Source: a virus
Length of the DNA: 51,158 bases
Reading direction: 5' to 3' (one strand)
IMG/VR virus record: IMGVR_UViG_3300019132_000034
Location: 1 to 51,158 of that record
In this document: positions 1 through 51,158 of the stretch, in pieces
Position numbering within the stretch: the first letter of the stretch is position 1
How the letters are laid out: the number at the start of each line of letters is the position of its first letter
Notes under the pieces: generated by a model
Databases searched by the model: none
Seen by the model: the letters and a program-made list of their open reading frames with translations, nothing else
What the model was told of the DNA's origin: nothing
Made by a program: the position numbers and the translations under genes

Positions 1-99
1 ACCATCGATGAGATTCGTTAAAAACTAATAAGTTTCAGCATATCATATATTAGTAAAGGTTGTGTGACTAGAAGCATCTACCTCCACATGAGGATGAAG
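1..99. repeat. Terminal direct repeat, copy 1 (identical to 51060-51158)
   Basis: Base-by-base identity with the last 99 nt. Nt 1-21 repeat the 3' end and stop codon of the ORF ending at 51080. Confidence 0.95.
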
Positions 100-111
100 G
101 TATATGCTTCC

Positions 112-143
112 AAATAAAAAAGAAAACCGTTAAAAACGGTTTT
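112..143 (-). terminator. Intrinsic terminator downstream of the recombinase gene
   Basis: Stem AAACCGT/ACGGTTT (124-130/136-142) is followed by a T-run on the minus strand. Confidence 0.6.
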
Positions 144-148
144 AATGT

Positions 149-1708
149 TCAGAATTTCGGGTATAATCGAATTGTAAAGTCTTTTGGATCAGTCGACTCG
201 AGGGAACGTCGATAAGTCACCTTTTCAAGCACGGATTTGAGAAGGTGATTTTTCTTTTCCGCATCATCTGTACATAAATAGGTATCAATCACGTATTCTA
301 CTTGTTTGACATAGGAGTGCAGGTCTTTGTTTAGGTTTTCTTTTTCCTTCTTCATTTGTTCTTCAATCGTGTAAATTTCTTGCTGCTTTTCACGAATCCG
401 GTCAGCTATACGCTGCTGGCGACTCATAAATGTATGAATATCATAGACTCCTTGTTCTAGTAAATCGTGAAGATTTTCCTTTTGTTTTTCAAGGCTTTGT
501 AATTCTTTTTGTTTTTCTTTGAGGATTCGCTCCCAATTTTGTGTGAGAGTTCGCTGTTGCTTTTTTTGTTTAGCAGCGATATTTAAGTGTTTTAATAGTT
601 CGCGCATTCCTTCAACCACCGCTTCTTCAACATACTCCATCTTTGCAGACTTTTGTACTTTGTTAGCCCGGCATTCCATCGAGATACAACGGTAATAACA
701 ATGTACCCCATGATTTCGCTTTCTTGCGTAATTCCGTTCCATCGTGTGGCCGCATACTTCACACTTTAATAATCCTGCTAAAGGATTGACAAGGCTTTTA
801 GTTTGATTTTTTGGCGGTCTGTAACGGTTTGACATAATCCGTTGGGCACTTTCAAATATCTCACGTGACACTAGCGGAGCATGAGCATCTTTAGCGACGA
901 TAAGGGCGTTTTTGTCGGTGTATGTACGGGAAGTCTTGCCGTTCCCTTTTTTAAGTACAGACTTACGATAAACAATATCTCCCGCATAGGCTTCTCGCTT
1001 CAGGATCTTCATGACGCCATTATCTGTCCATCTTGACCCTCCAGGAGAAGGGATATTCAGTTGATTCAGATGTTCAGAAATCTCCGCACGTAGTTTTCCT
1101 TGATTGACAAACATATCAAAAATGAGTTGCACAATCCACGCGGTGTTCTCATCGGGGACGAGTTTTAGATTCTTATCTTTTTTATACCCATAGGGTGGTT
1201 TTGTCCCAATAAATTTGCCTTCTCGAGCACTTTGGTTCCGACCCCGAATCAGTCTCTTATTGATTTGTTTTAACTCTTCTCGAGCAATCAAAGATTTGAT
1301 GCTGAACGTTAATTCTTGTGACTCGTCAGATGGATCAATGACTTCTAAAGGGGTAATGATGAGAGTCTCGGTGTATTTTAAAATACGGTAAATCGTTCCC
1401 TGATCAGCCATGTCTCCACGACCTAAACGATCCAAATCCATTACCAATACCGCATCAACCGGCTGATGCTGTAAATCTCGCAACATTTCTTGCATTTTGG
1501 GGCGCTGATCCAAGTACTCACCAGACACCACTTCTTCATAGACTCCGATAATCGTATGTTTTTCATCTTTGGCAAGGTTGAATAGTTGTTTCCGGTGCCG
1601 CTCTAATGTGTCAAAAGTCCTACCTTGTGTCGCTGCTTTTTGTTCTTCTTCAATATCACGTCGGCTTTTTCGAAGATAGATAAATACGTTTAATCCCTGT
1701 GGTCTCAT
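149..1708 (-). CDS. Large serine recombinase (phage integrase)
   Basis: The 519-aa ORF has an N-terminal resolvase-type catalytic region (IYLRKSRRD...VMDLDRLGR) and a recombinase domain. It also has a Cys-rich zinc ribbon (CEVCGH...CYYRC) and a long coiled-coil C-terminus. Confidence 0.9.
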   Translation of the reverse strand: MRPQGLNVFIYLRKSRRDIEEEQKAATQGRTFDTLERHRKQLFNLAKDEKHTIIGVYEEVVSGEYLDQRPKMQEMLRDLQHQPVDAVLVMDLDRLGRGDMADQGTIYRILKYTETLIITPLEVIDPSDESQELTFSIKSLIAREELKQINKRLIRGRNQSAREGKFIGTKPPYGYKKDKNLKLVPDENTAWIVQLIFDMFVNQGKLRAEISEHLNQLNIPSPGGSRWTDNGVMKILKREAYAGDIVYRKSVLKKGNGKTSRTYTDKNALIVAKDAHAPLVSREIFESAQRIMSNRYRPPKNQTKSLVNPLAGLLKCEVCGHTMERNYARKRNHGVHCYYRCISMECRANKVQKSAKMEYVEEAVVEGMRELLKHLNIAAKQKKQQRTLTQNWERILKEKQKELQSLEKQKENLHDLLEQGVYDIHTFMSRQQRIADRIREKQQEIYTIEEQMKKEKENLNKDLHSYVKQVEYVIDTYLCTDDAEKKNHLLKSVLEKVTYRRSLESTDPKDFTIRLYPKF

Positions 1709-1772
1709 GGTTTCACCTCACTATACAAAATTGTAAAGTGTGAGTGGAGGATAAACAATAAAAAGAGGTTAA

Positions 1773-1898
1773 TTAAATAACCTCTTTTAACGTAGTAGCT
1801 CCTTTGAGAACATAGGATGGTCCTGTTCCAACAATAATGATATCCCCGAGTATCAGACGAACACCCTTTTCGAACTTATCGGAATAGATAACCTGCAT
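1773..1898 (-). CDS. Hypothetical 41-aa protein between repressor and integrase
   Basis: ATG is preceded by GAGGGGGA at good spacing. The ORF is too short to appear in the ORF track. Confidence 0.35.
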   Translation of the reverse strand: MQVIYSDKFEKGVRLILGDIIIVGTGPSYVLKGATTLKEVI

Positions 1899-2044
1899 AA
1901 GAACTTCCCCCTCATTCTCGAAAAAACGAACATATGTTTCTGTTTTTTTATACTGTTATTATATAACTATTTTACTATGTATTTCTAGAGGGAGGTGAAA
2001 AGCAGGGTGCGGTAGATTTCGATATTTTTCAACAAATTTTGACA

Positions 2045-2392
2045 CTATAATTTATTCCTTAATTCAGTAATTGCCTCTATATATTTTCTAATTTTATCTG
2101 GGGTCAATTCTTTCTCCTTCATTTCTTTGGCGAAAAATATCCACTCAACACCTATCTCCTTTAATTCAGATGGAACAGGTTGTGATTCCCCGAATAAATC
2201 AGCTAAGGTCGCGCCGTATAATTCCACCAATTGCTTTAACACTTTGATAGATGGGAGACTGCCTTTTTCAATTTTGCTAATATAACTGTAATCCATTCCT
2301 AAACTTTCGCCAACAAAGCGCATAGTATACCCTTTCTTTTCGCGTAACTCCTTCAATTTTTCGCCTATTTCTTTTTCGAAATCCTTTGGCAA
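2045..2392 (-). CDS. XRE-family HTH repressor (CI-like)
   Basis: The 115-aa ORF has an N-terminal HTH_3 motif (LKELREKKGYTMRFVGESLGMDYSYISKIEKG). It diverges from a Cro-like gene and lies next to the integrase. Confidence 0.8.
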   Translation of the reverse strand: MPKDFEKEIGEKLKELREKKGYTMRFVGESLGMDYSYISKIEKGSLPSIKVLKQLVELYGATLADLFGESQPVPSELKEIGVEWIFFAKEMKEKELTPDKIRKYIEAITELRNKL

Positions 2393-2546
2393 TCAATTCA
2401 CCCCCGATCCTTTCTTCATATTACACTTTTATAATTTACTAAAAGATATTACAAATTGTATTATACAGGGTTAGTGGAATAAGATTCAAAAGGAAATTAA
2501 GGAAATATGATAATACATATTTACGAAAAAAAATCAAAAAATAATG

Positions 2547-2576
2547 TTGACCAATAATCAACAAATGTGATAAGAT
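2547..2576 (+). promoter_or_regulatory. Putative early rightward promoter
   Basis: TTGACC (2547-2552), an 18-nt spacer, and a TG-extended TAAGAT (2568-2576), upstream of the cro-like gene. Confidence 0.5.
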
Positions 2577-2612
2577 GCAATTGAGGTTGAAGTTGAAAAA
2601 AAATCAACAAAT
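2556..2612. promoter_or_regulatory. Putative operator repeats AATCAACAAAT (2 copies)
   Basis: Identical 11-mers lie at 2556-2566 and 2602-2612 in the divergent repressor/cro intergenic region. One overlaps the promoter spacer. Confidence 0.4.
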
Positions 2613-2634
2613 ACAAATGAAAGGAGATGATTAG

Positions 2635-2817
2635 ATGGATGGAAAACTGCGTCAATTCCGTGAGAAAAAGCAGATATCTCAAGCGGAATTGGCTAGGCGG
2701 CTTGGTGTTGACCGATCGACCATTAATAAGATTGAAAATGGAAAAACCAAACCAAGTATCGCGTTATTGGAGCGAATTGCTGCGGAACTCGATGTGTCAA
2801 TCCGAGATTTTTTTTAA
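2635..2817 (+). CDS. XRE-family HTH protein (Cro-like)
   Basis: The 60-aa ORF carries the motif QISQAELARRLGVDRSTINKIENG. RBS AAAGGAG lies upstream. Confidence 0.85.
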   Translation: MDGKLRQFREKKQISQAELARRLGVDRSTINKIENGKTKPSIALLERIAAELDVSIRDFF

Positions 2818-2915
2818 CGAATTGTTGAAATATAGTCAATGAATACAATTCAACAAAACCAAGAGGGTTGTCATGAGTTGTCCCTTGTATATGTTGTACA
2901 AAGGGGGGGAGTGCT

Positions 2916-3095
2916 GTGAATCAAGAAATTCCATCTAAGACCATTTATCACGGCAAAACAAAAATCATCATTCATTCTCATCTAATGGGAATGACGGATG
3001 AAGAGCAAAAACAGTGGTTTGAAGAGCAGTGGGAAAAAGGAAATCCCATTATCCATGAAATTGTAGATGCAGCATGGAGGTGTCTAGAAGATTAA
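2916..3095 (+). CDS. Hypothetical protein (59 aa)
   Basis: GTG start follows GGGGGGGA. The ORF fills the gap in the early operon. Confidence 0.45.
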   Translation: MNQEIPSKTIYHGKTKIIIHSHLMGMTDEEQKQWFEEQWEKGNPIIHEIVDAAWRCLED

Positions 3096-3112
3096 AGAAG
3101 TGAGGTGGGAAC

Positions 3113-3319
3113 TTGGAAAACCTAATCCGTTTCCGTATCGACCTTGTCAAAAATCGAATACAAGGTCTTGAAAAAGAGTGTCGATCAGCTACATGTCCAG
3201 AACACAAGGCATTTATTCGAGGTAGGTTGATCGGTGCAAAATCCGAACTCAATACCCTCGAAGATATGCTTAGGGGTTGGGAAGAAGTTCAAAAATTTGG
3301 GGAAGCAATTCCATATTAA
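3113..3319 (+). CDS. Hypothetical protein
   Basis: A 68-aa ORF with a TTG start after GAGGTGGGA, in the early operon. Confidence 0.5.
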   Translation: MENLIRFRIDLVKNRIQGLEKECRSATCPEHKAFIRGRLIGAKSELNTLEDMLRGWEEVQKFGEAIPY

Positions 3320-3334
3320 AAAGGAGGAGATCGC

Positions 3335-3814
3335 ATGAAACTTTATGAGTTAGCCCAAAATTACGCCTACTTGATGGAAACGGCAGAGGAAATGGAATCA
3401 GATGCATTGGTTGATACGCTGGAATCTTTACAGGATGAAATCGAGGAAAAAGCGGAGAATATCGCTAAGTTTATTCGGAATCTTGAAGCCGATGCCAAAA
3501 TTATCAAAGAAGAAGAACAACGTCTAGCAGATCGCAGACGCTCTATTGAAAACAAAGTCATCCGGTTAAAGGAATACTTACAAGAACAATTGGAGGTGGC
3601 TGGATTGCAAAAAGTGAAGCGGCCAACTATCACGGTTGCAATCCAGAACAATCCACCTAGCGTAGAAATCGCCGATGAAAATTTAATTCCATCAGAGTTT
3701 ATGATACCACAAGCACCAAAAATTGATAAGAAGGCAATCCTGGAACGATTGAAAAATGGTGAGGAAATCAGTGGTTGTGTACTGAAACAAACGAAGGGGG
3801 TACGGATACGATGA
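3335..3814 (+). CDS. Siphovirus Gp157-family protein
   Basis: The N-terminus MKLYELAQNYAYLMETAEE, an acidic coiled coil, and the position just upstream of the ERF gene are all typical of Gp157. Confidence 0.7.
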   Translation: MKLYELAQNYAYLMETAEEMESDALVDTLESLQDEIEEKAENIAKFIRNLEADAKIIKEEEQRLADRRRSIENKVIRLKEYLQEQLEVAGLQKVKRPTITVAIQNNPPSVEIADENLIPSEFMIPQAPKIDKKAILERLKNGEEISGCVLKQTKGVRIR

Positions 3815-4404
3815 AACGTTCGGAAAGTATTGCTAATATCGCAGCGGCCCTTTGTAAATTCCAGGCGGAATGTCCGGCACCAAAGAAAACTGCAGAAAAC
3901 CCGCATTTCAAAAGTAAATATTCACCGCTTGAAGAAATCATCAGCACGATCAAACCACACCTTTCAAAAAATGGACTCTCTTTCTTCCAATCCACGACCA
4001 CCGAGGGAGACAACATTTGCGTGACCACGCTTGTTCTTCACTCTAGCGGTGAGTATATCGAATCCGAACCGTTGAAACTCCCAATGGGGAAAATTACCGC
4101 ACAGGGCGCAGGAAGTGCGGTCACATATGCAAGACGTTATAGCTTATGTGCGGCGTTAGGGATAGCGGCAGAAGAAGATGATGATGGAAATGCCGCCACT
4201 GAGCAACCAAAAGCAAGTGACAAACAACTCAATTACATTGATTCTCTTCTCAGTAAAAAGGTGTCGGAAAAATTCACAAAAGAAGCATTGTATCAACATC
4301 TTAAACAACAACTCGGCACAGACAAAGAAATAGAGCATTGGACCGCAACCGAAGCGAGTCGAGCGATTGAAATTCTGACAGGGAGACAAAAGCAAGGGGC
4401 GTAA
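3811..4404 (+). CDS. ERF-family single-strand annealing recombinase
   Basis: Motifs IAAALCKFQAE...NPHFKSKYSPLEEI...GAGSAVTYARRYSL. The start is taken at the internal ATG that overlaps the upstream stop codon. Confidence 0.8.
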   Translation: MKRSESIANIAAALCKFQAECPAPKKTAENPHFKSKYSPLEEIISTIKPHLSKNGLSFFQSTTTEGDNICVTTLVLHSSGEYIESEPLKLPMGKITAQGAGSAVTYARRYSLCAALGIAAEEDDDGNAATEQPKASDKQLNYIDSLLSKKVSEKFTKEALYQHLKQQLGTDKEIEHWTATEASRAIEILTGRQKQGA

Positions 4405-4432
4405 TGCTCCTTGCGTTATAGGAGTGAGGGAA

Positions 4433-4549
4433 ATGGAGAAGAAATCGATGGATGAATTAATTGAGGAACTTGGTTGGTGGTGGTTTCCTTACTTGATTTT
4501 CGGCCTTATATTCGTGTTCCCAATGATAATTGCGGGGTGGATGGAATGA
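4433..4549 (+). CDS. Small membrane protein (38 aa)
   Basis: One hydrophobic helix (WWWFPYLIFGLIFVFPMIIAGW). An ATGA overlap joins it to the next ORF. Confidence 0.4.
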   Translation: MEKKSMDELIEELGWWWFPYLIFGLIFVFPMIIAGWME

Positions 4550-4761
4550 TGGTGGTACTCAAGCGGTATCGGTTGAAAGAAATTGTACGAGCGGTGCAGG
4601 AACACGAAAAGAAAGGGTTTGAATGTATCACTCCTATTCGGAAAGTGTATGACCGAAAAAAGGTGTGGAACTACAACCGAAGCAACAATGATTTTCTAGA
4701 CTTTGGCGGTGTACAGGAACGTGAATTTTATTTCGTGAGAATGAGGAAGGTGGCGGAGTGA
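4546..4761 (+). CDS. Hypothetical protein
   Basis: In frame with track ORF 4474-4761. The ATG at 4546 forms an ATGA overlap with the upstream ORF. Confidence 0.5.
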   Translation: MMVVLKRYRLKEIVRAVQEHEKKGFECITPIRKVYDRKKVWNYNRSNNDFLDFGGVQEREFYFVRMRKVAE

Positions 4762-4871
4762 TTATCTTCTACTGCCCGACATGTGGTTGGGAAGAATGGG
4801 GAATCAAACCGATTATCAAAATTTGCTGCGGTTGCTATGTAGAACATAAGGAAGAGGAGGGAGAGAAATGA
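4758..4871 (+). CDS. Small Cys-rich protein (37 aa)
   Basis: CPTCG...CCGC motif. Start and stop overlap with both neighbouring ORFs. Confidence 0.4.
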   Translation: MIIFYCPTCGWEEWGIKPIIKICCGCYVEHKEEEGEK

Positions 4872-5062
4872 AATGCCCAAACTGCAACGGGAAAACGTGC
4901 GTCAAAAATTCTCGCACCTTTGGCAAATTAGTCACACGCCAACGTACCTGCCTAAGTTGCGGCACACGATTTGTCACACACGAAGAATTTTCTCACTTTT
5001 GTGAAAGAGAACGGTATCCGTTTGATGAAGAAATGTTTGAACAGTATTTCATGCGTATGTAA
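4868..5062 (+). CDS. Zinc-ribbon protein (NrdR-N-terminus-like)
   Basis: CPNCNG...CLSCGTRF four-Cys ribbon. Confidence 0.5.
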   Translation: MKCPNCNGKTCVKNSRTFGKLVTRQRTCLSCGTRFVTHEEFSHFCERERYPFDEEMFEQYFMRM

Positions 5063-5079
5063 GGGAAGGAGAACGCGGT

Positions 5080-5760
5080 ATGAAACAAGTGCTCGATAAA
5101 GGTTATGTTCGTTTAGTTGATGTGATGGGGTCAGACTTGACGGTGGTAAATTCCGCAAGGGTTAGCTACAACAAGGCAAAAACGGAACTAGACGAAAAGG
5201 ATATTCGACTTATCAAATTTTTGGCTCGTGAAGGGCATACCAGTCCGTTTCGACACGCAACTTTACAGTTCGAAATTTATGCACCGTTAATGGTCGCTCG
5301 CCAATGGTGGAAATACGTAGTGGGTAGCGATCATGTAATGGATGCGTGGAATGAATCATCCAGACGCTATATTACAGAAGAACCGGCGTTTTATATTCCG
5401 AAAGCAGATCAATGGAGAAGCGCGCCACAAAACTCCAAACAAGGAAGCGGTGAACCGCTTTCTAGTATGATAGGTGAATGGTTTAATCAAGAACTTGAAA
5501 AGCACATTCAAACTGGCCAGAAGCTATATGAAGAAGCGTTGAAAATAGGGATTGCAGCGGAACAAGCCCGCCTATTCTTACCGGCCTACGGCATGTATGT
5601 CAGATGGTATTGGACAGCTTCCTTACAAAGCGTGGCACATTTTCTAAATCAGCGGTTGGAACACGATGCTCAAAAGGAAATTCAGGAGTATGCCATAGCG
5701 GTGTATGAGTTAGCTATTGAGAAGTTCCCTGTTTCGTTAGGGGAGTTGTTAAGACTTTAA
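5080..5760 (+). CDS. thyX: FAD-dependent thymidylate synthase ThyX
   Basis: The ORF begins with GYVRLVD and shows FRHATLQFEIYAPLMVARQW plus the SSRRY ThyX signature. Its length is 226 aa. Confidence 0.9.
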   Translation: MKQVLDKGYVRLVDVMGSDLTVVNSARVSYNKAKTELDEKDIRLIKFLAREGHTSPFRHATLQFEIYAPLMVARQWWKYVVGSDHVMDAWNESSRRYITEEPAFYIPKADQWRSAPQNSKQGSGEPLSSMIGEWFNQELEKHIQTGQKLYEEALKIGIAAEQARLFLPAYGMYVRWYWTASLQSVAHFLNQRLEHDAQKEIQEYAIAVYELAIEKFPVSLGELLRL

Positions 5761-5798
5761 AAGAGAAGAGCAATTCGTTTAAAAGGGGGAAATATTGA

Positions 5799-6506
5799 AT
5801 GAGTCAGTTACCACAAGTTTTCACTTATGGTGAAACACAGGTCAGAACCGTTGTTCAAGATGGGGAAGTCTGGTTTGTTGCGAAAGATGTGTGTGATGTT
5901 CTTGAGATAACGAATCCGACGATGGCACTTCAAAGATTAGATGAAGATGAACGGTCTAAATTCAATTTAGGTCGTCAAGGTGAAACCAATGTTGTGAACG
6001 AAGCTGGTCTTTACAGTTTGATTTTAGGCAGCAGAAAACCGGAAGCCAAACAATTCAAGCGATGGGTGACGCATGAGGTATTACCTTCCATTCGTAAACA
6101 TGGCGCATACATGACCGATGAAGTGTTAGAGCGTTCCATTCAAGACCCGGATTATATGATTGGTCTTTTAACCGCGCTAAAACAGGAGAGACAAAAGTGG
6201 TTAGAAGCAGAAAAAACGGTCAATATTCTCATGCATGTCAACAAGACCTATACCGCTACTGAGATCGCTAAAGAATTAGGATTCAAATCCGCTCAACAAC
6301 TCAACAAAGACTTAGAGAAGCGCAAAATTCAATATAATCAAAACGGTACATGGGTGTTATTCAGCAAATATGCAGATAAAGGATATGTAGAGATTAAGCA
6401 AGAGGTGCTGGATAACGGAAAAGTAATTTATCATCGCAGATTCACACAGAGCGGTCGAGAGTTTTTGCTCAAACTGTATGGGGTCCAGGAAAGCGAGACC
6501 GCATAA
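5799..6506 (+). CDS. Phage antirepressor (Bro-N plus KilAC domains)
   Basis: N-terminal VRTVVQDGEVWFVAKDVCDVLEI (Bro-N) and a C-terminal ANT/KilAC-like region (TATEIAKELGFKS...YADKGY). Confidence 0.8.
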   Translation: MSQLPQVFTYGETQVRTVVQDGEVWFVAKDVCDVLEITNPTMALQRLDEDERSKFNLGRQGETNVVNEAGLYSLILGSRKPEAKQFKRWVTHEVLPSIRKHGAYMTDEVLERSIQDPDYMIGLLTALKQERQKWLEAEKTVNILMHVNKTYTATEIAKELGFKSAQQLNKDLEKRKIQYNQNGTWVLFSKYADKGYVEIKQEVLDNGKVIYHRRFTQSGREFLLKLYGVQESETA

Positions 6507-6591
6507 AAAAGCCTGATGCGCCAACATCGGACCAAATATAAATAAAAAATGAGTCGTGTTAATTATAACACAGATAGAGAGGGTGAAAACA

Positions 6592-7401
6592 ATGGCTAAC
6601 TACCGTCATGTACACACATCTTTTTGGCAGGATGCTAAGGTACTTGAAGAGATGACGCCGGAAGATAAATATTTTTACCTTTATCTCTTAACGAATCCGA
6701 ACACTACACAAATCGGTGTGTACCAGATTACCAAAAAACAAATGGCTTTTGATTTAGGTTACTCGGTTGAATCGGTCAATAGTCTAATGCAGCGGTTTGA
6801 AACGGTTCACAATTTGATTCGATATAATCCAGAAACCAGAGAAATCGCTCTTCTGAATTGGGGGAAATACAATCTTAATAAGGCCGGAAAACCTGTTCTG
6901 GATTGCATCAATAAAGAGTTACAGGGTGTTAAGGATATATCGCTGCTTAAATTGATTGCTGAAAAAATTCCAAACGAAGAAGTACTCAAGTTATTTTCAC
7001 GATACGTTGACGACACGTATAACGACACGTTAGACGATACGTCAACGACACGTACCACGCCAAGTGGGGAAAAAGAAAAACAAAAAGAAAAAGAAAAACA
7101 AAAAGAAAAAGATAATATACCTTTTGTCGACGTGGTCGACTATCTCAATTCCAAGGCTAATACCAATTATCGGCATACATCTAAAAAGACACAACAACTC
7201 ATTAAAGCACGCTGGAACGAAGGTTTTCGTCTTGATGATTTTAAAACAGTGATAGATAAAAAAGTCACTGAATGGCTCAATGATCCGAAAATGAATAAAT
7301 ATTTACGGCCGGAAACCTTGTTTGGTACGAAGTTTGAATCCTATCTCAACCAAAAAGGCGGTGCGAATCATGCAAGCAGTCCGTACTCTGATCTCTTCTA
7401 G
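6592..7401 (+). CDS. Replisome organiser (DnaD-like)
   Basis: The N-terminal FWQD...YFYLYLLT and the C-terminal IPFVDVVDYLNSKANTNYRH...FESYLNQ are typical of phage replisome organisers. Start is at ATG 6592. Confidence 0.75.
   Translation: MANYRHVHTSFWQDAKVLEEMTPEDKYFYLYLLTNPNTTQIGVYQITKKQMAFDLGYSVESVNSLMQRFETVHNLIRYNPETREIALLNWGKYNLNKAGKPVLDCINKELQGVKDISLLKLIAEKIPNEEVLKLFSRYVDDTYNDTLDDTSTTRTTPSGEKEKQKEKEKQKEKDNIPFVDVVDYLNSKANTNYRHTSKKTQQLIKARWNEGFRLDDFKTVIDKKVTEWLNDPKMNKYLRPETLFGTKFESYLNQKGGANHASSPYSDLF
6999..7053. repeat. Five phased iterons ACGAYACGT (candidate ori)
   Basis: Copies start at 6999, 7010, 7022, 7034 and 7045, a spacing of 11-12 nt. All lie inside the organiser gene. Confidence 0.6.
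7064..7110. repeat. A-rich tandem repeat (GAAAAAGAAAAACAAAAA, 2 copies) next to the iterons
   Basis: Direct reading. The repeat encodes an EKEKQK repeat and forms an AT-rich tract. Confidence 0.6.
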
Positions 7402-8182
7402 GTTACAGATCGTTGGGACACGGGTTTGTGAAGGTTGTGGGAGTGAGGTCAACATCATCAAAACGGTATTCAGCGGTGAGGAACGGGAAATTAGTTATTG
7501 CTTGCGGTGCGAGGATAAAAAGATTCAAAAGGAGTGCAGTGATTACTACCAAGCGAGAGAGAAGCGCAAAGCGGAAATGATTTTTGAACGGTTTAGCTTT
7601 ATTTCTGATGATTTGAAGTACGCAAACTTTAGTAATTACATTCCCGATCATCCAAGCAAAGAGGAAGCTAAAAAGAAAGCGCAATGGTATGCAGAGAATT
7701 TCCCTCACATCTTGAACAGAGAATGGGATTGGCAGTCACTTCTCTTTCAAGGTAGCTACGGTTTAGGAAAATCTCACTTAGCATACAGCATTGCGCAGTA
7801 TGTAAAAAAACTCGGTTACGTTGTGATATTCCTAGATTCACCAAGTTTGCTGCGGGTTATACGCGAAAGTTACGACAAAGACAGTAAGTTTACGGAATCG
7901 GAAATCTTAGAAGCGTGTTACAATTCCGACTTATTGATATTAGATGACATAGGTGCAGAATATGTGAAAAGTGAAAACGGCTCCGAAAGTTGGGCGACTG
8001 ATAAATTGTTCCAAGTCATCTATTCGCGAATGGGAAAACCTACGATTTACACTACGAATTATACGGCGGATGAATTGGTGAAAAAATACGGTCAACATGG
8101 AGGTCGCATTGTTTCGCGGATGATGAAAGGAACAAAGGTTGTGAAGTTTGACGGGAAAGATTATCGCTTAAAAGGATTCTAA
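7370..8182 (+). CDS. DnaC/IstB-like AAA+ helicase loader
   Basis: Walker A (GSYGLGKSHL), Walker B (LLILDDIG) and an N-terminal Cys cluster. It follows the organiser gene. Confidence 0.8.
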   Translation: MQAVRTLISSRLQIVGTRVCEGCGSEVNIIKTVFSGEEREISYCLRCEDKKIQKECSDYYQAREKRKAEMIFERFSFISDDLKYANFSNYIPDHPSKEEAKKKAQWYAENFPHILNREWDWQSLLFQGSYGLGKSHLAYSIAQYVKKLGYVVIFLDSPSLLRVIRESYDKDSKFTESEILEACYNSDLLILDDIGAEYVKSENGSESWATDKLFQVIYSRMGKPTIYTTNYTADELVKKYGQHGGRIVSRMMKGTKVVKFDGKDYRLKGF

Positions 8183-8202
8183 CACGAAAGTAGGTGGCGT
8201 AG

Positions 8203-8376
8203 ATGTGCATGAAATGTAACGATACCGGTCGGGTATATACCGAAGTCATGAGGGGAGTGTATTCCTTCTCCCCTTGTACCTGCCATCATACTATGCAAGC
8301 AAGACAAGATTTAGAACAAGAACTTGCGGAAGTTCGAAAAAGGCTGGCGATGTTACGTGCTCAACAAACAGATTAA
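8203..8376 (+). CDS. Small Cys-rich protein (57 aa)
   Basis: CMKCNDTG...CTCHH motif, with RBS AGGTGG upstream. Confidence 0.45.
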   Translation: MCMKCNDTGRVYTEVMRGVYSFSPCTCHHTMQARQDLEQELAEVRKRLAMLRAQQTD

Positions 8377-8386
8377 TTTACTCAAT

Positions 8387-8611
8387 GTGGGACAATGGTT
8401 AACCTATATTGCGCTTGAAGATATGAATTTTCTTTGGTCGCATAACCAAGTCCGCGAATTTGATGAACTATGGAAGAGAGGGTATTCCATTCGTTATATA
8501 GCGGAATATTTTCACCGAAAACCGATAGAAGTTTTGCTTCTTGCGTTAGACCGAGCGGAAAAAGGGAAGATCGAGGAACGGAAAAACGGAATTTGGGGAG
8601 AAATAGACTGA
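8387..8611 (+). CDS. Hypothetical protein (start ambiguous: 8324, 8387 or 8423)
   Basis: Part of track ORF 8324-8611. An early start would overlap the preceding small ORF. Confidence 0.4.
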   Translation: MGQWLTYIALEDMNFLWSHNQVREFDELWKRGYSIRYIAEYFHRKPIEVLLLALDRAEKGKIEERKNGIWGEID

Positions 8612-8656
8612 GGTTTGTAGTAGACATATATAGCGTAACAAAGGAAGGGGATAGTC

Positions 8657-8809
8657 TTGTTTCTTAAGCAAATGAATGACCTAAAGAAAATAGCAAGAAA
8701 TATGAAGAAACAAGGGAAATCGGATGAACAAATTAAAAAAGCAATTAATTTATATCTTGTAACAAGCAAAAAGAAAATTAATCCTAATGGTGACTTAGAT
8801 GTAGTTTGA
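8657..8809 (+). CDS. Hypothetical small basic protein
   Basis: TTG start after AAGGAAGGGG. The ATG at 8672 is an alternative start. Confidence 0.3.
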   Translation: MFLKQMNDLKKIARNMKKQGKSDEQIKKAINLYLVTSKKKINPNGDLDVV

Positions 8810-8839
8810 TTAATACACAGTACGAAGATAAAACGCAAT

Positions 8840-9055
8840 ATGGGGGAGATGAACATGAAACGAGTGGGGAAAGTAATCGTTCTCCGTCCAAGGCAGCAGG
8901 ACAAATGGGATGTACTACGATACATTCAGCTAGCGGAAGGTAACGTCACGATGGAAGAACTGAATCAACATTTTGAAGATGTTTACGATGAGGAAATTGG
9001 TGAAGCAGTGATTGAATATCTCGCCGCTCGCCGTTCTCGAGTGGTGATTCAATGA
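8840..9055 (+). CDS. Hypothetical protein
   Basis: A 71-aa ORF. The internal ATG at 8855 has the better RBS (GGGGGAG). Confidence 0.5.
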   Translation: MGEMNMKRVGKVIVLRPRQQDKWDVLRYIQLAEGNVTMEELNQHFEDVYDEEIGEAVIEYLAARRSRVVIQ

Positions 9056-9597
9056 ATCTTTCAAAAGAATGGAATCCTGTACCGAAGCCGGTAAAAGAAC
9101 GAAAGGAAAAGCTACGCCCGAAGATACATGAGAAGCGTCCGAAGAAGAATCGAAAGAAGATAGAAGTATACAAGGGTCGTGTGATCCCGAAAGCAAAAGA
9201 CCGTACGAAAATCAGCAAGACCAACTACCACCGTATGATCGAGGAATTCGGATACCGCTGCTTGATTTGCGGAAAGACACCAATTGAAGCTCACCACATT
9301 GTTTTTCGTAGTCAGCTAGGTTCGGGGAATTGGAGAAACCTAGCACCTCTTTGTCAAATGCATCATAGAAAAGCCCACCAGGATAGAAACTTTGCTGAAT
9401 ACTTACGCCAGGAGCGAGCAGAACGATTTGGACCGCACTTTTGGAAAGACAAATATAGGCTCTTTAAAGAGGGATTGATTCTGAATACAACGGATTCGTC
9501 CTTTGAACAATTCATGAAGGAGGAAGAAAAACGTGGATTGGCTCGAATGGCAGAAAAAAGTGATAATCGAGGAATATGTGGAGGGGGAGAAAAATGA
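9052..9597 (+). CDS. HNH endonuclease with a Lys-rich N-terminus
   Basis: CLICGK...EAHHIVFRS...NLAPLCQMHHRKAH. Confidence 0.7.
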   Translation: MNLSKEWNPVPKPVKERKEKLRPKIHEKRPKKNRKKIEVYKGRVIPKAKDRTKISKTNYHRMIEEFGYRCLICGKTPIEAHHIVFRSQLGSGNWRNLAPLCQMHHRKAHQDRNFAEYLRQERAERFGPHFWKDKYRLFKEGLILNTTDSSFEQFMKEEEKRGLARMAEKSDNRGICGGGEK

Positions 9598-9713
9598 AAC
9601 GGTACGTAGTGGAGAAAACAACCAAAACGCCGGATGGAGAAAATCTAAAGGTCGTTGAGGTGCTGGATAGCAAACCAAAGAATTTTTCTTATATCGTGTT
9701 TATTGGAAAATAG
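9594..9713 (+). CDS. Hypothetical 39-aa protein
   Basis: ATGA overlap with the HNH gene. RBS GGGGGAGA. Confidence 0.35.
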   Translation: MKRYVVEKTTKTPDGENLKVVEVLDSKPKNFSYIVFIGK

Positions 9714-9783
9714 TCAATAATTCACCAATATACAATTGTAGTCTATTTGAATGGGAACAAAAAAGCGAACAGGGGGATTTGCC

Positions 9784-10215
9784 ATGATAAATCGAGTGAT
9801 TCTAGTAGGAAGATTAACTGCTGATCCTACCTTACGATACACACCTAATGGAGTAGCGGTTGCAACCTTTACATTAGCGGTCAACCGACCGTTTGCTAAT
9901 CAACAAGGGGAACGTGAAGCGGATTTTATTAACGTTCAAGTATGGCGTAAGCCGGCTGAGAACGTAGCGAATTATTTGCGAAAAGGAAATCTTGCTGGAG
10001 TAGATGGGAGATTGCAGACACGAAGCTATGAAGGACAAAACGGAAGGGTATATGTAACGGAAGTAGTCGCTGATTCGGTACAGTTTTTAGAGCCGAAGGG
10101 GAAAGGTAACGGAACACCAAACAACACGCCTACATACCAAAATCAAGTGTCTGCTGATCCGTTTAAAGGGGAGGGGACGTCAATTGACATATCCGATGAC
10201 GACTTGCCGTTCTAA
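9784..10215 (+). CDS. ssb: Single-stranded DNA-binding protein
   Basis: [15 protein letters not shown]...[11 protein letters not shown] fold and an acidic DDDLPF tail. Confidence 0.9.
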
Positions 10216-10351
10216 CTTTCACTATGAAAAAGCGACGAAACAACAGCTACTTACGATTGCATTATATGAAAATTGCCCGATGAGCCTCAAATACGAGGCT
10301 TGTCGGGAACTGCAAAAGAGAGGGCGGAACAATGGACAAAACAAAATTTAA
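10196..10351 (+). CDS. Hypothetical 51-aa protein
   Basis: Open frame overlapping the ssb 3' end. No clear RBS. Confidence 0.25.
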
Positions 10352-10511
10352 TTTGAGTAGATATGATCATCAGTTAGTAGCGGGCATTTTAACAATATTA
10401 GTTGAGGATTTTGGATATAGCCCACATGAAGTATTTGAGTTACTTGAAGATGTAAAGAATCAGATGTGGCACGCGCTAAACGAACTCAAGAACGAGAAGG
10501 CGAGAAAATGA
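10332..10511 (+). CDS. Hypothetical 59-aa protein
   Basis: ATG follows AGAGGGCGG. The stop overlaps the next start (ATGA). Confidence 0.45.
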   Translation: MDKTKFNLSRYDHQLVAGILTILVEDFGYSPHEVFELLEDVKNQMWHALNELKNEKARK

Positions 10512-10690
10512 ACAAAGAGTATTGGCGTGGATTCCGTGACGGTCAGGAGCATGAGCGAAAGAAGGCGGCGCAGGTGTTGGCTTGCTACATAGAGTCATTG
10601 CGAGGCGTGAAGGGAATCGGCCCTGCGCTGTATCAAAGGATTGTGGAACATATCAATAAGGTGGATGTGAGAAAGGGGAAGGAAAAGTGA
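10508..10690 (+). CDS. Hypothetical protein
   Basis: In frame with track ORF 10466-10690. ATG 10508 is coupled to the upstream stop. Confidence 0.5.
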   Translation: MNKEYWRGFRDGQEHERKKAAQVLACYIESLRGVKGIGPALYQRIVEHINKVDVRKGKEK

Positions 10691-11013
10691 ATTTTAACGA
10701 ATATCAACAAGCAACTGATCGAACTTCTCCAGCATTTGATGATGAGATCGGTTGTATGGTCAATTTTGCAATGGGATTGAGTGGAGAAGCTGGGGAAATA
10801 ACTGATTACGTGAAAAAAGTGGTGTTTCAAGGTCATTCACTAGAAAAAGAAAGAATTGCTGAAGAACTAGGTGACTTACTTTGGTATGTTGCAAGAATGT
10901 CAAGTTTATTGGGATATGACTTAAGCAAAATCGCGCAAATGAACATTAAAAAACTCGAAAAGCGCTATCCAGAAGGTTTTAGTGTAGAAGCGAGCGTGAA
11001 CCGAAGCGAATGA
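10687..11013 (+). CDS. MazG-type nucleoside triphosphate pyrophosphohydrolase
   Basis: GLSGEAGEITDYVKK and EELGDLLWYV motifs. Length 108 aa. Confidence 0.8.
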   Translation: MNFNEYQQATDRTSPAFDDEIGCMVNFAMGLSGEAGEITDYVKKVVFQGHSLEKERIAEELGDLLWYVARMSSLLGYDLSKIAQMNIKKLEKRYPEGFSVEASVNRSE

Positions 11014-11966
11014 AAAACCACATCATCTTCTTTAGCGGAGGAAAATCGAGTTTTTCAGTGGCGGATTTTGTGAAAACGAATTATCCAAACGACAATATCG
11101 TTTTGTATTTCACCGATACGCTCTGGGAAGATGAGGATTTATATCGGTTCATTCATGAAGCGTCAGACAAACTCCAATTACCACTATTAACGCATAGTAT
11201 GGGCATCAATCCAATACAGTTAATGTTCCAGCAAAAAGTTTTGTTCAACAGTCGAATAGGGAACTGCTCCAAGATACTGAAAATGAAAGTGGCATCGGAT
11301 TTTCTAAAGAAAGGGAAAAAGCCAAAGATTGAAAAATGGTATAACAGGCAACATCTCAAGCAGGAAGATTTTATTTCACACGCAACTTTATACTTTGGAA
11401 TCAGCTTTGACGAAATGCATAGACAAGACGCCATCGTGAGGAATTGGCAACCATTTAGAGTAGAAATGCCGCTGATTGATAACATAGTAGATAATAACGA
11501 GATTTTACGGAAATACAACATCAGACAACCGAGACTATACGATTTAGGATTCTCTCATAACAACTGCAAAGGACGTTGCGTAAAAGCAGGACAAGGGCAT
11601 TTCCGTAATTTAAAGGAGAAAATGCCGCATGTGTTTCAAAAACTCATGGAACAAGAGCATCACATGAAAGTATATGTGTCCAGCTATCACTACATTAAGA
11701 GTTTGGATTTAGACGATGAGGTAAAAGAAATTTACCTATACGAACTAGATAAAGCCTATGAGGATTACTTCAATGGAAAAGCAGAAAAACCAAACCCATA
11801 CGTTCCTCCTAACTTGCATTTGAAACAATACAGCTTCATGAAAAAGAGTGGGAACGGAGAGGTAAGGCCTTATCCAATACGAGATTTACATTACGATGTA
11901 GAACGTGAGGGCACACAAATTGATCTGTTTGATATTGGCGGTTGTGGTTGTTTTGTAGAGTTTTAG
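11010..11966 (+). CDS. PP-loop ATPase of the PAPS-reductase-like family
   Basis: N-terminal IIFFSGGKSS PP-loop and a C-terminal Cys cluster (GGCGCF). Length 318 aa. Confidence 0.6.
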   Translation: MKNHIIFFSGGKSSFSVADFVKTNYPNDNIVLYFTDTLWEDEDLYRFIHEASDKLQLPLLTHSMGINPIQLMFQQKVLFNSRIGNCSKILKMKVASDFLKKGKKPKIEKWYNRQHLKQEDFISHATLYFGISFDEMHRQDAIVRNWQPFRVEMPLIDNIVDNNEILRKYNIRQPRLYDLGFSHNNCKGRCVKAGQGHFRNLKEKMPHVFQKLMEQEHHMKVYVSSYHYIKSLDLDDEVKEIYLYELDKAYEDYFNGKAEKPNPYVPPNLHLKQYSFMKKSGNGEVRPYPIRDLHYDVEREGTQIDLFDIGGCGCFVEF

Positions 11967-11978
11967 GAAGGGGATAGT

Positions 11979-12143
11979 ATGCAAGAAAAAATCCAGCACA
12001 TGATACGGGAACAAGAACAGCAGATTGAGAAGCTGCTAGAAACGAAGAGAAGCACGAACCCAGAGGATATTCTCTATGCGATATGTGAGGTTGTAATTTT
12101 ACAAAAACAAACCTTCATAAAGGAGTTGAGGGCTTTACTATGA
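11979..12143 (+). CDS. Hypothetical 54-aa protein
   Basis: ATG follows GGAAGGGGA. Confidence 0.45.
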   Translation: MQEKIQHMIREQEQQIEKLLETKRSTNPEDILYAICEVVILQKQTFIKELRALL

Positions 12144-12277
12144 ATCAAAAAGAACGAGAACACTTAATCGAATGGCTAGCTGTATGGACTAGTTACCATC
12201 GGGATTACTTCAAAAATTGGACCGATGAACAGCTAGTAAACTTCTATAACGAACAGATGGCGAAGTGGTCATCATGA
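12140..12277 (+). CDS. Hypothetical 45-aa protein
   Basis: ATGA overlaps on both sides. Confidence 0.4.
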   Translation: MNQKEREHLIEWLAVWTSYHRDYFKNWTDEQLVNFYNEQMAKWSS

Positions 12278-12582
12278 GCGGCAAAAAATCACGAAGCAAA
12301 GGGCAGCGCAGGGAAAGGGAGTTTGCGAAAGCGATTGAGGGTATTCGCATTCCCCTTTCCGGGGCGCAGAAAGGTTTTGGGAATGATGTGGAGGGATTAG
12401 GTCTCAAGTGGGAAGTCAAATCGAGGAAAGATGGTTTTCAGACGCTCTACAAGTGGCTTGAAGATGAACGGGAGAAGCCGGATGCGTTGGCACTGAAAGC
12501 AGATCGGAAGGATTGGCTTGTTGTGTTGAAGCTCGATAGATTCATCGAATTGATGGGAGGAAAAGAAAATGGTGCAAATTAG
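12274..12582 (+). CDS. Putative PD-(D/E)XK Holliday-junction resolvase (Hjc-like)
   Basis: KGQRREREF...GNDVEGLGLKWEVKSRK (a D...E-x-K arrangement). Small size and replication-module context agree. Confidence 0.5.
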   Translation: MSGKKSRSKGQRREREFAKAIEGIRIPLSGAQKGFGNDVEGLGLKWEVKSRKDGFQTLYKWLEDEREKPDALALKADRKDWLVVLKLDRFIELMGGKENGAN

Positions 12583-12727
12583 CTTTGAAGTAGCGATGAA
12601 ATACTTAAAAGAAGGCGGTAGGGTGTATGTGGAATACAATGGCAAGAAACATGAGGTGGTAACGCCCGATGGTATCGTAAGTTTTCCGTTAGAGTTGACT
12701 AAAGGTCTTTGGTTTATTGGCGATTAA
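12569..12727 (+). CDS. Hypothetical 52-aa protein
   Basis: ATG follows GGGAGG. Confidence 0.45.
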   Translation: MVQISFEVAMKYLKEGGRVYVEYNGKKHEVVTPDGIVSFPLELTKGLWFIGD

Positions 12728-12746
12728 TCCGAAAGGGGCTGGTGCT

Positions 12747-12887
12747 ATGATTTTTGTTTTACGTCATCCAGCAACACAGAGAGAACTCAAGACAGAGGAT
12801 GAACTCAAGGCGAAGTATCTACAAGAAATCGGCTACAAACTTGTGAATCAGTATGATGAAAAGTCGGTAAGCAAGTATAAGGGGTGA
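12747..12887 (+). CDS. Hypothetical 46-aa protein
   Basis: ATG follows AAAGGGG. Confidence 0.4.
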   Translation: MIFVLRHPATQRELKTEDELKAKYLQEIGYKLVNQYDEKSVSKYKG

Positions 12888-12891
12888 GGGG

Positions 12892-13287
12892 ATGAACAAG
12901 GTTGAAAAACTCACCGAACTCTACAAAAAGGCGGCTTCTCTAAACGAGGAGCTGCCGGCTCAACTCATCGAGAAAATGGGTCTGTACGGTCAAATATATG
13001 AACTTCTCGGTTCTCTTCATGCGGAAGCAGAAGGAGAATATGGCCTGAAGGAAGCGGAACGGAAAGAAGTGATTGCCACCGTCTTTTGTTTGGATCCAGA
13101 AAAGACCGTAAAAGAACGAGAGATGAAAGCCGAACTTGCTTCCATTCCCAAACGAAAGGAGGAAGCGGAAGCCCGAAAAGAAGCCATACGATGGAAGAAT
13201 GCAAGGGAATCGGTGCTTGAGCAAATCAATATCATGAAAAAGAAATATGAGCACCTGTGCAATGTATTACAAAAAGGGGGAATTTAG
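12892..13287 (+). CDS. Hypothetical coiled-coil protein
   Basis: A 131-aa ORF with RBS GGGGTGAGGGG. Confidence 0.55.
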   Translation: MNKVEKLTELYKKAASLNEELPAQLIEKMGLYGQIYELLGSLHAEAEGEYGLKEAERKEVIATVFCLDPEKTVKEREMKAELASIPKRKEEAEARKEAIRWKNARESVLEQINIMKKKYEHLCNVLQKGGI

Positions 13288-13290
13288 TTT

Positions 13291-13722
13291 ATGGCCGTTG
13301 CGGCTCCGAAAATCAAAAAAGCAACCTTCAAACACATTGAAGCAGAACTACACAGCTACCGTGATACGCTACGTGAAATTGACCAGCTGCGCAAAGACAT
13401 TATGTTTTGTAGCGAACATACAGATGAAAATGTCGGTGGGGGAAGGAGCAACCTTCCTTCTAGTCCAACAGAACGAATCGGAACAACATTGGTGACACAT
13501 CGGAGACTGCAACAGCTAGAAACCATTGCAAACGCCATCCAATTAGTCTATGATCGGGTGCCAGATGACCACAAAAAATTGATTCAATTAAAATATTGGA
13601 CCAAACCACAACGCTACACATGGGATGGCATTGCCGAAAAACTACATATCAGTAAGCGGCAAGCCATGCGATGGCGGGATGAGATTGTATATACAATTGC
13701 GGAAGTATTGGGATGGAGGTAA
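13291..13722 (+). CDS. RinA-family / sigma-region-4-like late transcriptional activator
   Basis: HIEAELHSYRD...GGGRSN...S.TE... and a C-terminal HTH (ISKRQAMRWRDEIV). It is the last gene before the accessory island and late genes. Confidence 0.7.
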   Translation: MAVAAPKIKKATFKHIEAELHSYRDTLREIDQLRKDIMFCSEHTDENVGGGRSNLPSSPTERIGTTLVTHRRLQQLETIANAIQLVYDRVPDDHKKLIQLKYWTKPQRYTWDGIAEKLHISKRQAMRWRDEIVYTIAEVLGWR

Positions 13723-13730
13723 AAGTAAAG

Positions 13731-13746
13731 TGTCATTTTTATGTCA
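13731..13746. promoter_or_regulatory. Two TGTCA boxes 11 nt apart, upstream of RNA element A
   Basis: TGTCA at 13731 and 13742, which is the reverse complement of the TGACA boxes upstream of element B. Confidence 0.3.
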
Positions 13747-13789
13747 CTTTTAGCATAAAATAATAGTTTACAATAATAGTGTGAGATTA

Positions 13790-13902
13790 TAGCTATTCTC
13801 AAAGTCTGTCACTAGAACGAGCTAGTCTGAATCCTTTTGGCTTGGAAAACCAAAAGGAGCGAGTTTCGACAAACGCTGCTCCAATCGGGGGTGGCGTTTT
13901 TT
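13790..13902 (+). ncRNA. Structured RNA-like element A (paralogue of 20723-20835), ending in an intrinsic terminator
   Basis: Conserved 5' block TAGCTATTCTCAAAGYCTGTCACTAGAAC, then hairpin CCTTTTGG/CCAAAAGG. This is followed by conserved GGAGCGAGTTYCGACAA and a GC stem plus T-run. Confidence 0.5.
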
Positions 13903-14085
13903 ACTTTACAATAAAAAAACCCTTTGGCATATAAAGGTGAAAGAGTTGCCAAAGGAATGTCGAAAAAGGGTAAGTATTTAGAAACTAAGTATCGTATTAC
14001 AAATCGAAAATATCACAAAAATTACCAATTGTGAATATGTATTCTAAGTAAACTATGTTCTAAATGCGAAAATGAGGTGAAAGGC

Positions 14086-14241
14086 ATGGAACGATACAAG
14101 GATGATGAGGAAGAAAAATGGCTGAATGAGGTCTATGAAAAACACCAATGCAAAGGGTGCGTATGGGCTTTTTGGCAACAAAAACGGATCGTGTCATGCC
14201 TTTTTTCTCGTTGTGTGAAGGAATCTCTCTCTTCTGGATAA
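14086..14241 (+). CDS. Hypothetical Cys-containing 51-aa protein
   Basis: ATG follows GAGGTGA. Confidence 0.4.
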   Translation: MERYKDDEEEKWLNEVYEKHQCKGCVWAFWQQKRIVSCLFSRCVKESLSSG

Positions 14242-14262
14242 GCTATCCATGAGGTGAGAAAC

Positions 14263-14424
14263 ATGTACAATTGGGAGGACAAATGTACGTTTATTGAATT
14301 AAAACTGATGGCAGCGAGTATTCTTTGCAAAGTGATGGGTGATGAGGTGTACCGGAAAGAACACCTAATAACCGATTTACAAACGTTAATCAGAAGGTTA
14401 GATGCGGAGGAACCGAAGTTATAA
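14263..14424 (+). CDS. Hypothetical 53-aa protein
   Basis: ATG follows GAGGTGAGA. Confidence 0.4.
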   Translation: MYNWEDKCTFIELKLMAASILCKVMGDEVYRKEHLITDLQTLIRRLDAEEPKL

Positions 14425-14644
14425 AAAGATGGGAGGTCCGTGTTTTTAGACCGGACCGAAAAAAAGCCAGAACTGTTCCCGGCGCTCGCTACATTAAGTA
14501 TATCACGGGAGGGGGCCAAGTGGTGAAGCAATTGTCATTTAACCTTCCTGAGATAGAAAGAGAAAAAACGAAAGAAGTGTTGAAGCTGCACTGGAGAAAT
14601 ATCGATTTTATCTCCTAACGGTTCCGGAGGAACGATTACCAAAA

Positions 14645-14965
14645 GTGGCAGCGACATATTCACTTGTTCCTCCTGCTCACAAAAATGCCTTTCATTCACC
14701 TACAGAAACAGCAGTGATTGACAAAGTGGATTTCGAACGAGAAAGAGATGAGTATATGGAATGGATTAGACGCAGCGTGAATCGCCTCAGTCCGAGGGAA
14801 CGAGAGTTAATCGTCAAGCGATACTTGAGTGATGAGGAAATGTATGATTATGAACTTTACAATGAGATGGGAATGTCTGGACGGCAGTACTACCGAACGA
14901 AGGCGAGAACATTATATAAACTTGCAGTAATTCTTCGTATAGAAGTTTACAAAAAGAAAGCGTAA
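14645..14965 (+). CDS. ArpU-family transcriptional regulator, paralogue 1
   Basis: Paralogous to 17633-18037 (VPPAH...DFERERDEYME...RYL..EE.YDYE.YN.MG). The expected N-terminus (LPEIEREK) lies in the -1-related frame from GTG 14523. Confidence 0.65.
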   Translation: MAATYSLVPPAHKNAFHSPTETAVIDKVDFERERDEYMEWIRRSVNRLSPRERELIVKRYLSDEEMYDYELYNEMGMSGRQYYRTKARTLYKLAVILRIEVYKKKA

Positions 14966-15268
14966 ATAAAAAATCTAAGGTACACATTCTTTAAAATGAA
15001 ATAGGTAATTTTCTCTTTTTTCTCAATCAAAATGGCCGTAAAATATGAAGTATCTAATTCATTTTTACATACCTGTTAAATTTAGTAATACTAACGGATT
15101 CAGTGGATTACCCAATAATACGAAATATGGGTATGGGTAATTAGAGAAAAATCTAAATAAACATTAGTTCCTAGTAGTTTAGTGAACCATTAAATAGTTA
15201 GTTGTATTACCATTCTGTGAGTATGTAGAGTGAAGTTTGGCGGGGGGAACTTTGGAAGGGGAGTGGCT

Positions 15269-16108
15269 ATGACCTTTAATCATAGAATAGTTCCGGGACA
15301 AATACTAGAGAATCATGAAATTGTTTCTATTTTTAAATGTGCTCCTCGGGGTGGGATGCGTCGGTCATTAAGGACTAATTCTCTTGTAATAGTATCGGAC
15401 CATACCGAATCTTTATACGAAGATCGCTGGGAAGATGATGTGTTTCATTACACTGGAATGGGAAGGACAGGAGACCAAAAGTTAGATTCCGGACAAAATA
15501 AGACATTAGCAGAGTCACGTGCCAATGGGGTAGACATTTATCTTTTTGAAGTGTTTCGGGAAAAAGAATATGTTTTCATAGGACAGGTTGAGTTGGCTGG
15601 TCAGCCATATCAAGAGGAGCAGTTGGATATAGAAAATAATTTAAGATTAGTTTGGGTTTTTCCATTAAGATTAAGAGGCAACACCAAACCATTTGAACTT
15701 CCCCAAGAGTGGATTGAAACAAAAAATAAATCCAGGGAGAAAAAGGCAAAGAAGTTGTCAGATGGGGAGTTAAAGGTAAGAGCAAGGCATACCAGCAAGA
15801 AAGCAGTTAAACGTGCGACTAGTAAGATCTCATATGAGCGAAATCCTTATGTCAGCGAGTATGCAAAAAGATGGGCAAACGGTATATGCCAACTTTGTGG
15901 TGAGGAAGCGCCATTTCGAGATAAAAATGGGACCCCGTATTTAGAGTCCCACCACATTGAATGGTTAGCGCGCGGTGGAGATGATACAATTGAGAATACA
16001 ATTGCCCTTTGTCCAAACTGTCATAAGAAGATGCATATACTCGATCGAAAAAGCGATGTAGAAAAGCTAAAAAATCGTGTTAGAGAGCATCTTCTGTCCT
16101 TAATGTAA
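15269..16108 (+). CDS. SRA/YDG-like reader domain fused to an HNH nuclease (putative type IV modification-dependent restriction enzyme)
   Basis: N-terminal SLVIVSDH..LYEDRWEDDVFHYTGMGRTGDQ...QNKTLAES resembles the SRA YEDD..YTG.GG pattern. C-terminal HNH is CQLCG...ESHHIEW...NTIALCPNCHKKMH. The ATG at 15269 has RBS GGAAGGGGA. Confidence 0.6.
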   Translation: MTFNHRIVPGQILENHEIVSIFKCAPRGGMRRSLRTNSLVIVSDHTESLYEDRWEDDVFHYTGMGRTGDQKLDSGQNKTLAESRANGVDIYLFEVFREKEYVFIGQVELAGQPYQEEQLDIENNLRLVWVFPLRLRGNTKPFELPQEWIETKNKSREKKAKKLSDGELKVRARHTSKKAVKRATSKISYERNPYVSEYAKRWANGICQLCGEEAPFRDKNGTPYLESHHIEWLARGGDDTIENTIALCPNCHKKMHILDRKSDVEKLKNRVREHLLSLM

Positions 16109-16136
16109 ATGTTCGTAATTAGGTGGTCGATCAATA

Positions 16137-16466
16137 ATGAAAGAATTGATTCAGAAAGTTGTCATGTTTCGAGATAAACGAAACTGGAAACAATTTCACA
16201 ATGCTAAAGATCTTGCAATATCTTTATCTATTGAGGCAAGTGAGCTTCTTGAAAATTTTCAGTGGAAGACAAGCGAGGAAGCTGTTAAGGAAAACTTAGA
16301 AGATATTAAAGATGAGGTTGCTGATGTTGTTATTTATGCAATGTTGCTTTCGAATGAATTAGATTTTAACTTAGAAGAAGTTATTGAGCAGAAAATAAAG
16401 AAAAATGAAGAAAAGTATCCGATTGAAAAGGCATACGGAAGTAATAAAAAGTACAACGAATTATAG
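16137..16466 (+). CDS. MazG-like all-alpha NTP pyrophosphatase (dCTPase/DCTPP1-like)
   Basis: EASELLENFQW and EVADVVIYAMLL metal-binding motifs. Length 109 aa. Confidence 0.7.
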   Translation: MKELIQKVVMFRDKRNWKQFHNAKDLAISLSIEASELLENFQWKTSEEAVKENLEDIKDEVADVVIYAMLLSNELDFNLEEVIEQKIKKNEEKYPIEKAYGSNKKYNEL

Positions 16467-16519
16467 GAATATGAGGGATTTACCTATATTTCGTTTTTCT
16501 AAGGACGGGTGATATTAGG

Positions 16520-17527
16520 ATGTTGTACTACTTTACTGCTAGCGACGATGATGCACAGAAACATTTCTATGATACTATTGAACAGCCGTGTAACATTGGA
16601 AAGTATATCTCTATGCTTGACTCTGCTACTGTAGATATTTTAAAGCAGAACAGTAAAGATAAATATGTACATATGTGGGGGGCAACACCAGGAAAATCTA
16701 ACCGAGATCGGTGGGATAAATTAAAATCTGGAGATAAAATATTGGCTTACTCTAAGGGAGTATTTCTGTATTACGGAACAATTTTCGCTAAAACACAAAA
16801 CCAGAGAGTTGCTGAGTTAATTTGGGGGACCAATAAAGAAGGGGAGACTTGGGAGTATATCTACTTTATTAAAGATCTCAGGAAGGTAGAAATTCCTGTA
16901 GAAAAATTTAACGCATTTTTTGATTATAAAATGAACTTTACCCCTCAAGGCTTTTCGAATATTGAAAAGAAAAGGTTTACTTTGAGATATGAAAAATACG
17001 GATCAATTGACAAAATAATTGAAGTTCTTGAAAGTCAATTTATTATCTCTGAAGAAGAAATAGAAGAGGATAATTATCAAATAAGTATTCAGTCTTCTTC
17101 ATTGAATAAGGTTAAGATTGAGGGGGGGATTAAACCTGAAAAACGTCCGAAACCAAGGAAAGAAAAGGGAAAGCAGGTATGGCCAAGGGATCCGAAAAAA
17201 GCTCAACAAGCGTTGAAGAGAGCTGAGTTTAAATGTGAGATTGATGAATCACATATAACGTTCATGAGTGAGGCAAGTAATGTCCCTTATATGGAAGCAC
17301 ATCATTTAATACCACTGAAAATGCAACATGAGTTTGAACAAAGCTTAGATGTGATCGGTAATATTGTTAGTTTATGTCCAAACTGTCATCGAATGATTCA
17401 CCATGCGAAACCTAGGGAAAAGAAGAAGTTATTAGAACAATTGTATCAGAAACGAAAATGTGAGTTAGAACAAAGTAGTTTAAATATTGATCTTGAATAT
17501 TTGTTGAGTGTATACGCAATAAAATAG
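16520..17527 (+). CDS. HNH nuclease with an N-terminal PUA/EVE-like putative reader domain
   Basis: C-terminal MEAHHLIPL...NIVSLCPNCHRMIHH. The N-terminal 150 aa (WGATPGKSN..W..LKSGDKILAY...WEYIYFI) is assigned only tentatively. Confidence 0.55.
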   Translation: MLYYFTASDDDAQKHFYDTIEQPCNIGKYISMLDSATVDILKQNSKDKYVHMWGATPGKSNRDRWDKLKSGDKILAYSKGVFLYYGTIFAKTQNQRVAELIWGTNKEGETWEYIYFIKDLRKVEIPVEKFNAFFDYKMNFTPQGFSNIEKKRFTLRYEKYGSIDKIIEVLESQFIISEEEIEEDNYQISIQSSSLNKVKIEGGIKPEKRPKPRKEKGKQVWPRDPKKAQQALKRAEFKCEIDESHITFMSEASNVPYMEAHHLIPLKMQHEFEQSLDVIGNIVSLCPNCHRMIHHAKPREKKKLLEQLYQKRKCELEQSSLNIDLEYLLSVYAIK

Positions 17528-17632
17528 CATCTTACCGGTTAATCGGGGCATACTGAAAGGGTTTTGGTGCTTGTTTGGTCAAATAGATGTTAAGATGAAA
17601 TAAACGGTTTGTTATTTACCTGAAGTTAACAG

Positions 17633-18037
17633 GTGGGGAGGAGAGTTGAATCTGCATTGGAGAAATATCGATTTTATCTCCTAACGGTTCCAGAGGAAAA
17701 GCTACCGAGGGTGGCAGTGGCATATTCATTTGTTCCTCCTGCTCACATCAATCGTTTTTATTCATCTACAGAAAGCGCGGCCATCCAAATAGCAGATTTT
17801 GAACGAGAACGCGATGAGTACATGGAGAGAATACGCCGCGTAGTGAATCGGCTCAATAAAACGGAGCGAGGATTGATTAGACGATATATGACGCTTGAAG
17901 AACCTTATGATTACGAGATCTACAACGACATGGGAATCAGTGAATCGAGGTTCTACCGCGTTCGCGAAAAGGCGTTCTACAAGCTGGCCTTTGCGTTGCG
18001 GATTGAGGTTTACAAAGAAGAAGAGGCACCTGTTTAG
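17633..18037 (+). CDS. ArpU-family transcriptional regulator, paralogue 2
   Basis: A 134-aa ORF with the ArpU-type pattern LEKYRFYLL...S.TE.A...DFERERDEYM...YRVREKAFYKLA. Confidence 0.7.
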   Translation: MGRRVESALEKYRFYLLTVPEEKLPRVAVAYSFVPPAHINRFYSSTESAAIQIADFERERDEYMERIRRVVNRLNKTERGLIRRYMTLEEPYDYEIYNDMGISESRFYRVREKAFYKLAFALRIEVYKEEEAPV

Positions 18038-18052
18038 GGTGCTTTATTATTT
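18026..18052 (+). terminator. Possible intrinsic terminator
   Basis: GCACC/GGTGC stem followed by a T-rich run. Confidence 0.4.
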
Positions 18053-18194
18053 ACTCAGTATATAGTGTGATATTGGTAAAAACCAGGATGTAACATTGTA
18101 TATGTTTACCTGAGTATTTTCAACATTTTTTAATTGATTAAATATAAATTAATTACTAAAATATTACTATAAAGGAAGAAAAGGAGGGGATTAA

Positions 18195-18659
18195 ATGCCA
18201 ACGGTCTTCGAGGTCGCAAGATACTTTTTAAGTAAAAGCGTCCCAAATACTCCGTGGGCAATTACCCACCTAAAATTACAAAAATTAGCTTATTATGCAC
18301 AAGGTTGGTATCTAGCTTTTACTGGAAATGTTCTATTTAATGAAAGACTAGAGGCATGGGTTCATGGGCCTGTTAGTCCTGATCTTTTTCATAAATATAG
18401 GAGATTCGGACACAATGAAATACCACAAGAAGATTTCCCAGATAGTAGGTCCATTTTTACAAAAAAACAACTAGAGGTGCTCGATGCCGTATGGGAAGCA
18501 TATGGGGAATACAGTGGAAAGTTTTTAGAAGAATTAACCCACCAAGAACTTCCTTGGCTTGAAGCAAGATCAAATCTTGATTCCAATGATTATTCAAATG
18601 AAGTTATTTTGGTTGATACAATACGTTCATATTTTAGAAACCAGCTAGGAGACGAATAA
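18195..18659 (+). CDS. DUF4065 / Panacea-domain (GepA/SocA-like) antitoxin-like protein
   Basis: THLKLQKLAYYAQGWYLAF.G..LF.E..EAWVHGPV hallmark. Confidence 0.75.
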   Translation: MPTVFEVARYFLSKSVPNTPWAITHLKLQKLAYYAQGWYLAFTGNVLFNERLEAWVHGPVSPDLFHKYRRFGHNEIPQEDFPDSRSIFTKKQLEVLDAVWEAYGEYSGKFLEELTHQELPWLEARSNLDSNDYSNEVILVDTIRSYFRNQLGDE

Positions 18660-18679
18660 CCTTTTTCGTCTCTTAATTT

Positions 18680-20569
18680 GTGTTAAATGGAGGGAAAGCA
18701 TTGTATTTGGAAAGGGTAAGAGAGATTATCAGATGGGTTATTATTGTGCTCAAAAACCTACTAATTTTTTGTTTTAGACTCATTTTTTCTATTAGTCAAT
18801 TGTACGGACTCTTAGTCAGAAGAACGTTTGTTTTATTGATACTTTACGCAATTATTTATTATTTATTATTTTACAGGTTTTCTATTGCACAGTTTCAGGC
18901 AGATATTAATCAAGAAAATGAAATGTTTTTAGCAAAAATATTTAAGTATGTGCATATTTTTCAAGCGAATGATGAAGTAGTGATGCAAATTATCTCTTCC
19001 GGAACAAAGTTTTTAAGTGTTGTATTCTCTGTAATATTGACACTATTTATTTTTTCGCATAGGGAACAAAGAGCAATCGCACCTTCGTCAACTTACCGGT
19101 TTTATAAAAACTATATTTTTTTATTTTTTCTTTCATTATTAATGATAACTATGCCTTACGGGTTTCACTTATCACTTATCTATAAGTCTAGTTTACATAC
19201 ACAATATTCGGAATTGGGTATTACTATTACATACTTTGGACGATTTGTTACATGGATTATTCTCTTCTTATTTTCCATTGTGCTTATTGGATATACAATT
19301 GTTTCTTTATTTCGAACTATTAACATTAATTGGTTATTACCTGTAACTATTCAACAAGTAAGATCCACATTAATAAACCTGGAGGTTGTGTTGGATAACA
19401 GGTGGTTTAGGAAAACAAGAATAAATGAATACAATGAATTGAATTTTAATATTGAAAGTGTTTATCAAATGCTTGAATATGCTGCTGAAAATAATATGAG
19501 CAAAGACTATTATGATAATATAGAAAAACTACGAGAAACGTTCTCTATTCTAAAAAAGGAACATTTTTATTATAAATCATCATCAGTCTACGCAAGTTTT
19601 TATAATAGGGACCAAGAAGAGTTTAGATCTTTTCATAGGTCTGTCTTAAAAAATACCTTATCATTAGCTACTGCTCTATATAAAAATAATAAGTTTAACA
19701 AAGGACAGAAAGCATTGGACCTATTATTTTCTCTATACTCAGATAAAATTCCTCCCGTTTTGAGGCATGACTATATTGCGAGTATTTATGAGTTAATACA
19801 ATTAACTGATTTAAAAAATGGGGCAAAAGTTCGTGCAATTTTAAACGGTTTGGAAACAATGAAGACGGAATATACACTCATTTTGTATCAAGCTCTAATA
19901 CTTCGAATAATTAGTGAGAACAACATACAATTACTAACGTCAGTTGTTTACTCAATGAAAAAAAATATAGATAGGAATATAAAGCCTAATAACGGTGGAA
20001 TACCACGTATTGAGTTAATTATTAATAAAGCTTTAAAAAGAAAATATAAGCTGTTGAATATAGGGATACTTTTACAGTGTATGGTGAAAAGTATTGAGTT
20101 GTCTCATTACGCTTGTACAGGCTTTTTAATAAAATTTCTTGTTACAAACTTCAGTGGAAAATTGGTGAAGGAAGCTTTTAATGCTTTGTTGAATAATGGA
20201 ATGGTTTTTGGTACTATCTATCCCAACATGGGGGAGAACGTGCATTTAGACATTGATTACTACTTCAACGAAAAAACATACGATTATTGCTTAAAGAAAT
20301 TGTGTATTCTATTGTACGGGCAACAAAGGTATGCAGTAAGAAACGGTCTATCTTTTATTGAAGAATTTCATAAAGAGTCGTATGAATACATTGATATAGG
20401 ATCGGCATTCGTAGAGTGTGACTACAAAGAATATATATTTACTAAGGTATTGTCAGCAGGGAAAAAGTATGGATTTCTTTATCTAAAGGATAAGGAATTC
20501 TTAAGAGATCTTGCTAAGGATTTTGGTGTTCAAACATTATTGATGGAGGAGTTGCTTCCTGACCTTTAA
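18680..20569 (+). CDS. Large polytopic membrane protein of unknown function (candidate toxin/effector partner of the Panacea protein)
   Basis: About 6 hydrophobic helices in the first ~215 aa, then an alpha-helical soluble region of about 400 aa. The gene is AT-rich. The likely true start is TTG 18701, after GGAGGG. Confidence 0.6.
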   Translation: MLNGGKALYLERVREIIRWVIIVLKNLLIFCFRLIFSISQLYGLLVRRTFVLLILYAIIYYLLFYRFSIAQFQADINQENEMFLAKIFKYVHIFQANDEVVMQIISSGTKFLSVVFSVILTLFIFSHREQRAIAPSSTYRFYKNYIFLFFLSLLMITMPYGFHLSLIYKSSLHTQYSELGITITYFGRFVTWIILFLFSIVLIGYTIVSLFRTININWLLPVTIQQVRSTLINLEVVLDNRWFRKTRINEYNELNFNIESVYQMLEYAAENNMSKDYYDNIEKLRETFSILKKEHFYYKSSSVYASFYNRDQEEFRSFHRSVLKNTLSLATALYKNNKFNKGQKALDLLFSLYSDKIPPVLRHDYIASIYELIQLTDLKNGAKVRAILNGLETMKTEYTLILYQALILRIISENNIQLLTSVVYSMKKNIDRNIKPNNGGIPRIELIINKALKRKYKLLNIGILLQCMVKSIELSHYACTGFLIKFLVTNFSGKLVKEAFNALLNNGMVFGTIYPNMGENVHLDIDYYFNEKTYDYCLKKLCILLYGQQRYAVRNGLSFIEEFHKESYEYIDIGSAFVECDYKEYIFTKVLSAGKKYGFLYLKDKEFLRDLAKDFGVQTLLMEELLPDL

Positions 20570-20632
20570 GGGGGATAAGAAGATTGTTCCCCATTGGAAT
20601 CCATTCAGGAATTCCATTTTAATTAGGGATAG

Positions 20633-20670
20633 TGACAGAAAACTGAAGGAAAAATGACGGAAAGATGACA
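20633..20670. promoter_or_regulatory. Three phased TGAC(A/G) boxes upstream of RNA element B
   Basis: Boxes at 20633, 20655 and 20666, a spacing of 22 and 11 nt. Confidence 0.3.
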
Positions 20671-20722
20671 GATTATTTTGGTTTAGACGTGTTATGATGG
20701 TATCGTGGATCTTTTGTTGAAG

Positions 20723-20835
20723 TAGCTATTCTCAAAGCCTGTCACTAGAACTAGCGAGTCCGAATCTCGTTTGTGTGGAAAGCAGGCGGGAGCGAGTTCC
20801 GACAAGCGTCACCCGATCAGGTGGCGTTTTTATTT
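20723..20835 (+). ncRNA. Structured RNA-like element B (paralogue of 13790-13902), ending in an intrinsic terminator
   Basis: Same conserved blocks as copy A. The central stem CTCGTTTG/CAGGCGGG and the terminator stem CGTCACC/GGTGGCG differ in sequence from copy A but still pair. Confidence 0.5.
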
Positions 20836-20880
20836 TGGCGGTTTAAATATTATAATTAACTTGAGGGAGGGCGGAAAAGG

Positions 20881-21615
20881 ATGGAAAATTTTATTTCTCT
20901 ACTAGTTTTTACGTTACCAGGTTTATTAACTTATTTCTGGATCCAATTATTCGGTTTAACCCCAACCGTTAAACATCAAAGTACAGAGATGTTGGCAATT
21001 AGTGCTCTATTATGGATACCGGTTATGGTTACAGTATTATTCTTTTATCAATTATTGGCGTATGCTTCAAGCTTAGACATGTTCTATTTGGGAGTTGATA
21101 TACCAATTTTAAAAAAAGATTGGACCATGATAAATAAGTTAAGTGACATAGTTACTTTGCCCGACAATGTATGGTTTTTATTATATTTTGTAGCATCAAG
21201 TATAATAGTTAGTTTTTATGTAGCAAAATTTATATGTAAAAAGGGTTATAAAAAATTATTACATAAGGTTAACCAAATTCGTAAAGAAAATGGGTTAGCT
21301 CCATTATCTGGAAATACAACAGTTTGGAACGAAGCATTTTTGGGAAATGAAGGGCAATTAGTCGAGGTTTACAAAATTGATAAACCAGACGAAAAGGTGA
21401 TTGGTTGTATAAAAAAAGTGTCCAGAGCGTTCGAGCCCGAAAAAAATATTGTTCTTGAGGGCGTCGAGCACTGGACAGAAGTGATGAAACATTATCACGT
21501 TGAAATCGATGATATATTTATTGATACTAAAACAGGATTGGTAATTAAGATATATAATACAGATCAGGCACTAGAGGCGCAGAACTTATACAACAACAGT
21601 AAAGCTACTTCTTAG
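20881..21615 (+). CDS. Membrane protein of unknown function
   Basis: A 244-aa ORF with about 4 N-terminal hydrophobic helices. RBS GAGGGAGGG. Confidence 0.6.
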   Translation: MENFISLLVFTLPGLLTYFWIQLFGLTPTVKHQSTEMLAISALLWIPVMVTVLFFYQLLAYASSLDMFYLGVDIPILKKDWTMINKLSDIVTLPDNVWFLLYFVASSIIVSFYVAKFICKKGYKKLLHKVNQIRKENGLAPLSGNTTVWNEAFLGNEGQLVEVYKIDKPDEKVIGCIKKVSRAFEPEKNIVLEGVEHWTEVMKHYHVEIDDIFIDTKTGLVIKIYNTDQALEAQNLYNNSKATS

Positions 21616-21736
21616 GCTGAACACCTGTTGAAGGTGGCTTCATGGTTAATGAAGGCTTGTCTGCAGAATTCTGTTGATGTCCCTGTCCAGTACCAATTGG
21701 TTTGACATTAGTCTGAAATGGGGGTCTTTTTCCCAT
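21605..21736 (-). CDS. Hypothetical 43-aa Pro/Gly/Gln-rich protein
   Basis: ATG follows GGAGGTAAAAATT on the minus strand, downstream of the DUF2188 gene. Confidence 0.4.
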   Translation of the reverse strand: MGKRPPFQTNVKPIGTGQGHQQNSADKPSLTMKPPSTGVQPKK

Positions 21737-21943
21737 AATTTTTACCTCCTTTGCTATATATACTTTAGTAAACTATAAACCAATGTACAAAGTTAGTTAG
21801 GCTAAAGTCCCCGGGTAAGAGGTATTTTTTTGCTCTTAGAAGCCGTAAAGATAAAAAAAGGTGATAATTAAAAGCACCTTAGGATGTTTCTTCTTTTTTC
21901 ATAAAAAGAACCACCAAGACGTTGGTAAAGTTAATTTTAAGAA

Positions 21944-22168
21944 TTAGCCTTTAGGTGGAAAAGTGTCGTTTCCATATGAATCTTTAGCACGAATTCTTCC
22001 ATCTGGTCTGTGAATAACAAGCTCCAACGCTTCTTTCCGGGCAATATCTCTTGCTTTATCTACTGCATCTTTTTGAGTATCATGTCGCGAAGAAGCTCTC
22101 GGCGCCCCACCTCTTTTTACTTGCCATCCACCGTCTGGATGTGGTGTAACGTGTATTGTATCTGACAT
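21944..22168 (-). CDS. DUF2188-family protein
   Basis: DGGWQVKRGGA.RASS.H.TQKDAV..AR.IA......LVIHRPDGRI...SYGND..PPKG. Confidence 0.7.
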   Translation of the reverse strand: MSDTIHVTPHPDGGWQVKRGGAPRASSRHDTQKDAVDKARDIARKEALELVIHRPDGRIRAKDSYGNDTFPPKG

Positions 22169-22238
22169 AATTCCACCTCCTTTCTTTTTACAAAATTCCC
22201 CAAAAAGGAAGAAAATTCCTTCTTTTTTGTCGAATTAG

Positions 22239-22466
22239 GTGGATAGAAGGGGGAGAAATTTGGAAGAGGCAACTCAAGCTATTCAAAAACTTGCGTGGAC
22301 ACTAACCTTAAAACTCGTATGGCTTATATTATTGATGTTTGTGTTTTATGCTTTGGCCTTCTTTCTCGCGAGGTCTCTTCGTTTACCATTTAAGATAGCC
22401 AATACATTCGGCAGCCTGGCTAGCCTGGTTGGTTTTTACTTTTGGACTCAATACATAATTTCTTAA
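22239..22466 (+). CDS. Small two-helix membrane protein
   Basis: Hydrophobic segments LVWLILLMFVFYALAFFLA and LASLVGFYFW. TTG 22260 after AGGGGGAG is an alternative start. Confidence 0.5.
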   Translation: MDRRGRNLEEATQAIQKLAWTLTLKLVWLILLMFVFYALAFFLARSLRLPFKIANTFGSLASLVGFYFWTQYIIS

Positions 22467-22483
22467 TCATATTGAGAAATTTG

Positions 22484-22510
22484 GCATCCGAATAATCGGG
22501 TGCTTTTTTA
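22484..22510 (+). terminator. Intrinsic terminator
   Basis: GCATCCG/CGGGTGC stem followed by TTTTTT. Confidence 0.7.
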
Positions 22511-22594
22511 TTTGCTACAAATACTGAAAGGTGATACTGCATAAAAATTGTCCGTATTCTCGTAGAAATGATAAATCCAACACCATAATACTCC

Positions 22595-22738
22595 ATGGAA
22601 AAGTATCGAAAAATTGAGCAAGCGGGGATTGGACAATGGCTAAAAGATTTCAAAAGCGGCCAGATCAAGATAAGTACAGTAGATGATTTAGAAAAACTCA
22701 TCAAAATTGACCTCATGCTACAAAAGCGAAAGCTGTAA
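22595..22738 (+). CDS. Hypothetical 47-aa protein preceding terminase
   Basis: An ATG ORF just upstream of terS. Confidence 0.4.
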   Translation: MEKYRKIEQAGIGQWLKDFKSGQIKISTVDDLEKLIKIDLMLQKRKL

Positions 22739-22797
22739 AACAAACACAACTCAATGGATTATAGGTTTTTCTGTGCAGGAGGTGGTGAATATGAGAG

Positions 22798-23691
22798 GTG
22801 GCTAGGCAAAGAGATCCTAAACGAGATGAAGCTTTTGAAATATGGAAAAATAGCGGAGGAACTAAAAAATTAAACGAGATTGCCGAGGAGCTCGGAGTAA
22901 GTCCAGGAACGGTTCGTGGTTGGAAAAATAAAGATGCCTGGGAAGAAAAATTAAACGGAACGTTCCAAAAAAAGAAACGGAGCGCTCTTGTAAATGAAAC
23001 GGAACGTTCCAAACCTAAAAGGGGAGCGCCGCTAGGAAATAAAAATGCTTTAGGTAACAAAGGAGGGGCTCCGCCTGGTAATAAAAACGCAGTAGGTAAT
23101 AAAGGTGGAGCCGCTCCTCTGAGAAATGCTAATGCGGTGAAAACCGGTGAGTTCAGGAGTCTGTGGTATGACATATTAGATGAAGATGAAAAGCAATTGG
23201 TGAATCAAATTGAGGTTGTCGAACCGATTCAACAAGTGATTGATGAAATTAAATTGTACTCTTTCCGGGAAGCGTTCATTATGAAACGGATTAAGGCACT
23301 CAAAGAAGGGATGACCTCCGCTCAAAAACGGGTGTTAAAACAACTAAAAAAAGTGAAGGACAAAGTGAAGGTAGATGATCCGAATAGCAGCGAAGGCTAC
23401 CGCATAATCGAAAAGGAAGATTATAAGTTGATGGAGACGGAAATTGAGGAGATTTCCGCAGATCCGGTGGAACAAGTTTTAGCCCACGAGGAAGCCCTTA
23501 CTCGAGTTCAAGATAAAAAGGTTAAGGCTTTGGATTTGCTGTTTCGTATGACAGATGAGTTTAATCATAAAAAGTTGATGGATGAAATTAAAACAACCAT
23601 CCTGCAAGAGAAATGGGACAAAGAGAAAAAAGGAAATGAGGATGACAAACCGATTGAAATCATCATTAAACGAAAAGGTGATGATGGATGA
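22798..23691 (+). CDS. terS: Terminase small subunit
   Basis: N-terminal HTH ([22 protein letters not shown]) and repeated GAPxGNKNAxGNKGG motifs. It lies directly upstream of terL. Confidence 0.8.
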
Positions 23692-24977
23692 CTGTAAAAG
23701 AAGTGAATCCTCATTTTGAAGAATTTTTGTTTAATTGGAAACATAAGTTTTATTTCCTTGTAGGGGGGTATGGTTCATCCAAAAGTTATCATATTGCGCT
23801 TAAAATTGTGCTGAAGTTGTTAGAGGAAAAGCGAACCGCTCTTGTGGTTCGTGAAGTTTACGACACCATACGCGACTCCTGCTATTCCTTATTTGAAGAA
23901 ATCGTAATTGATTTGGGGCTAGACAATCGAATTAAGTTTACTTCCTCCCCAATGATGGTCCGTTTTCCGAACGGTTCCAAAATCATTTTTAAGGGGATGG
24001 ATAAACCCGCTAAACTCAAATCCATTCACAATGTATCGATTATATGGATCGAAGAGTGTTCAGAGGTCAAATACGACGGGTTTAAAGAGTTGTTGGGGCG
24101 CTTGCGTCATCCAACGTTACAGCTGCACATGATTCTTTCTACTAACCCGGTAAGCAAAAGCAACTGGTGTTATAAATTCTTTTTTAAAGACGAAAAGAAC
24201 AAGTATTTTGTGTTGGATGATGAGGAGTTATATCGAAAGCGGAAGATGGTAATCAAAAACACCTATTACCATCACTCAACCGCTGATGATAATTTATTTT
24301 TGCCTCAAGACTATATTGAACAGCTAGAAGAATTGAAAACCCATGATCCAGACCTCTACCGAATCGCGAGAAAAGGTCGATTTGGTGTAAATGGTACATT
24401 GGTATTCCCGCAGTTTGAAGTAATGGCGCATGAGGAAGTCATGAAGCACATTCAATCGATTAAAAATCCAATTAAACGGGCGGGAATGGACTTTGGTTTT
24501 GAAGATTCATATAATGCGTTGCTGCGGGTAGCGGTGGACCATGATGAAAAGATTCTATATATCTATTGGGAGTATTACAAAAACAAAATGACGGATGACC
24601 GGACAGCGGAAGAAATTATGGAGTTTAAGGAAAAGAGGGAACTGATTAAAGCAGATAGCGCGGAACCAAAAACAATTCAATATTTTAGACAACGAGGGTT
24701 CCGTATGGTAGCGGCTAAGAAGTTCCAGGGCTCAAGGCTCCAATATACAAAGAAAATTAAACGATTCAAACGGATTATATGCTCTGACGCGTGTCCGAAT
24801 ACTATTGATGAGTTAAAGGAACTGACTTATAAAATGGACAAAGATGGGAATATCATCGAGGATGAATTCAATATCGACCCACATACTTTGAGTGCCATAT
24901 GGTATGCGCTTGATGATTATGAGGTTTCCGACCTAAAAGGAAGTTATCAGGCACGTGCTGTTCCGTCTCTATATTAA
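23688..24977 (+). CDS. terL: Terminase large subunit (PBSX family)
   Basis: Walker A (VGGYGSSKS), Walker B (IIWIEE) and a C-terminal nuclease region. Length 429 aa. Confidence 0.9.
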
Positions 24978-25178
24978 TGTATATTGTATACATTTCTAGT
25001 TAACATAATCAAACCTATAGGAAGTTGGGAATTTTCAAAATCCTTGATAAGTCAACATTTTTTGAGGGGTGAATTTTTATCGTTTATGCAGGATTTTATA
25101 CATTGCGTAAGATCAACCATTTCCCGCTTTCTTTAAATAAAAAAGATGCATAAAAATTGCATAAAAGTGAGGTGAAAA

Positions 25179-26540
25179 ATGGTGCGTTCGACGATTCAAT
25201 TAAGCGTTTCAGAGGTTAATTCAGATGTCATTAAAGAGATTATAGAATGGCATAAACCACATCGCAACAAAATGTTAGGATTATTTAACCGCTGGAAAGG
25301 AGAAGGGATACCGATTCAAAGTCGTGTGTTGCCGGATCCAAAAAAACCGAATAATAAGATACCTAATGATTACCGAGGTTATATTATTGGCCAGATTGTA
25401 GGCTACTTATGGGGACAACCTATTTCTTACAGCATCGATAGCCGCAATTATGGAGAAGAGAAAGCGAAACAATTCCATAACAAAATAGCACGATTCAATG
25501 TGTTGAACACGATCGATGATTTGGATAGTGAAACAGGAAAGCTTATGAGTATTTGTGGATATACCGCTCGTCTCTTGTATATTGATAAAAACGGAGACGA
25601 ACGAGTGATGAATATTTTCCCTTGGGAAGCGGTATTTATTGAGGAGAATGGGGAAATCAGGCATGCTATCCGATATTTCAAGGTGAAAAACAAGCAAAAT
25701 GAAGAGGTTACAAGGGTAGAATGGTATGATGACACCAATATAACCTTTTATATCGAAAAGGATGGGAAGTATGTTCTTGAAGGAGAACGGGAACCCCATC
25801 TTTTTAATTATGTGCCACTCGTCCGATTCCAGAACAATGATGAAGAACAAGGGGACTTTGAGAAGGTTGAGGCTCTTATTGATGCCTATGACAAGATTGT
25901 GAGTGATTCGGTGAATGAAATCGAGACATTCGCCAACGCTTACATGAAATTTAAGGGAACGTATGTGGATAGGGAAACGATTGACAAAGCTAAACAGACA
26001 GGGGCATTTGAAGTTCCGCCAGAGGGTGATGCAGATTTTATCACCAAGAACATTAATGATACCTTCGTTGAAAACAACAAGAGAACTCTGAATGAAAATA
26101 TCCATAAATTTTCGTCAAGTGTAGATATGTCCGACGAGAAATTCAGCGGTGGTTCCCAAACAGGGGAAAGTCGTAAGTGGAAATTGCTTGCTCTTGAAAA
26201 TAAAGCGGGTATCAAGGCGCGAAAATTTGGGAAAGGCCTGCGTGAGCAATTTAAAGTACTGTGCAGTGCGTGGAAGAAGAAAAACATTAATATCGACTAT
26301 CTCGATATTTTTTGGGAATTCAAACGGAATATTCCGATTGATTTGTCATATGTAGCGGAATATGCATCCAGATTAAAAGGAATTCATAGCGACCAAACGT
26401 TATTGGCCCAAATCCCTTATATTGATGACGTGAATTATGAGTTGGATCTTATGCGTCAGGAACAAGAGGAACGCATTGATTTAGATTTATTTACGAATCA
26501 GTCAGTTGAGGAAAATACAAAAGAGAACGAACTCGAATGA
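25179..26540 (+). CDS. Portal protein (SPP1 Gp6-like)
   Basis: A 453-aa ORF positioned after terL, with a typical acidic C-terminus. Confidence 0.8.
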   Translation: MVRSTIQLSVSEVNSDVIKEIIEWHKPHRNKMLGLFNRWKGEGIPIQSRVLPDPKKPNNKIPNDYRGYIIGQIVGYLWGQPISYSIDSRNYGEEKAKQFHNKIARFNVLNTIDDLDSETGKLMSICGYTARLLYIDKNGDERVMNIFPWEAVFIEENGEIRHAIRYFKVKNKQNEEVTRVEWYDDTNITFYIEKDGKYVLEGEREPHLFNYVPLVRFQNNDEEQGDFEKVEALIDAYDKIVSDSVNEIETFANAYMKFKGTYVDRETIDKAKQTGAFEVPPEGDADFITKNINDTFVENNKRTLNENIHKFSSSVDMSDEKFSGGSQTGESRKWKLLALENKAGIKARKFGKGLREQFKVLCSAWKKKNINIDYLDIFWEFKRNIPIDLSYVAEYASRLKGIHSDQTLLAQIPYIDDVNYELDLMRQEQEERIDLDLFTNQSVEENTKENELE

Positions 26541-26656
26541 GGACGTTCTTTTTTATTGCGTTCTTGTCCTGAGCATGACGTTAAACTGCTTAAAATTATA
26601 AAAAATGAACTTTACGGGGGCATAAGCAACCGTAAAGGGCAAGGAGGAAATAAAGG

Positions 26657-27376
26657 ATGGGAACTAACAAACAACCATTTTATAAATCTTCAACATTTCC
26701 GCTACGCATTAATCTTCAATATTTTGCGGAAGGTGGAGACGGCGGTGAAGGTGGCGAAGGAAATCCGCCAGCAGGACAGCAGGGAGAAGGGCAACCAAGC
26801 GGGCAACAACAAGGCGAGCCGAGCCACACACAAGGGTTGCAATTGACACTTGATGTGGTGCAAAAGTTCGTCAACGAGAATGATGATGCAAAAAGATGGT
26901 TGCAGTCACTTACAGATTCACGCGTGACGGAAGCGATTAAGACCTACGAAAAAAAGACTCTTCCGAAAAAAATTGAAGAAGAAATTGCAAAACGTTATCC
27001 GCCAGAGACACCCGAACAGAAACAACTCCGTGAACTGCAGCAAAAGTTGGAGCAAATCGAGCAAGAAAAAATCCGTGAATCTTTGAGAAACAGAGCCTTG
27101 TCGATTGCAACAGAAAAACAACTGCCTACTAAGCTAGTTGATTTCTTTATTGGTAACGATGAAGAGACAACACTAAAAAATCTTTCTGCCTTTGAGGAGG
27201 TGTTTTCTGCTGCTATACAAACAGCAGTGGAGGAACGATTCAAGAGCGGTGGTCGCAATCCGAAACCATCCAATCCAGATGACAAACCGCTTACCCGCGA
27301 ACAAATTGAGAAGATGACACCGGATGAAATTAATAAGAATTGGGAGCAAATTGAAAAGTTTTTACAAGGAAAATAG
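26657..27376 (+). CDS. Scaffolding protein
   Basis: N-terminal NLQYFAE motif, a Gly/Glu/Gln-rich linker and a coiled coil. It precedes the capsid gene. Confidence 0.7.
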   Translation: MGTNKQPFYKSSTFPLRINLQYFAEGGDGGEGGEGNPPAGQQGEGQPSGQQQGEPSHTQGLQLTLDVVQKFVNENDDAKRWLQSLTDSRVTEAIKTYEKKTLPKKIEEEIAKRYPPETPEQKQLRELQQKLEQIEQEKIRESLRNRALSIATEKQLPTKLVDFFIGNDEETTLKNLSAFEEVFSAAIQTAVEERFKSGGRNPKPSNPDDKPLTREQIEKMTPDEINKNWEQIEKFLQGK

Positions 27377-27390
27377 GAGGATGATGAATC

Positions 27391-28254
27391 ATGCCAATCA
27401 ATAACTTTATCCCTACAGTATGGAGTGCCCGCTTACTTCAAAACTTACAAAAAACGCTTGTATATGGCCAAGCAGCGGTTATTAATCGCGATTATGAGGG
27501 AGAAATTAGAGCATACGGTGATACAGTAAAAATCAACAATATTGGCCGTATTTCCGTTGGTGACTATACAAAGAACTCGGACATGAATGATCCGGAGACA
27601 TTAACGGATGAAACACGTTCACTTGTGATTAATCAAGCGAAATACTTTAACTTCCAAGTGGATGATGTGGATCGAATTCAACAAAATCCCAAACTTATGG
27701 ATGAGGCAATGAGAGAAGCCGCTTATGCTTTACGAAATGCAGCTGATCAATATATTGCTTCACATTATGTTGATGCGGCTCAAACGATTGGGAATGATGC
27801 TACACCAATCGAGCCAACGAAAAATGATGCTTACGAATATCTTGTTGACTTGTCTGTAAAATTGGACGAAGCCGATGTGCCAGAACAAGGTCGCTTCGTT
27901 ATTGTTCCGCCGTGGTACGAAGGTTTGATGTTAAAGGATGATCGCTTTGTTAAAACGGGTAGCCTTCCAGCGGAGGATCGCTTGGTAAACGGTGTGATTG
28001 GCCGTGCCGCTGGATTCTTAGTTTTAAAGTCAAATAACGTTCCGAAAATTCCAGCGGGAACAGGGGTAGTAGAAAACTATAAAATTATTGCTGGACACAA
28101 CATCGCATGGTCATTTGCAGAACAAGTAAATAAAGTGGAAGCATACCGTCCAGAGAAACGCTTTGCGGATGCAGTAAAAGGATTACATTTATACGGTGCT
28201 AAAGTGACTCGTCCGGAAGCACTAGCGGTATTAAGCGCGAAACGTCCGGCTTAA
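27391..28254 (+). CDS. Major capsid protein
   Basis: A 287-aa ORF beginning NFIPTVWSARLL, in the expected position and followed by a terminator. Confidence 0.8.
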   Translation: MPINNFIPTVWSARLLQNLQKTLVYGQAAVINRDYEGEIRAYGDTVKINNIGRISVGDYTKNSDMNDPETLTDETRSLVINQAKYFNFQVDDVDRIQQNPKLMDEAMREAAYALRNAADQYIASHYVDAAQTIGNDATPIEPTKNDAYEYLVDLSVKLDEADVPEQGRFVIVPPWYEGLMLKDDRFVKTGSLPAEDRLVNGVIGRAAGFLVLKSNNVPKIPAGTGVVENYKIIAGHNIAWSFAEQVNKVEAYRPEKRFADAVKGLHLYGAKVTRPEALAVLSAKRPA

Positions 28255-28258
28255 TAAC

Positions 28259-28285
28259 AAGGGGGGCTTATGCTCCCTTTTTTCT
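28259..28285 (+). terminator. Intrinsic terminator after the capsid gene
   Basis: AGGGGGGC/GCTCCCTT stem and a T-run. Confidence 0.55.
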
Positions 28286-28309
28286 ATGGTGATAGGAGGT
28301 GGATAAGAA

Positions 28310-28462
28310 ATGTGGTTGCAGAGCAAGAAAACCGGAAAGAAGTGGTTTATTGCCAATGAGGATCATGCCAAACGCTTACTGAAAAATGGCGATTTTGAAC
28401 AAGTAGAGGTAGAAGAGAAAAAGTTACAGAAAAAAGCGGCATCTAAAAGTGATCAAGAATGA
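28310..28462 (+). CDS. Hypothetical 50-aa protein
   Basis: ATG follows GGAGGTGGA. ATGA overlap with the next gene. Confidence 0.45.
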   Translation: MWLQSKKTGKKWFIANEDHAKRLLKNGDFEQVEVEEKKLQKKAASKSDQE

Positions 28463-29769
28463 AAAATCTCAATAAAACCCCAGAAATGATTGAACAACTC
28501 GTAAATAAACGAGTGAAAAAGGGGGAGCGGGATATCGTCAAACGGTACGCTCTCCTTTTAAATGACATTCGTAAGGAATTAGCCAAGCTGTATGAAAAAT
28601 ATGAGGTAGACGGCAAGCTTACGTTTGCAGAAATGGCCAAATATGATCGGCTCAAGAAGTTTCTTGATTATATGAATTGGCTATTGGGGGCCGTGTACAG
28701 AGACCTTAAAAAAGTAGTTTACAATATTCTCGGTGAATCGTATCTGGATGGCTATTATCTCACTGCGTGGGCGGTTGAAACGGATACATTAAGCCGTTTA
28801 AACTATTCCGCTGTTCCTGCGTCTACCATTGCTGCCATGATTGAGAATCCCATTTCCGGCCTAACCTTATCACAGCGCCTGGAAAAGAATCGAGCGGGGA
28901 TTATCTATACCATACAGCAAGAAGTGACACAGGGATTGGTTAACGGTGAAAGCTATAAGAAAATGGCCAAACGCCTAAAGAGCGCTCTTGAAGGTGATAC
29001 AGTCAAAGCTATGCGAATTGTACGGACAGAGGCTCATCGAGTTGTTGAATCCTCAAAACATGATGCCGCTGAACATGCTCATAAAAATGGTGTAATCATG
29101 ATGAAGGAATGGAACAGTATGCAGGATCAGCGGGTTCGTGACCGCCATAAGCGGCTGGATGGACAGAAAGTTCCGGTTGATCAAGATTTTAAATTAGGTC
29201 CTGTTATCGGAAAAGCGCCAGGACAAATGAGCGGAGGAGCCGCCATGAATGTTAACTGTCGCTGTTTTCTCACATATTCCGTGGAACGTATCGAGAAAGT
29301 TGATGCAAAAGAATTGGAAGGTATGACGTTTGAGGAGTGGAAGGAAACTAGACTTAGCGGTGCGAAAAAACGGACGATGAGTGATGTTGAAAATGAGATA
29401 AAACGTGATATCATTAATGGTAAATATAACCTGAAAATGAAAAAAGAAAGTTATGAGAAACACTTAAAGGGGCATAAACGTTATATAGAATATCAGCAAC
29501 GAAACCGAGCCCAAGGAAAATTCGGACCGAGTTATTTAACCGTTAGCGCCGAAGAAGCTCAAGAACTCATCTATAAGTATGCAGGTACCGGAACCCTGGA
29601 ATTTGATCGTAAAGGTAACTGGACTCACAAAGAAATTATCGAAGCGGATCAGGATATCGGCGTTCATGTATCATTAACTGATGGAGCGGAAACGCCGAGC
29701 AATCGCTTTAAAATACATTATTCAAAATCAGGAACACATATTGTACCTACTCAAAGAAGGGAGGATTAA
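28459..29769 (+). CDS. Head morphogenesis protein (SPP1 gp7 / Mu F-like) with a C-terminal extension of about 145 aa
   Basis: The Mu F-like core (RIVRTEAHRV...W.S..D.RVRDRH..LDGQ...NCRC) ends near aa 280. An extra domain follows. Confidence 0.75.
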   Translation: MKNLNKTPEMIEQLVNKRVKKGERDIVKRYALLLNDIRKELAKLYEKYEVDGKLTFAEMAKYDRLKKFLDYMNWLLGAVYRDLKKVVYNILGESYLDGYYLTAWAVETDTLSRLNYSAVPASTIAAMIENPISGLTLSQRLEKNRAGIIYTIQQEVTQGLVNGESYKKMAKRLKSALEGDTVKAMRIVRTEAHRVVESSKHDAAEHAHKNGVIMMKEWNSMQDQRVRDRHKRLDGQKVPVDQDFKLGPVIGKAPGQMSGGAAMNVNCRCFLTYSVERIEKVDAKELEGMTFEEWKETRLSGAKKRTMSDVENEIKRDIINGKYNLKMKKESYEKHLKGHKRYIEYQQRNRAQGKFGPSYLTVSAEEAQELIYKYAGTGTLEFDRKGNWTHKEIIEADQDIGVHVSLTDGAETPSNRFKIHYSKSGTHIVPTQRRED

Positions 29770-29770
29770 C

Positions 29771-29968
29771 ATGAAACTATGGGAGTATGACGGCAAGGTC
29801 ATCATTGTTCATACTAAAGATTCGGAATCATTTAAGGGCTTTGCCACGTATAACGACAAAGAGGACTATGAGGAAGAACAGGATAGTCTATCGATTGAAC
29901 TATCCGGTCAATCAAGTAGCATTTGTATTTACGAAAATGAAATAGATCGGATCGAGATAATTAGGTAA
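29771..29968 (+). CDS. Hypothetical 65-aa protein
   Basis: ATG lies 1 nt after the upstream stop, with RBS GAAGGGAGGA. A strong terminator follows. Confidence 0.5.
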   Translation: MKLWEYDGKVIIVHTKDSESFKGFATYNDKEDYEEEQDSLSIELSGQSSSICIYENEIDRIEIIR

Positions 29969-29997
29969 GCACTTACGACGGCGTAAGTGTTTTTTTA
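29969..29997 (+). terminator. Intrinsic terminator
   Basis: ACTTACG/CGTAAGT stem followed by TTTTTTT. Confidence 0.8.
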
Positions 29998-30018
29998 TAT
30001 CCTCCGATTCATGAGTAG

Positions 30019-30333
30019 GTGATGAAAATGACATTAGAGGAACTGAAAATCCGACTTAAGATTCCATCCAGCGATACATCTCAGGACGAATATTTGCAAG
30101 TGGCTTTAGAGGATGCTGTAGACTACGTGAAGCAGTATTGCTGCTATTCGTTTGAAGAAGGATTCCCAGCGGGAGTAAAACAGGCTTTAACAAAGCTAGT
30201 CAAAGCCTACCAAGAAAACAGCAATGTGGCTTCTCAATCGCTGGGGGATATGTCTAAAAGCTTTTTTGAAGGTGGCACAATGAATGAGGTTCACCGCTTA
30301 TTACAACCGTATAGAAGGGCTCGATTTGTATGA
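30019..30333 (+). CDS. Head-tail connector (gp6-like)
   Basis: LEELKIRLKIPSSDTSQDEYLQVALEDA pattern. It is the first gene of the neck module. Confidence 0.65.
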   Translation: MMKMTLEELKIRLKIPSSDTSQDEYLQVALEDAVDYVKQYCCYSFEEGFPAGVKQALTKLVKAYQENSNVASQSLGDMSKSFFEGGTMNEVHRLLQPYRRARFV

Positions 30334-30836
30334 GTGTAGTTATTAAAGACACGAATCATATCGATAAAGTCATACGGAACCTTAAACAACTAGGAGGCAA
30401 ACAAATCAAAGTTGGTTTGTTTGGTTCGGATGATTCGGAGTTAGTGATGATTGGAGCGGTTCATGAATACGGTGCGGAAATACGGGTTACGCCACGAATG
30501 AGAGCATGGTTTGCTTACCAGGGATATCCGCTCAAAAAAGAAACAACGGTCATTAGAATTCCAGAACGCTCCTGGCTTCGCAGCGGTTTTGATGAGAACA
30601 TTGATAAGATTGCAAAGAAGATTGAAGAAATGGTCCCGGAGGTCTTAGAGTGCAATGTCAACCCTAAGCTTTTTATGGATGCGATTGGGATGGAGTTTGC
30701 CGGACTCATCCAAAAGAAGATGCGGGCATTGAAGGAGCCGCCTAACAGTAGCATGACTATCGAGCGAAAAGGTTCAGATAATCCGCTGATCGATACAGGT
30801 CGCTTAGTGGGTTCGATTCGTCATGAGGTGGAATAA
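30330..30836 (+). CDS. Neck / head-closure protein (HK97 gp10-like, tentative)
   Basis: Called on position and size, plus the VHEYG motif. Confidence 0.4.
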   Translation: MSVVIKDTNHIDKVIRNLKQLGGKQIKVGLFGSDDSELVMIGAVHEYGAEIRVTPRMRAWFAYQGYPLKKETTVIRIPERSWLRSGFDENIDKIAKKIEEMVPEVLECNVNPKLFMDAIGMEFAGLIQKKMRALKEPPNSSMTIERKGSDNPLIDTGRLVGSIRHEVE

Positions 30837-31178
30837 ATGAAGGCTTTTGAATTTTCGGATTTTGTAGAGGAATTCAAAGTCCCTTTTACGTATATTGAGA
30901 AAAACAATGGGGGACATTGGCAAGCGGGTGAATGGGTAAAAGGGACAGAAACACGTATAAAAATGTATGGGATTGTATTGCCGCTGTCAGAAGATGATTT
31001 ACAATACGCCGAGGCAGGGACTTATCGAGCTAAAGACAAGAAGATATACACCACCCAACCGCTTCAATTGAATGCTGAGGTAGAATACAAGGGTGACCGT
31101 TATACGATTCAAAATTTTAAGGATTATAGTGAGTATGCAGATGTGTATATCTACTATGCAAGGTGGCGGGAAAAATGA
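30837..31178 (+). CDS. Neck/tail-joining protein (hypothetical)
   Basis: A 113-aa ORF in the neck module. Confidence 0.45.
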   Translation: MKAFEFSDFVEEFKVPFTYIEKNNGGHWQAGEWVKGTETRIKMYGIVLPLSEDDLQYAEAGTYRAKDKKIYTTQPLQLNAEVEYKGDRYTIQNFKDYSEYADVYIYYARWREK

Positions 31179-31654
31179 TAGAAATCGTGAAACAAATGAT
31201 TGTTCAAGCGATTCGCTCTGTAGATTTCGAAATTATTCCAACCCATACCACAAAGCCGCCGCCGCCACTTCCTTATGCGACATATAACATCACCGCTCCA
31301 TATATCCAAGAAAGAGGACATCCAAATATCACCGCTAAAGAACGAGGCGGGGAACTGTATCAATACTTTGAAGTACAGTATCTTATAACTATCTCGTTCA
31401 ACGTCTATGCGGATAAAAACGAATCAACCATTGACCAAACAATGAAGCTGAGGCAATGGTTTTTGTTTTTGGGGCAAGATTTTTTGCAAGATAGCGGGAT
31501 AGCGGTTGTGAGTGTAGGGAACATCGAAAATCGCACGACATTTTTGGTAGATAGCTACGAGTACAAATATGGCTTTGATGTCCAATTGCGTATGACACAA
31601 ACAACAGAGGTTAAATCTGATTGGTTTGATAAAGTAACCTTCAAAGGAGAGTGA
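31175..31654 (+). CDS. Tail terminator/completion protein (hypothetical)
   Basis: ATGA overlap with the upstream gene. It precedes the sheath gene. Confidence 0.45.
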   Translation: MIEIVKQMIVQAIRSVDFEIIPTHTTKPPPPLPYATYNITAPYIQERGHPNITAKERGGELYQYFEVQYLITISFNVYADKNESTIDQTMKLRQWFLFLGQDFLQDSGIAVVSVGNIENRTTFLVDSYEYKYGFDVQLRMTQTTEVKSDWFDKVTFKGE

Positions 31655-31658
31655 GAAC

Positions 31659-32672
31659 ATGGGGAATCGTTATGTAGATGTCACTATTACACGACAAACC
31701 AAACCGGTATCTGAAGTTGGATTTGGGTTGCCGCTTGTATTAGCAACTTCGAAAACACTCGCTTACAAGGTCTATAACGATATCGAAGAGGTTTTAGCTG
31801 ATTTCGCAGATACAACAGAGGAATATAAGCTACTTTCACGTATGTTTGGTCAGAACCCACGTCCAGCCCAGATTGCTGTTTATGGAGTTCCGTATGATAG
31901 CGCTACTGATGAGCCATCTACATTAGCCGAAGCATTAACTACGCTAATAACAATGGGAAAAAACGATTTTTATTATCTCCTATCCGTTCAGCAAGGGGAT
32001 GAGGAAATCACCTCCTTAGCGGAATGGGCTAGCACAAAAGACAAGATTTATGCCGCTTCTACATCTAGCACAACATTGTATCAGAATTTAAAAGACTTAT
32101 ACGATAACGTATTTTTACTTGTCCACGATCAACCTCGTCAATATCCAGCGGAAGGGCTTGTAGCGCAGTTAGCACCCCTACCGATTGGAAGCTATACCTG
32201 GACCTTTAAAACGATACAGGGGGTAACCCCAGCGGCATATGACGCTACCAAAATTAATGACATACACGAAAATAACGCTTGTACTTACATTCAAGAGGGT
32301 GGCGTAAATATTACTTCTCACGGGGTAGCAACAAGCGGTGAATACGTCGATGTAGTGCAATCTACACACTATATTAAATCACGAATGACCGAGGCGGTAT
32401 TCCGTTTACTAGCACAGAATTCAAAAATCCCTTATACCGACGCGGGGATTGCTATGGTTGTAGCGGAAGTGGACAACGTATTAAAACAGGCATTCAGACA
32501 AGGTATTATTGCAGAGGAAAACGGAGAACCGCTTTATAGTATTAATGTTCCAAAACGTGAAGATATTCCGGCCAATACGAGAGCGCAACGAGTTTTACCG
32601 GATGTTAAATGGACTGCGACGATTGCTGGAGCGGTGGAGAAAGTAGAAATTCGAGGCGTTCTTACCATTTAA
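31659..32672 (+). CDS. Tail sheath-like protein
   Basis: A 337-aa ORF directly upstream of the tube, chaperone and tape-measure genes and an Xkd-type baseplate. Confidence 0.55.
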   Translation: MGNRYVDVTITRQTKPVSEVGFGLPLVLATSKTLAYKVYNDIEEVLADFADTTEEYKLLSRMFGQNPRPAQIAVYGVPYDSATDEPSTLAEALTTLITMGKNDFYYLLSVQQGDEEITSLAEWASTKDKIYAASTSSTTLYQNLKDLYDNVFLLVHDQPRQYPAEGLVAQLAPLPIGSYTWTFKTIQGVTPAAYDATKINDIHENNACTYIQEGGVNITSHGVATSGEYVDVVQSTHYIKSRMTEAVFRLLAQNSKIPYTDAGIAMVVAEVDNVLKQAFRQGIIAEENGEPLYSINVPKREDIPANTRAQRVLPDVKWTATIAGAVEKVEIRGVLTI

Positions 32673-32685
32673 GGAGGGAGTATAG

Positions 32686-33093
32686 ATGGAAAACGTTACA
32701 GTTACTACCTATGATTTTAAGAAAGTATCCACCATTGTAAATGGGGTGTATATTACCGGATACATGGACGGTGAACCTATTCAGGTAGAAAAAAATGAAG
32801 ATGACGTAACGGCGCATGTTGGAGCGGATGGCGGAGTAACTTATGCCGAGAGTGCCGACCGAACAGGTACCATTACACTTACGTTAAAGCAAACATCCGC
32901 TTCTCTTCCTTACCTGCAGCAATTACGTAAATCGAAAAAGATTTTTCCAATCCAAATCATTGATAATAACACCCGTGCCTATCGTACAGGCGGGAGTCAG
33001 GCGCGAATTATCAAAATGCCTTCCCGTTCCTGGGGGAATGAGGTACAAGGGGTAGAGGTTCAAATTCATGTAGCGGATTTAACAGAAGCATAA
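32686..33093 (+). CDS. Tail tube protein
   Basis: A 135-aa ORF between the sheath and chaperone genes. Confidence 0.55.
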   Translation: MENVTVTTYDFKKVSTIVNGVYITGYMDGEPIQVEKNEDDVTAHVGADGGVTYAESADRTGTITLTLKQTSASLPYLQQLRKSKKIFPIQIIDNNTRAYRTGGSQARIIKMPSRSWGNEVQGVEVQIHVADLTEA

Positions 33094-33108
33094 AAGGAGG
33101 AATAACCA

Positions 33109-33402
33109 ATGGGTTTTAAACCAAAAACAGAAGAATATGTAAGTCAATCCGGAAATAAATATGTTTTTCAATCCGTTTTTCCATCGAAATGGGCTCAAAT
33201 TGTGGATCAGATTACAGATAAACACGGAAAAGTCTTAAACTCTAAAGCAATGCCAGCTATGCTTGAACATGTTGTGGTTGAACCATCTGGATTAAAGATG
33301 GATGATTTTGAAGAATGGGCCGAATTAGAGGAAGTGACTCAGGCCGCTTTTTTGTTTCAACAAGGGAGAAAACGACAAGTTGCTAAATCTGAGGAACGTT
33401 GA
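33109..33402 (+). CDS. Tail assembly chaperone
   Basis: A 97-aa acidic protein immediately upstream of the tape measure. Confidence 0.55.
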   Translation: MGFKPKTEEYVSQSGNKYVFQSVFPSKWAQIVDQITDKHGKVLNSKAMPAMLEHVVVEPSGLKMDDFEEWAELEEVTQAAFLFQQGRKRQVAKSEER

Positions 33403-33580
33403 CGCCGTTCCTTTTTTGTTTGCTCAAAAAGTAAAAGAGCATTGGTGGAAATACGTAATTCCACAGTATTTCCCCGCTTATAAACCAACTGAAATTGAGG
33501 AATGGCCCGCTGATGTGATTTTAGAACATCTCGCCGCTATTAATCTATTGAAACCAAAAGGCGGTGAAGGTAATGGATAG
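33380..33580 (+). CDS. Second chaperone ORF, either stand-alone (TTG start) or a frameshift extension
   Basis: It overlaps the 3' end of the chaperone gene in the +1 frame and ends at the tape-measure start. Confidence 0.4.
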   Translation: MLNLRNVDAVPFLFAQKVKEHWWKYVIPQYFPAYKPTEIEEWPADVILEHLAAINLLKPKGGEGNG

Positions 33581-35783
33581 TGTACGTGATATGTATGTTG
33601 GCATCCGTCTCCGAGATGAAGCAACACGGGATCTTGAGCGGATAGACCGAAAGATGGATGAAATCCATGTAGGATTTGAACGAATAGGCTTAGAGGCTGA
33701 TGAGGCAGCAATAGGTTTCAACCGTATGGGTATTAGCGGTAGCCGGGCGATGGATGGACTAGATGATGCTATAGAGGATTTAAAGGATGAAATTAGTACC
33801 CTTTCCATGCACATCAGGGCGCTGTCTCTATCATTTTCACAGGCTTTTGAAAGAATGGAAGATGACGTAGAGGATGTCGAGGATGAAGTTGAGGATTTAG
33901 GAAAGCAAATCGATTGGACCACAGCAAAAGTCGGTTTATTAGGGGGAACCTTAACCGCGGTATTTGCAGGGGCTGTAGCTGCCTCCGCGCCGCTATTAGC
34001 CGGGATGGGGGCATTAGCCGCTTCATTAGGAGCAGCGGCGATAGGAGCGGCTGCGTTTGGGGCTGTAGCTGTAGGGGCCCTAACAGATATATTTGAGGCG
34101 CAAAAAGAGGTCACAAAGCTGCAAGAAAAGATCGAAAATGCCGATACCGCAAAGGAACGTATCGAAGCGCAAAAAGAATTAGCGGCGCTCTATGCCGAAA
34201 TGAGTCAGGAACAACGAAATGCGCTTACGTCATTACAGGCCTTTAAATCATTTTGGAGCGGATTTGTTAAACAGTTTGAAAAACCTGTTTTTCAAATGTT
34301 TGCAAATGGATTGCAAGGATTACAAGGCCTTTTAACAAGATTGCAGCCGGCCATTGGAAATGTAGCCAATGTGTTTGTGGAACTCACCGCACAGTTCAAT
34401 CAATCACTCGATAGTCCATCGATGAAACGATTTTTTGAGTGGCTTGAAACGAATGCAGCCGAAAGCCTTTATCATTTCGCTCAAATTTTTGGAAACACCT
34501 TTTTAGGATTTACAAACATGTTTAGTGCCTTTGCGCCGCTGGGGGCTAGTGTAGAGGAATGGTTGGTAAGAATTACTCAGCGGTTTGAAGATTGGGCGGC
34601 TGGATTGAGTCAGTCAACGGCGTTTCAGAACTTTGTTAACTATGCCAAAGCGAACGGACCGCTCTTATCTTCCTTGTTTGGCAATGTCATCAATATCATT
34701 TCAGGTTTAGCGCAGGCTTTTGCACCGCTTGGAAGCGATATTTTAAAGGCATTGATGGGGATTACAGATTTTATTGCCGATATGACTCCATCGTTTAGTG
34801 GTTTAGGAGCTGCTCTTTCTGGAATTATAGGCGGTCTTACGCCATTGTTCCAGCAACTCGCACCATCGATTGCTCAAGGGTTTACTTATCTTATGAACAC
34901 GTTAAAGGGGCTGCAGCCACAGTTCCAAGCATTCTTTCAAAATTTAGGAGTCATCATACAATTTTTACTGCCTGTTATTAAAAGTACTTTTATGGGGATT
35001 GTGACTGGAATCAAAGGAGCTCTCAATATTATTTTCGGTGTGGTAAAGGTTTTTGCTAGCCTGATTCAAGGAGACTTTAGAGCGGCCTGGGAAGGTGTTA
35101 AACAAATATTTACGGGCGCTATTCAGTTAGTTGTCGGACTTGTTACGGTTGGCTTTATAGGAAGGATCGGCAGTTTGTTTAAGTTATTTGGCTCGAAAGT
35201 AGCGTCCGTGTTCTCTTCCTTAGCATCAAAAATGGGTTCTGCGATGTCAGCGGCCAAAAATAAGGTAGTATCGTTCTTTACCCCGCTCAATAATTTTATT
35301 TCAAAAACGAAATCAGCCTGGGAAAAACTCGTCAATGCCTTTAAGAACTTCAAGATGCCGAAAATCGGGCTTCCTAAGTGGATGGGCGGTAAAGGTTTAA
35401 TACAAGTTCCAGGACACGCCACAGGTCTTTCAAGGGTTCCCTACGACAATTACTTAATGCGGGCACATAAGGATGAAACAATTTTACGTGCCGACCAAGC
35501 GGAATCACTTGAACAAGCGGGGATTTTAGACCGGTCTGGATATACACCAAAAGTGAATCTACCAACGGATTCATCCGTTTCGTCAGCGGTATTTCAACAT
35601 CGATTAGGGGAGCCGACTACAGGACCGAGGGGAGCATCCATTAATTTCGCTCCAAATGTGAATATTTATGTGACCGCTCAAGATGTACAAGGCGCTGGTA
35701 ACTTAGAAGCGGCATTGAATAGGAAGTTAGACGAACTGTTTCAAATGCTTTTAGATATCTATCCAGCGGAGGTGGTGCGCTAA
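33573..35783 (+). CDS. Tail tape measure protein
   Basis: About 735 aa, with coiled coils, Gly/Ala-rich hydrophobic segments and the expected position. The start is taken at ATG 33573. Confidence 0.85.
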   Translation: MDSVRDMYVGIRLRDEATRDLERIDRKMDEIHVGFERIGLEADEAAIGFNRMGISGSRAMDGLDDAIEDLKDEISTLSMHIRALSLSFSQAFERMEDDVEDVEDEVEDLGKQIDWTTAKVGLLGGTLTAVFAGAVAASAPLLAGMGALAASLGAAAIGAAAFGAVAVGALTDIFEAQKEVTKLQEKIENADTAKERIEAQKELAALYAEMSQEQRNALTSLQAFKSFWSGFVKQFEKPVFQMFANGLQGLQGLLTRLQPAIGNVANVFVELTAQFNQSLDSPSMKRFFEWLETNAAESLYHFAQIFGNTFLGFTNMFSAFAPLGASVEEWLVRITQRFEDWAAGLSQSTAFQNFVNYAKANGPLLSSLFGNVINIISGLAQAFAPLGSDILKALMGITDFIADMTPSFSGLGAALSGIIGGLTPLFQQLAPSIAQGFTYLMNTLKGLQPQFQAFFQNLGVIIQFLLPVIKSTFMGIVTGIKGALNIIFGVVKVFASLIQGDFRAAWEGVKQIFTGAIQLVVGLVTVGFIGRIGSLFKLFGSKVASVFSSLASKMGSAMSAAKNKVVSFFTPLNNFISKTKSAWEKLVNAFKNFKMPKIGLPKWMGGKGLIQVPGHATGLSRVPYDNYLMRAHKDETILRADQAESLEQAGILDRSGYTPKVNLPTDSSVSSAVFQHRLGEPTTGPRGASINFAPNVNIYVTAQDVQGAGNLEAALNRKLDELFQMLLDIYPAEVVR

Positions 35784-36355
35784 TGGCGAAACTAGGAAAC
35801 TATCACTTATTTGTTTTAAACGAATCCCCTCAGTATAGCGTACAAACCACCTCCTATCCGGTGGAAAAAGGGATTGCATTAACCGATCATGTGCAACCGG
35901 AGCCAGAATCACTAAAGATTGAAGTGTTTCTAAGCGGTCCCCACTACCTACGCATACTCGATCAACTCAAAAACAGTATGTATAAGGGCGAACTCATGAA
36001 CTATGCCGGACGTTTTCTTATGCGAAACATGGTCATAGATAACATATCACCAGGCGCGAATGCCCAAGCAAAAAATGGGGTGATGGTTTCCATTTCTCTC
36101 AAACAAATTCGTGTAGCGACCACTCCATATACCAAAACATCTGTAAATCGTACACAGGTAAAAAAGGTAACGAGCTCTGGACAAAAACAACCAATACCAA
36201 AGAAACCAAGTACAGCTGTCTATCACGTGGTCAAAAGAGGCGATACCTATTGGAAGTTATCAAAAAAATACGGAATCTCTGTTAATCAGTTGCGAAAATG
36301 GAACAAATATCCTGATACCAAGATCCCTATAGGTATAAAGCTTCGTGTAAAGTAG
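35783..36355 (+). CDS. LysM-domain tail protein (XkdP-like)
   Basis: C-terminal LysM domain YHVVKRGDTYWKLSKKYGISVNQLRKWN. Confidence 0.7.
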   Translation: MAKLGNYHLFVLNESPQYSVQTTSYPVEKGIALTDHVQPEPESLKIEVFLSGPHYLRILDQLKNSMYKGELMNYAGRFLMRNMVIDNISPGANAQAKNGVMVSISLKQIRVATTPYTKTSVNRTQVKKVTSSGQKQPIPKKPSTAVYHVVKRGDTYWKLSKKYGISVNQLRKWNKYPDTKIPIGIKLRVK

Positions 36356-36676
36356 GTGAACGAGATGAGAGTGATTGAGATTGATAAATATAACCTACCG
36401 GAGCGATTCGATATCGAGTTAGGAACGGAGTTGTTCTCCCTCGAAATTAACTATAATGCAACAGGAGACTTTTTTACTGTTGATTTATATAAAGAGGATG
36501 AACCGCTTGTTTTGGGGGAGAAAATTATGTACAACCAACCACTATTCCAAGAGGTAGAAGATAACCGTTATCCTGCTCCTCAACTGCTGGCTACTGATTT
36601 AGCGGGGAAAGAAAGCCGAGTTTCATGGGAAAATTTCGGTGTAACCGTATTTTTGGTGGTGAATGATGGTGAGTAA
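36356..36676 (+). CDS. Hypothetical tail protein
   Basis: A 106-aa ORF in the baseplate module. Confidence 0.45.
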   Translation: MNEMRVIEIDKYNLPERFDIELGTELFSLEINYNATGDFFTVDLYKEDEPLVLGEKIMYNQPLFQEVEDNRYPAPQLLATDLAGKESRVSWENFGVTVFLVVNDGE

Positions 36677-37487
36677 TGTACTGTTTGGCCGTGTGATACG
36701 TGTGAAAATTGGAAACAGGGCCTTTACGAATGATGAGTTAGAAATTCGTTTTTCTGTTCCTTTTGACGATGATCCAAAGCCGAATATAGCAAAAATTGAG
36801 ATTTTCAACCTTTCTGCAGATACTATTAACCGCTTAAAACGTGGGAATACTTGCATTATTGAAGCGGGTTATCGTGGTGATGTAGGAGTCATTGCAAAAG
36901 GAAAGATTACAAGCGTTATTACCCAACGTGACCAAATCGATAAAATCACAACCATTCAAGTAATGGAAGGAGACGACTATTCCCGTATTAAAGTCGATGC
37001 GAAACATGCGACAGACAAAAAGAATAACAAAATCACATTTAAAAAGGGAACAAAGGCATCTGTTATCATTAGGCGTTTATGCAGCGTGTTAGGGATCAAG
37101 ATAGTTTCTATAAAACTGCCGAAAGATGTTGTGTATAAAAACGGGTATTCCGTGACAGGACAAATTCTTAATAATTTAGAAGAAATTATTAAAGATTGCG
37201 GGGCTTCTATGTACTATCGAAGAGGACAAATGGTTATACGAAGTATCAAAGAAGGGAACGATGAGCGGTTTTTATTAAACAGTGACACAGGCCTTATCGA
37301 AAGTCCAGAACCGTTTGAGGAAGAAGGGGTAAAAGGTTATAAGGTTAAGTGTTTGCTGCAGCACCGGATTACCACCGCTAGTATTATTGAGATTGATAGC
37401 AAAACCGCTAAAGGGAAATATCGCGCTCGAAAAGGAGAGCATCGAGCGGATGGAAATGATTTTTTAACCGAATTCGAGGTGGTTTGA
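36663..37487 (+). CDS. Baseplate hub protein (XkdQ/late-control-D-like)
   Basis: Called on size and on synteny with PBSX xkdP-Q-R-S-T-U. Confidence 0.55.
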   Translation: MMVSNVLFGRVIRVKIGNRAFTNDELEIRFSVPFDDDPKPNIAKIEIFNLSADTINRLKRGNTCIIEAGYRGDVGVIAKGKITSVITQRDQIDKITTIQVMEGDDYSRIKVDAKHATDKKNNKITFKKGTKASVIIRRLCSVLGIKIVSIKLPKDVVYKNGYSVTGQILNNLEEIIKDCGASMYYRRGQMVIRSIKEGNDERFLLNSDTGLIESPEPFEEEGVKGYKVKCLLQHRITTASIIEIDSKTAKGKYRARKGEHRADGNDFLTEFEVV

Positions 37488-37915
37488 TGGCGAAAGATAC
37501 GAAATTTTTTGATGACTTTGCGAGACAAATCAAGTTGTCTATTCATACCATCGCTCCCGCTAAAGTGGTAAGATATCACGAATCAAAACAGAGGGCTGAC
37601 ATTCAGTTACTATTTATGACCGTTTATAAGGATGGAACAAAGGAACCATATGGATTACTAGAAGATGTGCCCGTACAGTTTCAACGGTTTAAATTAAATA
37701 AGGGACAATCCTTCCAGATTCAAATTAACGGCGTGACACAAACCGCTCAAGTAGAGCAAGACCTTGTGTATACGCCGTTTTTACGTGCAGGGGACATTGT
37801 AGTGGTTGGTTTTGCGGAACGGGCTCTCGATAACTTAACCGATAAACCATTTGATCCGGAATTCCATCGCACCCATAGTGTACAGGATGCTGTTGTTTTG
37901 GGGGTATTGAAATGA
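37484..37915 (+). CDS. Baseplate spike/plug protein (XkdR-like)
   Basis: Synteny; 143 aa. Confidence 0.45.
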   Translation: MMAKDTKFFDDFARQIKLSIHTIAPAKVVRYHESKQRADIQLLFMTVYKDGTKEPYGLLEDVPVQFQRFKLNKGQSFQIQINGVTQTAQVEQDLVYTPFLRAGDIVVVGFAERALDNLTDKPFDPEFHRTHSVQDAVVLGVLK

Positions 37916-38271
37916 GAGCACCAAAAATAGTAGACGGGGATTTGGTCATTGAAAATGGCGATGTGGTGATGGTAGAAAGAGATGAGGAATTATCTCAGTC
38001 CCTCCGTTCCATCTTCCAAACCAATAAAGGGGAATGGTTTCTTGATCATGAACACGGACTTGATCGCTCCCCGTTTCTTGTCAAAAAATTTGAAGAAGAA
38101 TTGGCCAACGACGCCTTAGCAGAAGCTACCTTGCAAGAGGACCGAATACAGCGAATTGAACAAATTTCCTTTCAACGGGAAGGACGATTTATGAAGGTGG
38201 ATGCCACATTCATGAAAAAGGATGGTCAGCCGCTCCAAGTGGAAGGGGTGAATGTAATTGCTGGACCGTAA
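37912..38271 (+). CDS. Baseplate wedge protein (XkdS/DUF2634-like)
   Basis: DGDLVIENGDV...LSQSLRSIFQTNKGEWFLD pattern. Confidence 0.5.
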   Translation: MRAPKIVDGDLVIENGDVVMVERDEELSQSLRSIFQTNKGEWFLDHEHGLDRSPFLVKKFEEELANDALAEATLQEDRIQRIEQISFQREGRFMKVDATFMKKDGQPLQVEGVNVIAGP

Positions 38272-39433
38272 CGGATTTAAAAGGAAACGATACAGTGACT
38301 TAATAGAGGATATGACAATAAAAGCGAAAGAACTGTTTGGTGAGGATATCAATGTAACGGAGCGTTCGTTTCTTGGTATCCTCATCCGTTTTTTTGCGTG
38401 GTCTTTGGCTATTCTGTGGGAAGTAGCGGAAAAGGTCTATAATAGCGGTTATATGCATAAAGCAGAGGGAATTCAATTAGACCGAAAAGCGTGGGAATTT
38501 GGTTTAACACGATTACAGGAACAACATGCAAGGGGAAGAATAGAAATTTTCGGTTCTCCCGGTTATATCATTCAAGAGGGAACGCTATTTGAAACAGAAA
38601 AAGGAATTCTCTTTGAGTTAACTGCAGATGTCACACTCAGTGCAAACGGAGCGGGTGTGGGTGAGATTGTATGTATTGAGCCTGGAACTAAGGGGAATGT
38701 GGCCGCTCATACAATTACAATCCTTAGCAATCCAGATGGAAATATAACGAGTGTAACCAATCCTGAACCAACTACGGGCGGAAGAGAACGAGAAACAGAC
38801 GCCGAATTTTTAGAGCGCTATCAACATTCCCTATCCGGACTAGGTTCTGCCAATGTCGATTCTATTCGAGCGGAATTGTTAAAGTTGAATGGTGTTCGTG
38901 CTGCTATTGTGATAGAAAACAACAAATCCACTCCTGACGAAGCAGGAAGGCCGCCTAATAGTATTTGCGCTTATGTCCTTGGTGGGGATTCTGATGAGAT
39001 TGGCTATGTAATTTTTAAGAAGAAAGCGGCGGGAATTGAAGCGTACGGTACTGAACAAGTCCAAGTATCCGATTTAGGGGGATATCCGCACACCGTTGGA
39101 TTTAGCCGTGCTATCGAAATTCCAATATCAATACAACTCTCTATTTACAAAAATGAGAATTTTCCATCCGATGGCGTCGAGAAAATAAAAACGGAGTTAA
39201 TCAAATATGTTGGCGGAGTGGCGGAAGATGGAACTTTCTATACGGGCTTAAATATGGGGGAACCAGTAGTATTCTCCAAATTAATTAGCCGGGTCTATCA
39301 GATTGAAGGGATTGACGACGTGGAGTTGCTTGTAGGTATGAAAGGGCAAACACTAGGGACAAACAACATCAACCTAGATATTATGGAAGTTGCTCAAATT
39401 TCTCACACCGATATTGAGGTGCAAGTTCTATGA
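38258..39433 (+). CDS. Baseplate J-like protein (XkdT-like)
   Basis: A 391-aa ORF with the motif TGGRERETDAEFLERY. Confidence 0.7.
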   Translation: MLDRNGFKRKRYSDLIEDMTIKAKELFGEDINVTERSFLGILIRFFAWSLAILWEVAEKVYNSGYMHKAEGIQLDRKAWEFGLTRLQEQHARGRIEIFGSPGYIIQEGTLFETEKGILFELTADVTLSANGAGVGEIVCIEPGTKGNVAAHTITILSNPDGNITSVTNPEPTTGGRERETDAEFLERYQHSLSGLGSANVDSIRAELLKLNGVRAAIVIENNKSTPDEAGRPPNSICAYVLGGDSDEIGYVIFKKKAAGIEAYGTEQVQVSDLGGYPHTVGFSRAIEIPISIQLSIYKNENFPSDGVEKIKTELIKYVGGVAEDGTFYTGLNMGEPVVFSKLISRVYQIEGIDDVELLVGMKGQTLGTNNINLDIMEVAQISHTDIEVQVL

Positions 39434-40074
39434 GTTTTTTTACGGATATGTTAAATCGCTTAACAAGCGTATATTGTAAGAATCCACAAAGCAACATTGG
39501 AAAGGTCATAAAAATTCTTACGGATGAACTAGACGACTTAAAACAAACAATGATTCGAATCGAAGAGTGGCGGAATGTTGATCAAGCGGAGGGGACCGTA
39601 CTTGATGATTTAGGTCAAAATATTGGCCAACTAAGAGGAGCGGCTACCGATGAGGTTTACCGTATTTTATTACGTTCGAAGGCAGCCAGAAACTTTTCAG
39701 ATGGAACAATTGATACCATCATCCGAGTCATTTCCATCGCATTAAATGCGGATCCCAGGGAACTTCGCATTAAGGAACTATACAACGATCCAAACAATCC
39801 AGAGCCGGCCGCTATTGGTTTAATTGAAGTCCCTTTACGTCGGTTAAATGAAGTTGGAATGTCGCCAAAACAGTTCAGACGGATCGTACAAAAAACCGTA
39901 GCATCCGGTGTTAGAGTGGCAAATATTGAATTATCCGGAACATTTAGTTTTTCCTCTCAATCCTCCCAATCAGAATTAAGTGATACAGCAGGATTTGCAG
40001 ATATAAATCAAACAACTGGTGGCTATCTAGGAGCCTTATTTGTGGATTCAACGGATACAGAATTACCAATTTAA
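39430..40074 (+). CDS. Baseplate/tail-fibre adaptor (XkdU-like)
   Basis: Synteny; 214 aa. Confidence 0.55.
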   Translation: MSFFTDMLNRLTSVYCKNPQSNIGKVIKILTDELDDLKQTMIRIEEWRNVDQAEGTVLDDLGQNIGQLRGAATDEVYRILLRSKAARNFSDGTIDTIIRVISIALNADPRELRIKELYNDPNNPEPAAIGLIEVPLRRLNEVGMSPKQFRRIVQKTVASGVRVANIELSGTFSFSSQSSQSELSDTAGFADINQTTGGYLGALFVDSTDTELPI

Positions 40075-40089
40075 GAGAGGTGAAAAAGG

Positions 40090-42345
40090 ATGCCTTTTGA
40101 TTCAAACCAATTACCTGAATGGAATGCACCAGGAGTTGAACCACCACAAAGTAAAAAGGACGAAGGATGGGGTGTCACTGAAAAACCCCCGGCAGATTGG
40201 TTCAACTGGTTTTTTTATAGGACCTATAATGCGTTAAAGTCCTTGTTTAATCTAGCGCAACACAAAGAGGAAAAAGGTCAACCAAACGGATATGCCAGTT
40301 TAGATGGGAATGGAAAAATTCCTGAGACACAAATAAAGGATGCTACCGTATCACAAAAAGGAATTGTTCAATTGAACAATACTGTGTCGAGTACAAGTAC
40401 AACTCAAGTAGCAACCGCAAATGCGGTGAAAACAGCCTATGATCGAGCTGTAAATGCTGAAAATAATGCAAAAGCGGCATCGGCGCCTATTGATCATGTT
40501 GGTGCAGGCGGAAATGCTCACGCGGTAGCAACTACATCCCAAGCAGGGTTTATGAGTGCATCCGACAAAACCAAACTAGATGGTATTACGGCGGGTGCGG
40601 AAGTGAACCAAAACACATTCAGTAACGTAAAAGTGGGAACATCGACTATCGCTGCTGACAGTAAAACAGATACACTCGAATTAGTGGCGGGTTCAAATAT
40701 CACTTTAACCGCTGACACTATCAATGATAGGGTTACTATCGCGGCGAATGTGCCTGTTACAAGTGTCAACAGTAAAACCGGCGCGGTCACATTATCCGCA
40801 TCGGATGTAGGAGCGGAAACGCCGAGCGGCGCACAAGCAAAGGCTGACCAAGCGGAAATTAATGCCAAAAACGCAAGTTTACCAAGAACAGGTGGAAAAC
40901 TAACAGGAGATTTAGAAATTAATGGATGGAAAACAAAGAATATTAACGGAAGCACAGGAACAAGTGTTCAATGGATTAAAGTGGCTCGAATACAGAATAC
41001 CTCCGCTATTGACGGTAACGAATATGCGACTTTCACAGGCGTTCTAGTGGTTCAGCGAGATTATGGGAATACCGCTAACGAAACAATAGGGGAAGTTAAT
41101 TTTTCATTTGGAGTTAGAGGAGAAATTAAACCTGTGTTATTTGTCACAGGGGATGCCGCAAAATTAAGCACTATTCAAGGCTTTAAATTCCGAGTATATA
41201 GGGATGCTAGTGGATGGCATTATCTCTATTTCATGCGACCTAAGCACTCTCGATTCGCATCATTCCTATATCGTTCCGATGGATGTACGGAATATTGGAC
41301 ACAGGAGGACCCAACAACGATTAGTGGTCTCACGTTGGTATGGGATAGCGACAACGGAAGTGTCCAGGATGTATATGTAGGGAAAAACAAAGTATGGCAT
41401 GAAGGGAATGGTGGCGCAGGAAGTGGACTAGATGCCGACACCGTAGACGGTAAGCATTTTTCGGATATACAAGCTGATGCACAAGTAAAAGCCGACCAAG
41501 CGGAAGCAAATGCAAAAGCGGCATCGGCGCCTATTGATCATGTTGGTGCGGGCGGAAATGCTCACGCAGTAGCAACTCAATCTCAAGCAGGTTTCATGAG
41601 CGCATCCGACAAAACAAAATTAGATGGCATAGCGTCAGGTGCAGAAGTCAATCAAAATGCGTTTAGTAACGTCAAAGTAGGAACAACGACTATTGGCGCT
41701 AATAGCAAAACAGATACATTAGAACTTGCGGCGGGTTCAAATATTACTTTAACAGTTGATAGCGCGAATGACAGAGTAACTATAGCGGCGAATGTGCCTG
41801 TTACGAGCGTAAACAACAAAACCGGAGCGGTAGTGTTAAGTGCTAGTGATGTGGGTGCGGAAACACCGAGTGGAGCGCAAGCGAAAGCAAACCAAGCCGA
41901 GACAAACGCGAAAAACGCTGCTCATTTGAAAACGGCGAATAATATGTTGAGTGTTCCGAGTCAATCGCAGGTTATCGCTTCAAAAAGCGCAACGCAAACC
42001 GTATCGCATGGAATTTACACAAAAGTGACGCTAGACGTTGAACACGCAGATACACAAGGGGAATTTTCAAACAGTGCCTTTATCCCCAAAGAAAGCGGAA
42101 CATATTTAATCATTACGCACACAGTTTTACAATCTGCGCCGACAGGTGATGTATATCACGATATTTGGGAAAATGGCGTCCAATTAACGCATAACGGGGT
42201 AGGATACAACCAAAAAATAGGGATTAACACTCGATTACTGCAGCTAGTAGCAGGAAGAACCTATGAGTTTTATATACAAGTCTGGAACTCTAATAATGCT
42301 GCAACCATTTCAGCAGCGCAACTGTTCATATATCGTCTAGGGTAG
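40090..42345 (+). CDS. Tail fibre protein with an internal duplication
   Basis: A 751-aa ORF with repeated GFMSASDKTKLDG fibre-repeat modules and a distinct C-terminal domain. Confidence 0.75.
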   Translation: MPFDSNQLPEWNAPGVEPPQSKKDEGWGVTEKPPADWFNWFFYRTYNALKSLFNLAQHKEEKGQPNGYASLDGNGKIPETQIKDATVSQKGIVQLNNTVSSTSTTQVATANAVKTAYDRAVNAENNAKAASAPIDHVGAGGNAHAVATTSQAGFMSASDKTKLDGITAGAEVNQNTFSNVKVGTSTIAADSKTDTLELVAGSNITLTADTINDRVTIAANVPVTSVNSKTGAVTLSASDVGAETPSGAQAKADQAEINAKNASLPRTGGKLTGDLEINGWKTKNINGSTGTSVQWIKVARIQNTSAIDGNEYATFTGVLVVQRDYGNTANETIGEVNFSFGVRGEIKPVLFVTGDAAKLSTIQGFKFRVYRDASGWHYLYFMRPKHSRFASFLYRSDGCTEYWTQEDPTTISGLTLVWDSDNGSVQDVYVGKNKVWHEGNGGAGSGLDADTVDGKHFSDIQADAQVKADQAEANAKAASAPIDHVGAGGNAHAVATQSQAGFMSASDKTKLDGIASGAEVNQNAFSNVKVGTTTIGANSKTDTLELAAGSNITLTVDSANDRVTIAANVPVTSVNNKTGAVVLSASDVGAETPSGAQAKANQAETNAKNAAHLKTANNMLSVPSQSQVIASKSATQTVSHGIYTKVTLDVEHADTQGEFSNSAFIPKESGTYLIITHTVLQSAPTGDVYHDIWENGVQLTHNGVGYNQKIGINTRLLQLVAGRTYEFYIQVWNSNNAATISAAQLFIYRLG
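40471..40875 (+). repeat. Tail-fibre internal repeat, copy 1
   Basis: A highly similar segment of about 405 nt recurs 1044 nt downstream. Confidence 0.8.
41515..41919 (+). repeat. Tail-fibre internal repeat, copy 2
   Basis: Partner of 40471-40875. The encoded peptide is KAASAPIDHVGAGGNAHAVAT...VGAETPSGAQAKA. Confidence 0.8.
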
Positions 42346-42648
42346 GTGATAGATAAAATGATTTATAGTATTAAAAAGAGGTATCCAGAGCTGACGGAAA
42401 GTGATTTTATGATCGCGGATCGTTCCGATGGAAAAGGTCCTGTTGTCGTGTATTGGAATAGTGACAAACCAAAACCGACAACCGAACAATTACTAATATG
42501 GATGGTAGAGGATGCTAATGATATTCCAGCCACCAAAACACACGAACAAATTATCCAGGAAGAAAATCAGGAATTAAAAAGACAAATAGCGCAATTAAAC
42601 GCCGATTTTGCGGCATTTATGGAATATATCATTAGTGGGAGGGTGTAA
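42346..42648 (+). CDS. XkdW-like protein
   Basis: About 100 aa, with the pattern DF.I.DRSDGKGP.V..WNSDKPKPT. It lies after the fibre gene. Confidence 0.5.
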   Translation: MIDKMIYSIKKRYPELTESDFMIADRSDGKGPVVVYWNSDKPKPTTEQLLIWMVEDANDIPATKTHEQIIQEENQELKRQIAQLNADFAAFMEYIISGRV

Positions 42649-42650
42649 CC

Positions 42651-42878
42651 ATGTCAACAACCCAAACTATTTATCCGTTTTTAAGAAACACATATGCCAG
42701 AGAGATTTACTTATACGGAAACCGCCGTTTTTCCGACATCCCAACTCATTATCATGAACCTGTTAAGGAATATGCTGCAGTAACTTTCACCCAAACACAA
42801 ATTGACAATGCCTTAGCGCAAGGATGGATTACACAACAAGAATATGATGAAACGATGGCTTACAAACAAACCGTGTAA
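42651..42878 (+). CDS. XkdX-family protein
   Basis: A 75-aa ORF with the motif GWITQQEYDETM. It lies just before the holin. Confidence 0.6.
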   Translation: MSTTQTIYPFLRNTYAREIYLYGNRRFSDIPTHYHEPVKEYAAVTFTQTQIDNALAQGWITQQEYDETMAYKQTV

Positions 42879-42919
42879 GTCATTTTTATTTTGGCTATTA
42901 GGGAAAGGAGAATGGGAAC

Positions 42920-43429
42920 ATGAGATTTTCATTAGAGATTTTTAACGTAAAAAAATTGCTTTCTCCCGCTGTAGGGTTTGCTTCGGCTGTTAGCGGTACA
43001 ATCGGTTCCACGCTACAAGTGATTTACGGTTCCGCTAATCTAATCTGGATGGGGATTTATGTATCTATGATTGTGATGGATTGGATTTCTGGAACGGTGG
43101 CGGCTAAAAAAGACAAATCGTATGGTAGTCAGTATGGAATTGAGGGGATTTTTAGAACAGTATTCTTGTTACTATTTCCGGCTGTTGCGAATCAATTAGA
43201 CAAAGCTTTGGGAACGCAAAGCTTTTTATTTTTTACCGTAATCGGTGGACTTATCTATCACACATGGCAAAGTATCATGGCCAACACTGCACGCGCTGGA
43301 TGGGAAAAATGGATTCCCCAGCGACTATTAGAAAGTGTTGCCTCTGAAATTGAATTGAAAAATCAGCGTTCACGAGAAAGAAACCCATTTATAAATTCGG
43401 AAAAGGCTTTTAACGACGATGGAAAATAA
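42920..43429 (+). CDS. Holin (LL-H / phage_holin_4_1-like)
   Basis: Several TM helices and the MDWISGTVAAKKDK motif. It precedes the endolysin. Confidence 0.75.
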   Translation: MRFSLEIFNVKKLLSPAVGFASAVSGTIGSTLQVIYGSANLIWMGIYVSMIVMDWISGTVAAKKDKSYGSQYGIEGIFRTVFLLLFPAVANQLDKALGTQSFLFFTVIGGLIYHTWQSIMANTARAGWEKWIPQRLLESVASEIELKNQRSRERNPFINSEKAFNDDGK

Positions 43430-43485
43430 GCTGCTTGGTTAAACCAAGCGGCTTTTACTTTGTAATGACGAAGGAGGTATATCAT

Positions 43486-44484
43486 ATGGGGTACTTATTT
43501 GAGAAACTTCCGCAACTTATAGATATGCGAGGAAAACTCCCAAAAAAAGGGCAGTATTCCATGCGAAACGGTGGAATCAAAGCGATTAGAACGAGGGTAT
43601 GGCATCATTCTCTAACAAAATTGAACTTAAAGGGCTCTAACGTAGAAGCATTTGCAAATTATCATGTAGGGACACATGGGTGGCCGGAAATTGGGTATAC
43701 CTTTGTGATTGATCCCAATAAAGTCGTAGACAATCGTGCTGCCATTTATTATTGCGTGGATATTGCTAAAAAATCCTATCATGTGGGAAATAGCAATAAC
43801 TTCTCGTTAGGTATTTGTGTGATTGGGGATTATCGATACGACCAACTATCTGAACCCGCTATGCGTTCGGTATCAGAATTACATGCCGCTCTTGTAGCCG
43901 ATGGAATTGGCCAAGAAGATAAATCCCATCATGAAATGCCGGGATATAGTTGGAAAGAATGTTGTGTTTATAACTACCGAAAAGCCATCCAATGGAAGGG
44001 GAACGTTACTCCATCTGCACCGACACCACTTCCGAACACCTATGTCATTCAGGAGGGGGATACATTCTGGAGTATTGCGAACAGAGATGGAGTTGGTGGG
44101 ATAACGGTAGAGGATTTGATTGCCGCTAATCCTGGAGTAGATCCTAGAAACCTTAAGGTCGGTCAGAGCATCAATCTAGGAAAGGCAAAACATGTGTTTA
44201 CCCGTAATCCGGAGGAACCGAAAAAGCCGCAGTCCTCCTATCGTTTCCCTTTACCGAGCGGGGTTTTACGAAAAGGAGACCGGGGGGATAAGGTTAAACA
44301 ACTTCAGAGAGCGCTCGATACTGTTCACTTCCGCCCAGGAACAATTGATGGAATATATGGTTCAAAGACTGAGGATGCGGTCAAACGATTCCAATCGGTA
44401 TATATACCGTATCAAGTAGATGGCATTTATGGACCGAAAACAGCGGAAAAGCTAAAAGCGGTGCTAAAATCAAAAGGTTATTAG
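43486..44484 (+). CDS. Endolysin: N-acetylmuramoyl-L-alanine amidase plus LysM and PG_binding_1 domains
   Basis: Amidase_2 motifs (WHHSLT...YHVG.HGWPEIGYTFVI...YHVGNSNNFSLGICV), LysM (YVIQEGDTFWSIA) and PG-binding repeats (DGIYGSKTEDAVKRFQ). RBS GAAGGAGG. Confidence 0.9.
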   Translation: MGYLFEKLPQLIDMRGKLPKKGQYSMRNGGIKAIRTRVWHHSLTKLNLKGSNVEAFANYHVGTHGWPEIGYTFVIDPNKVVDNRAAIYYCVDIAKKSYHVGNSNNFSLGICVIGDYRYDQLSEPAMRSVSELHAALVADGIGQEDKSHHEMPGYSWKECCVYNYRKAIQWKGNVTPSAPTPLPNTYVIQEGDTFWSIANRDGVGGITVEDLIAANPGVDPRNLKVGQSINLGKAKHVFTRNPEEPKKPQSSYRFPLPSGVLRKGDRGDKVKQLQRALDTVHFRPGTIDGIYGSKTEDAVKRFQSVYIPYQVDGIYGPKTAEKLKAVLKSKGY

Positions 44485-44493
44485 GCCTTGAGC

Positions 44494-44525
44494 ATCCCTG
44501 TCGATTGACAGGGATTTTTTATTTT
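44494..44525 (+). terminator. Intrinsic terminator after the lysis cassette
   Basis: ATCCCTGTC/GACAGGGAT stem and a T-run. Confidence 0.8.
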
Positions 44526-44610
44526 TGGGGGATGTTTTTCTTGATACCTATTTACAATTGTAAATGGTTTTGGTATAATATAATCAGAAAGGAGGTGAAC
44601 AAAGAGGGGG

Positions 44611-44736
44611 ATGAAATGGCTCGACATAATTGAAAAACTATGTAGCATCGCAGGATTCGCAATATCGCTCATAGTTTTTCTAGAAGGAAAAAAGAAAAAT
44701 AAAAAGCGACGCTTCCAAAAGAAACGTCGCAAATAA
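44611..44736 (+). CDS. 41-aa peptide with one TM helix and a poly-basic tail
   Basis: MKWLDIIEKLCSIAGFAISLIVFLEGKKKNKKRRFQKKRRK. AGGAGGTG and GAGGGGG lie upstream. A stable UUCG-loop hairpin follows at 44747-44772. Confidence 0.4.
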   Translation: MKWLDIIEKLCSIAGFAISLIVFLEGKKKNKKRRFQKKRRK

Positions 44737-44803
44737 CCCAGAAACGGAAGCCCAACCTTCGGGAAGGGCTTCTGTAAAAAAATCATATCATCTCCCTTAG
44801 TAT

Positions 44804-44977
44804 ATGTCAAAATTAGCATGGTTAGCCAACATTCTGTTAGCGTTTGTAGCGGTACGATTTTTCATGACCACCGATTTTACCAATATGGGTGTTTTAGATA
44901 TCGTACTACTCGTCATGATAGTGGGATGGTTCTTAGCAGGAATTAGCTATATGGTTTCACACTTCCGTAGCAGATAA
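44804..44977 (+). CDS. 57-aa two-helix membrane peptide
   Basis: Hydrophobic ORF (LANILLAFVAV...LDIVLLVMIVGWFLAGISYMV). No clear RBS. Confidence 0.3.
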   Translation: MSKLAWLANILLAFVAVRFFMTTDFTNMGVLDIVLLVMIVGWFLAGISYMVSHFRSR

Positions 44978-44989
44978 GGAGGCTATACA

Positions 44990-45238
44990 ATGCAATATCA
45001 TCTCCGCTCCCGTGAAGAGGTGGAGGACTTCATTAAAAATGAGGTCCTCACCACGTCTGAGGTTGTAGAAATGTTGGGAGTTACACGGCAGAGGGTAAGT
45101 CAACTGATCTCAAGTGGGAAATTGACTCCCGTGAAGAAACTTCGTGGTGACAGTCTGTTTTTACGTAGCGATATTTTGGAGAAGAAAAAAGAACTCGAGG
45201 TCCTGAGAAAGAAGTATCGACCGTATGACGAAGAATAG
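44990..45238 (+). CDS. Small HTH DNA-binding protein (excisionase/MerR-like HTH_17)
   Basis: LTTSEVVEMLGVTRQRVSQLISSGKL, with RBS AAGGAGG. Confidence 0.65.
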   Translation: MQYHLRSREEVEDFIKNEVLTTSEVVEMLGVTRQRVSQLISSGKLTPVKKLRGDSLFLRSDILEKKKELEVLRKKYRPYDEE

Positions 45239-45245
45239 ATATTAA

Positions 45246-45276
45246 AATTCCTGGCAAATGCCAGGGAATTTTTATT
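45246..45276 (+). terminator. Intrinsic terminator between the HTH gene and cas12f
   Basis: AATTCCTGGC/GCCAGGGAATT stem and a T-run. Confidence 0.7.
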
Positions 45277-45343
45277 GTTAGAAGGAGTTTGAAAATAAAT
45301 ATTGAATAAAATAATTATCTTATAAAAGGAGAACGCTCTAGTT

Positions 45344-46615
45344 ATGAAACATACCAAAGTCATGCGGTACCAAATTGTTAAACCACTTGATACAGAATGG
45401 TCGACATTCGGAACGGTTCTTCGAGAAATACAGAAGGAAACCCGCGTTGCACTTAATAAAACGATTCAGTTATGTTGGGAATATCAAGGATTTAGTGCGG
45501 ACTATAAGTTTATACATGGGAAGTATCCTAGAAAAATGGATGTTCTAAGATACACAAGTATGCACGGCTATGCCTATAAGCGTTTGAAACCTGAGTTTAC
45601 CAAAATTGCGTCTGGCAATCTTGCACAAACTATAAAGAGAGCGGTAGACAAATGGAACAGCGATGTAAAAGAAATCTCGCGTGGGGAACGTTCTATACCA
45701 AGTTTCAAAAAAGATTGCCCAATCGATGTTGTGAAAAAGTCTATGAAACTAAAGAAATCCGGTGATGGTTATATCCTTAGCCTAAGCTTAATAAACAGAG
45801 AGTATACTAGTGAATTAGGGCGGAAAAATGGTGTATTTGATGTTTTTATAAGGGCTAATGATAAATCCCAACAAACAATTCTAGACCGAATATTAGAAGG
45901 AGAATACATCTTTACGGCGTCCCAAATTCTGAATCATAAAAACAAATGGTTTATTAATCTCACTTATCAATTTGAATCACAAGAAGTTACCTTGGATCCT
46001 AACAATGTGATGGGAGTAGATTTAGGGATTGTCTATCCGGTTTATATCGCATTCAATAATAGCCTACATCGATACCACATTAAAGGTGGAGAAATCGAGC
46101 GATTCAGACAACAGGTGGAAAAACGAAAAAAGGAATTATTGGAGCAAGGGAAATACTGTGGTGATGGACGAAAAGGACATGGGTATGCAACGAGGACCAA
46201 ATCTGTTGCATCCATTCGTGATAAAATTGCAAGGTTCCGTAATACCTGCAATCACAAGTATTCACGGTTCATCATCGACATGGCTATCAAACATAAATGT
46301 GGTACAATTCAAATGGAGGATTTAACAGGGATCAGTCAAGAAAGTACTTTTTTAAAGAACTGGCCATACTATGATCTTCAACAAAAAATTGAATATAAGG
46401 CAAAAGAAGCGGGGATACAAATCATTAAGGTAGATCCAAGCTATACTTCGCAGCGTTGTAGCAAGTGTGGTAATATTAATAGGAAAAATAGACAAGAGCA
46501 ATCCGTCTTTCTATGCGGGAAATGTGGTTTTGAAACCAATGCGGATTACAATGCATCGAGAAACATTGCAATACCTCGAATCGATCAAATCATTAAGGAA
46601 ACATTAGCAAAATAA
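45344..46615 (+). CDS. cas12f: Cas12f-like (type V-F, TnpB-derived) miniature RNA-guided nuclease
   Basis: RuvC-I (VMGVDLGIV), RuvC-II (GTIQMEDLTG), a CSKCG...CGKCG zinc ribbon and RuvC-III (ETNADYNASRNIA). The N-terminus YQIVKPLD..W..FGT.LR..Q.ETR.ALNK matches the AsCas12f1 sequence as I remember it. A CRISPR array lies 290 nt downstream. Confidence 0.8.
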   Translation: MKHTKVMRYQIVKPLDTEWSTFGTVLREIQKETRVALNKTIQLCWEYQGFSADYKFIHGKYPRKMDVLRYTSMHGYAYKRLKPEFTKIASGNLAQTIKRAVDKWNSDVKEISRGERSIPSFKKDCPIDVVKKSMKLKKSGDGYILSLSLINREYTSELGRKNGVFDVFIRANDKSQQTILDRILEGEYIFTASQILNHKNKWFINLTYQFESQEVTLDPNNVMGVDLGIVYPVYIAFNNSLHRYHIKGGEIERFRQQVEKRKKELLEQGKYCGDGRKGHGYATRTKSVASIRDKIARFRNTCNHKYSRFIIDMAIKHKCGTIQMEDLTGISQESTFLKNWPYYDLQQKIEYKAKEAGIQIIKVDPSYTSQRCSKCGNINRKNRQEQSVFLCGKCGFETNADYNASRNIAIPRIDQIIKETLAK

Positions 46616-46621
46616 AAAATA

Positions 46622-46806
46622 GCTCTGGGGCGATTCAGCGTCCTTAAGTCGAGAAGTGCCGTGTACAGCGTCTTGGTCTAGCGGTAACACTCGATAAGGT
46701 AGTCCTGTCTAACAGGCTGAAACCCTAGCCACAAAATCCGGCTAGGCATCATACATAGAAAGTCGTCGATCTACAATCGTGCAAAAACCTAGGGGGATCG
46801 ACGACA
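46622..46806 (+). ncRNA. Candidate tracrRNA / guide scaffold
   Basis: Stems CCTAGCC/GGCTAGG (46724-46746) and GTCGTCGATC/GATCGACGAC (46762-46805). The anti-repeat CATCATACATAG (46747-46758) pairs with repeat positions 14-25, with one G-U pair. Confidence 0.5.
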
Positions 46807-46905
46807 GGGATAATGTCAACGATAACAAGGTTTATGAGGATTTGTAGAAGGGAATTTTATATCTCCGGTACTTGATAAGGTGTTGCTACATCAACACTTT
46901 TTGGG

Positions 46906-47136
46906 GTTTCTGAGGAAACTATGTGTGATGTGAAGCGGGCGATTTTGACGAGTTTGATTATGTTTAAGTCGTTTCTGAGGAAACTATGTGTGATGTGAAG
47001 CAATCAGAGAAAAGGATGCTATTTGGTTTGATATTGTGTGTTTCTGAGGAAACTATGTGTGATGTGAAGATACGGTTTTCAGTGAGTTTATATCCAAGAA
47101 AAATAGGTTTCTAAGGAAACTATGTGTGATGTGAAG
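46906..47136 (+). CRISPR. CRISPR array: 4 copies of a 30-nt repeat (GTTTCTGAGGAAACTATGTGTGATGTGAAG) and 3 spacers (35, 39 and 37 nt)
   Basis: Repeats lie at 46906, 46971, 47040 and 47107. The first three are identical and the last has one G-to-A change. The spacers are unique. Confidence 0.9.
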
Positions 47137-47198
47137 ACTTCCCTATTGTGGTCATGGATACTAGATGCAAAAATAATAATGAGAATTTTTTTGAAATA

Positions 47199-47229
47199 AA
47201 AACCCCTTCTCACTTGAGAAAGGGGTTCT
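47199..47229 (-). terminator. Terminator of the TM2 gene; its hairpin also closes the CRISPR locus
   Basis: AACCCCTTCTC/GAGAAAGGGGTT stem with a T-run on the minus strand. Confidence 0.7.
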
Positions 47230-47234
47230 ATGTA

Positions 47235-47561
47235 TTATACAGCCGAATCATTTTTTTGTGCACTTCTCAACACTCTGATTTCCTCAATAATTTTCCGCTC
47301 AATTTCCTCATGGGTTTTACGAATCATGCTATTTAGTAAAAATAAGTCAATTAATGTCCAAATTCCCAAACAACCGAGCGTTAATGTCATAGCAATCGCT
47401 GTACCGATTTTTCCTAAATAATAGCGATGTCCGCCAATTCCACCTGTAAAAAACCACAATAGCCAGGTAACTCCCGTAGATTTTTTTCTTTTCTCCATTT
47501 CGGTTGACAAAATTTGCAATTCTTGCGTATTCAAATCGTGCTTAGATAAAATACTACTCAT
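47235..47561 (-). CDS. TM2-domain membrane protein
   Basis: WLLWFFTGGIGGHRYYLGK...GCLGIWTLIDLF is the TM2 signature. The start is at MSSILSK, after AAGGAG. Confidence 0.7.
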   Translation of the reverse strand: MSSILSKHDLNTQELQILSTEMEKRKKSTGVTWLLWFFTGGIGGHRYYLGKIGTAIAMTLTLGCLGIWTLIDLFLLNSMIRKTHEEIERKIIEEIRVLRSAQKNDSAV

Positions 47562-47690
47562 GATGAACACTCCTTGTATTTGGTAATCATGGATATATAT
47601 TACTATATTATCCTGTTAATTTCTACAAGTATTTTAGGGTATAAGTTTAGTCCGTTTTGTCTATCCTAACGATGAAAAGGAGTGGAGAAG

Positions 47691-48296
47691 ATGTTATTTG
47701 CATTAGAACTTGCTTTTGGAATCATTGTATTAATCGCTGCTATTCATTTCTGGATCACAAAAAGACAACATGAATATAAAACCATGCTGATTACCGATCA
47801 GATGGAACACAGCCTGGAAATAAAAATGACTTTGGCGATGGGTTTATATATGCGATTTTGTAAGGAAAAAGACGACAAACCGCCTAGATACTCCAAAATC
47901 TACATCAAGCAGAATCCGTTGCAATTTGAAACCTTTTGCGCAAAGGTCATGGAAGAAAAATACGGGGGAACTACGTGGGTTTCTCCTGCTTCCGGTGATT
48001 TTGGGGTGGACTTTGAACACCGCAGGGACGATGGGTTGTATTTAGGTCAGGTGAAATGCTACGAAGGTGATTTACCTTATGATCCAATAGCAAAATTACA
48101 TTCGAACATGGTGAAAAGTGGCGCAGTCGGTGGATATGTCATTACGACAGGAAGCTTTAGTGACAACGCTCGAAAATTTGCTGAAGGTTTAAATATCGAA
48201 CTCATTGACGGCGTGAAACTTGTGGAATATTGGATTGACGGACTAAAGGAAACGGAAAATGCGATTGCTGAGTGGAAAGAAGCCCCTACGATTTAG
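47691..48296 (+). CDS. Membrane-anchored Mrr-cat-type restriction endonuclease-domain protein
   Basis: An N-terminal TM helix, then FETFCAKVME..Y......SGDFGVDFE....GLYLGQVKCY...GYVITTGSFSDNARKFA...IELIDG. Confidence 0.65.
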   Translation: MLFALELAFGIIVLIAAIHFWITKRQHEYKTMLITDQMEHSLEIKMTLAMGLYMRFCKEKDDKPPRYSKIYIKQNPLQFETFCAKVMEEKYGGTTWVSPASGDFGVDFEHRRDDGLYLGQVKCYEGDLPYDPIAKLHSNMVKSGAVGGYVITTGSFSDNARKFAEGLNIELIDGVKLVEYWIDGLKETENAIAEWKEAPTI

Positions 48297-48504
48297 GGGC
48301 TCTTTTTTTGTACAGATCATCCGCTAAACACCCGAACAATTCAGCCAGCATAAATAATCGTGGTACGGAAGGAAAACTTTCCCCTTTGATGTATTTGTCA
48401 AGTTGTCGAATTCCGATTCCTAACTTGTTAGCCACGTAATCTTTTCGGTAACCACTTCTTTCTAACCATTCCCCGATTTTGCTTTCTAATTCCATACTCA
48501 TCAC
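48286..48504 (-). CDS. XRE-family HTH regulator
   Basis: YRKDYVANKLGIGIRQLDKYIKGESFPS. It diverges from the FtsK operon. The start could be any of three nearby Met/Val codons. Confidence 0.7.
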   Translation of the reverse strand: MMSMELESKIGEWLERSGYRKDYVANKLGIGIRQLDKYIKGESFPSVPRLFMLAELFGCLADDLYKKRAPKS

Positions 48505-48640
48505 CTATGTAATTCATTCCATTTCTTCTCGGTTTCTCCTTCCTAGAAATTAAAATTCCGAAATAGAGAAATTAAAGGTCATAAATTCCAAGCTGTTGAC
48601 CATATCCTATACCAAGACCAAGCGAAAGGAGTGTCCGTGA

Positions 48641-48829
48641 GTGCATCTGGAACACCTATTGGCACGTTTGCCGCACATGACCGACGAAGTGTTAGAGGCC
48701 TTTATTCGTGATGCCCAACATCGAGCAAGAACCGCGATTGAAAGTGAATATCGAGAAATGCAACTTATTTTGATTATGAGTGGATTAGGGGAATTGGCAA
48801 AAAGAAAGGGGATGAGAGGTCATGGGTAA
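48641..48829 (+). CDS. Hypothetical protein
   Basis: GTG start after AAAGGAG; 62 aa. Confidence 0.5.
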   Translation: MHLEHLLARLPHMTDEVLEAFIRDAQHRARTAIESEYREMQLILIMSGLGELAKRKGMRGHG

Positions 48830-48980
48830 TCCATTTCAAGATTACTGCCCAAAATGTGGAGCGGAGAAGTGGTCATCATACGAGGGTTATTGTGATAGTT
48901 GTGGGTATGAAAAATACACAGAAGTAACCTATTTCAAATCTTCCTGGGGCGTTTGTTCCAAATATGAGGATGAAGAATAA
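48822..48980 (+). CDS. Zinc-ribbon 52-aa protein
   Basis: CPKCG...CDSCG motif. It overlaps the upstream stop codon. Confidence 0.45.
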   Translation: MGNPFQDYCPKCGAEKWSSYEGYCDSCGYEKYTEVTYFKSSWGVCSKYEDEE

Positions 48981-49153
48981 TGGAATTGGTTTGGACACCG
49001 TTGGCGATAAATTCGATTTTGGTGTTTCTACTTCATCATCTAGAGAAATGGATGGACATTCCGATTGAATGGAACATTTTGAAACTTGGATTGATGATGC
49101 AGGTAGGAATTGCTTTATACAAGCTAGGCGGTATACTTGTTACGTTTTTATAG
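48980..49153 (+). CDS. 57-aa membrane protein
   Basis: Two hydrophobic segments. The ATG overlaps the upstream TAA. Confidence 0.4.
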   Translation: MELVWTPLAINSILVFLLHHLEKWMDIPIEWNILKLGLMMQVGIALYKLGGILVTFL

Positions 49154-49273
49154 GAATATTCCAAGGTATTGACCAGCTAGGAAGTATCAAAGGTATGCGT
49201 AGGCGCTTGAGAAATCAAGTGTCTTTTTCTTCTTTTCATTTGGGACTTAACTATAAAGTTAAGAGGTGGGAGT

Positions 49274-50575
49274 ATGATTGAATTGATTGCCATCCCGATT
49301 GCTACAGGGATTGGAGCAATATGGATGGGAAAACGATATTTTTCCGATGAACACCGCTTAGAAAAAGTCTTTGAAGCTTGTAAATTGTATGTAACCAAAG
49401 GAAGCGGTGACAAGTTAAAACAAGACAAAATGAAGCTAATCCGTAAAGAGGAACACGAGTGGGGAACGGAATACACATACCGCTTACCGGTGGGATTAAG
49501 TTTTGAACAGGTGCAAGCGTGTTATCCAGCGATTAAAGACGGTTTGAATTATAAAGAGGGGTTGGATCGTCACGTAGAAATCTTTTACGAGGGTGCTTTG
49601 AAAATTCAAGTCTACCGTGAGCCGATACCGAAAATGGTGCAATATGACCGCGGTTTAATTCAGTTGTGCCAATCATGGGAAATTCCACTTGGTATGAGTT
49701 ACAAGGAACTTGTATTTCACGATTTTGAAAAGTCTCCACATATGTTGGTGGCCGGAACCACTCGCTACGGAAAAACGGTATTCCTTAAGAACATCATTAC
49801 CACTCTCACGGTACAGCAGCCAGAAAACGTGATTTTTAGTTTGATTGATTTAAAGGGAATGTTGGCATTTTCTCGGTTTGAACATCTGAGACAAGTAAAA
49901 TATACCGCTTCGAACGGATATGAAGCATTGGATGTTTTACAAAAAGTCGTTCATGAAATGAATCGCCGAATGGAAAGGTTTCGAGGAAAATACGAAGATG
50001 TGACGGAAGCAAATCTAAGAGAGCGGCATTTCATCATTGTTGATGAAGGGGCGCAACTTTCAAGTAGAGGAACAAGAGACTTGAAGTTAAAAAAAGTGCT
50101 GCAGGAATGTGAGCGGCTGATGGAGGAAATTGCACGAATCGGTGGGGGACTTGGATTCCGGCTCATTTATGCAACACAGTACCCCCTCCGCGAAAACCTT
50201 CCGGCTAACATCAAACAAAACTGCGATGCTAAAGTGGTGTTTCGTTTACAGAATGAAGTCGCATCACGTACAGTGATGGATTATTCAGGAGCGGAACAGT
50301 TACCGAGAAAAGACGACTCTTACAAAGGCGGTCGCGCCATATATATGACCGATGCGCCTATTATCGTGCAAACGCCATTTGCAGAAAATCATGTCATTGA
50401 GGAGTTGATTAAACCGTATCGAGTCCAGAAAACAGAGGAAAAGGAGGAACAACACCATGCCAATGATGTTGAAGAACCAGGAGAGGGTGGAGGCCATCTT
50501 ATACAGTTTGGATCGTTTGGGGTTTTTAACACGAAGTCAAATTCAAAAGTTACACGACTTAAAAAGCGCACGTAA
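49274..50575 (+). CDS. FtsK/SpoIIIE-family DNA translocase-like ATPase
   Basis: An N-terminal TM segment, Walker A (GTTRYGKT) and Walker B (FIIVDEGAQL). The 3' end overlaps the next gene by 119 nt. Confidence 0.85.
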   Translation: MIELIAIPIATGIGAIWMGKRYFSDEHRLEKVFEACKLYVTKGSGDKLKQDKMKLIRKEEHEWGTEYTYRLPVGLSFEQVQACYPAIKDGLNYKEGLDRHVEIFYEGALKIQVYREPIPKMVQYDRGLIQLCQSWEIPLGMSYKELVFHDFEKSPHMLVAGTTRYGKTVFLKNIITTLTVQQPENVIFSLIDLKGMLAFSRFEHLRQVKYTASNGYEALDVLQKVVHEMNRRMERFRGKYEDVTEANLRERHFIIVDEGAQLSSRGTRDLKLKKVLQECERLMEEIARIGGGLGFRLIYATQYPLRENLPANIKQNCDAKVVFRLQNEVASRTVMDYSGAEQLPRKDDSYKGGRAIYMTDAPIIVQTPFAENHVIEELIKPYRVQKTEEKEEQHHANDVEEPGEGGGHLIQFGSFGVFNTKSNSKVTRLKKRT

Positions 50576-51080
50576 CGCCAATCGTATCCTTTATAATATG
50601 TCTCCTTACCTTAACTCTTTCCGCTTACAAGAAAACGTCTATTACCTTAATAAAAAAGGAAGGGAAATGATTAACAGCCATAAAGTAATGAATCGTAACA
50701 TGCAGGTGCATCACATTTTGATGAGAAACGAAGCTTATATTCACTTTGGATGCCCAAAGAAATGGGGAGTCGAGCAAGCGATACAAGATGAAAAAGGAAA
50801 TGTGTATTTAAGATCCGATGTGATTTTTGCCTTACAGGAAAAAGATAGAGAGGTCTATTATTTTTTAGAGATTGATTACATGCAGAAAATGGTGAACAAC
50901 AAAAAGAAGGTGGAGCGGTATGCACAAGTCAAAGCGATGAACCTTCTCCAACCTTCTTTGGGGTATTTTCCTCAACTCTTTTGGGTGACGACATCTGAAC
51001 ATCGGAAAAAGAAATTAATACAGATGTGTCGTGAACAACAGTTGCAACATATTGTCTATACCATCGATGAGATTCGTTAA
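50457..51080 (+). CDS. Replication-relaxation family protein
   Basis: N-terminal wHTH-like region ILYSLDRLGFLTRSQIQKLH...ARNANRILYNM. RBS AAGGAGG lies 9 nt upstream. The gene runs into the terminal repeat. Confidence 0.65.
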   Translation: MPMMLKNQERVEAILYSLDRLGFLTRSQIQKLHDLKSARNANRILYNMSPYLNSFRLQENVYYLNKKGREMINSHKVMNRNMQVHHILMRNEAYIHFGCPKKWGVEQAIQDEKGNVYLRSDVIFALQEKDREVYYFLEIDYMQKMVNNKKKVERYAQVKAMNLLQPSLGYFPQLFWVTTSEHRKKKLIQMCREQQLQHIVYTIDEIR

Positions 51081-51158
51081 AAACTAATAAGTTTCAGCAT
51101 ATCATATATTAGTAAAGGTTGTGTGACTAGAAGCATCTACCTCCACATGAGGATGAAG
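51060..51158. repeat. Terminal direct repeat, copy 2 (identical to 1-99)
   Basis: Direct comparison with nt 1-99. Confidence 0.95.

Follow-up and report, generated by a model that had tools for sequence, protein, structure and literature searches.

Results

The window analysed here, a stretch of viral DNA 51,158 nt long, contains a compact CRISPR-Cas locus on its plus strand, composed of a cas12f1 gene (45344..46615), a predicted tracrRNA (46622..46809), an AT-rich leader (46810..46905) and a CRISPR array (46906..47136). The gene encodes a 423-aa protein for which profile, PDB and residue-mapping evidence predicts RNA-guided dsDNA endonuclease activity. The likeness to AsCas12f1 noted in the initial annotation proves to be real: the two proteins share 56% identity across 418 aligned residues over their full length, and AsCas12f1 (8J12/7WJU/8DZJ) is the best phmmer match in the PDB, again full length, with E=8e-156, followed by OsCas12f1 (3e-99), CnCas12f1 (7e-79) and Un1Cas12f1 (9e-40). 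The assignment to miniature type V-F effectors is likewise borne out by full-length matches to the PADLOC profiles Cas12f (PDLC01699, 1.7e-150, residues 1-420) and Cas12u3 (1e-142), and a match to Pfam Cas12f1-like_TNB (9e-26) is present. Some 1,000 homologues were found at E below 1e-40. Placement within the clade follows the ranking of profile and PDB scores, with AsCas12f1 as the sole reference sequence compared outside those.

The RuvC triad and zinc ribbon seen at first reading are present and intact. Using the list of essential AsCas12f1 residues in bioRxiv 10.1101/2023.07.03.547593, the catalytic residues D226, E325 and D401 correspond to D225, E324 and D401 of AsCas12f1, R383 is also retained, and the CCCC zinc finger is formed by C372-C375...C391-C394. 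Three of the four PAM-contacting residues (H74, Y78 and K98) are kept, the fourth having changed from S92 to A94, and R335 of AsCas12f1 is a threonine in the window protein.

The gap of about 290 nt between the cas12f stop codon and the first repeat had been left unexplained at first reading and is now seen to be filled by a predicted tracrRNA of about 185 nt, made up of stem 1 (loop AUUCAG), a long stem 2, stems 3-4, the anti-repeat and a conserved 3' hairpin. In an alignment of six orthologous loci this structure has 46 base pairs, 11 of them compensatory; in the covariation test 93% of cells were paired, versus 33-41% in slid controls, and double changes occur in 35 of the 46 pairs. A covariance model built from the alignment (R1) detects a tracrRNA adjoining cas12f in 12 further loci, and the window sequence, itself one of the six training sequences, scores 205.7 bits against it. 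A search of the cassette against Rfam matched no family. The best duplex between tracrRNA and repeat (-23 kcal/mol) is formed by the 13-nt anti-repeat GCAUCAUACAUAG (46746..46758, plus strand), which pairs with nt 14-26 of the repeat (CUAUGUGUGAUGU), and in the Laceyella and Nanhaiella loci both anti-repeat and repeat partner have changed. The UUCA in the stem-1 loop (46634..46637, plus strand) is predicted to form the pseudoknot R:AR-2 with the UGAA at the 3' end of every repeat; across loci, loop and repeat end covary as UUCA:UGAA, UUCG:CGAA, UUUC:GAAA, CUUG:CAAG and CCCA:UGGG. The tracrRNA of AsCas12f1, 169 nt in length, occupies the same position in its locus (PMC8548392).

The array was correctly described by the initial annotation and comprises four 30-nt repeats (46906-46935, 46971-47000, 47040-47069 and 47107-47136; GTTTCTGAGGAAACTATGTGTGATGTGAAG), the last of which is degenerate by a single change, G7A, and three unique spacers of 35, 39 and 37 nt (46936-46970, 47001-47039 and 47070-47106). 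Four near-identical 30-mers recurring with a period of 65-69 nt make a chance origin impossible. Alignment of orthologs reveals a conserved T-run plus GGG at the end of the leader, adjoining repeat 1. The trailer past the last repeat (47137..47172, plus strand) could provide a fourth guide, because in type V crRNAs the guide stands 3' of the repeat (PMC8548392), and a position of the array downstream of the effector is the usual Cas12f order (PMC10691335). The repeat has no match in JGI metagenomes and matches only the already known UViG in IMG/VR; the suggestion that it might be a repeat found outside CRISPR contexts was not upheld, since it was seen in cas12f-linked arrays only.

On its left, the cassette is insulated by the intrinsic terminator of an HTH_17 gene (gene 44990-45238, plus strand, the strand of its terminator; Pfam 7e-9), an 8-pair stem followed by a T-run (45248..45267, plus strand). 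This gene was considered as a regulator of the cassette and rejected; it has no counterpart in the related L007 prophage described below and is therefore not counted within the cassette. Before cas12f there is a putative ribosome-binding site read from the sequence, AAAGGAG at about 45327, and a tentative promoter-like site from a consensus scan, TTGAAA-18-AATTAT (9/12; 45289..45318, plus strand); the count of such sites around the cassette in that scan is not above shuffled expectation and none stands out. To the right lies a hairpin (47203..47224) that scores as the terminator of a TM2 gene running towards the cassette (47235-47570, minus strand). The statement that terminators bound the locus at both ends thus holds for the left side and not for the right as far as the array strand is concerned: the right hairpin scores on the minus strand only, its plus-strand tail having too few T residues, although it may also stop transcription of the array.

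The surrounding genome is that of a temperate phage of myovirus morphotype, in agreement with the first reading, and encodes terminase, portal, capsid, sheath, tape measure and lysis proteins together with an integrase and a repressor; the PHROG matches range from 1e-32 to 1e-118. Its lysogeny genes are a Resolvase/Recombinase integrase, an HTH_3 repressor pair (CI/Cro-like HTH) and a Bro-N/ANT antirepressor, and the sole recombinase in the window, a large serine integrase of phage type with 519 aa, lies about 4 kb from cas12f. The cassette lies, as had been noted, between the endolysin gene (43435-44484) and an FtsK/Replic_Relax/integrase block. The genome is circular at 51,059 bp, as its 99-nt terminal overlap shows and two independent assemblies support, and such a circular assembly without host sequence indicates that the phage is able to exist outside the chromosome. 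Contigs assembled from four samples all encode this Cas12f protein with 100% identity. The reported lack of cas1, cas2 and cas4 is upheld by the absence of any Pfam match to Cas1, Cas2, Cas4 or Y1 transposase among the called genes and scanned ORFs, with a lower limit of 100 aa on ORFs in the 5.5-35 kb region. Absence of the adaptation module is the rule in the Cas12f branch, where short arrays are also normal (PMC10691335).

A comparison of the spacers with phages and plasmids, proposed in the initial annotation, yielded no target: blastn at E values of 10 or less aligned neither the window spacers nor the trailer with any GenBank phage or PLSDB plasmid, exact patterns of 24 nt and of PAM plus 17 nt from each window spacer found nothing in IMG/VR, and neither the trailer nor any spacer of the window or of the family arrays has a match elsewhere in the window. 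The spacer-1 20-mer gave a 21-nt match in JGI metagenomes, within a response-regulator gene on two contigs of one unrelated organism, which we rejected as chance because its flank, AAGT, is no PAM and one such match is about what chance predicts.

Two prophages, L004 and L007, carry the cassette of the window after their endolysin genes, with 81% aa identity to the window. The order in L004 is endolysin, cassette and tyrosine integrase, and in L007 it is tail, endolysin and cassette. Between these two sister cassettes the gene is 98.0% and the tracr/leader region 99.7% identical, and none of five spacers is shared. Spacer 4 of L004 matches Geobacillus phage vB_GthS_NIIg9.7 at 34 of 36 positions, and the first 20 nt of spacer 2 of L007 match a Parageobacillus thermoglucosidasius plasmid (MobQ/VirD4/ParM). 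Both PAM-informative protospacers, which come from the sister cassettes and not from the window spacers, have TTTA as their 5' flank. The PAM measured for AsCas12f1 is TTTR (PMC8795892; bioRxiv 10.1101/2023.07.03.547593), and TTTR is likely to be the PAM of the window cassette as well.

Discussion

The reading that we prefer, to which we give a probability of about three in four, is that the locus represents a CRISPR-Cas12f moron of type V-F1 (formerly V-U3), complete and probably active, on a temperate myovirus of 51 kb whose hosts are thermophilic Bacillaceae. Its role is probably in competition among mobile elements, against rival phages and conjugative plasmids, as the two protospacers of the sister cassettes suggest. 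The earlier proposal of inter-phage warfare accordingly gains indirect support from the sister-cassette spacers and none from the spacers of this phage, which match nothing. In the mechanism that we propose on the model of its homologue AsCas12f1, transcription of the cassette would start at a promoter of its own and run rightward, in all likelihood in the lysogen; the tracrRNA would pair with repeats in the pre-crRNA, which an RNase of the host would then trim. A Cas12f homodimer would take up one tracrRNA:crRNA pair and scan for a 5'-TTTR PAM, with about 20 nt of the spacer acting as guide, and both DNA strands would be cut by a single active RuvC site. Prophage and host would thereby be shielded from competing phages and conjugative plasmids, a form of superinfection exclusion. 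The spacers would not be self-acquired and would be renewed by host Cas1-Cas2 acting in trans or by recombination between related arrays.

A different use of the same nuclease would be as a weapon of the lytic cycle: made while the phage infects, it would cleave the DNA of the host, its defence islands, or the satellites and prophages residing in it, as the type I-F system of ICP1 does against PLE. There are documented cases of phage CRISPR systems that target genes of the host or elements it carries (PMC7162821; PMC11656645), the lack of phage or plasmid matches for the window spacers leaves host targets open, and the circular host-free assembly indicates a phage that can exist outside the chromosome. 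We nevertheless regard this as unlikely: the cassette occupies a classical moron slot between flanking hairpin terminators by the lysogeny module, outside the early and late operons, and the only protospacers found for the sister cassettes, in collections other than the host genome, belong to a siphovirus of virulent type and to a conjugative plasmid, with none chromosomal. That the cassette is a decaying or orphan remnant, hitch-hiking with no remaining interference, appears quite unlikely. A short array with three spacers of no known target, a mutated last repeat and the missing Cas1, Cas2 and Cas4 could all be taken that way, but every catalytic residue is intact, the tracrRNA structure is fully preserved (the 205.7-bit score being that of a sequence in the training set of the model), and the sister cassettes have turned over all of their spacers at 98% gene identity. 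A degenerate terminal repeat is in any case typical of live arrays, and short arrays without adaptation genes are, as noted, normal for Cas12f (PMC10691335).

Repressor derivatives, some of them in prophages, have arisen repeatedly from the Cas12f/TnpB branch (PMC10691335; bioRxiv 10.1101/2023.11.30.569447; PMC7162821), and the protein could conceivably be an RNA-guided repressor without nuclease activity that silences its target by DNA binding, like Cas12m, dCas14 and TldR. Those derivatives have lost RuvC residues, whereas the window protein keeps D226, E325, R383 and D401, which makes such a function very unlikely. Least probable of all, to the point of being barely credible, is an IS200/IS605- or IS607-type TnpB element whose repeats are copies of transposon ends or omega-RNA and form no CRISPR array. 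NCBIfam does assign the protein to a generic 'guided_TnpB' subfamily, an umbrella model that it passes, the source annotation reads 'IS605 OrfB transposase', and the 2.6-kb cassette occurs in differing prophages. Elements of this kind (for example ISDra2) also share with the cassette the RuvC and zinc-ribbon fold, ancestry and a scaffold downstream of the gene. The specific TnpB models, however, score far under their cut-offs (IS200_TnpB 72 bits versus 425, IS607_TnpB 49 versus 350), and the profile and structure comparison that the initial annotation had proposed puts Cas12f1 far ahead, the PDB TnpB match reaching only about 1e-8 versus 1e-155 for AsCas12f1. Neither transposon ends nor a Y1 or small serine TnpA beside cas12f, which had been named as signs of a transposon, were found in the window and the six relatives' loci with Pfam-annotated neighbours. 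Furthermore, the scaffold is a separate tracrRNA that starts past the stop codon and is not fused to the 3' end of the ORF, the repeats alternate with unique spacers in a multi-spacer array, and the cassette is single-copy within the window.

Taken as a CRISPR-Cas12f moron, the locus is of a known kind, a clear further example of an AsCas12f1-type system and not a new kind. AsCas12f1 (Acidibacillus sulfuroxidans/Sulfoacidibacillus thermotolerans, V-F1, previously V-U3) has 422 aa versus 423 in the window protein, and its locus has the same order of cas12f, long tracrRNA and array with no adaptation genes. The TTTA of the sister cassettes falls inside its TTTR PAM, and thermophilic hosts suit its optimum of 45-55 C (PMC8548392). 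The two differ in that the window cassette sits on a temperate phage and AsCas12f1 was described as a chromosomal locus, in the diverged sequences of repeat and tracrRNA, with compensatory changes, and in that the window system is known from sequence alone.

Novelty of the locus, implied at first reading, was overstated, as phage-borne V-F systems without adaptation genes have already been published: a 2020 report on huge phages described new V-F subtypes and V-U variants, nearly all without Cas1, Cas2 and Cas4 (PMC7162821). The phage-encoded Cas12j/CasPhi and Cas-lambda and the V-F/V-U variants of huge phages, Cas14j and Cas14k, resemble the window system in their compact single effector, short array, lack of Cas1, Cas2 and Cas4 and presumed part in phage-phage competition (PMC7162821; PMC12607003). 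Huge-phage type V systems differ in being mostly found on genomes larger than 200 kb and in belonging to other Cas12 clades, whereas the window effector is of the canonical Cas12f1 clade, presumably tracrRNA-dependent, and is encoded by a 51-kb temperate myovirus in a lysis-lysogeny moron slot. CasPhi works without a tracrRNA.

Two cultured phages in GenBank also possess full-length homologues, Alicyclobacillus phage MMB025 (PV686781) with 39% and Bacillus phage Mgbh1 (KU665491) with 44% identity, both annotated as 'transposase' and with the locus unmentioned in either phage's paper; a megablast search of GenBank phages with the cassette gave no match. MMB025 is temperate (PMC13141910), a CRISPR is annotated in it and its tracrRNA match is weak, and Mgbh1 has two 37-nt repeats, its homologue gene lying within the replication module. 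The arrays of both phages are upstream of the gene, in contrast to the downstream array of the window.

The sister cassettes in L004 and L007 allow a tentative proposal, which we consider doubtful on present evidence: the cas12f-tracrRNA-array segment may be a self-contained 2.6-kb unit that moves among unrelated temperate phages, lands beside their attachment sites and renews all of its spacers within 2% gene change without a Cas1-Cas2 of its own. There are no convincing terminal inverted repeats at the flanks of the 2.6 kb shared by L004 and L007. In an alignment read by eye, the right homology border looks like a fragment from a tRNA gene's 3' end and is probably an att core; ARAGORN detected no tRNA gene at this border. 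The 30-nt repeat and 35-39-nt spacers exceed the Cas12f guide of about 20 nt, which suggests adaptation machinery borrowed from a class 1 system co-resident in the host or an undescribed route of acquisition. If the proposal is true, spacer gain in type V-F/V-U arrays that lack adaptation genes could conveniently be studied in such prophages. The L004/L007 pair makes spacer gain by such arrays testable in hosts that can be cultured, for example Thermaerobacillus caldiproteolyticus DSM 15730, whose genome has the cassette.

The cultured phages MMB025 and Mgbh1 harbour unrecognised Cas12f loci under the 'transposase' label. Being a close orthologue from a thermophile, with TTTR as its likely PAM and with repeat and predicted tracrRNA both defined, the window system is a candidate editing tool. 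Among the Cas12 proteins now used for genome editing, those of the AsCas12f1 clade are the smallest, and in nature this clade is carried by ordinary temperate phages and further mobile elements of Bacillota that are thermophilic or acidophilic, hosts in which its apparent task is to keep rival phages and plasmids in check.

Results

The cas12f ORF at 45344-46615 (+ strand) encodes a 423-aa protein closely resembling AsCas12f1, the characterised 422-aa V-F1 effector of Acidibacillus sulfuroxidans. When all PDB chains were searched with phmmer, the best matches were AsCas12f1 entries (8J12, 8J3R, 8DZJ, 7WJU and 8J1J; E = 8e-156 to 4e-154, residues 4-421), followed by other Cas12f1 enzymes (9NZQ, 3e-99; 9I8Y, 7e-79; Un1Cas12f1 7L48, 9e-40). 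Global alignment gives 56% identity to AsCas12f1, a likeness that the initial annotation had pointed out. The PADLOC models Cas12f (1.7e-150) and Cas12u3 (1e-142) both span the protein end to end, and its Pfam match is Cas12f1-like_TNB. Mutation of D225, E324, R383 or D401 abolishes AsCas12f1 activity, and the same work identifies H72, Y76, S92 and K96 as PAM contacts (bioRxiv 10.1101/2023.07.03.547593). All four catalytic positions are conserved in the alignment (D226, E325, R383 and D401 of the window protein), as is the CCCC zinc finger, in keeping with the intact RuvC triad and zinc ribbon claimed earlier. The PAM contacts H72, Y76 and K96 are retained, whereas S92 is replaced by Ala; R335 of AsCas12f1 is Thr in the window protein.

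The ORF could alternatively be read as the TnpB of a transposon. The family comprises 987 proteins at E 1e-40 or better, with source names that are almost all "transposase," and the umbrella model guided_TnpB is the sole NCBIfam model above its cut-off for the window protein. The transposon reading was rejected, having failed every test applied: scores fall far under the cut-offs of the specific NCBIfam IS200 and IS607 TnpB models, TnpB-type "transposases" in the PDB reach no better than E ~1e-8, and no TnpA was found in the window or in the loci of six relatives with Pfam-annotated neighbours. No Y1 transposase, Cas1, Cas2 or Cas4 family was matched among the called genes and scanned ORFs of the window, where the scan between 5.5 and 35 kb covered ORFs of 100 aa and longer; within that scope, the supposed lack of adaptation genes held.

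The 290-nt gap between cas12f and the array contains what conservation and predicted folding identify as a tracrRNA. The block of ~180 nt (46622-46809, + strand) was delimited by alignment with five orthologous loci, and it is conserved far above its flanks. The RNAalifold structure has 46 pairs, with compensatory changes in 11. A covariance model built from the same alignment (R1) finds matches adjoining cas12f in loci outside its training set, namely the relatives L019 (two copies), L010 (three), L021, L011 and L005. A 16-row alignment has 93% of its cells paired, versus 33-41% with slid partners, and double changes in 35 of the 46 pairs; as its rows were fitted to the model, these counts are biased towards the structure. 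The 13-nt anti-repeat GCAUCAUACAUAG (46746-46758, + strand) pairs with repeat nt 14-26 in the best intergenic RNA:repeat duplex (-23 kcal/mol). A predicted pseudoknot joins the 4-nt core of the stem-1 loop to the complementary 3' end of the repeat; loop and repeat end change together from locus to locus (UUCA:UGAA, UUCG:CGAA, UUUC:GAAA, CUUG:CAAG and CCCA:UGGG). No Rfam family matches the element. Its architecture, in position and in R:AR-2-type pairing, is that published for AsCas12f1, whose 169-nt tracrRNA lies between gene and array (PMC8548392) and whose R:AR-2 duplex stacks on stem 1 (bioRxiv 10.1101/2023.07.03.547593). Pseudoknots between tracrRNA and repeat 3' end have been described for Cas12 tracrRNAs generally (bioRxiv 10.1101/2025.01.20.633832).

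Several tracrRNA-like copies occur in L019 (9479-9644 and 11285-11450, either side of cas12f) and in L010 (3944-4098, 5660-5810 and 7295-7451, both sides of cas12f). Such multiple copies are reminiscent of the "omega-RNA-like arrays" that some members of the Cas12f1 branch have been reported to carry. Two short, independent contigs (ERZ27286122 and JGI 3300018875) have a cas12f identical to that of the window and both end at window position 46759, just past the anti-repeat, which may reflect downstream population variants or an assembly artefact.

Four 30-nt direct repeats, GTTTCTGAGGAAACTATGTGTGATGTGAAG, start at 46906, 46971, 47040 and 47107 (+ strand), the last with one substitution and the first exactly 290 nt 3' of the ORF. 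They enclose three unique spacers of 35, 39 and 37 nt; on recheck, every coordinate and count initially given for ORF, repeats and spacers was correct. Neither the spacers nor the trailer (47137-47172) had a match in the phage itself, GenBank phages, PLSDB or IMG/VR. A 21-nt spacer match in JGI metagenomes was discarded: it has no PAM, comes from an unrelated organism and is about what so large a collection would yield by chance.

The proposal that hairpin terminators bound the locus stands on the left, where terminator scoring places that of the preceding HTH_17 gene at 45248-45267 (+ strand). It fails for the + strand on the right, where the hairpin at 47203-47224 scores as a terminator on the - strand only and belongs to the convergent TM2 gene. 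Gene annotation places the cassette between the lysis genes and a TM2/Mrr_cat/FtsK/Replic_Relax/integrase block, in agreement with the slot first assigned to it between endolysin and lysogeny/FtsK block. Directly 3' of the array (47235-48296) are a TM2-domain membrane protein (- strand) and a membrane-anchored Mrr_cat protein of restriction-endonuclease fold (PADLOC PDC-S02, 5.5e-9). The slot looks like a small defence island.

The window is a closed phage genome rather than an integrated prophage fragment. Nucleotides 1-99 are identical to 51060-51158, and ENA contig k141_476855 (51,200 bp), which was assembled independently, is a circular permutation of the same sequence. It follows that the genome is a closed circle of 51,059 bp lacking host flanks. 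Its annotated products include terminase, portal, major head protein, tail sheath, tape measure, baseplate, tail fibre, holin and endolysin, together with a 519-aa large serine integrase, a divergent HTH repressor pair, a Bro-N/ANT antirepressor, ERF, SSB and a DnaC-like loader. The sheath and lysogeny genes confirm the temperate myophage proposed initially. The closest GenBank phage is Aeribacillus phage AP45 (78% over 12% of the structural region), which suggests that the host is a thermophilic member of the Bacillaceae.

Other regions of the genome also merit comment. A low-GC island at 18195-21615 (0.31-0.35 versus ~0.40) holds genes for a SocA/Panacea-domain antitoxin (18195-18659), a multi-pass membrane protein of 629 aa that matches no family (18680-20569) and a DUF6338-like membrane protein (20881-21615); the island may be a moron of the PanA toxin-antitoxin type or one for abortive infection. 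Two HNH proteins at 15230-17527, with a MazG-like pyrophosphatase between them, match PADLOC models for type IV methyl-directed restriction enzymes (1.4e-20 and 4.4e-12); the early region also has another MazG gene (10687-11013) and one that is PAPS-reductase/SspD-like (11010-11966). Together these genes suggest DNA-modification or anti-modification functions. Within the gene for the 751-aa tail fibre, a segment of ~410 nt is duplicated (40465-40874 and 41509-41918, 80% identity).

Relatives of the effector are encoded by sister cassettes in two other prophages, L004 (IMG/VR UViG 2840006664_000003; 80% identity; endolysin, cassette, tyrosine integrase) and L007 (Thermaerobacillus caldiproteolyticus DSM 15730; 81%; minor tail protein, a different endolysin, cassette). 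Further homologs occur in an integrative element with a tyrosine integrase (L018, 76%), beside a 2,819-aa tape-measure protein on a 120-kb phage-like contig (L019, 64%), in a Laceyella putida element bearing ParA (64%), in a tRNA-integrated Nanhaiella island with FtsK/Replic_Relax (63%) and, in L021 (62%), within a few kb of chromosomal genes on both sides. Two cultured phages encode full-length homologs of the AsCas12f1 clade labelled "transposase": Bacillus phage Mgbh1 (KU665491 39257-40752; 44%), with two 37-nt repeats, and the temperate Alicyclobacillus phage MMB025 (PV686781 81738-83316; 39%), whose gene has an annotated CRISPR beside it, mini-arrays upstream and a weak R1 match. Neither phage's publication mentions the Cas12f locus.

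The 2.6-kb cassette shared by L004 and L007 ends on the right (~8150-8195) in a conserved fragment like a tRNA-gene 3' end, GGTCGCTGGTTCGAGCCCAGTCGGAATCA, where ARAGORN finds no tRNA gene. Past it the loci diverge: L004 continues into an integrase, L007 into an acetyltransferase-like gene of the host. The fragment is probably a prophage attachment core. Identity between the two cassettes is 98.0% for cas12f, 99.7% across tracrRNA plus leader and 98% for the trailer, but they have 0 of 5 spacers in common; array turnover is therefore fast, even though the cassettes have no adaptation genes.

Among 37 spacers pooled from sister arrays for target search, two gave informative matches. Spacer 4 of L004 matches Geobacillus thermodenitrificans siphoviruses: 34/36 in vB_GthS_NIIg9.7, with 5' flank TTTA, whereas the match to PK3.5 and PK3.6 is exact over the distal 32 nt but not in the first four bases, and the PAM differs too. 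Spacer 2 of L007 matches a Parageobacillus thermoglucosidasius MobQ/VirD4/ParM plasmid, with the first 20 nt perfect and again a 5' TTTA flank. Its target is a palindromic motif, GATTAAATTTAATC, repeated in plasmid NZ_CP063416 around the parM/relaxase region (2818-2835, 2996-3038 and 5659-5677). Such a motif could represent a centromere- or iteron-like repeat, in which case one L007 guide would have several cut sites. The TTTA flanks fall within the AsCas12f1 TTTR PAM, and the mix of phage and plasmid targets is like that reported for V-F arrays (PMC10691335).

Discussion

By all the sequence-level defining features that can be tested, the cassette is a member of subtype V-F1 (formerly V-U3). 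Class 2 systems encoded by phages have been reported before: in 2020, huge phages were found to carry new V-F subtypes and V-U variants that lack Cas1/2/4 (PMC7162821), and in later surveys viral effectors fall close to V-F1/V-U3 (PMC12607003). As a rule, systems of the Cas12f branch have no adaptation genes (PMC10691335), and V-F is enriched on plasmids (PMC11656645).

By homology, the cassette would be transcribed from left to right, the tracrRNA would base-pair with the repeats, and crRNAs would be processed by a host RNase. A Cas12f homodimer would load one guide RNA, recognise a 5'-TTTR PAM, use a guide of ~20 nt and cut dsDNA with one RuvC site; the trailer could be read as a fourth guide. 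Its genomic context and the sister spacers suggest a lysogenic-conversion-type defence module against rival phages and plasmids. The window adds a temperate myovirus of ordinary size, circularly closed, that carries the canonical AsCas12f1 clade; a cassette that is found again and again 3' of the lysis genes, in three different prophages; a tracrRNA family that is now defined and shows pseudoknot covariation; and, in L004 and L007, a natural cassette pair that documents complete spacer turnover.

Follow-up and report, generated by a model that had tools for sequence, protein, structure and literature searches.

The closest described counterpart of the RNA discussed here is the tracrRNA of AsCas12f1 from Acidibacillus sulfuroxidans (8J12, 7WJU, 8DZJ). 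Its coding region lies between cas12f1 and the array; a 169-nt form was recovered from the purified RNP and has been used in active sgRNAs (PMC8548392). AsCas12f employs both a long and a short repeat:anti-repeat duplex, of which the short pairing is essential (PMC11246509). The distal part of the long duplex is flexible and dispensable, and was removed from the AsCas12f sgRNA with no loss of activity (AsCas12f structure paper). The nearest characterised effector, PtCas12f1 from Parageobacillus thermoglucosidasius, cleaved dsDNA in a PAM-library assay, and the minimal locus that was used included a putative tracrRNA region (PMC7229846); the literature searched yielded no mapped Pt tracrRNA. 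Adaptation in trans has been described for CRISPR loci that have no Cas1 and Cas2 of their own, one example being type VI-A in Listeria seeligeri (bioRxiv 10.1101/2024.10.25.620265).

The phage locus and its effector gene

The window, i.e., the whole stretch of DNA that was analysed, is an IMG/VR record of 51,158 bp that represents a complete virus genome with direct terminal repeats. The phage is temperate, and encodes a large serine integrase, terminase, portal, head proteins, tape measure, tail fibre, holin and endolysin. The Cas12f locus is found directly 3' of the lysis genes, amid accessory genes for an HTH protein, a TM2 protein, an Mrr-like nuclease and an FtsK-like ATPase. The immediate neighbours are a small HTH_17 protein (44990-45238), a TM2-domain membrane protein (47235-47570, minus strand) and an Mrr-type restriction endonuclease (47682-48296), and these three genes form an accessory, or defence-type, cluster between the lysis cassette and the FtsK-like and replication-relaxation genes. 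Searches across the phage found neither cas1 nor cas2, and likewise no cas4 or cas6 accompanies the array. The gene, the RNA and the array are all on the plus strand, with the RNA in the middle (Table 1). A PtCas12f-like locus that is 80% identical and has a near-identical tracrRNA is found at one end of a viral contig of ~52 kb (IMGVR_UViG_2840006664_000003, 52,054 bp; L008/L013). Because that locus, too, sits on a viral contig, temperate phages of thermophilic Bacillaceae seem to be the vehicles of the Cas12f sub-clade represented in the window.

By its sequence, the 423-aa ORF is an intact Cas12f1 of the As/Pt clade. A structure-database search aligned its residues 4-421 with AsCas12f chains in PDB (E 8e-156), with the catalytic motifs and the zinc ribbon in register, and the Pfam family Cas12f1-like_TNB is matched at 9e-26. 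The structure search itself reported no identity value; the protein encoded at the As locus, which we located in an Alicyclobacillales genome (L014), is 56% identical to the effector from the window. The closest database relatives, P0002 and P0003, are about 81% identical to it and are nearly the same as the published PtCas12f1 sequence.

The terminator scan found no terminator-like sites on the plus strand between 45268 and 47203, and we infer from this that cas12f, tracrRNA and the array are perhaps made as one transcript, which would be processed later. A consensus scan, which included the end of cas12f, produced no convincing promoter for either the tracrRNA or the array. In Nanhaiella sioensis (L003:2249-2933), tracrRNA, leader and array are all located upstream of cas12f, so the tracrRNA need not be a product of the cas12f 3' UTR.

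Table 1. Coordinates of the features of the Cas12f locus (positions in the window).
Feature	Position	Strand	Description
Terminator	45248-45267		Just 5' of the promoter candidate
Sigma-70-like promoter candidate for the cas12f-tracrRNA-array unit	45289-45318	+	Consensus match alone, 9/12
cas12f1 gene	45344-46615	+	423 aa; RuvC D-E-D residues and CxxC...CxxC zinc ribbon intact
Predicted mature tracrRNA	46617-46780	+	About 164 nt; ends set by homology to the 169-nt RNP-bound AsCas12f tracrRNA
Stem 1	46627-46644	+	6 bp (46627-46632 / 46639-46644), 6-nt loop; compensatory changes in 5/6 pairs, 96.7% of cells paired in 16 sequences
Short anti-repeat (R:AR-2, pseudoknot)	46634-46637	+	UUCA in the stem-1 loop; pairs with repeat positions 26-29 (UGAA)
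Stem 2	46648-46695	+	Proximal helix 46648-46653 / 46690-46695; GAGAAG triplex platform; distal helix 46657-46662 / 46681-46686; covarying
Stem 3	46702-46717	+	Short, length-variable; includes CCTGT/ACAGG (46704-46708 / 46712-46716); compensatory changes in 5/5 pairs, 81% of cells paired
Stem 4	46724-46746	+	7 bp, CCTAGCC/GGCTAGG (46724-46730 / 46740-46746), 9-nt loop; compensatory changes in 7/7 pairs, 96.4% of cells paired
Long anti-repeat (R:AR-1)	46747-46758	+	12 nt, pairs with repeat positions 14-25; proximal part of the long repeat:anti-repeat duplex
Distal leader hairpin	46762-46805	+	10-bp stem (46762-46771 / 46796-46805), conserved 24-nt loop; tracrRNA 3' end in the loop by homology
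Rest of the CRISPR leader	46806-46905	+	Leader-proximal inverted repeat, T-run and GGG junction at 46880-46905
CRISPR array	46906-47136	+	Four 30-nt repeats at 46906, 46971, 47040 and 47107; three spacers of 35, 39 and 37 nt
GC-rich terminator hairpin closing the locus	47203-47224		Scored on the minus strand by the scan

Homology and structure of the tracrRNA

An initial annotation of the DNA regarded the 290 nt between cas12f and the array as non-coding, unusually GC-rich and stem-rich, and proposed positions 46622-46905 as a candidate tracrRNA region. The interval is indeed non-coding, with no ORF of at least 60 aa and only chance ORFs of 20-48 aa. Elevated GC content is a property of the tracrRNA core (46623-46759, 51%), whereas the 290 nt as a whole have only 45%, compared to 40% in the phage. 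All of the stems that had been listed are there, but the fold energy of the interval is weak evidence and unremarkable when taken alone (z = -1.74; an equally good fold was reached by 11 of 200 shuffles). The proposed 12-nt anti-repeat does form 11 Watson-Crick pairs and one G-U pair with the repeat and begins, as claimed, directly after the CCTAGCC/GGCTAGG stem. A duplex of at least 12 nt with no more than one G-U pair was seen in 5 of 2000 shuffles of the interval and in none of 690 other segments of 290 nt taken from the two strands of the phage.

Homology in sequence and structure to the AsCas12f tracrRNA, together with covariation in the stems and anti-repeats, bears out the tracrRNA reading. 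These comparisons support the conclusion that the interval encodes a type V-F1 (formerly V-U3/C2c10) Cas12f tracrRNA, orthologous to the AsCas12f/PtCas12f tracrRNA. The published As sgRNA sequence is the same as the minus-strand interval of L014, except for one A that is missing from the supplement text, and its alignment with the window begins at 46617, takes in all stems and extends across the 10-bp hairpin. The intervals from Thermaerobacillus, Laceyella, Nanhaiella and Alicyclobacillus loci align over the same span. The transcript ends at 46617 and 46780 are predictions, extrapolated from the RNA of another species that was expressed in E. coli.

In a plain MAFFT alignment of seven sequences, the three best-aligned helices are 95.6% paired and contain 13 compensatory pairs; none of 500 shuffles was as good, and pairing fell to about 35% once the partners were slid relative to each other. 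An alignment of 16 sequences gives 92.6% pairing over the four stems, with compensatory changes in 28 of the 31 pairs, although this larger alignment was fitted to the model structure and its pairing is somewhat inflated, a bias that the seven-sequence alignment does not have. We also built a covariance model (R1) across the homologous loci, a check that the initial annotation had suggested, and it has a single match in the window, at 46623-46759 on the plus strand (123 bits, E 9e-28). A scan of 44000-48000 against Rfam (E up to 1) found no family; R1 finds this RNA, which no Rfam family covers, beside every cas12f homologue fetched, either upstream or downstream of the gene. No match was seen in 30 type I-B-family leader loci, and the sole match in the 31-locus set (101 kb) is in L050. 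The possibility of an antisense RNA was rejected, as the model matches the plus strand only and the pairing of the antisense strand with the repeat reaches 6 nt at most. The tracrRNA itself is ordinary, and is what would be expected in the As/Pt-type Cas12f clade.

The two 3' stems, CCTGT/ACAGG and CCTAGCC/GGCTAGG, had been recognised correctly, but stem 1, the large stem 2 and the second anti-repeat, which forms a pseudoknot from the stem-1 loop, had been missed. The text that describes the As structure names the nucleotides involved in base triples, a quadruple and one tertiary pair, and the numbering that we used reproduces 26 of the 26 named residues. All 18 As tertiary-core partners are identical in the window, and all three flipped-out nucleotides differ. 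In particular, stem 2 keeps the triplex nucleotides G29, A30, A31, G32, C63 and C65, with a change at the flipped-out G64; stem 3 is flanked by the same GUA and GAA triplex nucleotides as in As; and the triple-forming nucleotides in the loop of stem 4 are likewise the same, with changes at the two flipped-out ones. By analogy to AsCas12f, there would be two coaxial helices, one made up of stem 1 and the pseudoknot, the other of stems 3 and 4 together with the long duplex, and a Cas12f dimer would bind one tracrRNA:crRNA pair and cut PAM-flanked dsDNA.

The long anti-repeat covaries with the repeat of its own locus in L001, L002, L009, L011 and L014. Pairing between the stem-1 loop and the 3' end of the repeat amounts to 4-5 bp within the same locus in 10 of 11 loci, by means of seven different sequence pairs, compared to a mean of 2.5 bp across loci. 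At position 46633 of the window, A is opposite G at repeat position 30, and the same is seen in L001, L002 and L003; in As these positions make a fifth, G-C pair, and the pseudoknot is therefore one pair shorter in the sub-clade of the window. Positions 1-14 of the repeat fold into a hairpin of their own instead of pairing with the tracrRNA, and the only change within the 30-nt repeats, at 47113, is in the loop of that hairpin. A long duplex of 12 nt is plausible as part of a working guide because the distal part of the As duplex is flexible and dispensable. Such a natural scaffold with a short version of the long duplex would provide the design of miniature editors with a second starting point, one that comes from a thermophile. 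The three spacers (46936-47106) have no match in GenBank phages by blastn, and their exact 22-mers are absent from IMG/VR.

The leader module and alternative readings of the interval

The less expected result, and the one worth following, concerns the last stem of the interval. The 10-bp stem is present as described, but it is not specific to the tracrRNA: on sequence evidence, it forms the distal hairpin of a leader like those at type I-B arrays of Bacillales, and it also occurs upstream of I-B-family arrays that have no tracrRNA. The candidate tracrRNA region of 46622-46905 has to be narrowed to about 46617-46780, and the last ~100 nt (46806-46905) are CRISPR leader.

A scan of IMG/VR with the exact pattern found the hairpin also beside other CRISPR arrays with no tracrRNA. 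The hairpin is found in 29 of 401 sampled genomes of Bacillales, the order that includes Thermaerobacillus, in 1-11 copies each, and a reversed control pattern was found in none. At 22 of the 30 loci that were fetched, an array with 30-nt repeats begins 120-155 nt downstream of the hairpin in the same orientation, and several of the remaining ones have leader remnants or degenerate repeats. From hairpin to first repeat there are 100 nt in the window and 87 nt in As, compared to the 120-155 nt of the I-B-family loci. The hairpin of L054 begins 15 nt downstream of cas6, at the end of an operon that reads cas8b-like, cas7b, cas5b, cas3, cas4, cas1b, cas2, cas6, and is followed by an array; cas1b scores above the NCBIfam cut-off, and a second copy of the hairpin heads the array on the other side. 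Alignment A5 indicates that the hairpin, the inverted repeat with the T-run and GGG junction, and parts of the repeat are common to V-F1 and I-B-family leaders. The same hairpin directly follows cas1 loci in the As and Alicyclobacillus genomes; a cas1 search found no such gene in the genomes of Thermaerobacillus and Laceyella. In the full-text literature, a search for the hairpin sequence retrieved unrelated papers only.

The 44-nt hairpin is a distal mark of CRISPR leaders in Bacillales (loci L021-L053 and L054). Candidate roles for it are a site for the integrase or a host factor, an insulator, and the 3' end of the RNA. Three other readings of elements in the leader were rejected. The hairpin with T-run at 46880-46903 is not a terminator between tracrRNA and array, since A5 identifies it as a conserved leader junction motif and the terminator scan was negative; inspection by eye also speaks against a -10/-35 promoter in the loop of the distal hairpin, where the spacing does not fit, and against pairing of this loop with the 5' end of the repeat, where the complementarity does not fit.

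The interval is very probably best explained as two abutting modules, a tracrRNA at about 46617-46780 and a CRISPR leader at 46762-46905. The main competing view is that one long tracrRNA fills the interval, with the 10-bp hairpin as an integral 3' domain of its scaffold. The As RNP-bound tracrRNA and the sgRNA derived from it do include the 5' arm of the hairpin and stop within its loop, and the hairpin, loop included, is kept in every As-clade Cas12f locus. Against this, the same hairpin and loop are found upstream of dozens of I-B-family arrays with no tracrRNA, and three distant Cas12f loci (L005, L009, L011) have a tracrRNA but not the hairpin. Moreover, the 171-nt scaffold of the active sgRNA_V1, which served for the structures, can be accounted for as 138 nt of tracrRNA, a 4-nt linker and 29 nt of repeat, an arithmetic of ours that would leave no room for the hairpin. 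We regard an integral scaffold hairpin as unlikely.

A decaying relic, in which the RNA fold is inherited from a system that the phage no longer uses, appears less probable still. There are only four repeats, the spacers have no matches in the databases searched, clear promoters for tracrRNA and array were not found, and decayed relatives exist, L050 among them; yet the ORF is full-length with its catalytic and zinc-binding motifs intact, all structurally critical nucleotides of the tracrRNA are kept, and both anti-repeats still match the repeats, with the lone repeat change confined to the loop of the repeat hairpin. We give the least credence, and very little at that, to a TnpB-type omega RNA, a scaffold with a cis-fused guide that serves a transposon. 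The effector does also match TnpB models, and the relatives in L004 and L017 are followed within ~20-40 nt by a single repeat-like unit. No such unit follows the scaffold in the window, where a separate array with unique spacers begins 147 nt downstream of the long anti-repeat and contains the pairing partners of both anti-repeats; neither transposon ends nor tnpA were seen nearby.

The two relatives just mentioned have unusual arrangements of their own. Alicyclobacillus macrosporangiidus (L004:945-1130, 2661-2935, 4296-4470 and 5842-5956) has three strong tracrRNA-like copies and one weak one with a single cas12f-like gene; a repeat-like unit is found within ~20 nt after each strong copy, and one copy leads into a three-repeat mini-array with spacers of ~18-21 nt. 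These copies resemble cis-fused, omega-RNA-like guides. In L017 (2815-3008, minus strand), a tracrRNA-like RNA converges on a cas12f-like gene that is 40% identical and is antisense to the end of that gene; no array was found there, and the RNA is fused at its downstream side to a hairpin and a repeat-like 3' unit.

Origin of the array, spacer supply and comparison with known systems

There are hints in these sequences that the V-F1 arrays with no Cas1 and Cas2 descend from host type I-B systems, and may be fed by them. A more detailed scenario is possible rather than probable. A TnpB-derived nuclease and its scaffold would have been grafted onto a Bacillales I-B leader-repeat module, so that V-F1 (ex V-U3) systems would not have evolved an array of their own and the tracrRNA gene would now end inside the distal hairpin of the leader. 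Host I-B Cas1-Cas2-Cas4 would load the Cas12f array, even on a prophage, and L050 would record how the early state looked. It is a matter of speculation that the shared leader was retained in such a way that the adaptation module of the host type I-B system feeds spacers into the Cas12f array. If so, the leader offers a testable route by which Cas12f arrays devoid of Cas1 and Cas2, here on a temperate phage, could gain spacers, and an insight into the way in which a nuclease of transposon origin came to have a CRISPR array.

L050 (1347-1690; G268:C25) is a decayed Cas12f locus, in which a 166-aa upstream ORF is followed by a tracrRNA-like RNA (70 bits), and then by the leader hairpin and an almost I-B-like repeat. 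Both anti-repeats match this almost unmodified I-B repeat, and the locus may record a Cas12f scaffold that had become adapted to a I-B array.

Among known tracrRNAs, that of AsCas12f1 has the same position between gene and array, the same strand and the same order of stems 1-4. The two RNAs also share the GAGAAG triplex platform, the triplex nucleotides of stems 3 and 4, and the pseudoknot of the stem-1 loop with the 3' end of the repeat. In both, stem 4 leads directly into the long anti-repeat, and the same hairpin comes next. They differ in the length of the long anti-repeat, 12 nt in the window and ~22 nt in As, in the 2-nt bulge between the long and short pairings, which the window does not have, and in the pseudoknot, which has 4 bp in the window compared to 5 in As. 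In the window, moreover, the 5' part of the repeat folds on itself, the tip of stem 2 and the length of stem 3 are different, and the system is phage-borne. Much closer are L001 and L008, where tracrRNA, leader and repeat are almost identical to those in the window; the repeat of L001 has A in the place of the G that makes the G-U pair, and the long anti-repeat of L001 is contiguous over 9 nt. Dual pairing with the repeat, through one long and one short duplex, is also a property of the tracrRNAs of Cas12b and Un1Cas12f1 (Cas14a1), where a pseudoknot involves the 3' end of the repeat (PMC11246509), but we detected no sequence homology between these tracrRNAs and the RNA from the window, and the stems of the Un1 scaffold are arranged differently.

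The type VI-A case provides the concept of adaptation in trans, in which an effector-only locus relies on a co-resident integrase; for the phage-borne array in the window, it is the host that would have to contribute the partner. Bacillales type I-B leaders, such as that of L054, share with the window the distal hairpin with its loop and orientation, the inverted repeat, the T-run and the GGG junction, although the canonical promoter of I-B leaders is degenerate in the window. The repeats of the window and of the I-B family are both 30 nt long, and have the same start and the same middle heptamer, but the 3' half of the repeat in the window, unlike that of the I-B-family repeat, is remodelled to pair with the tracrRNA.
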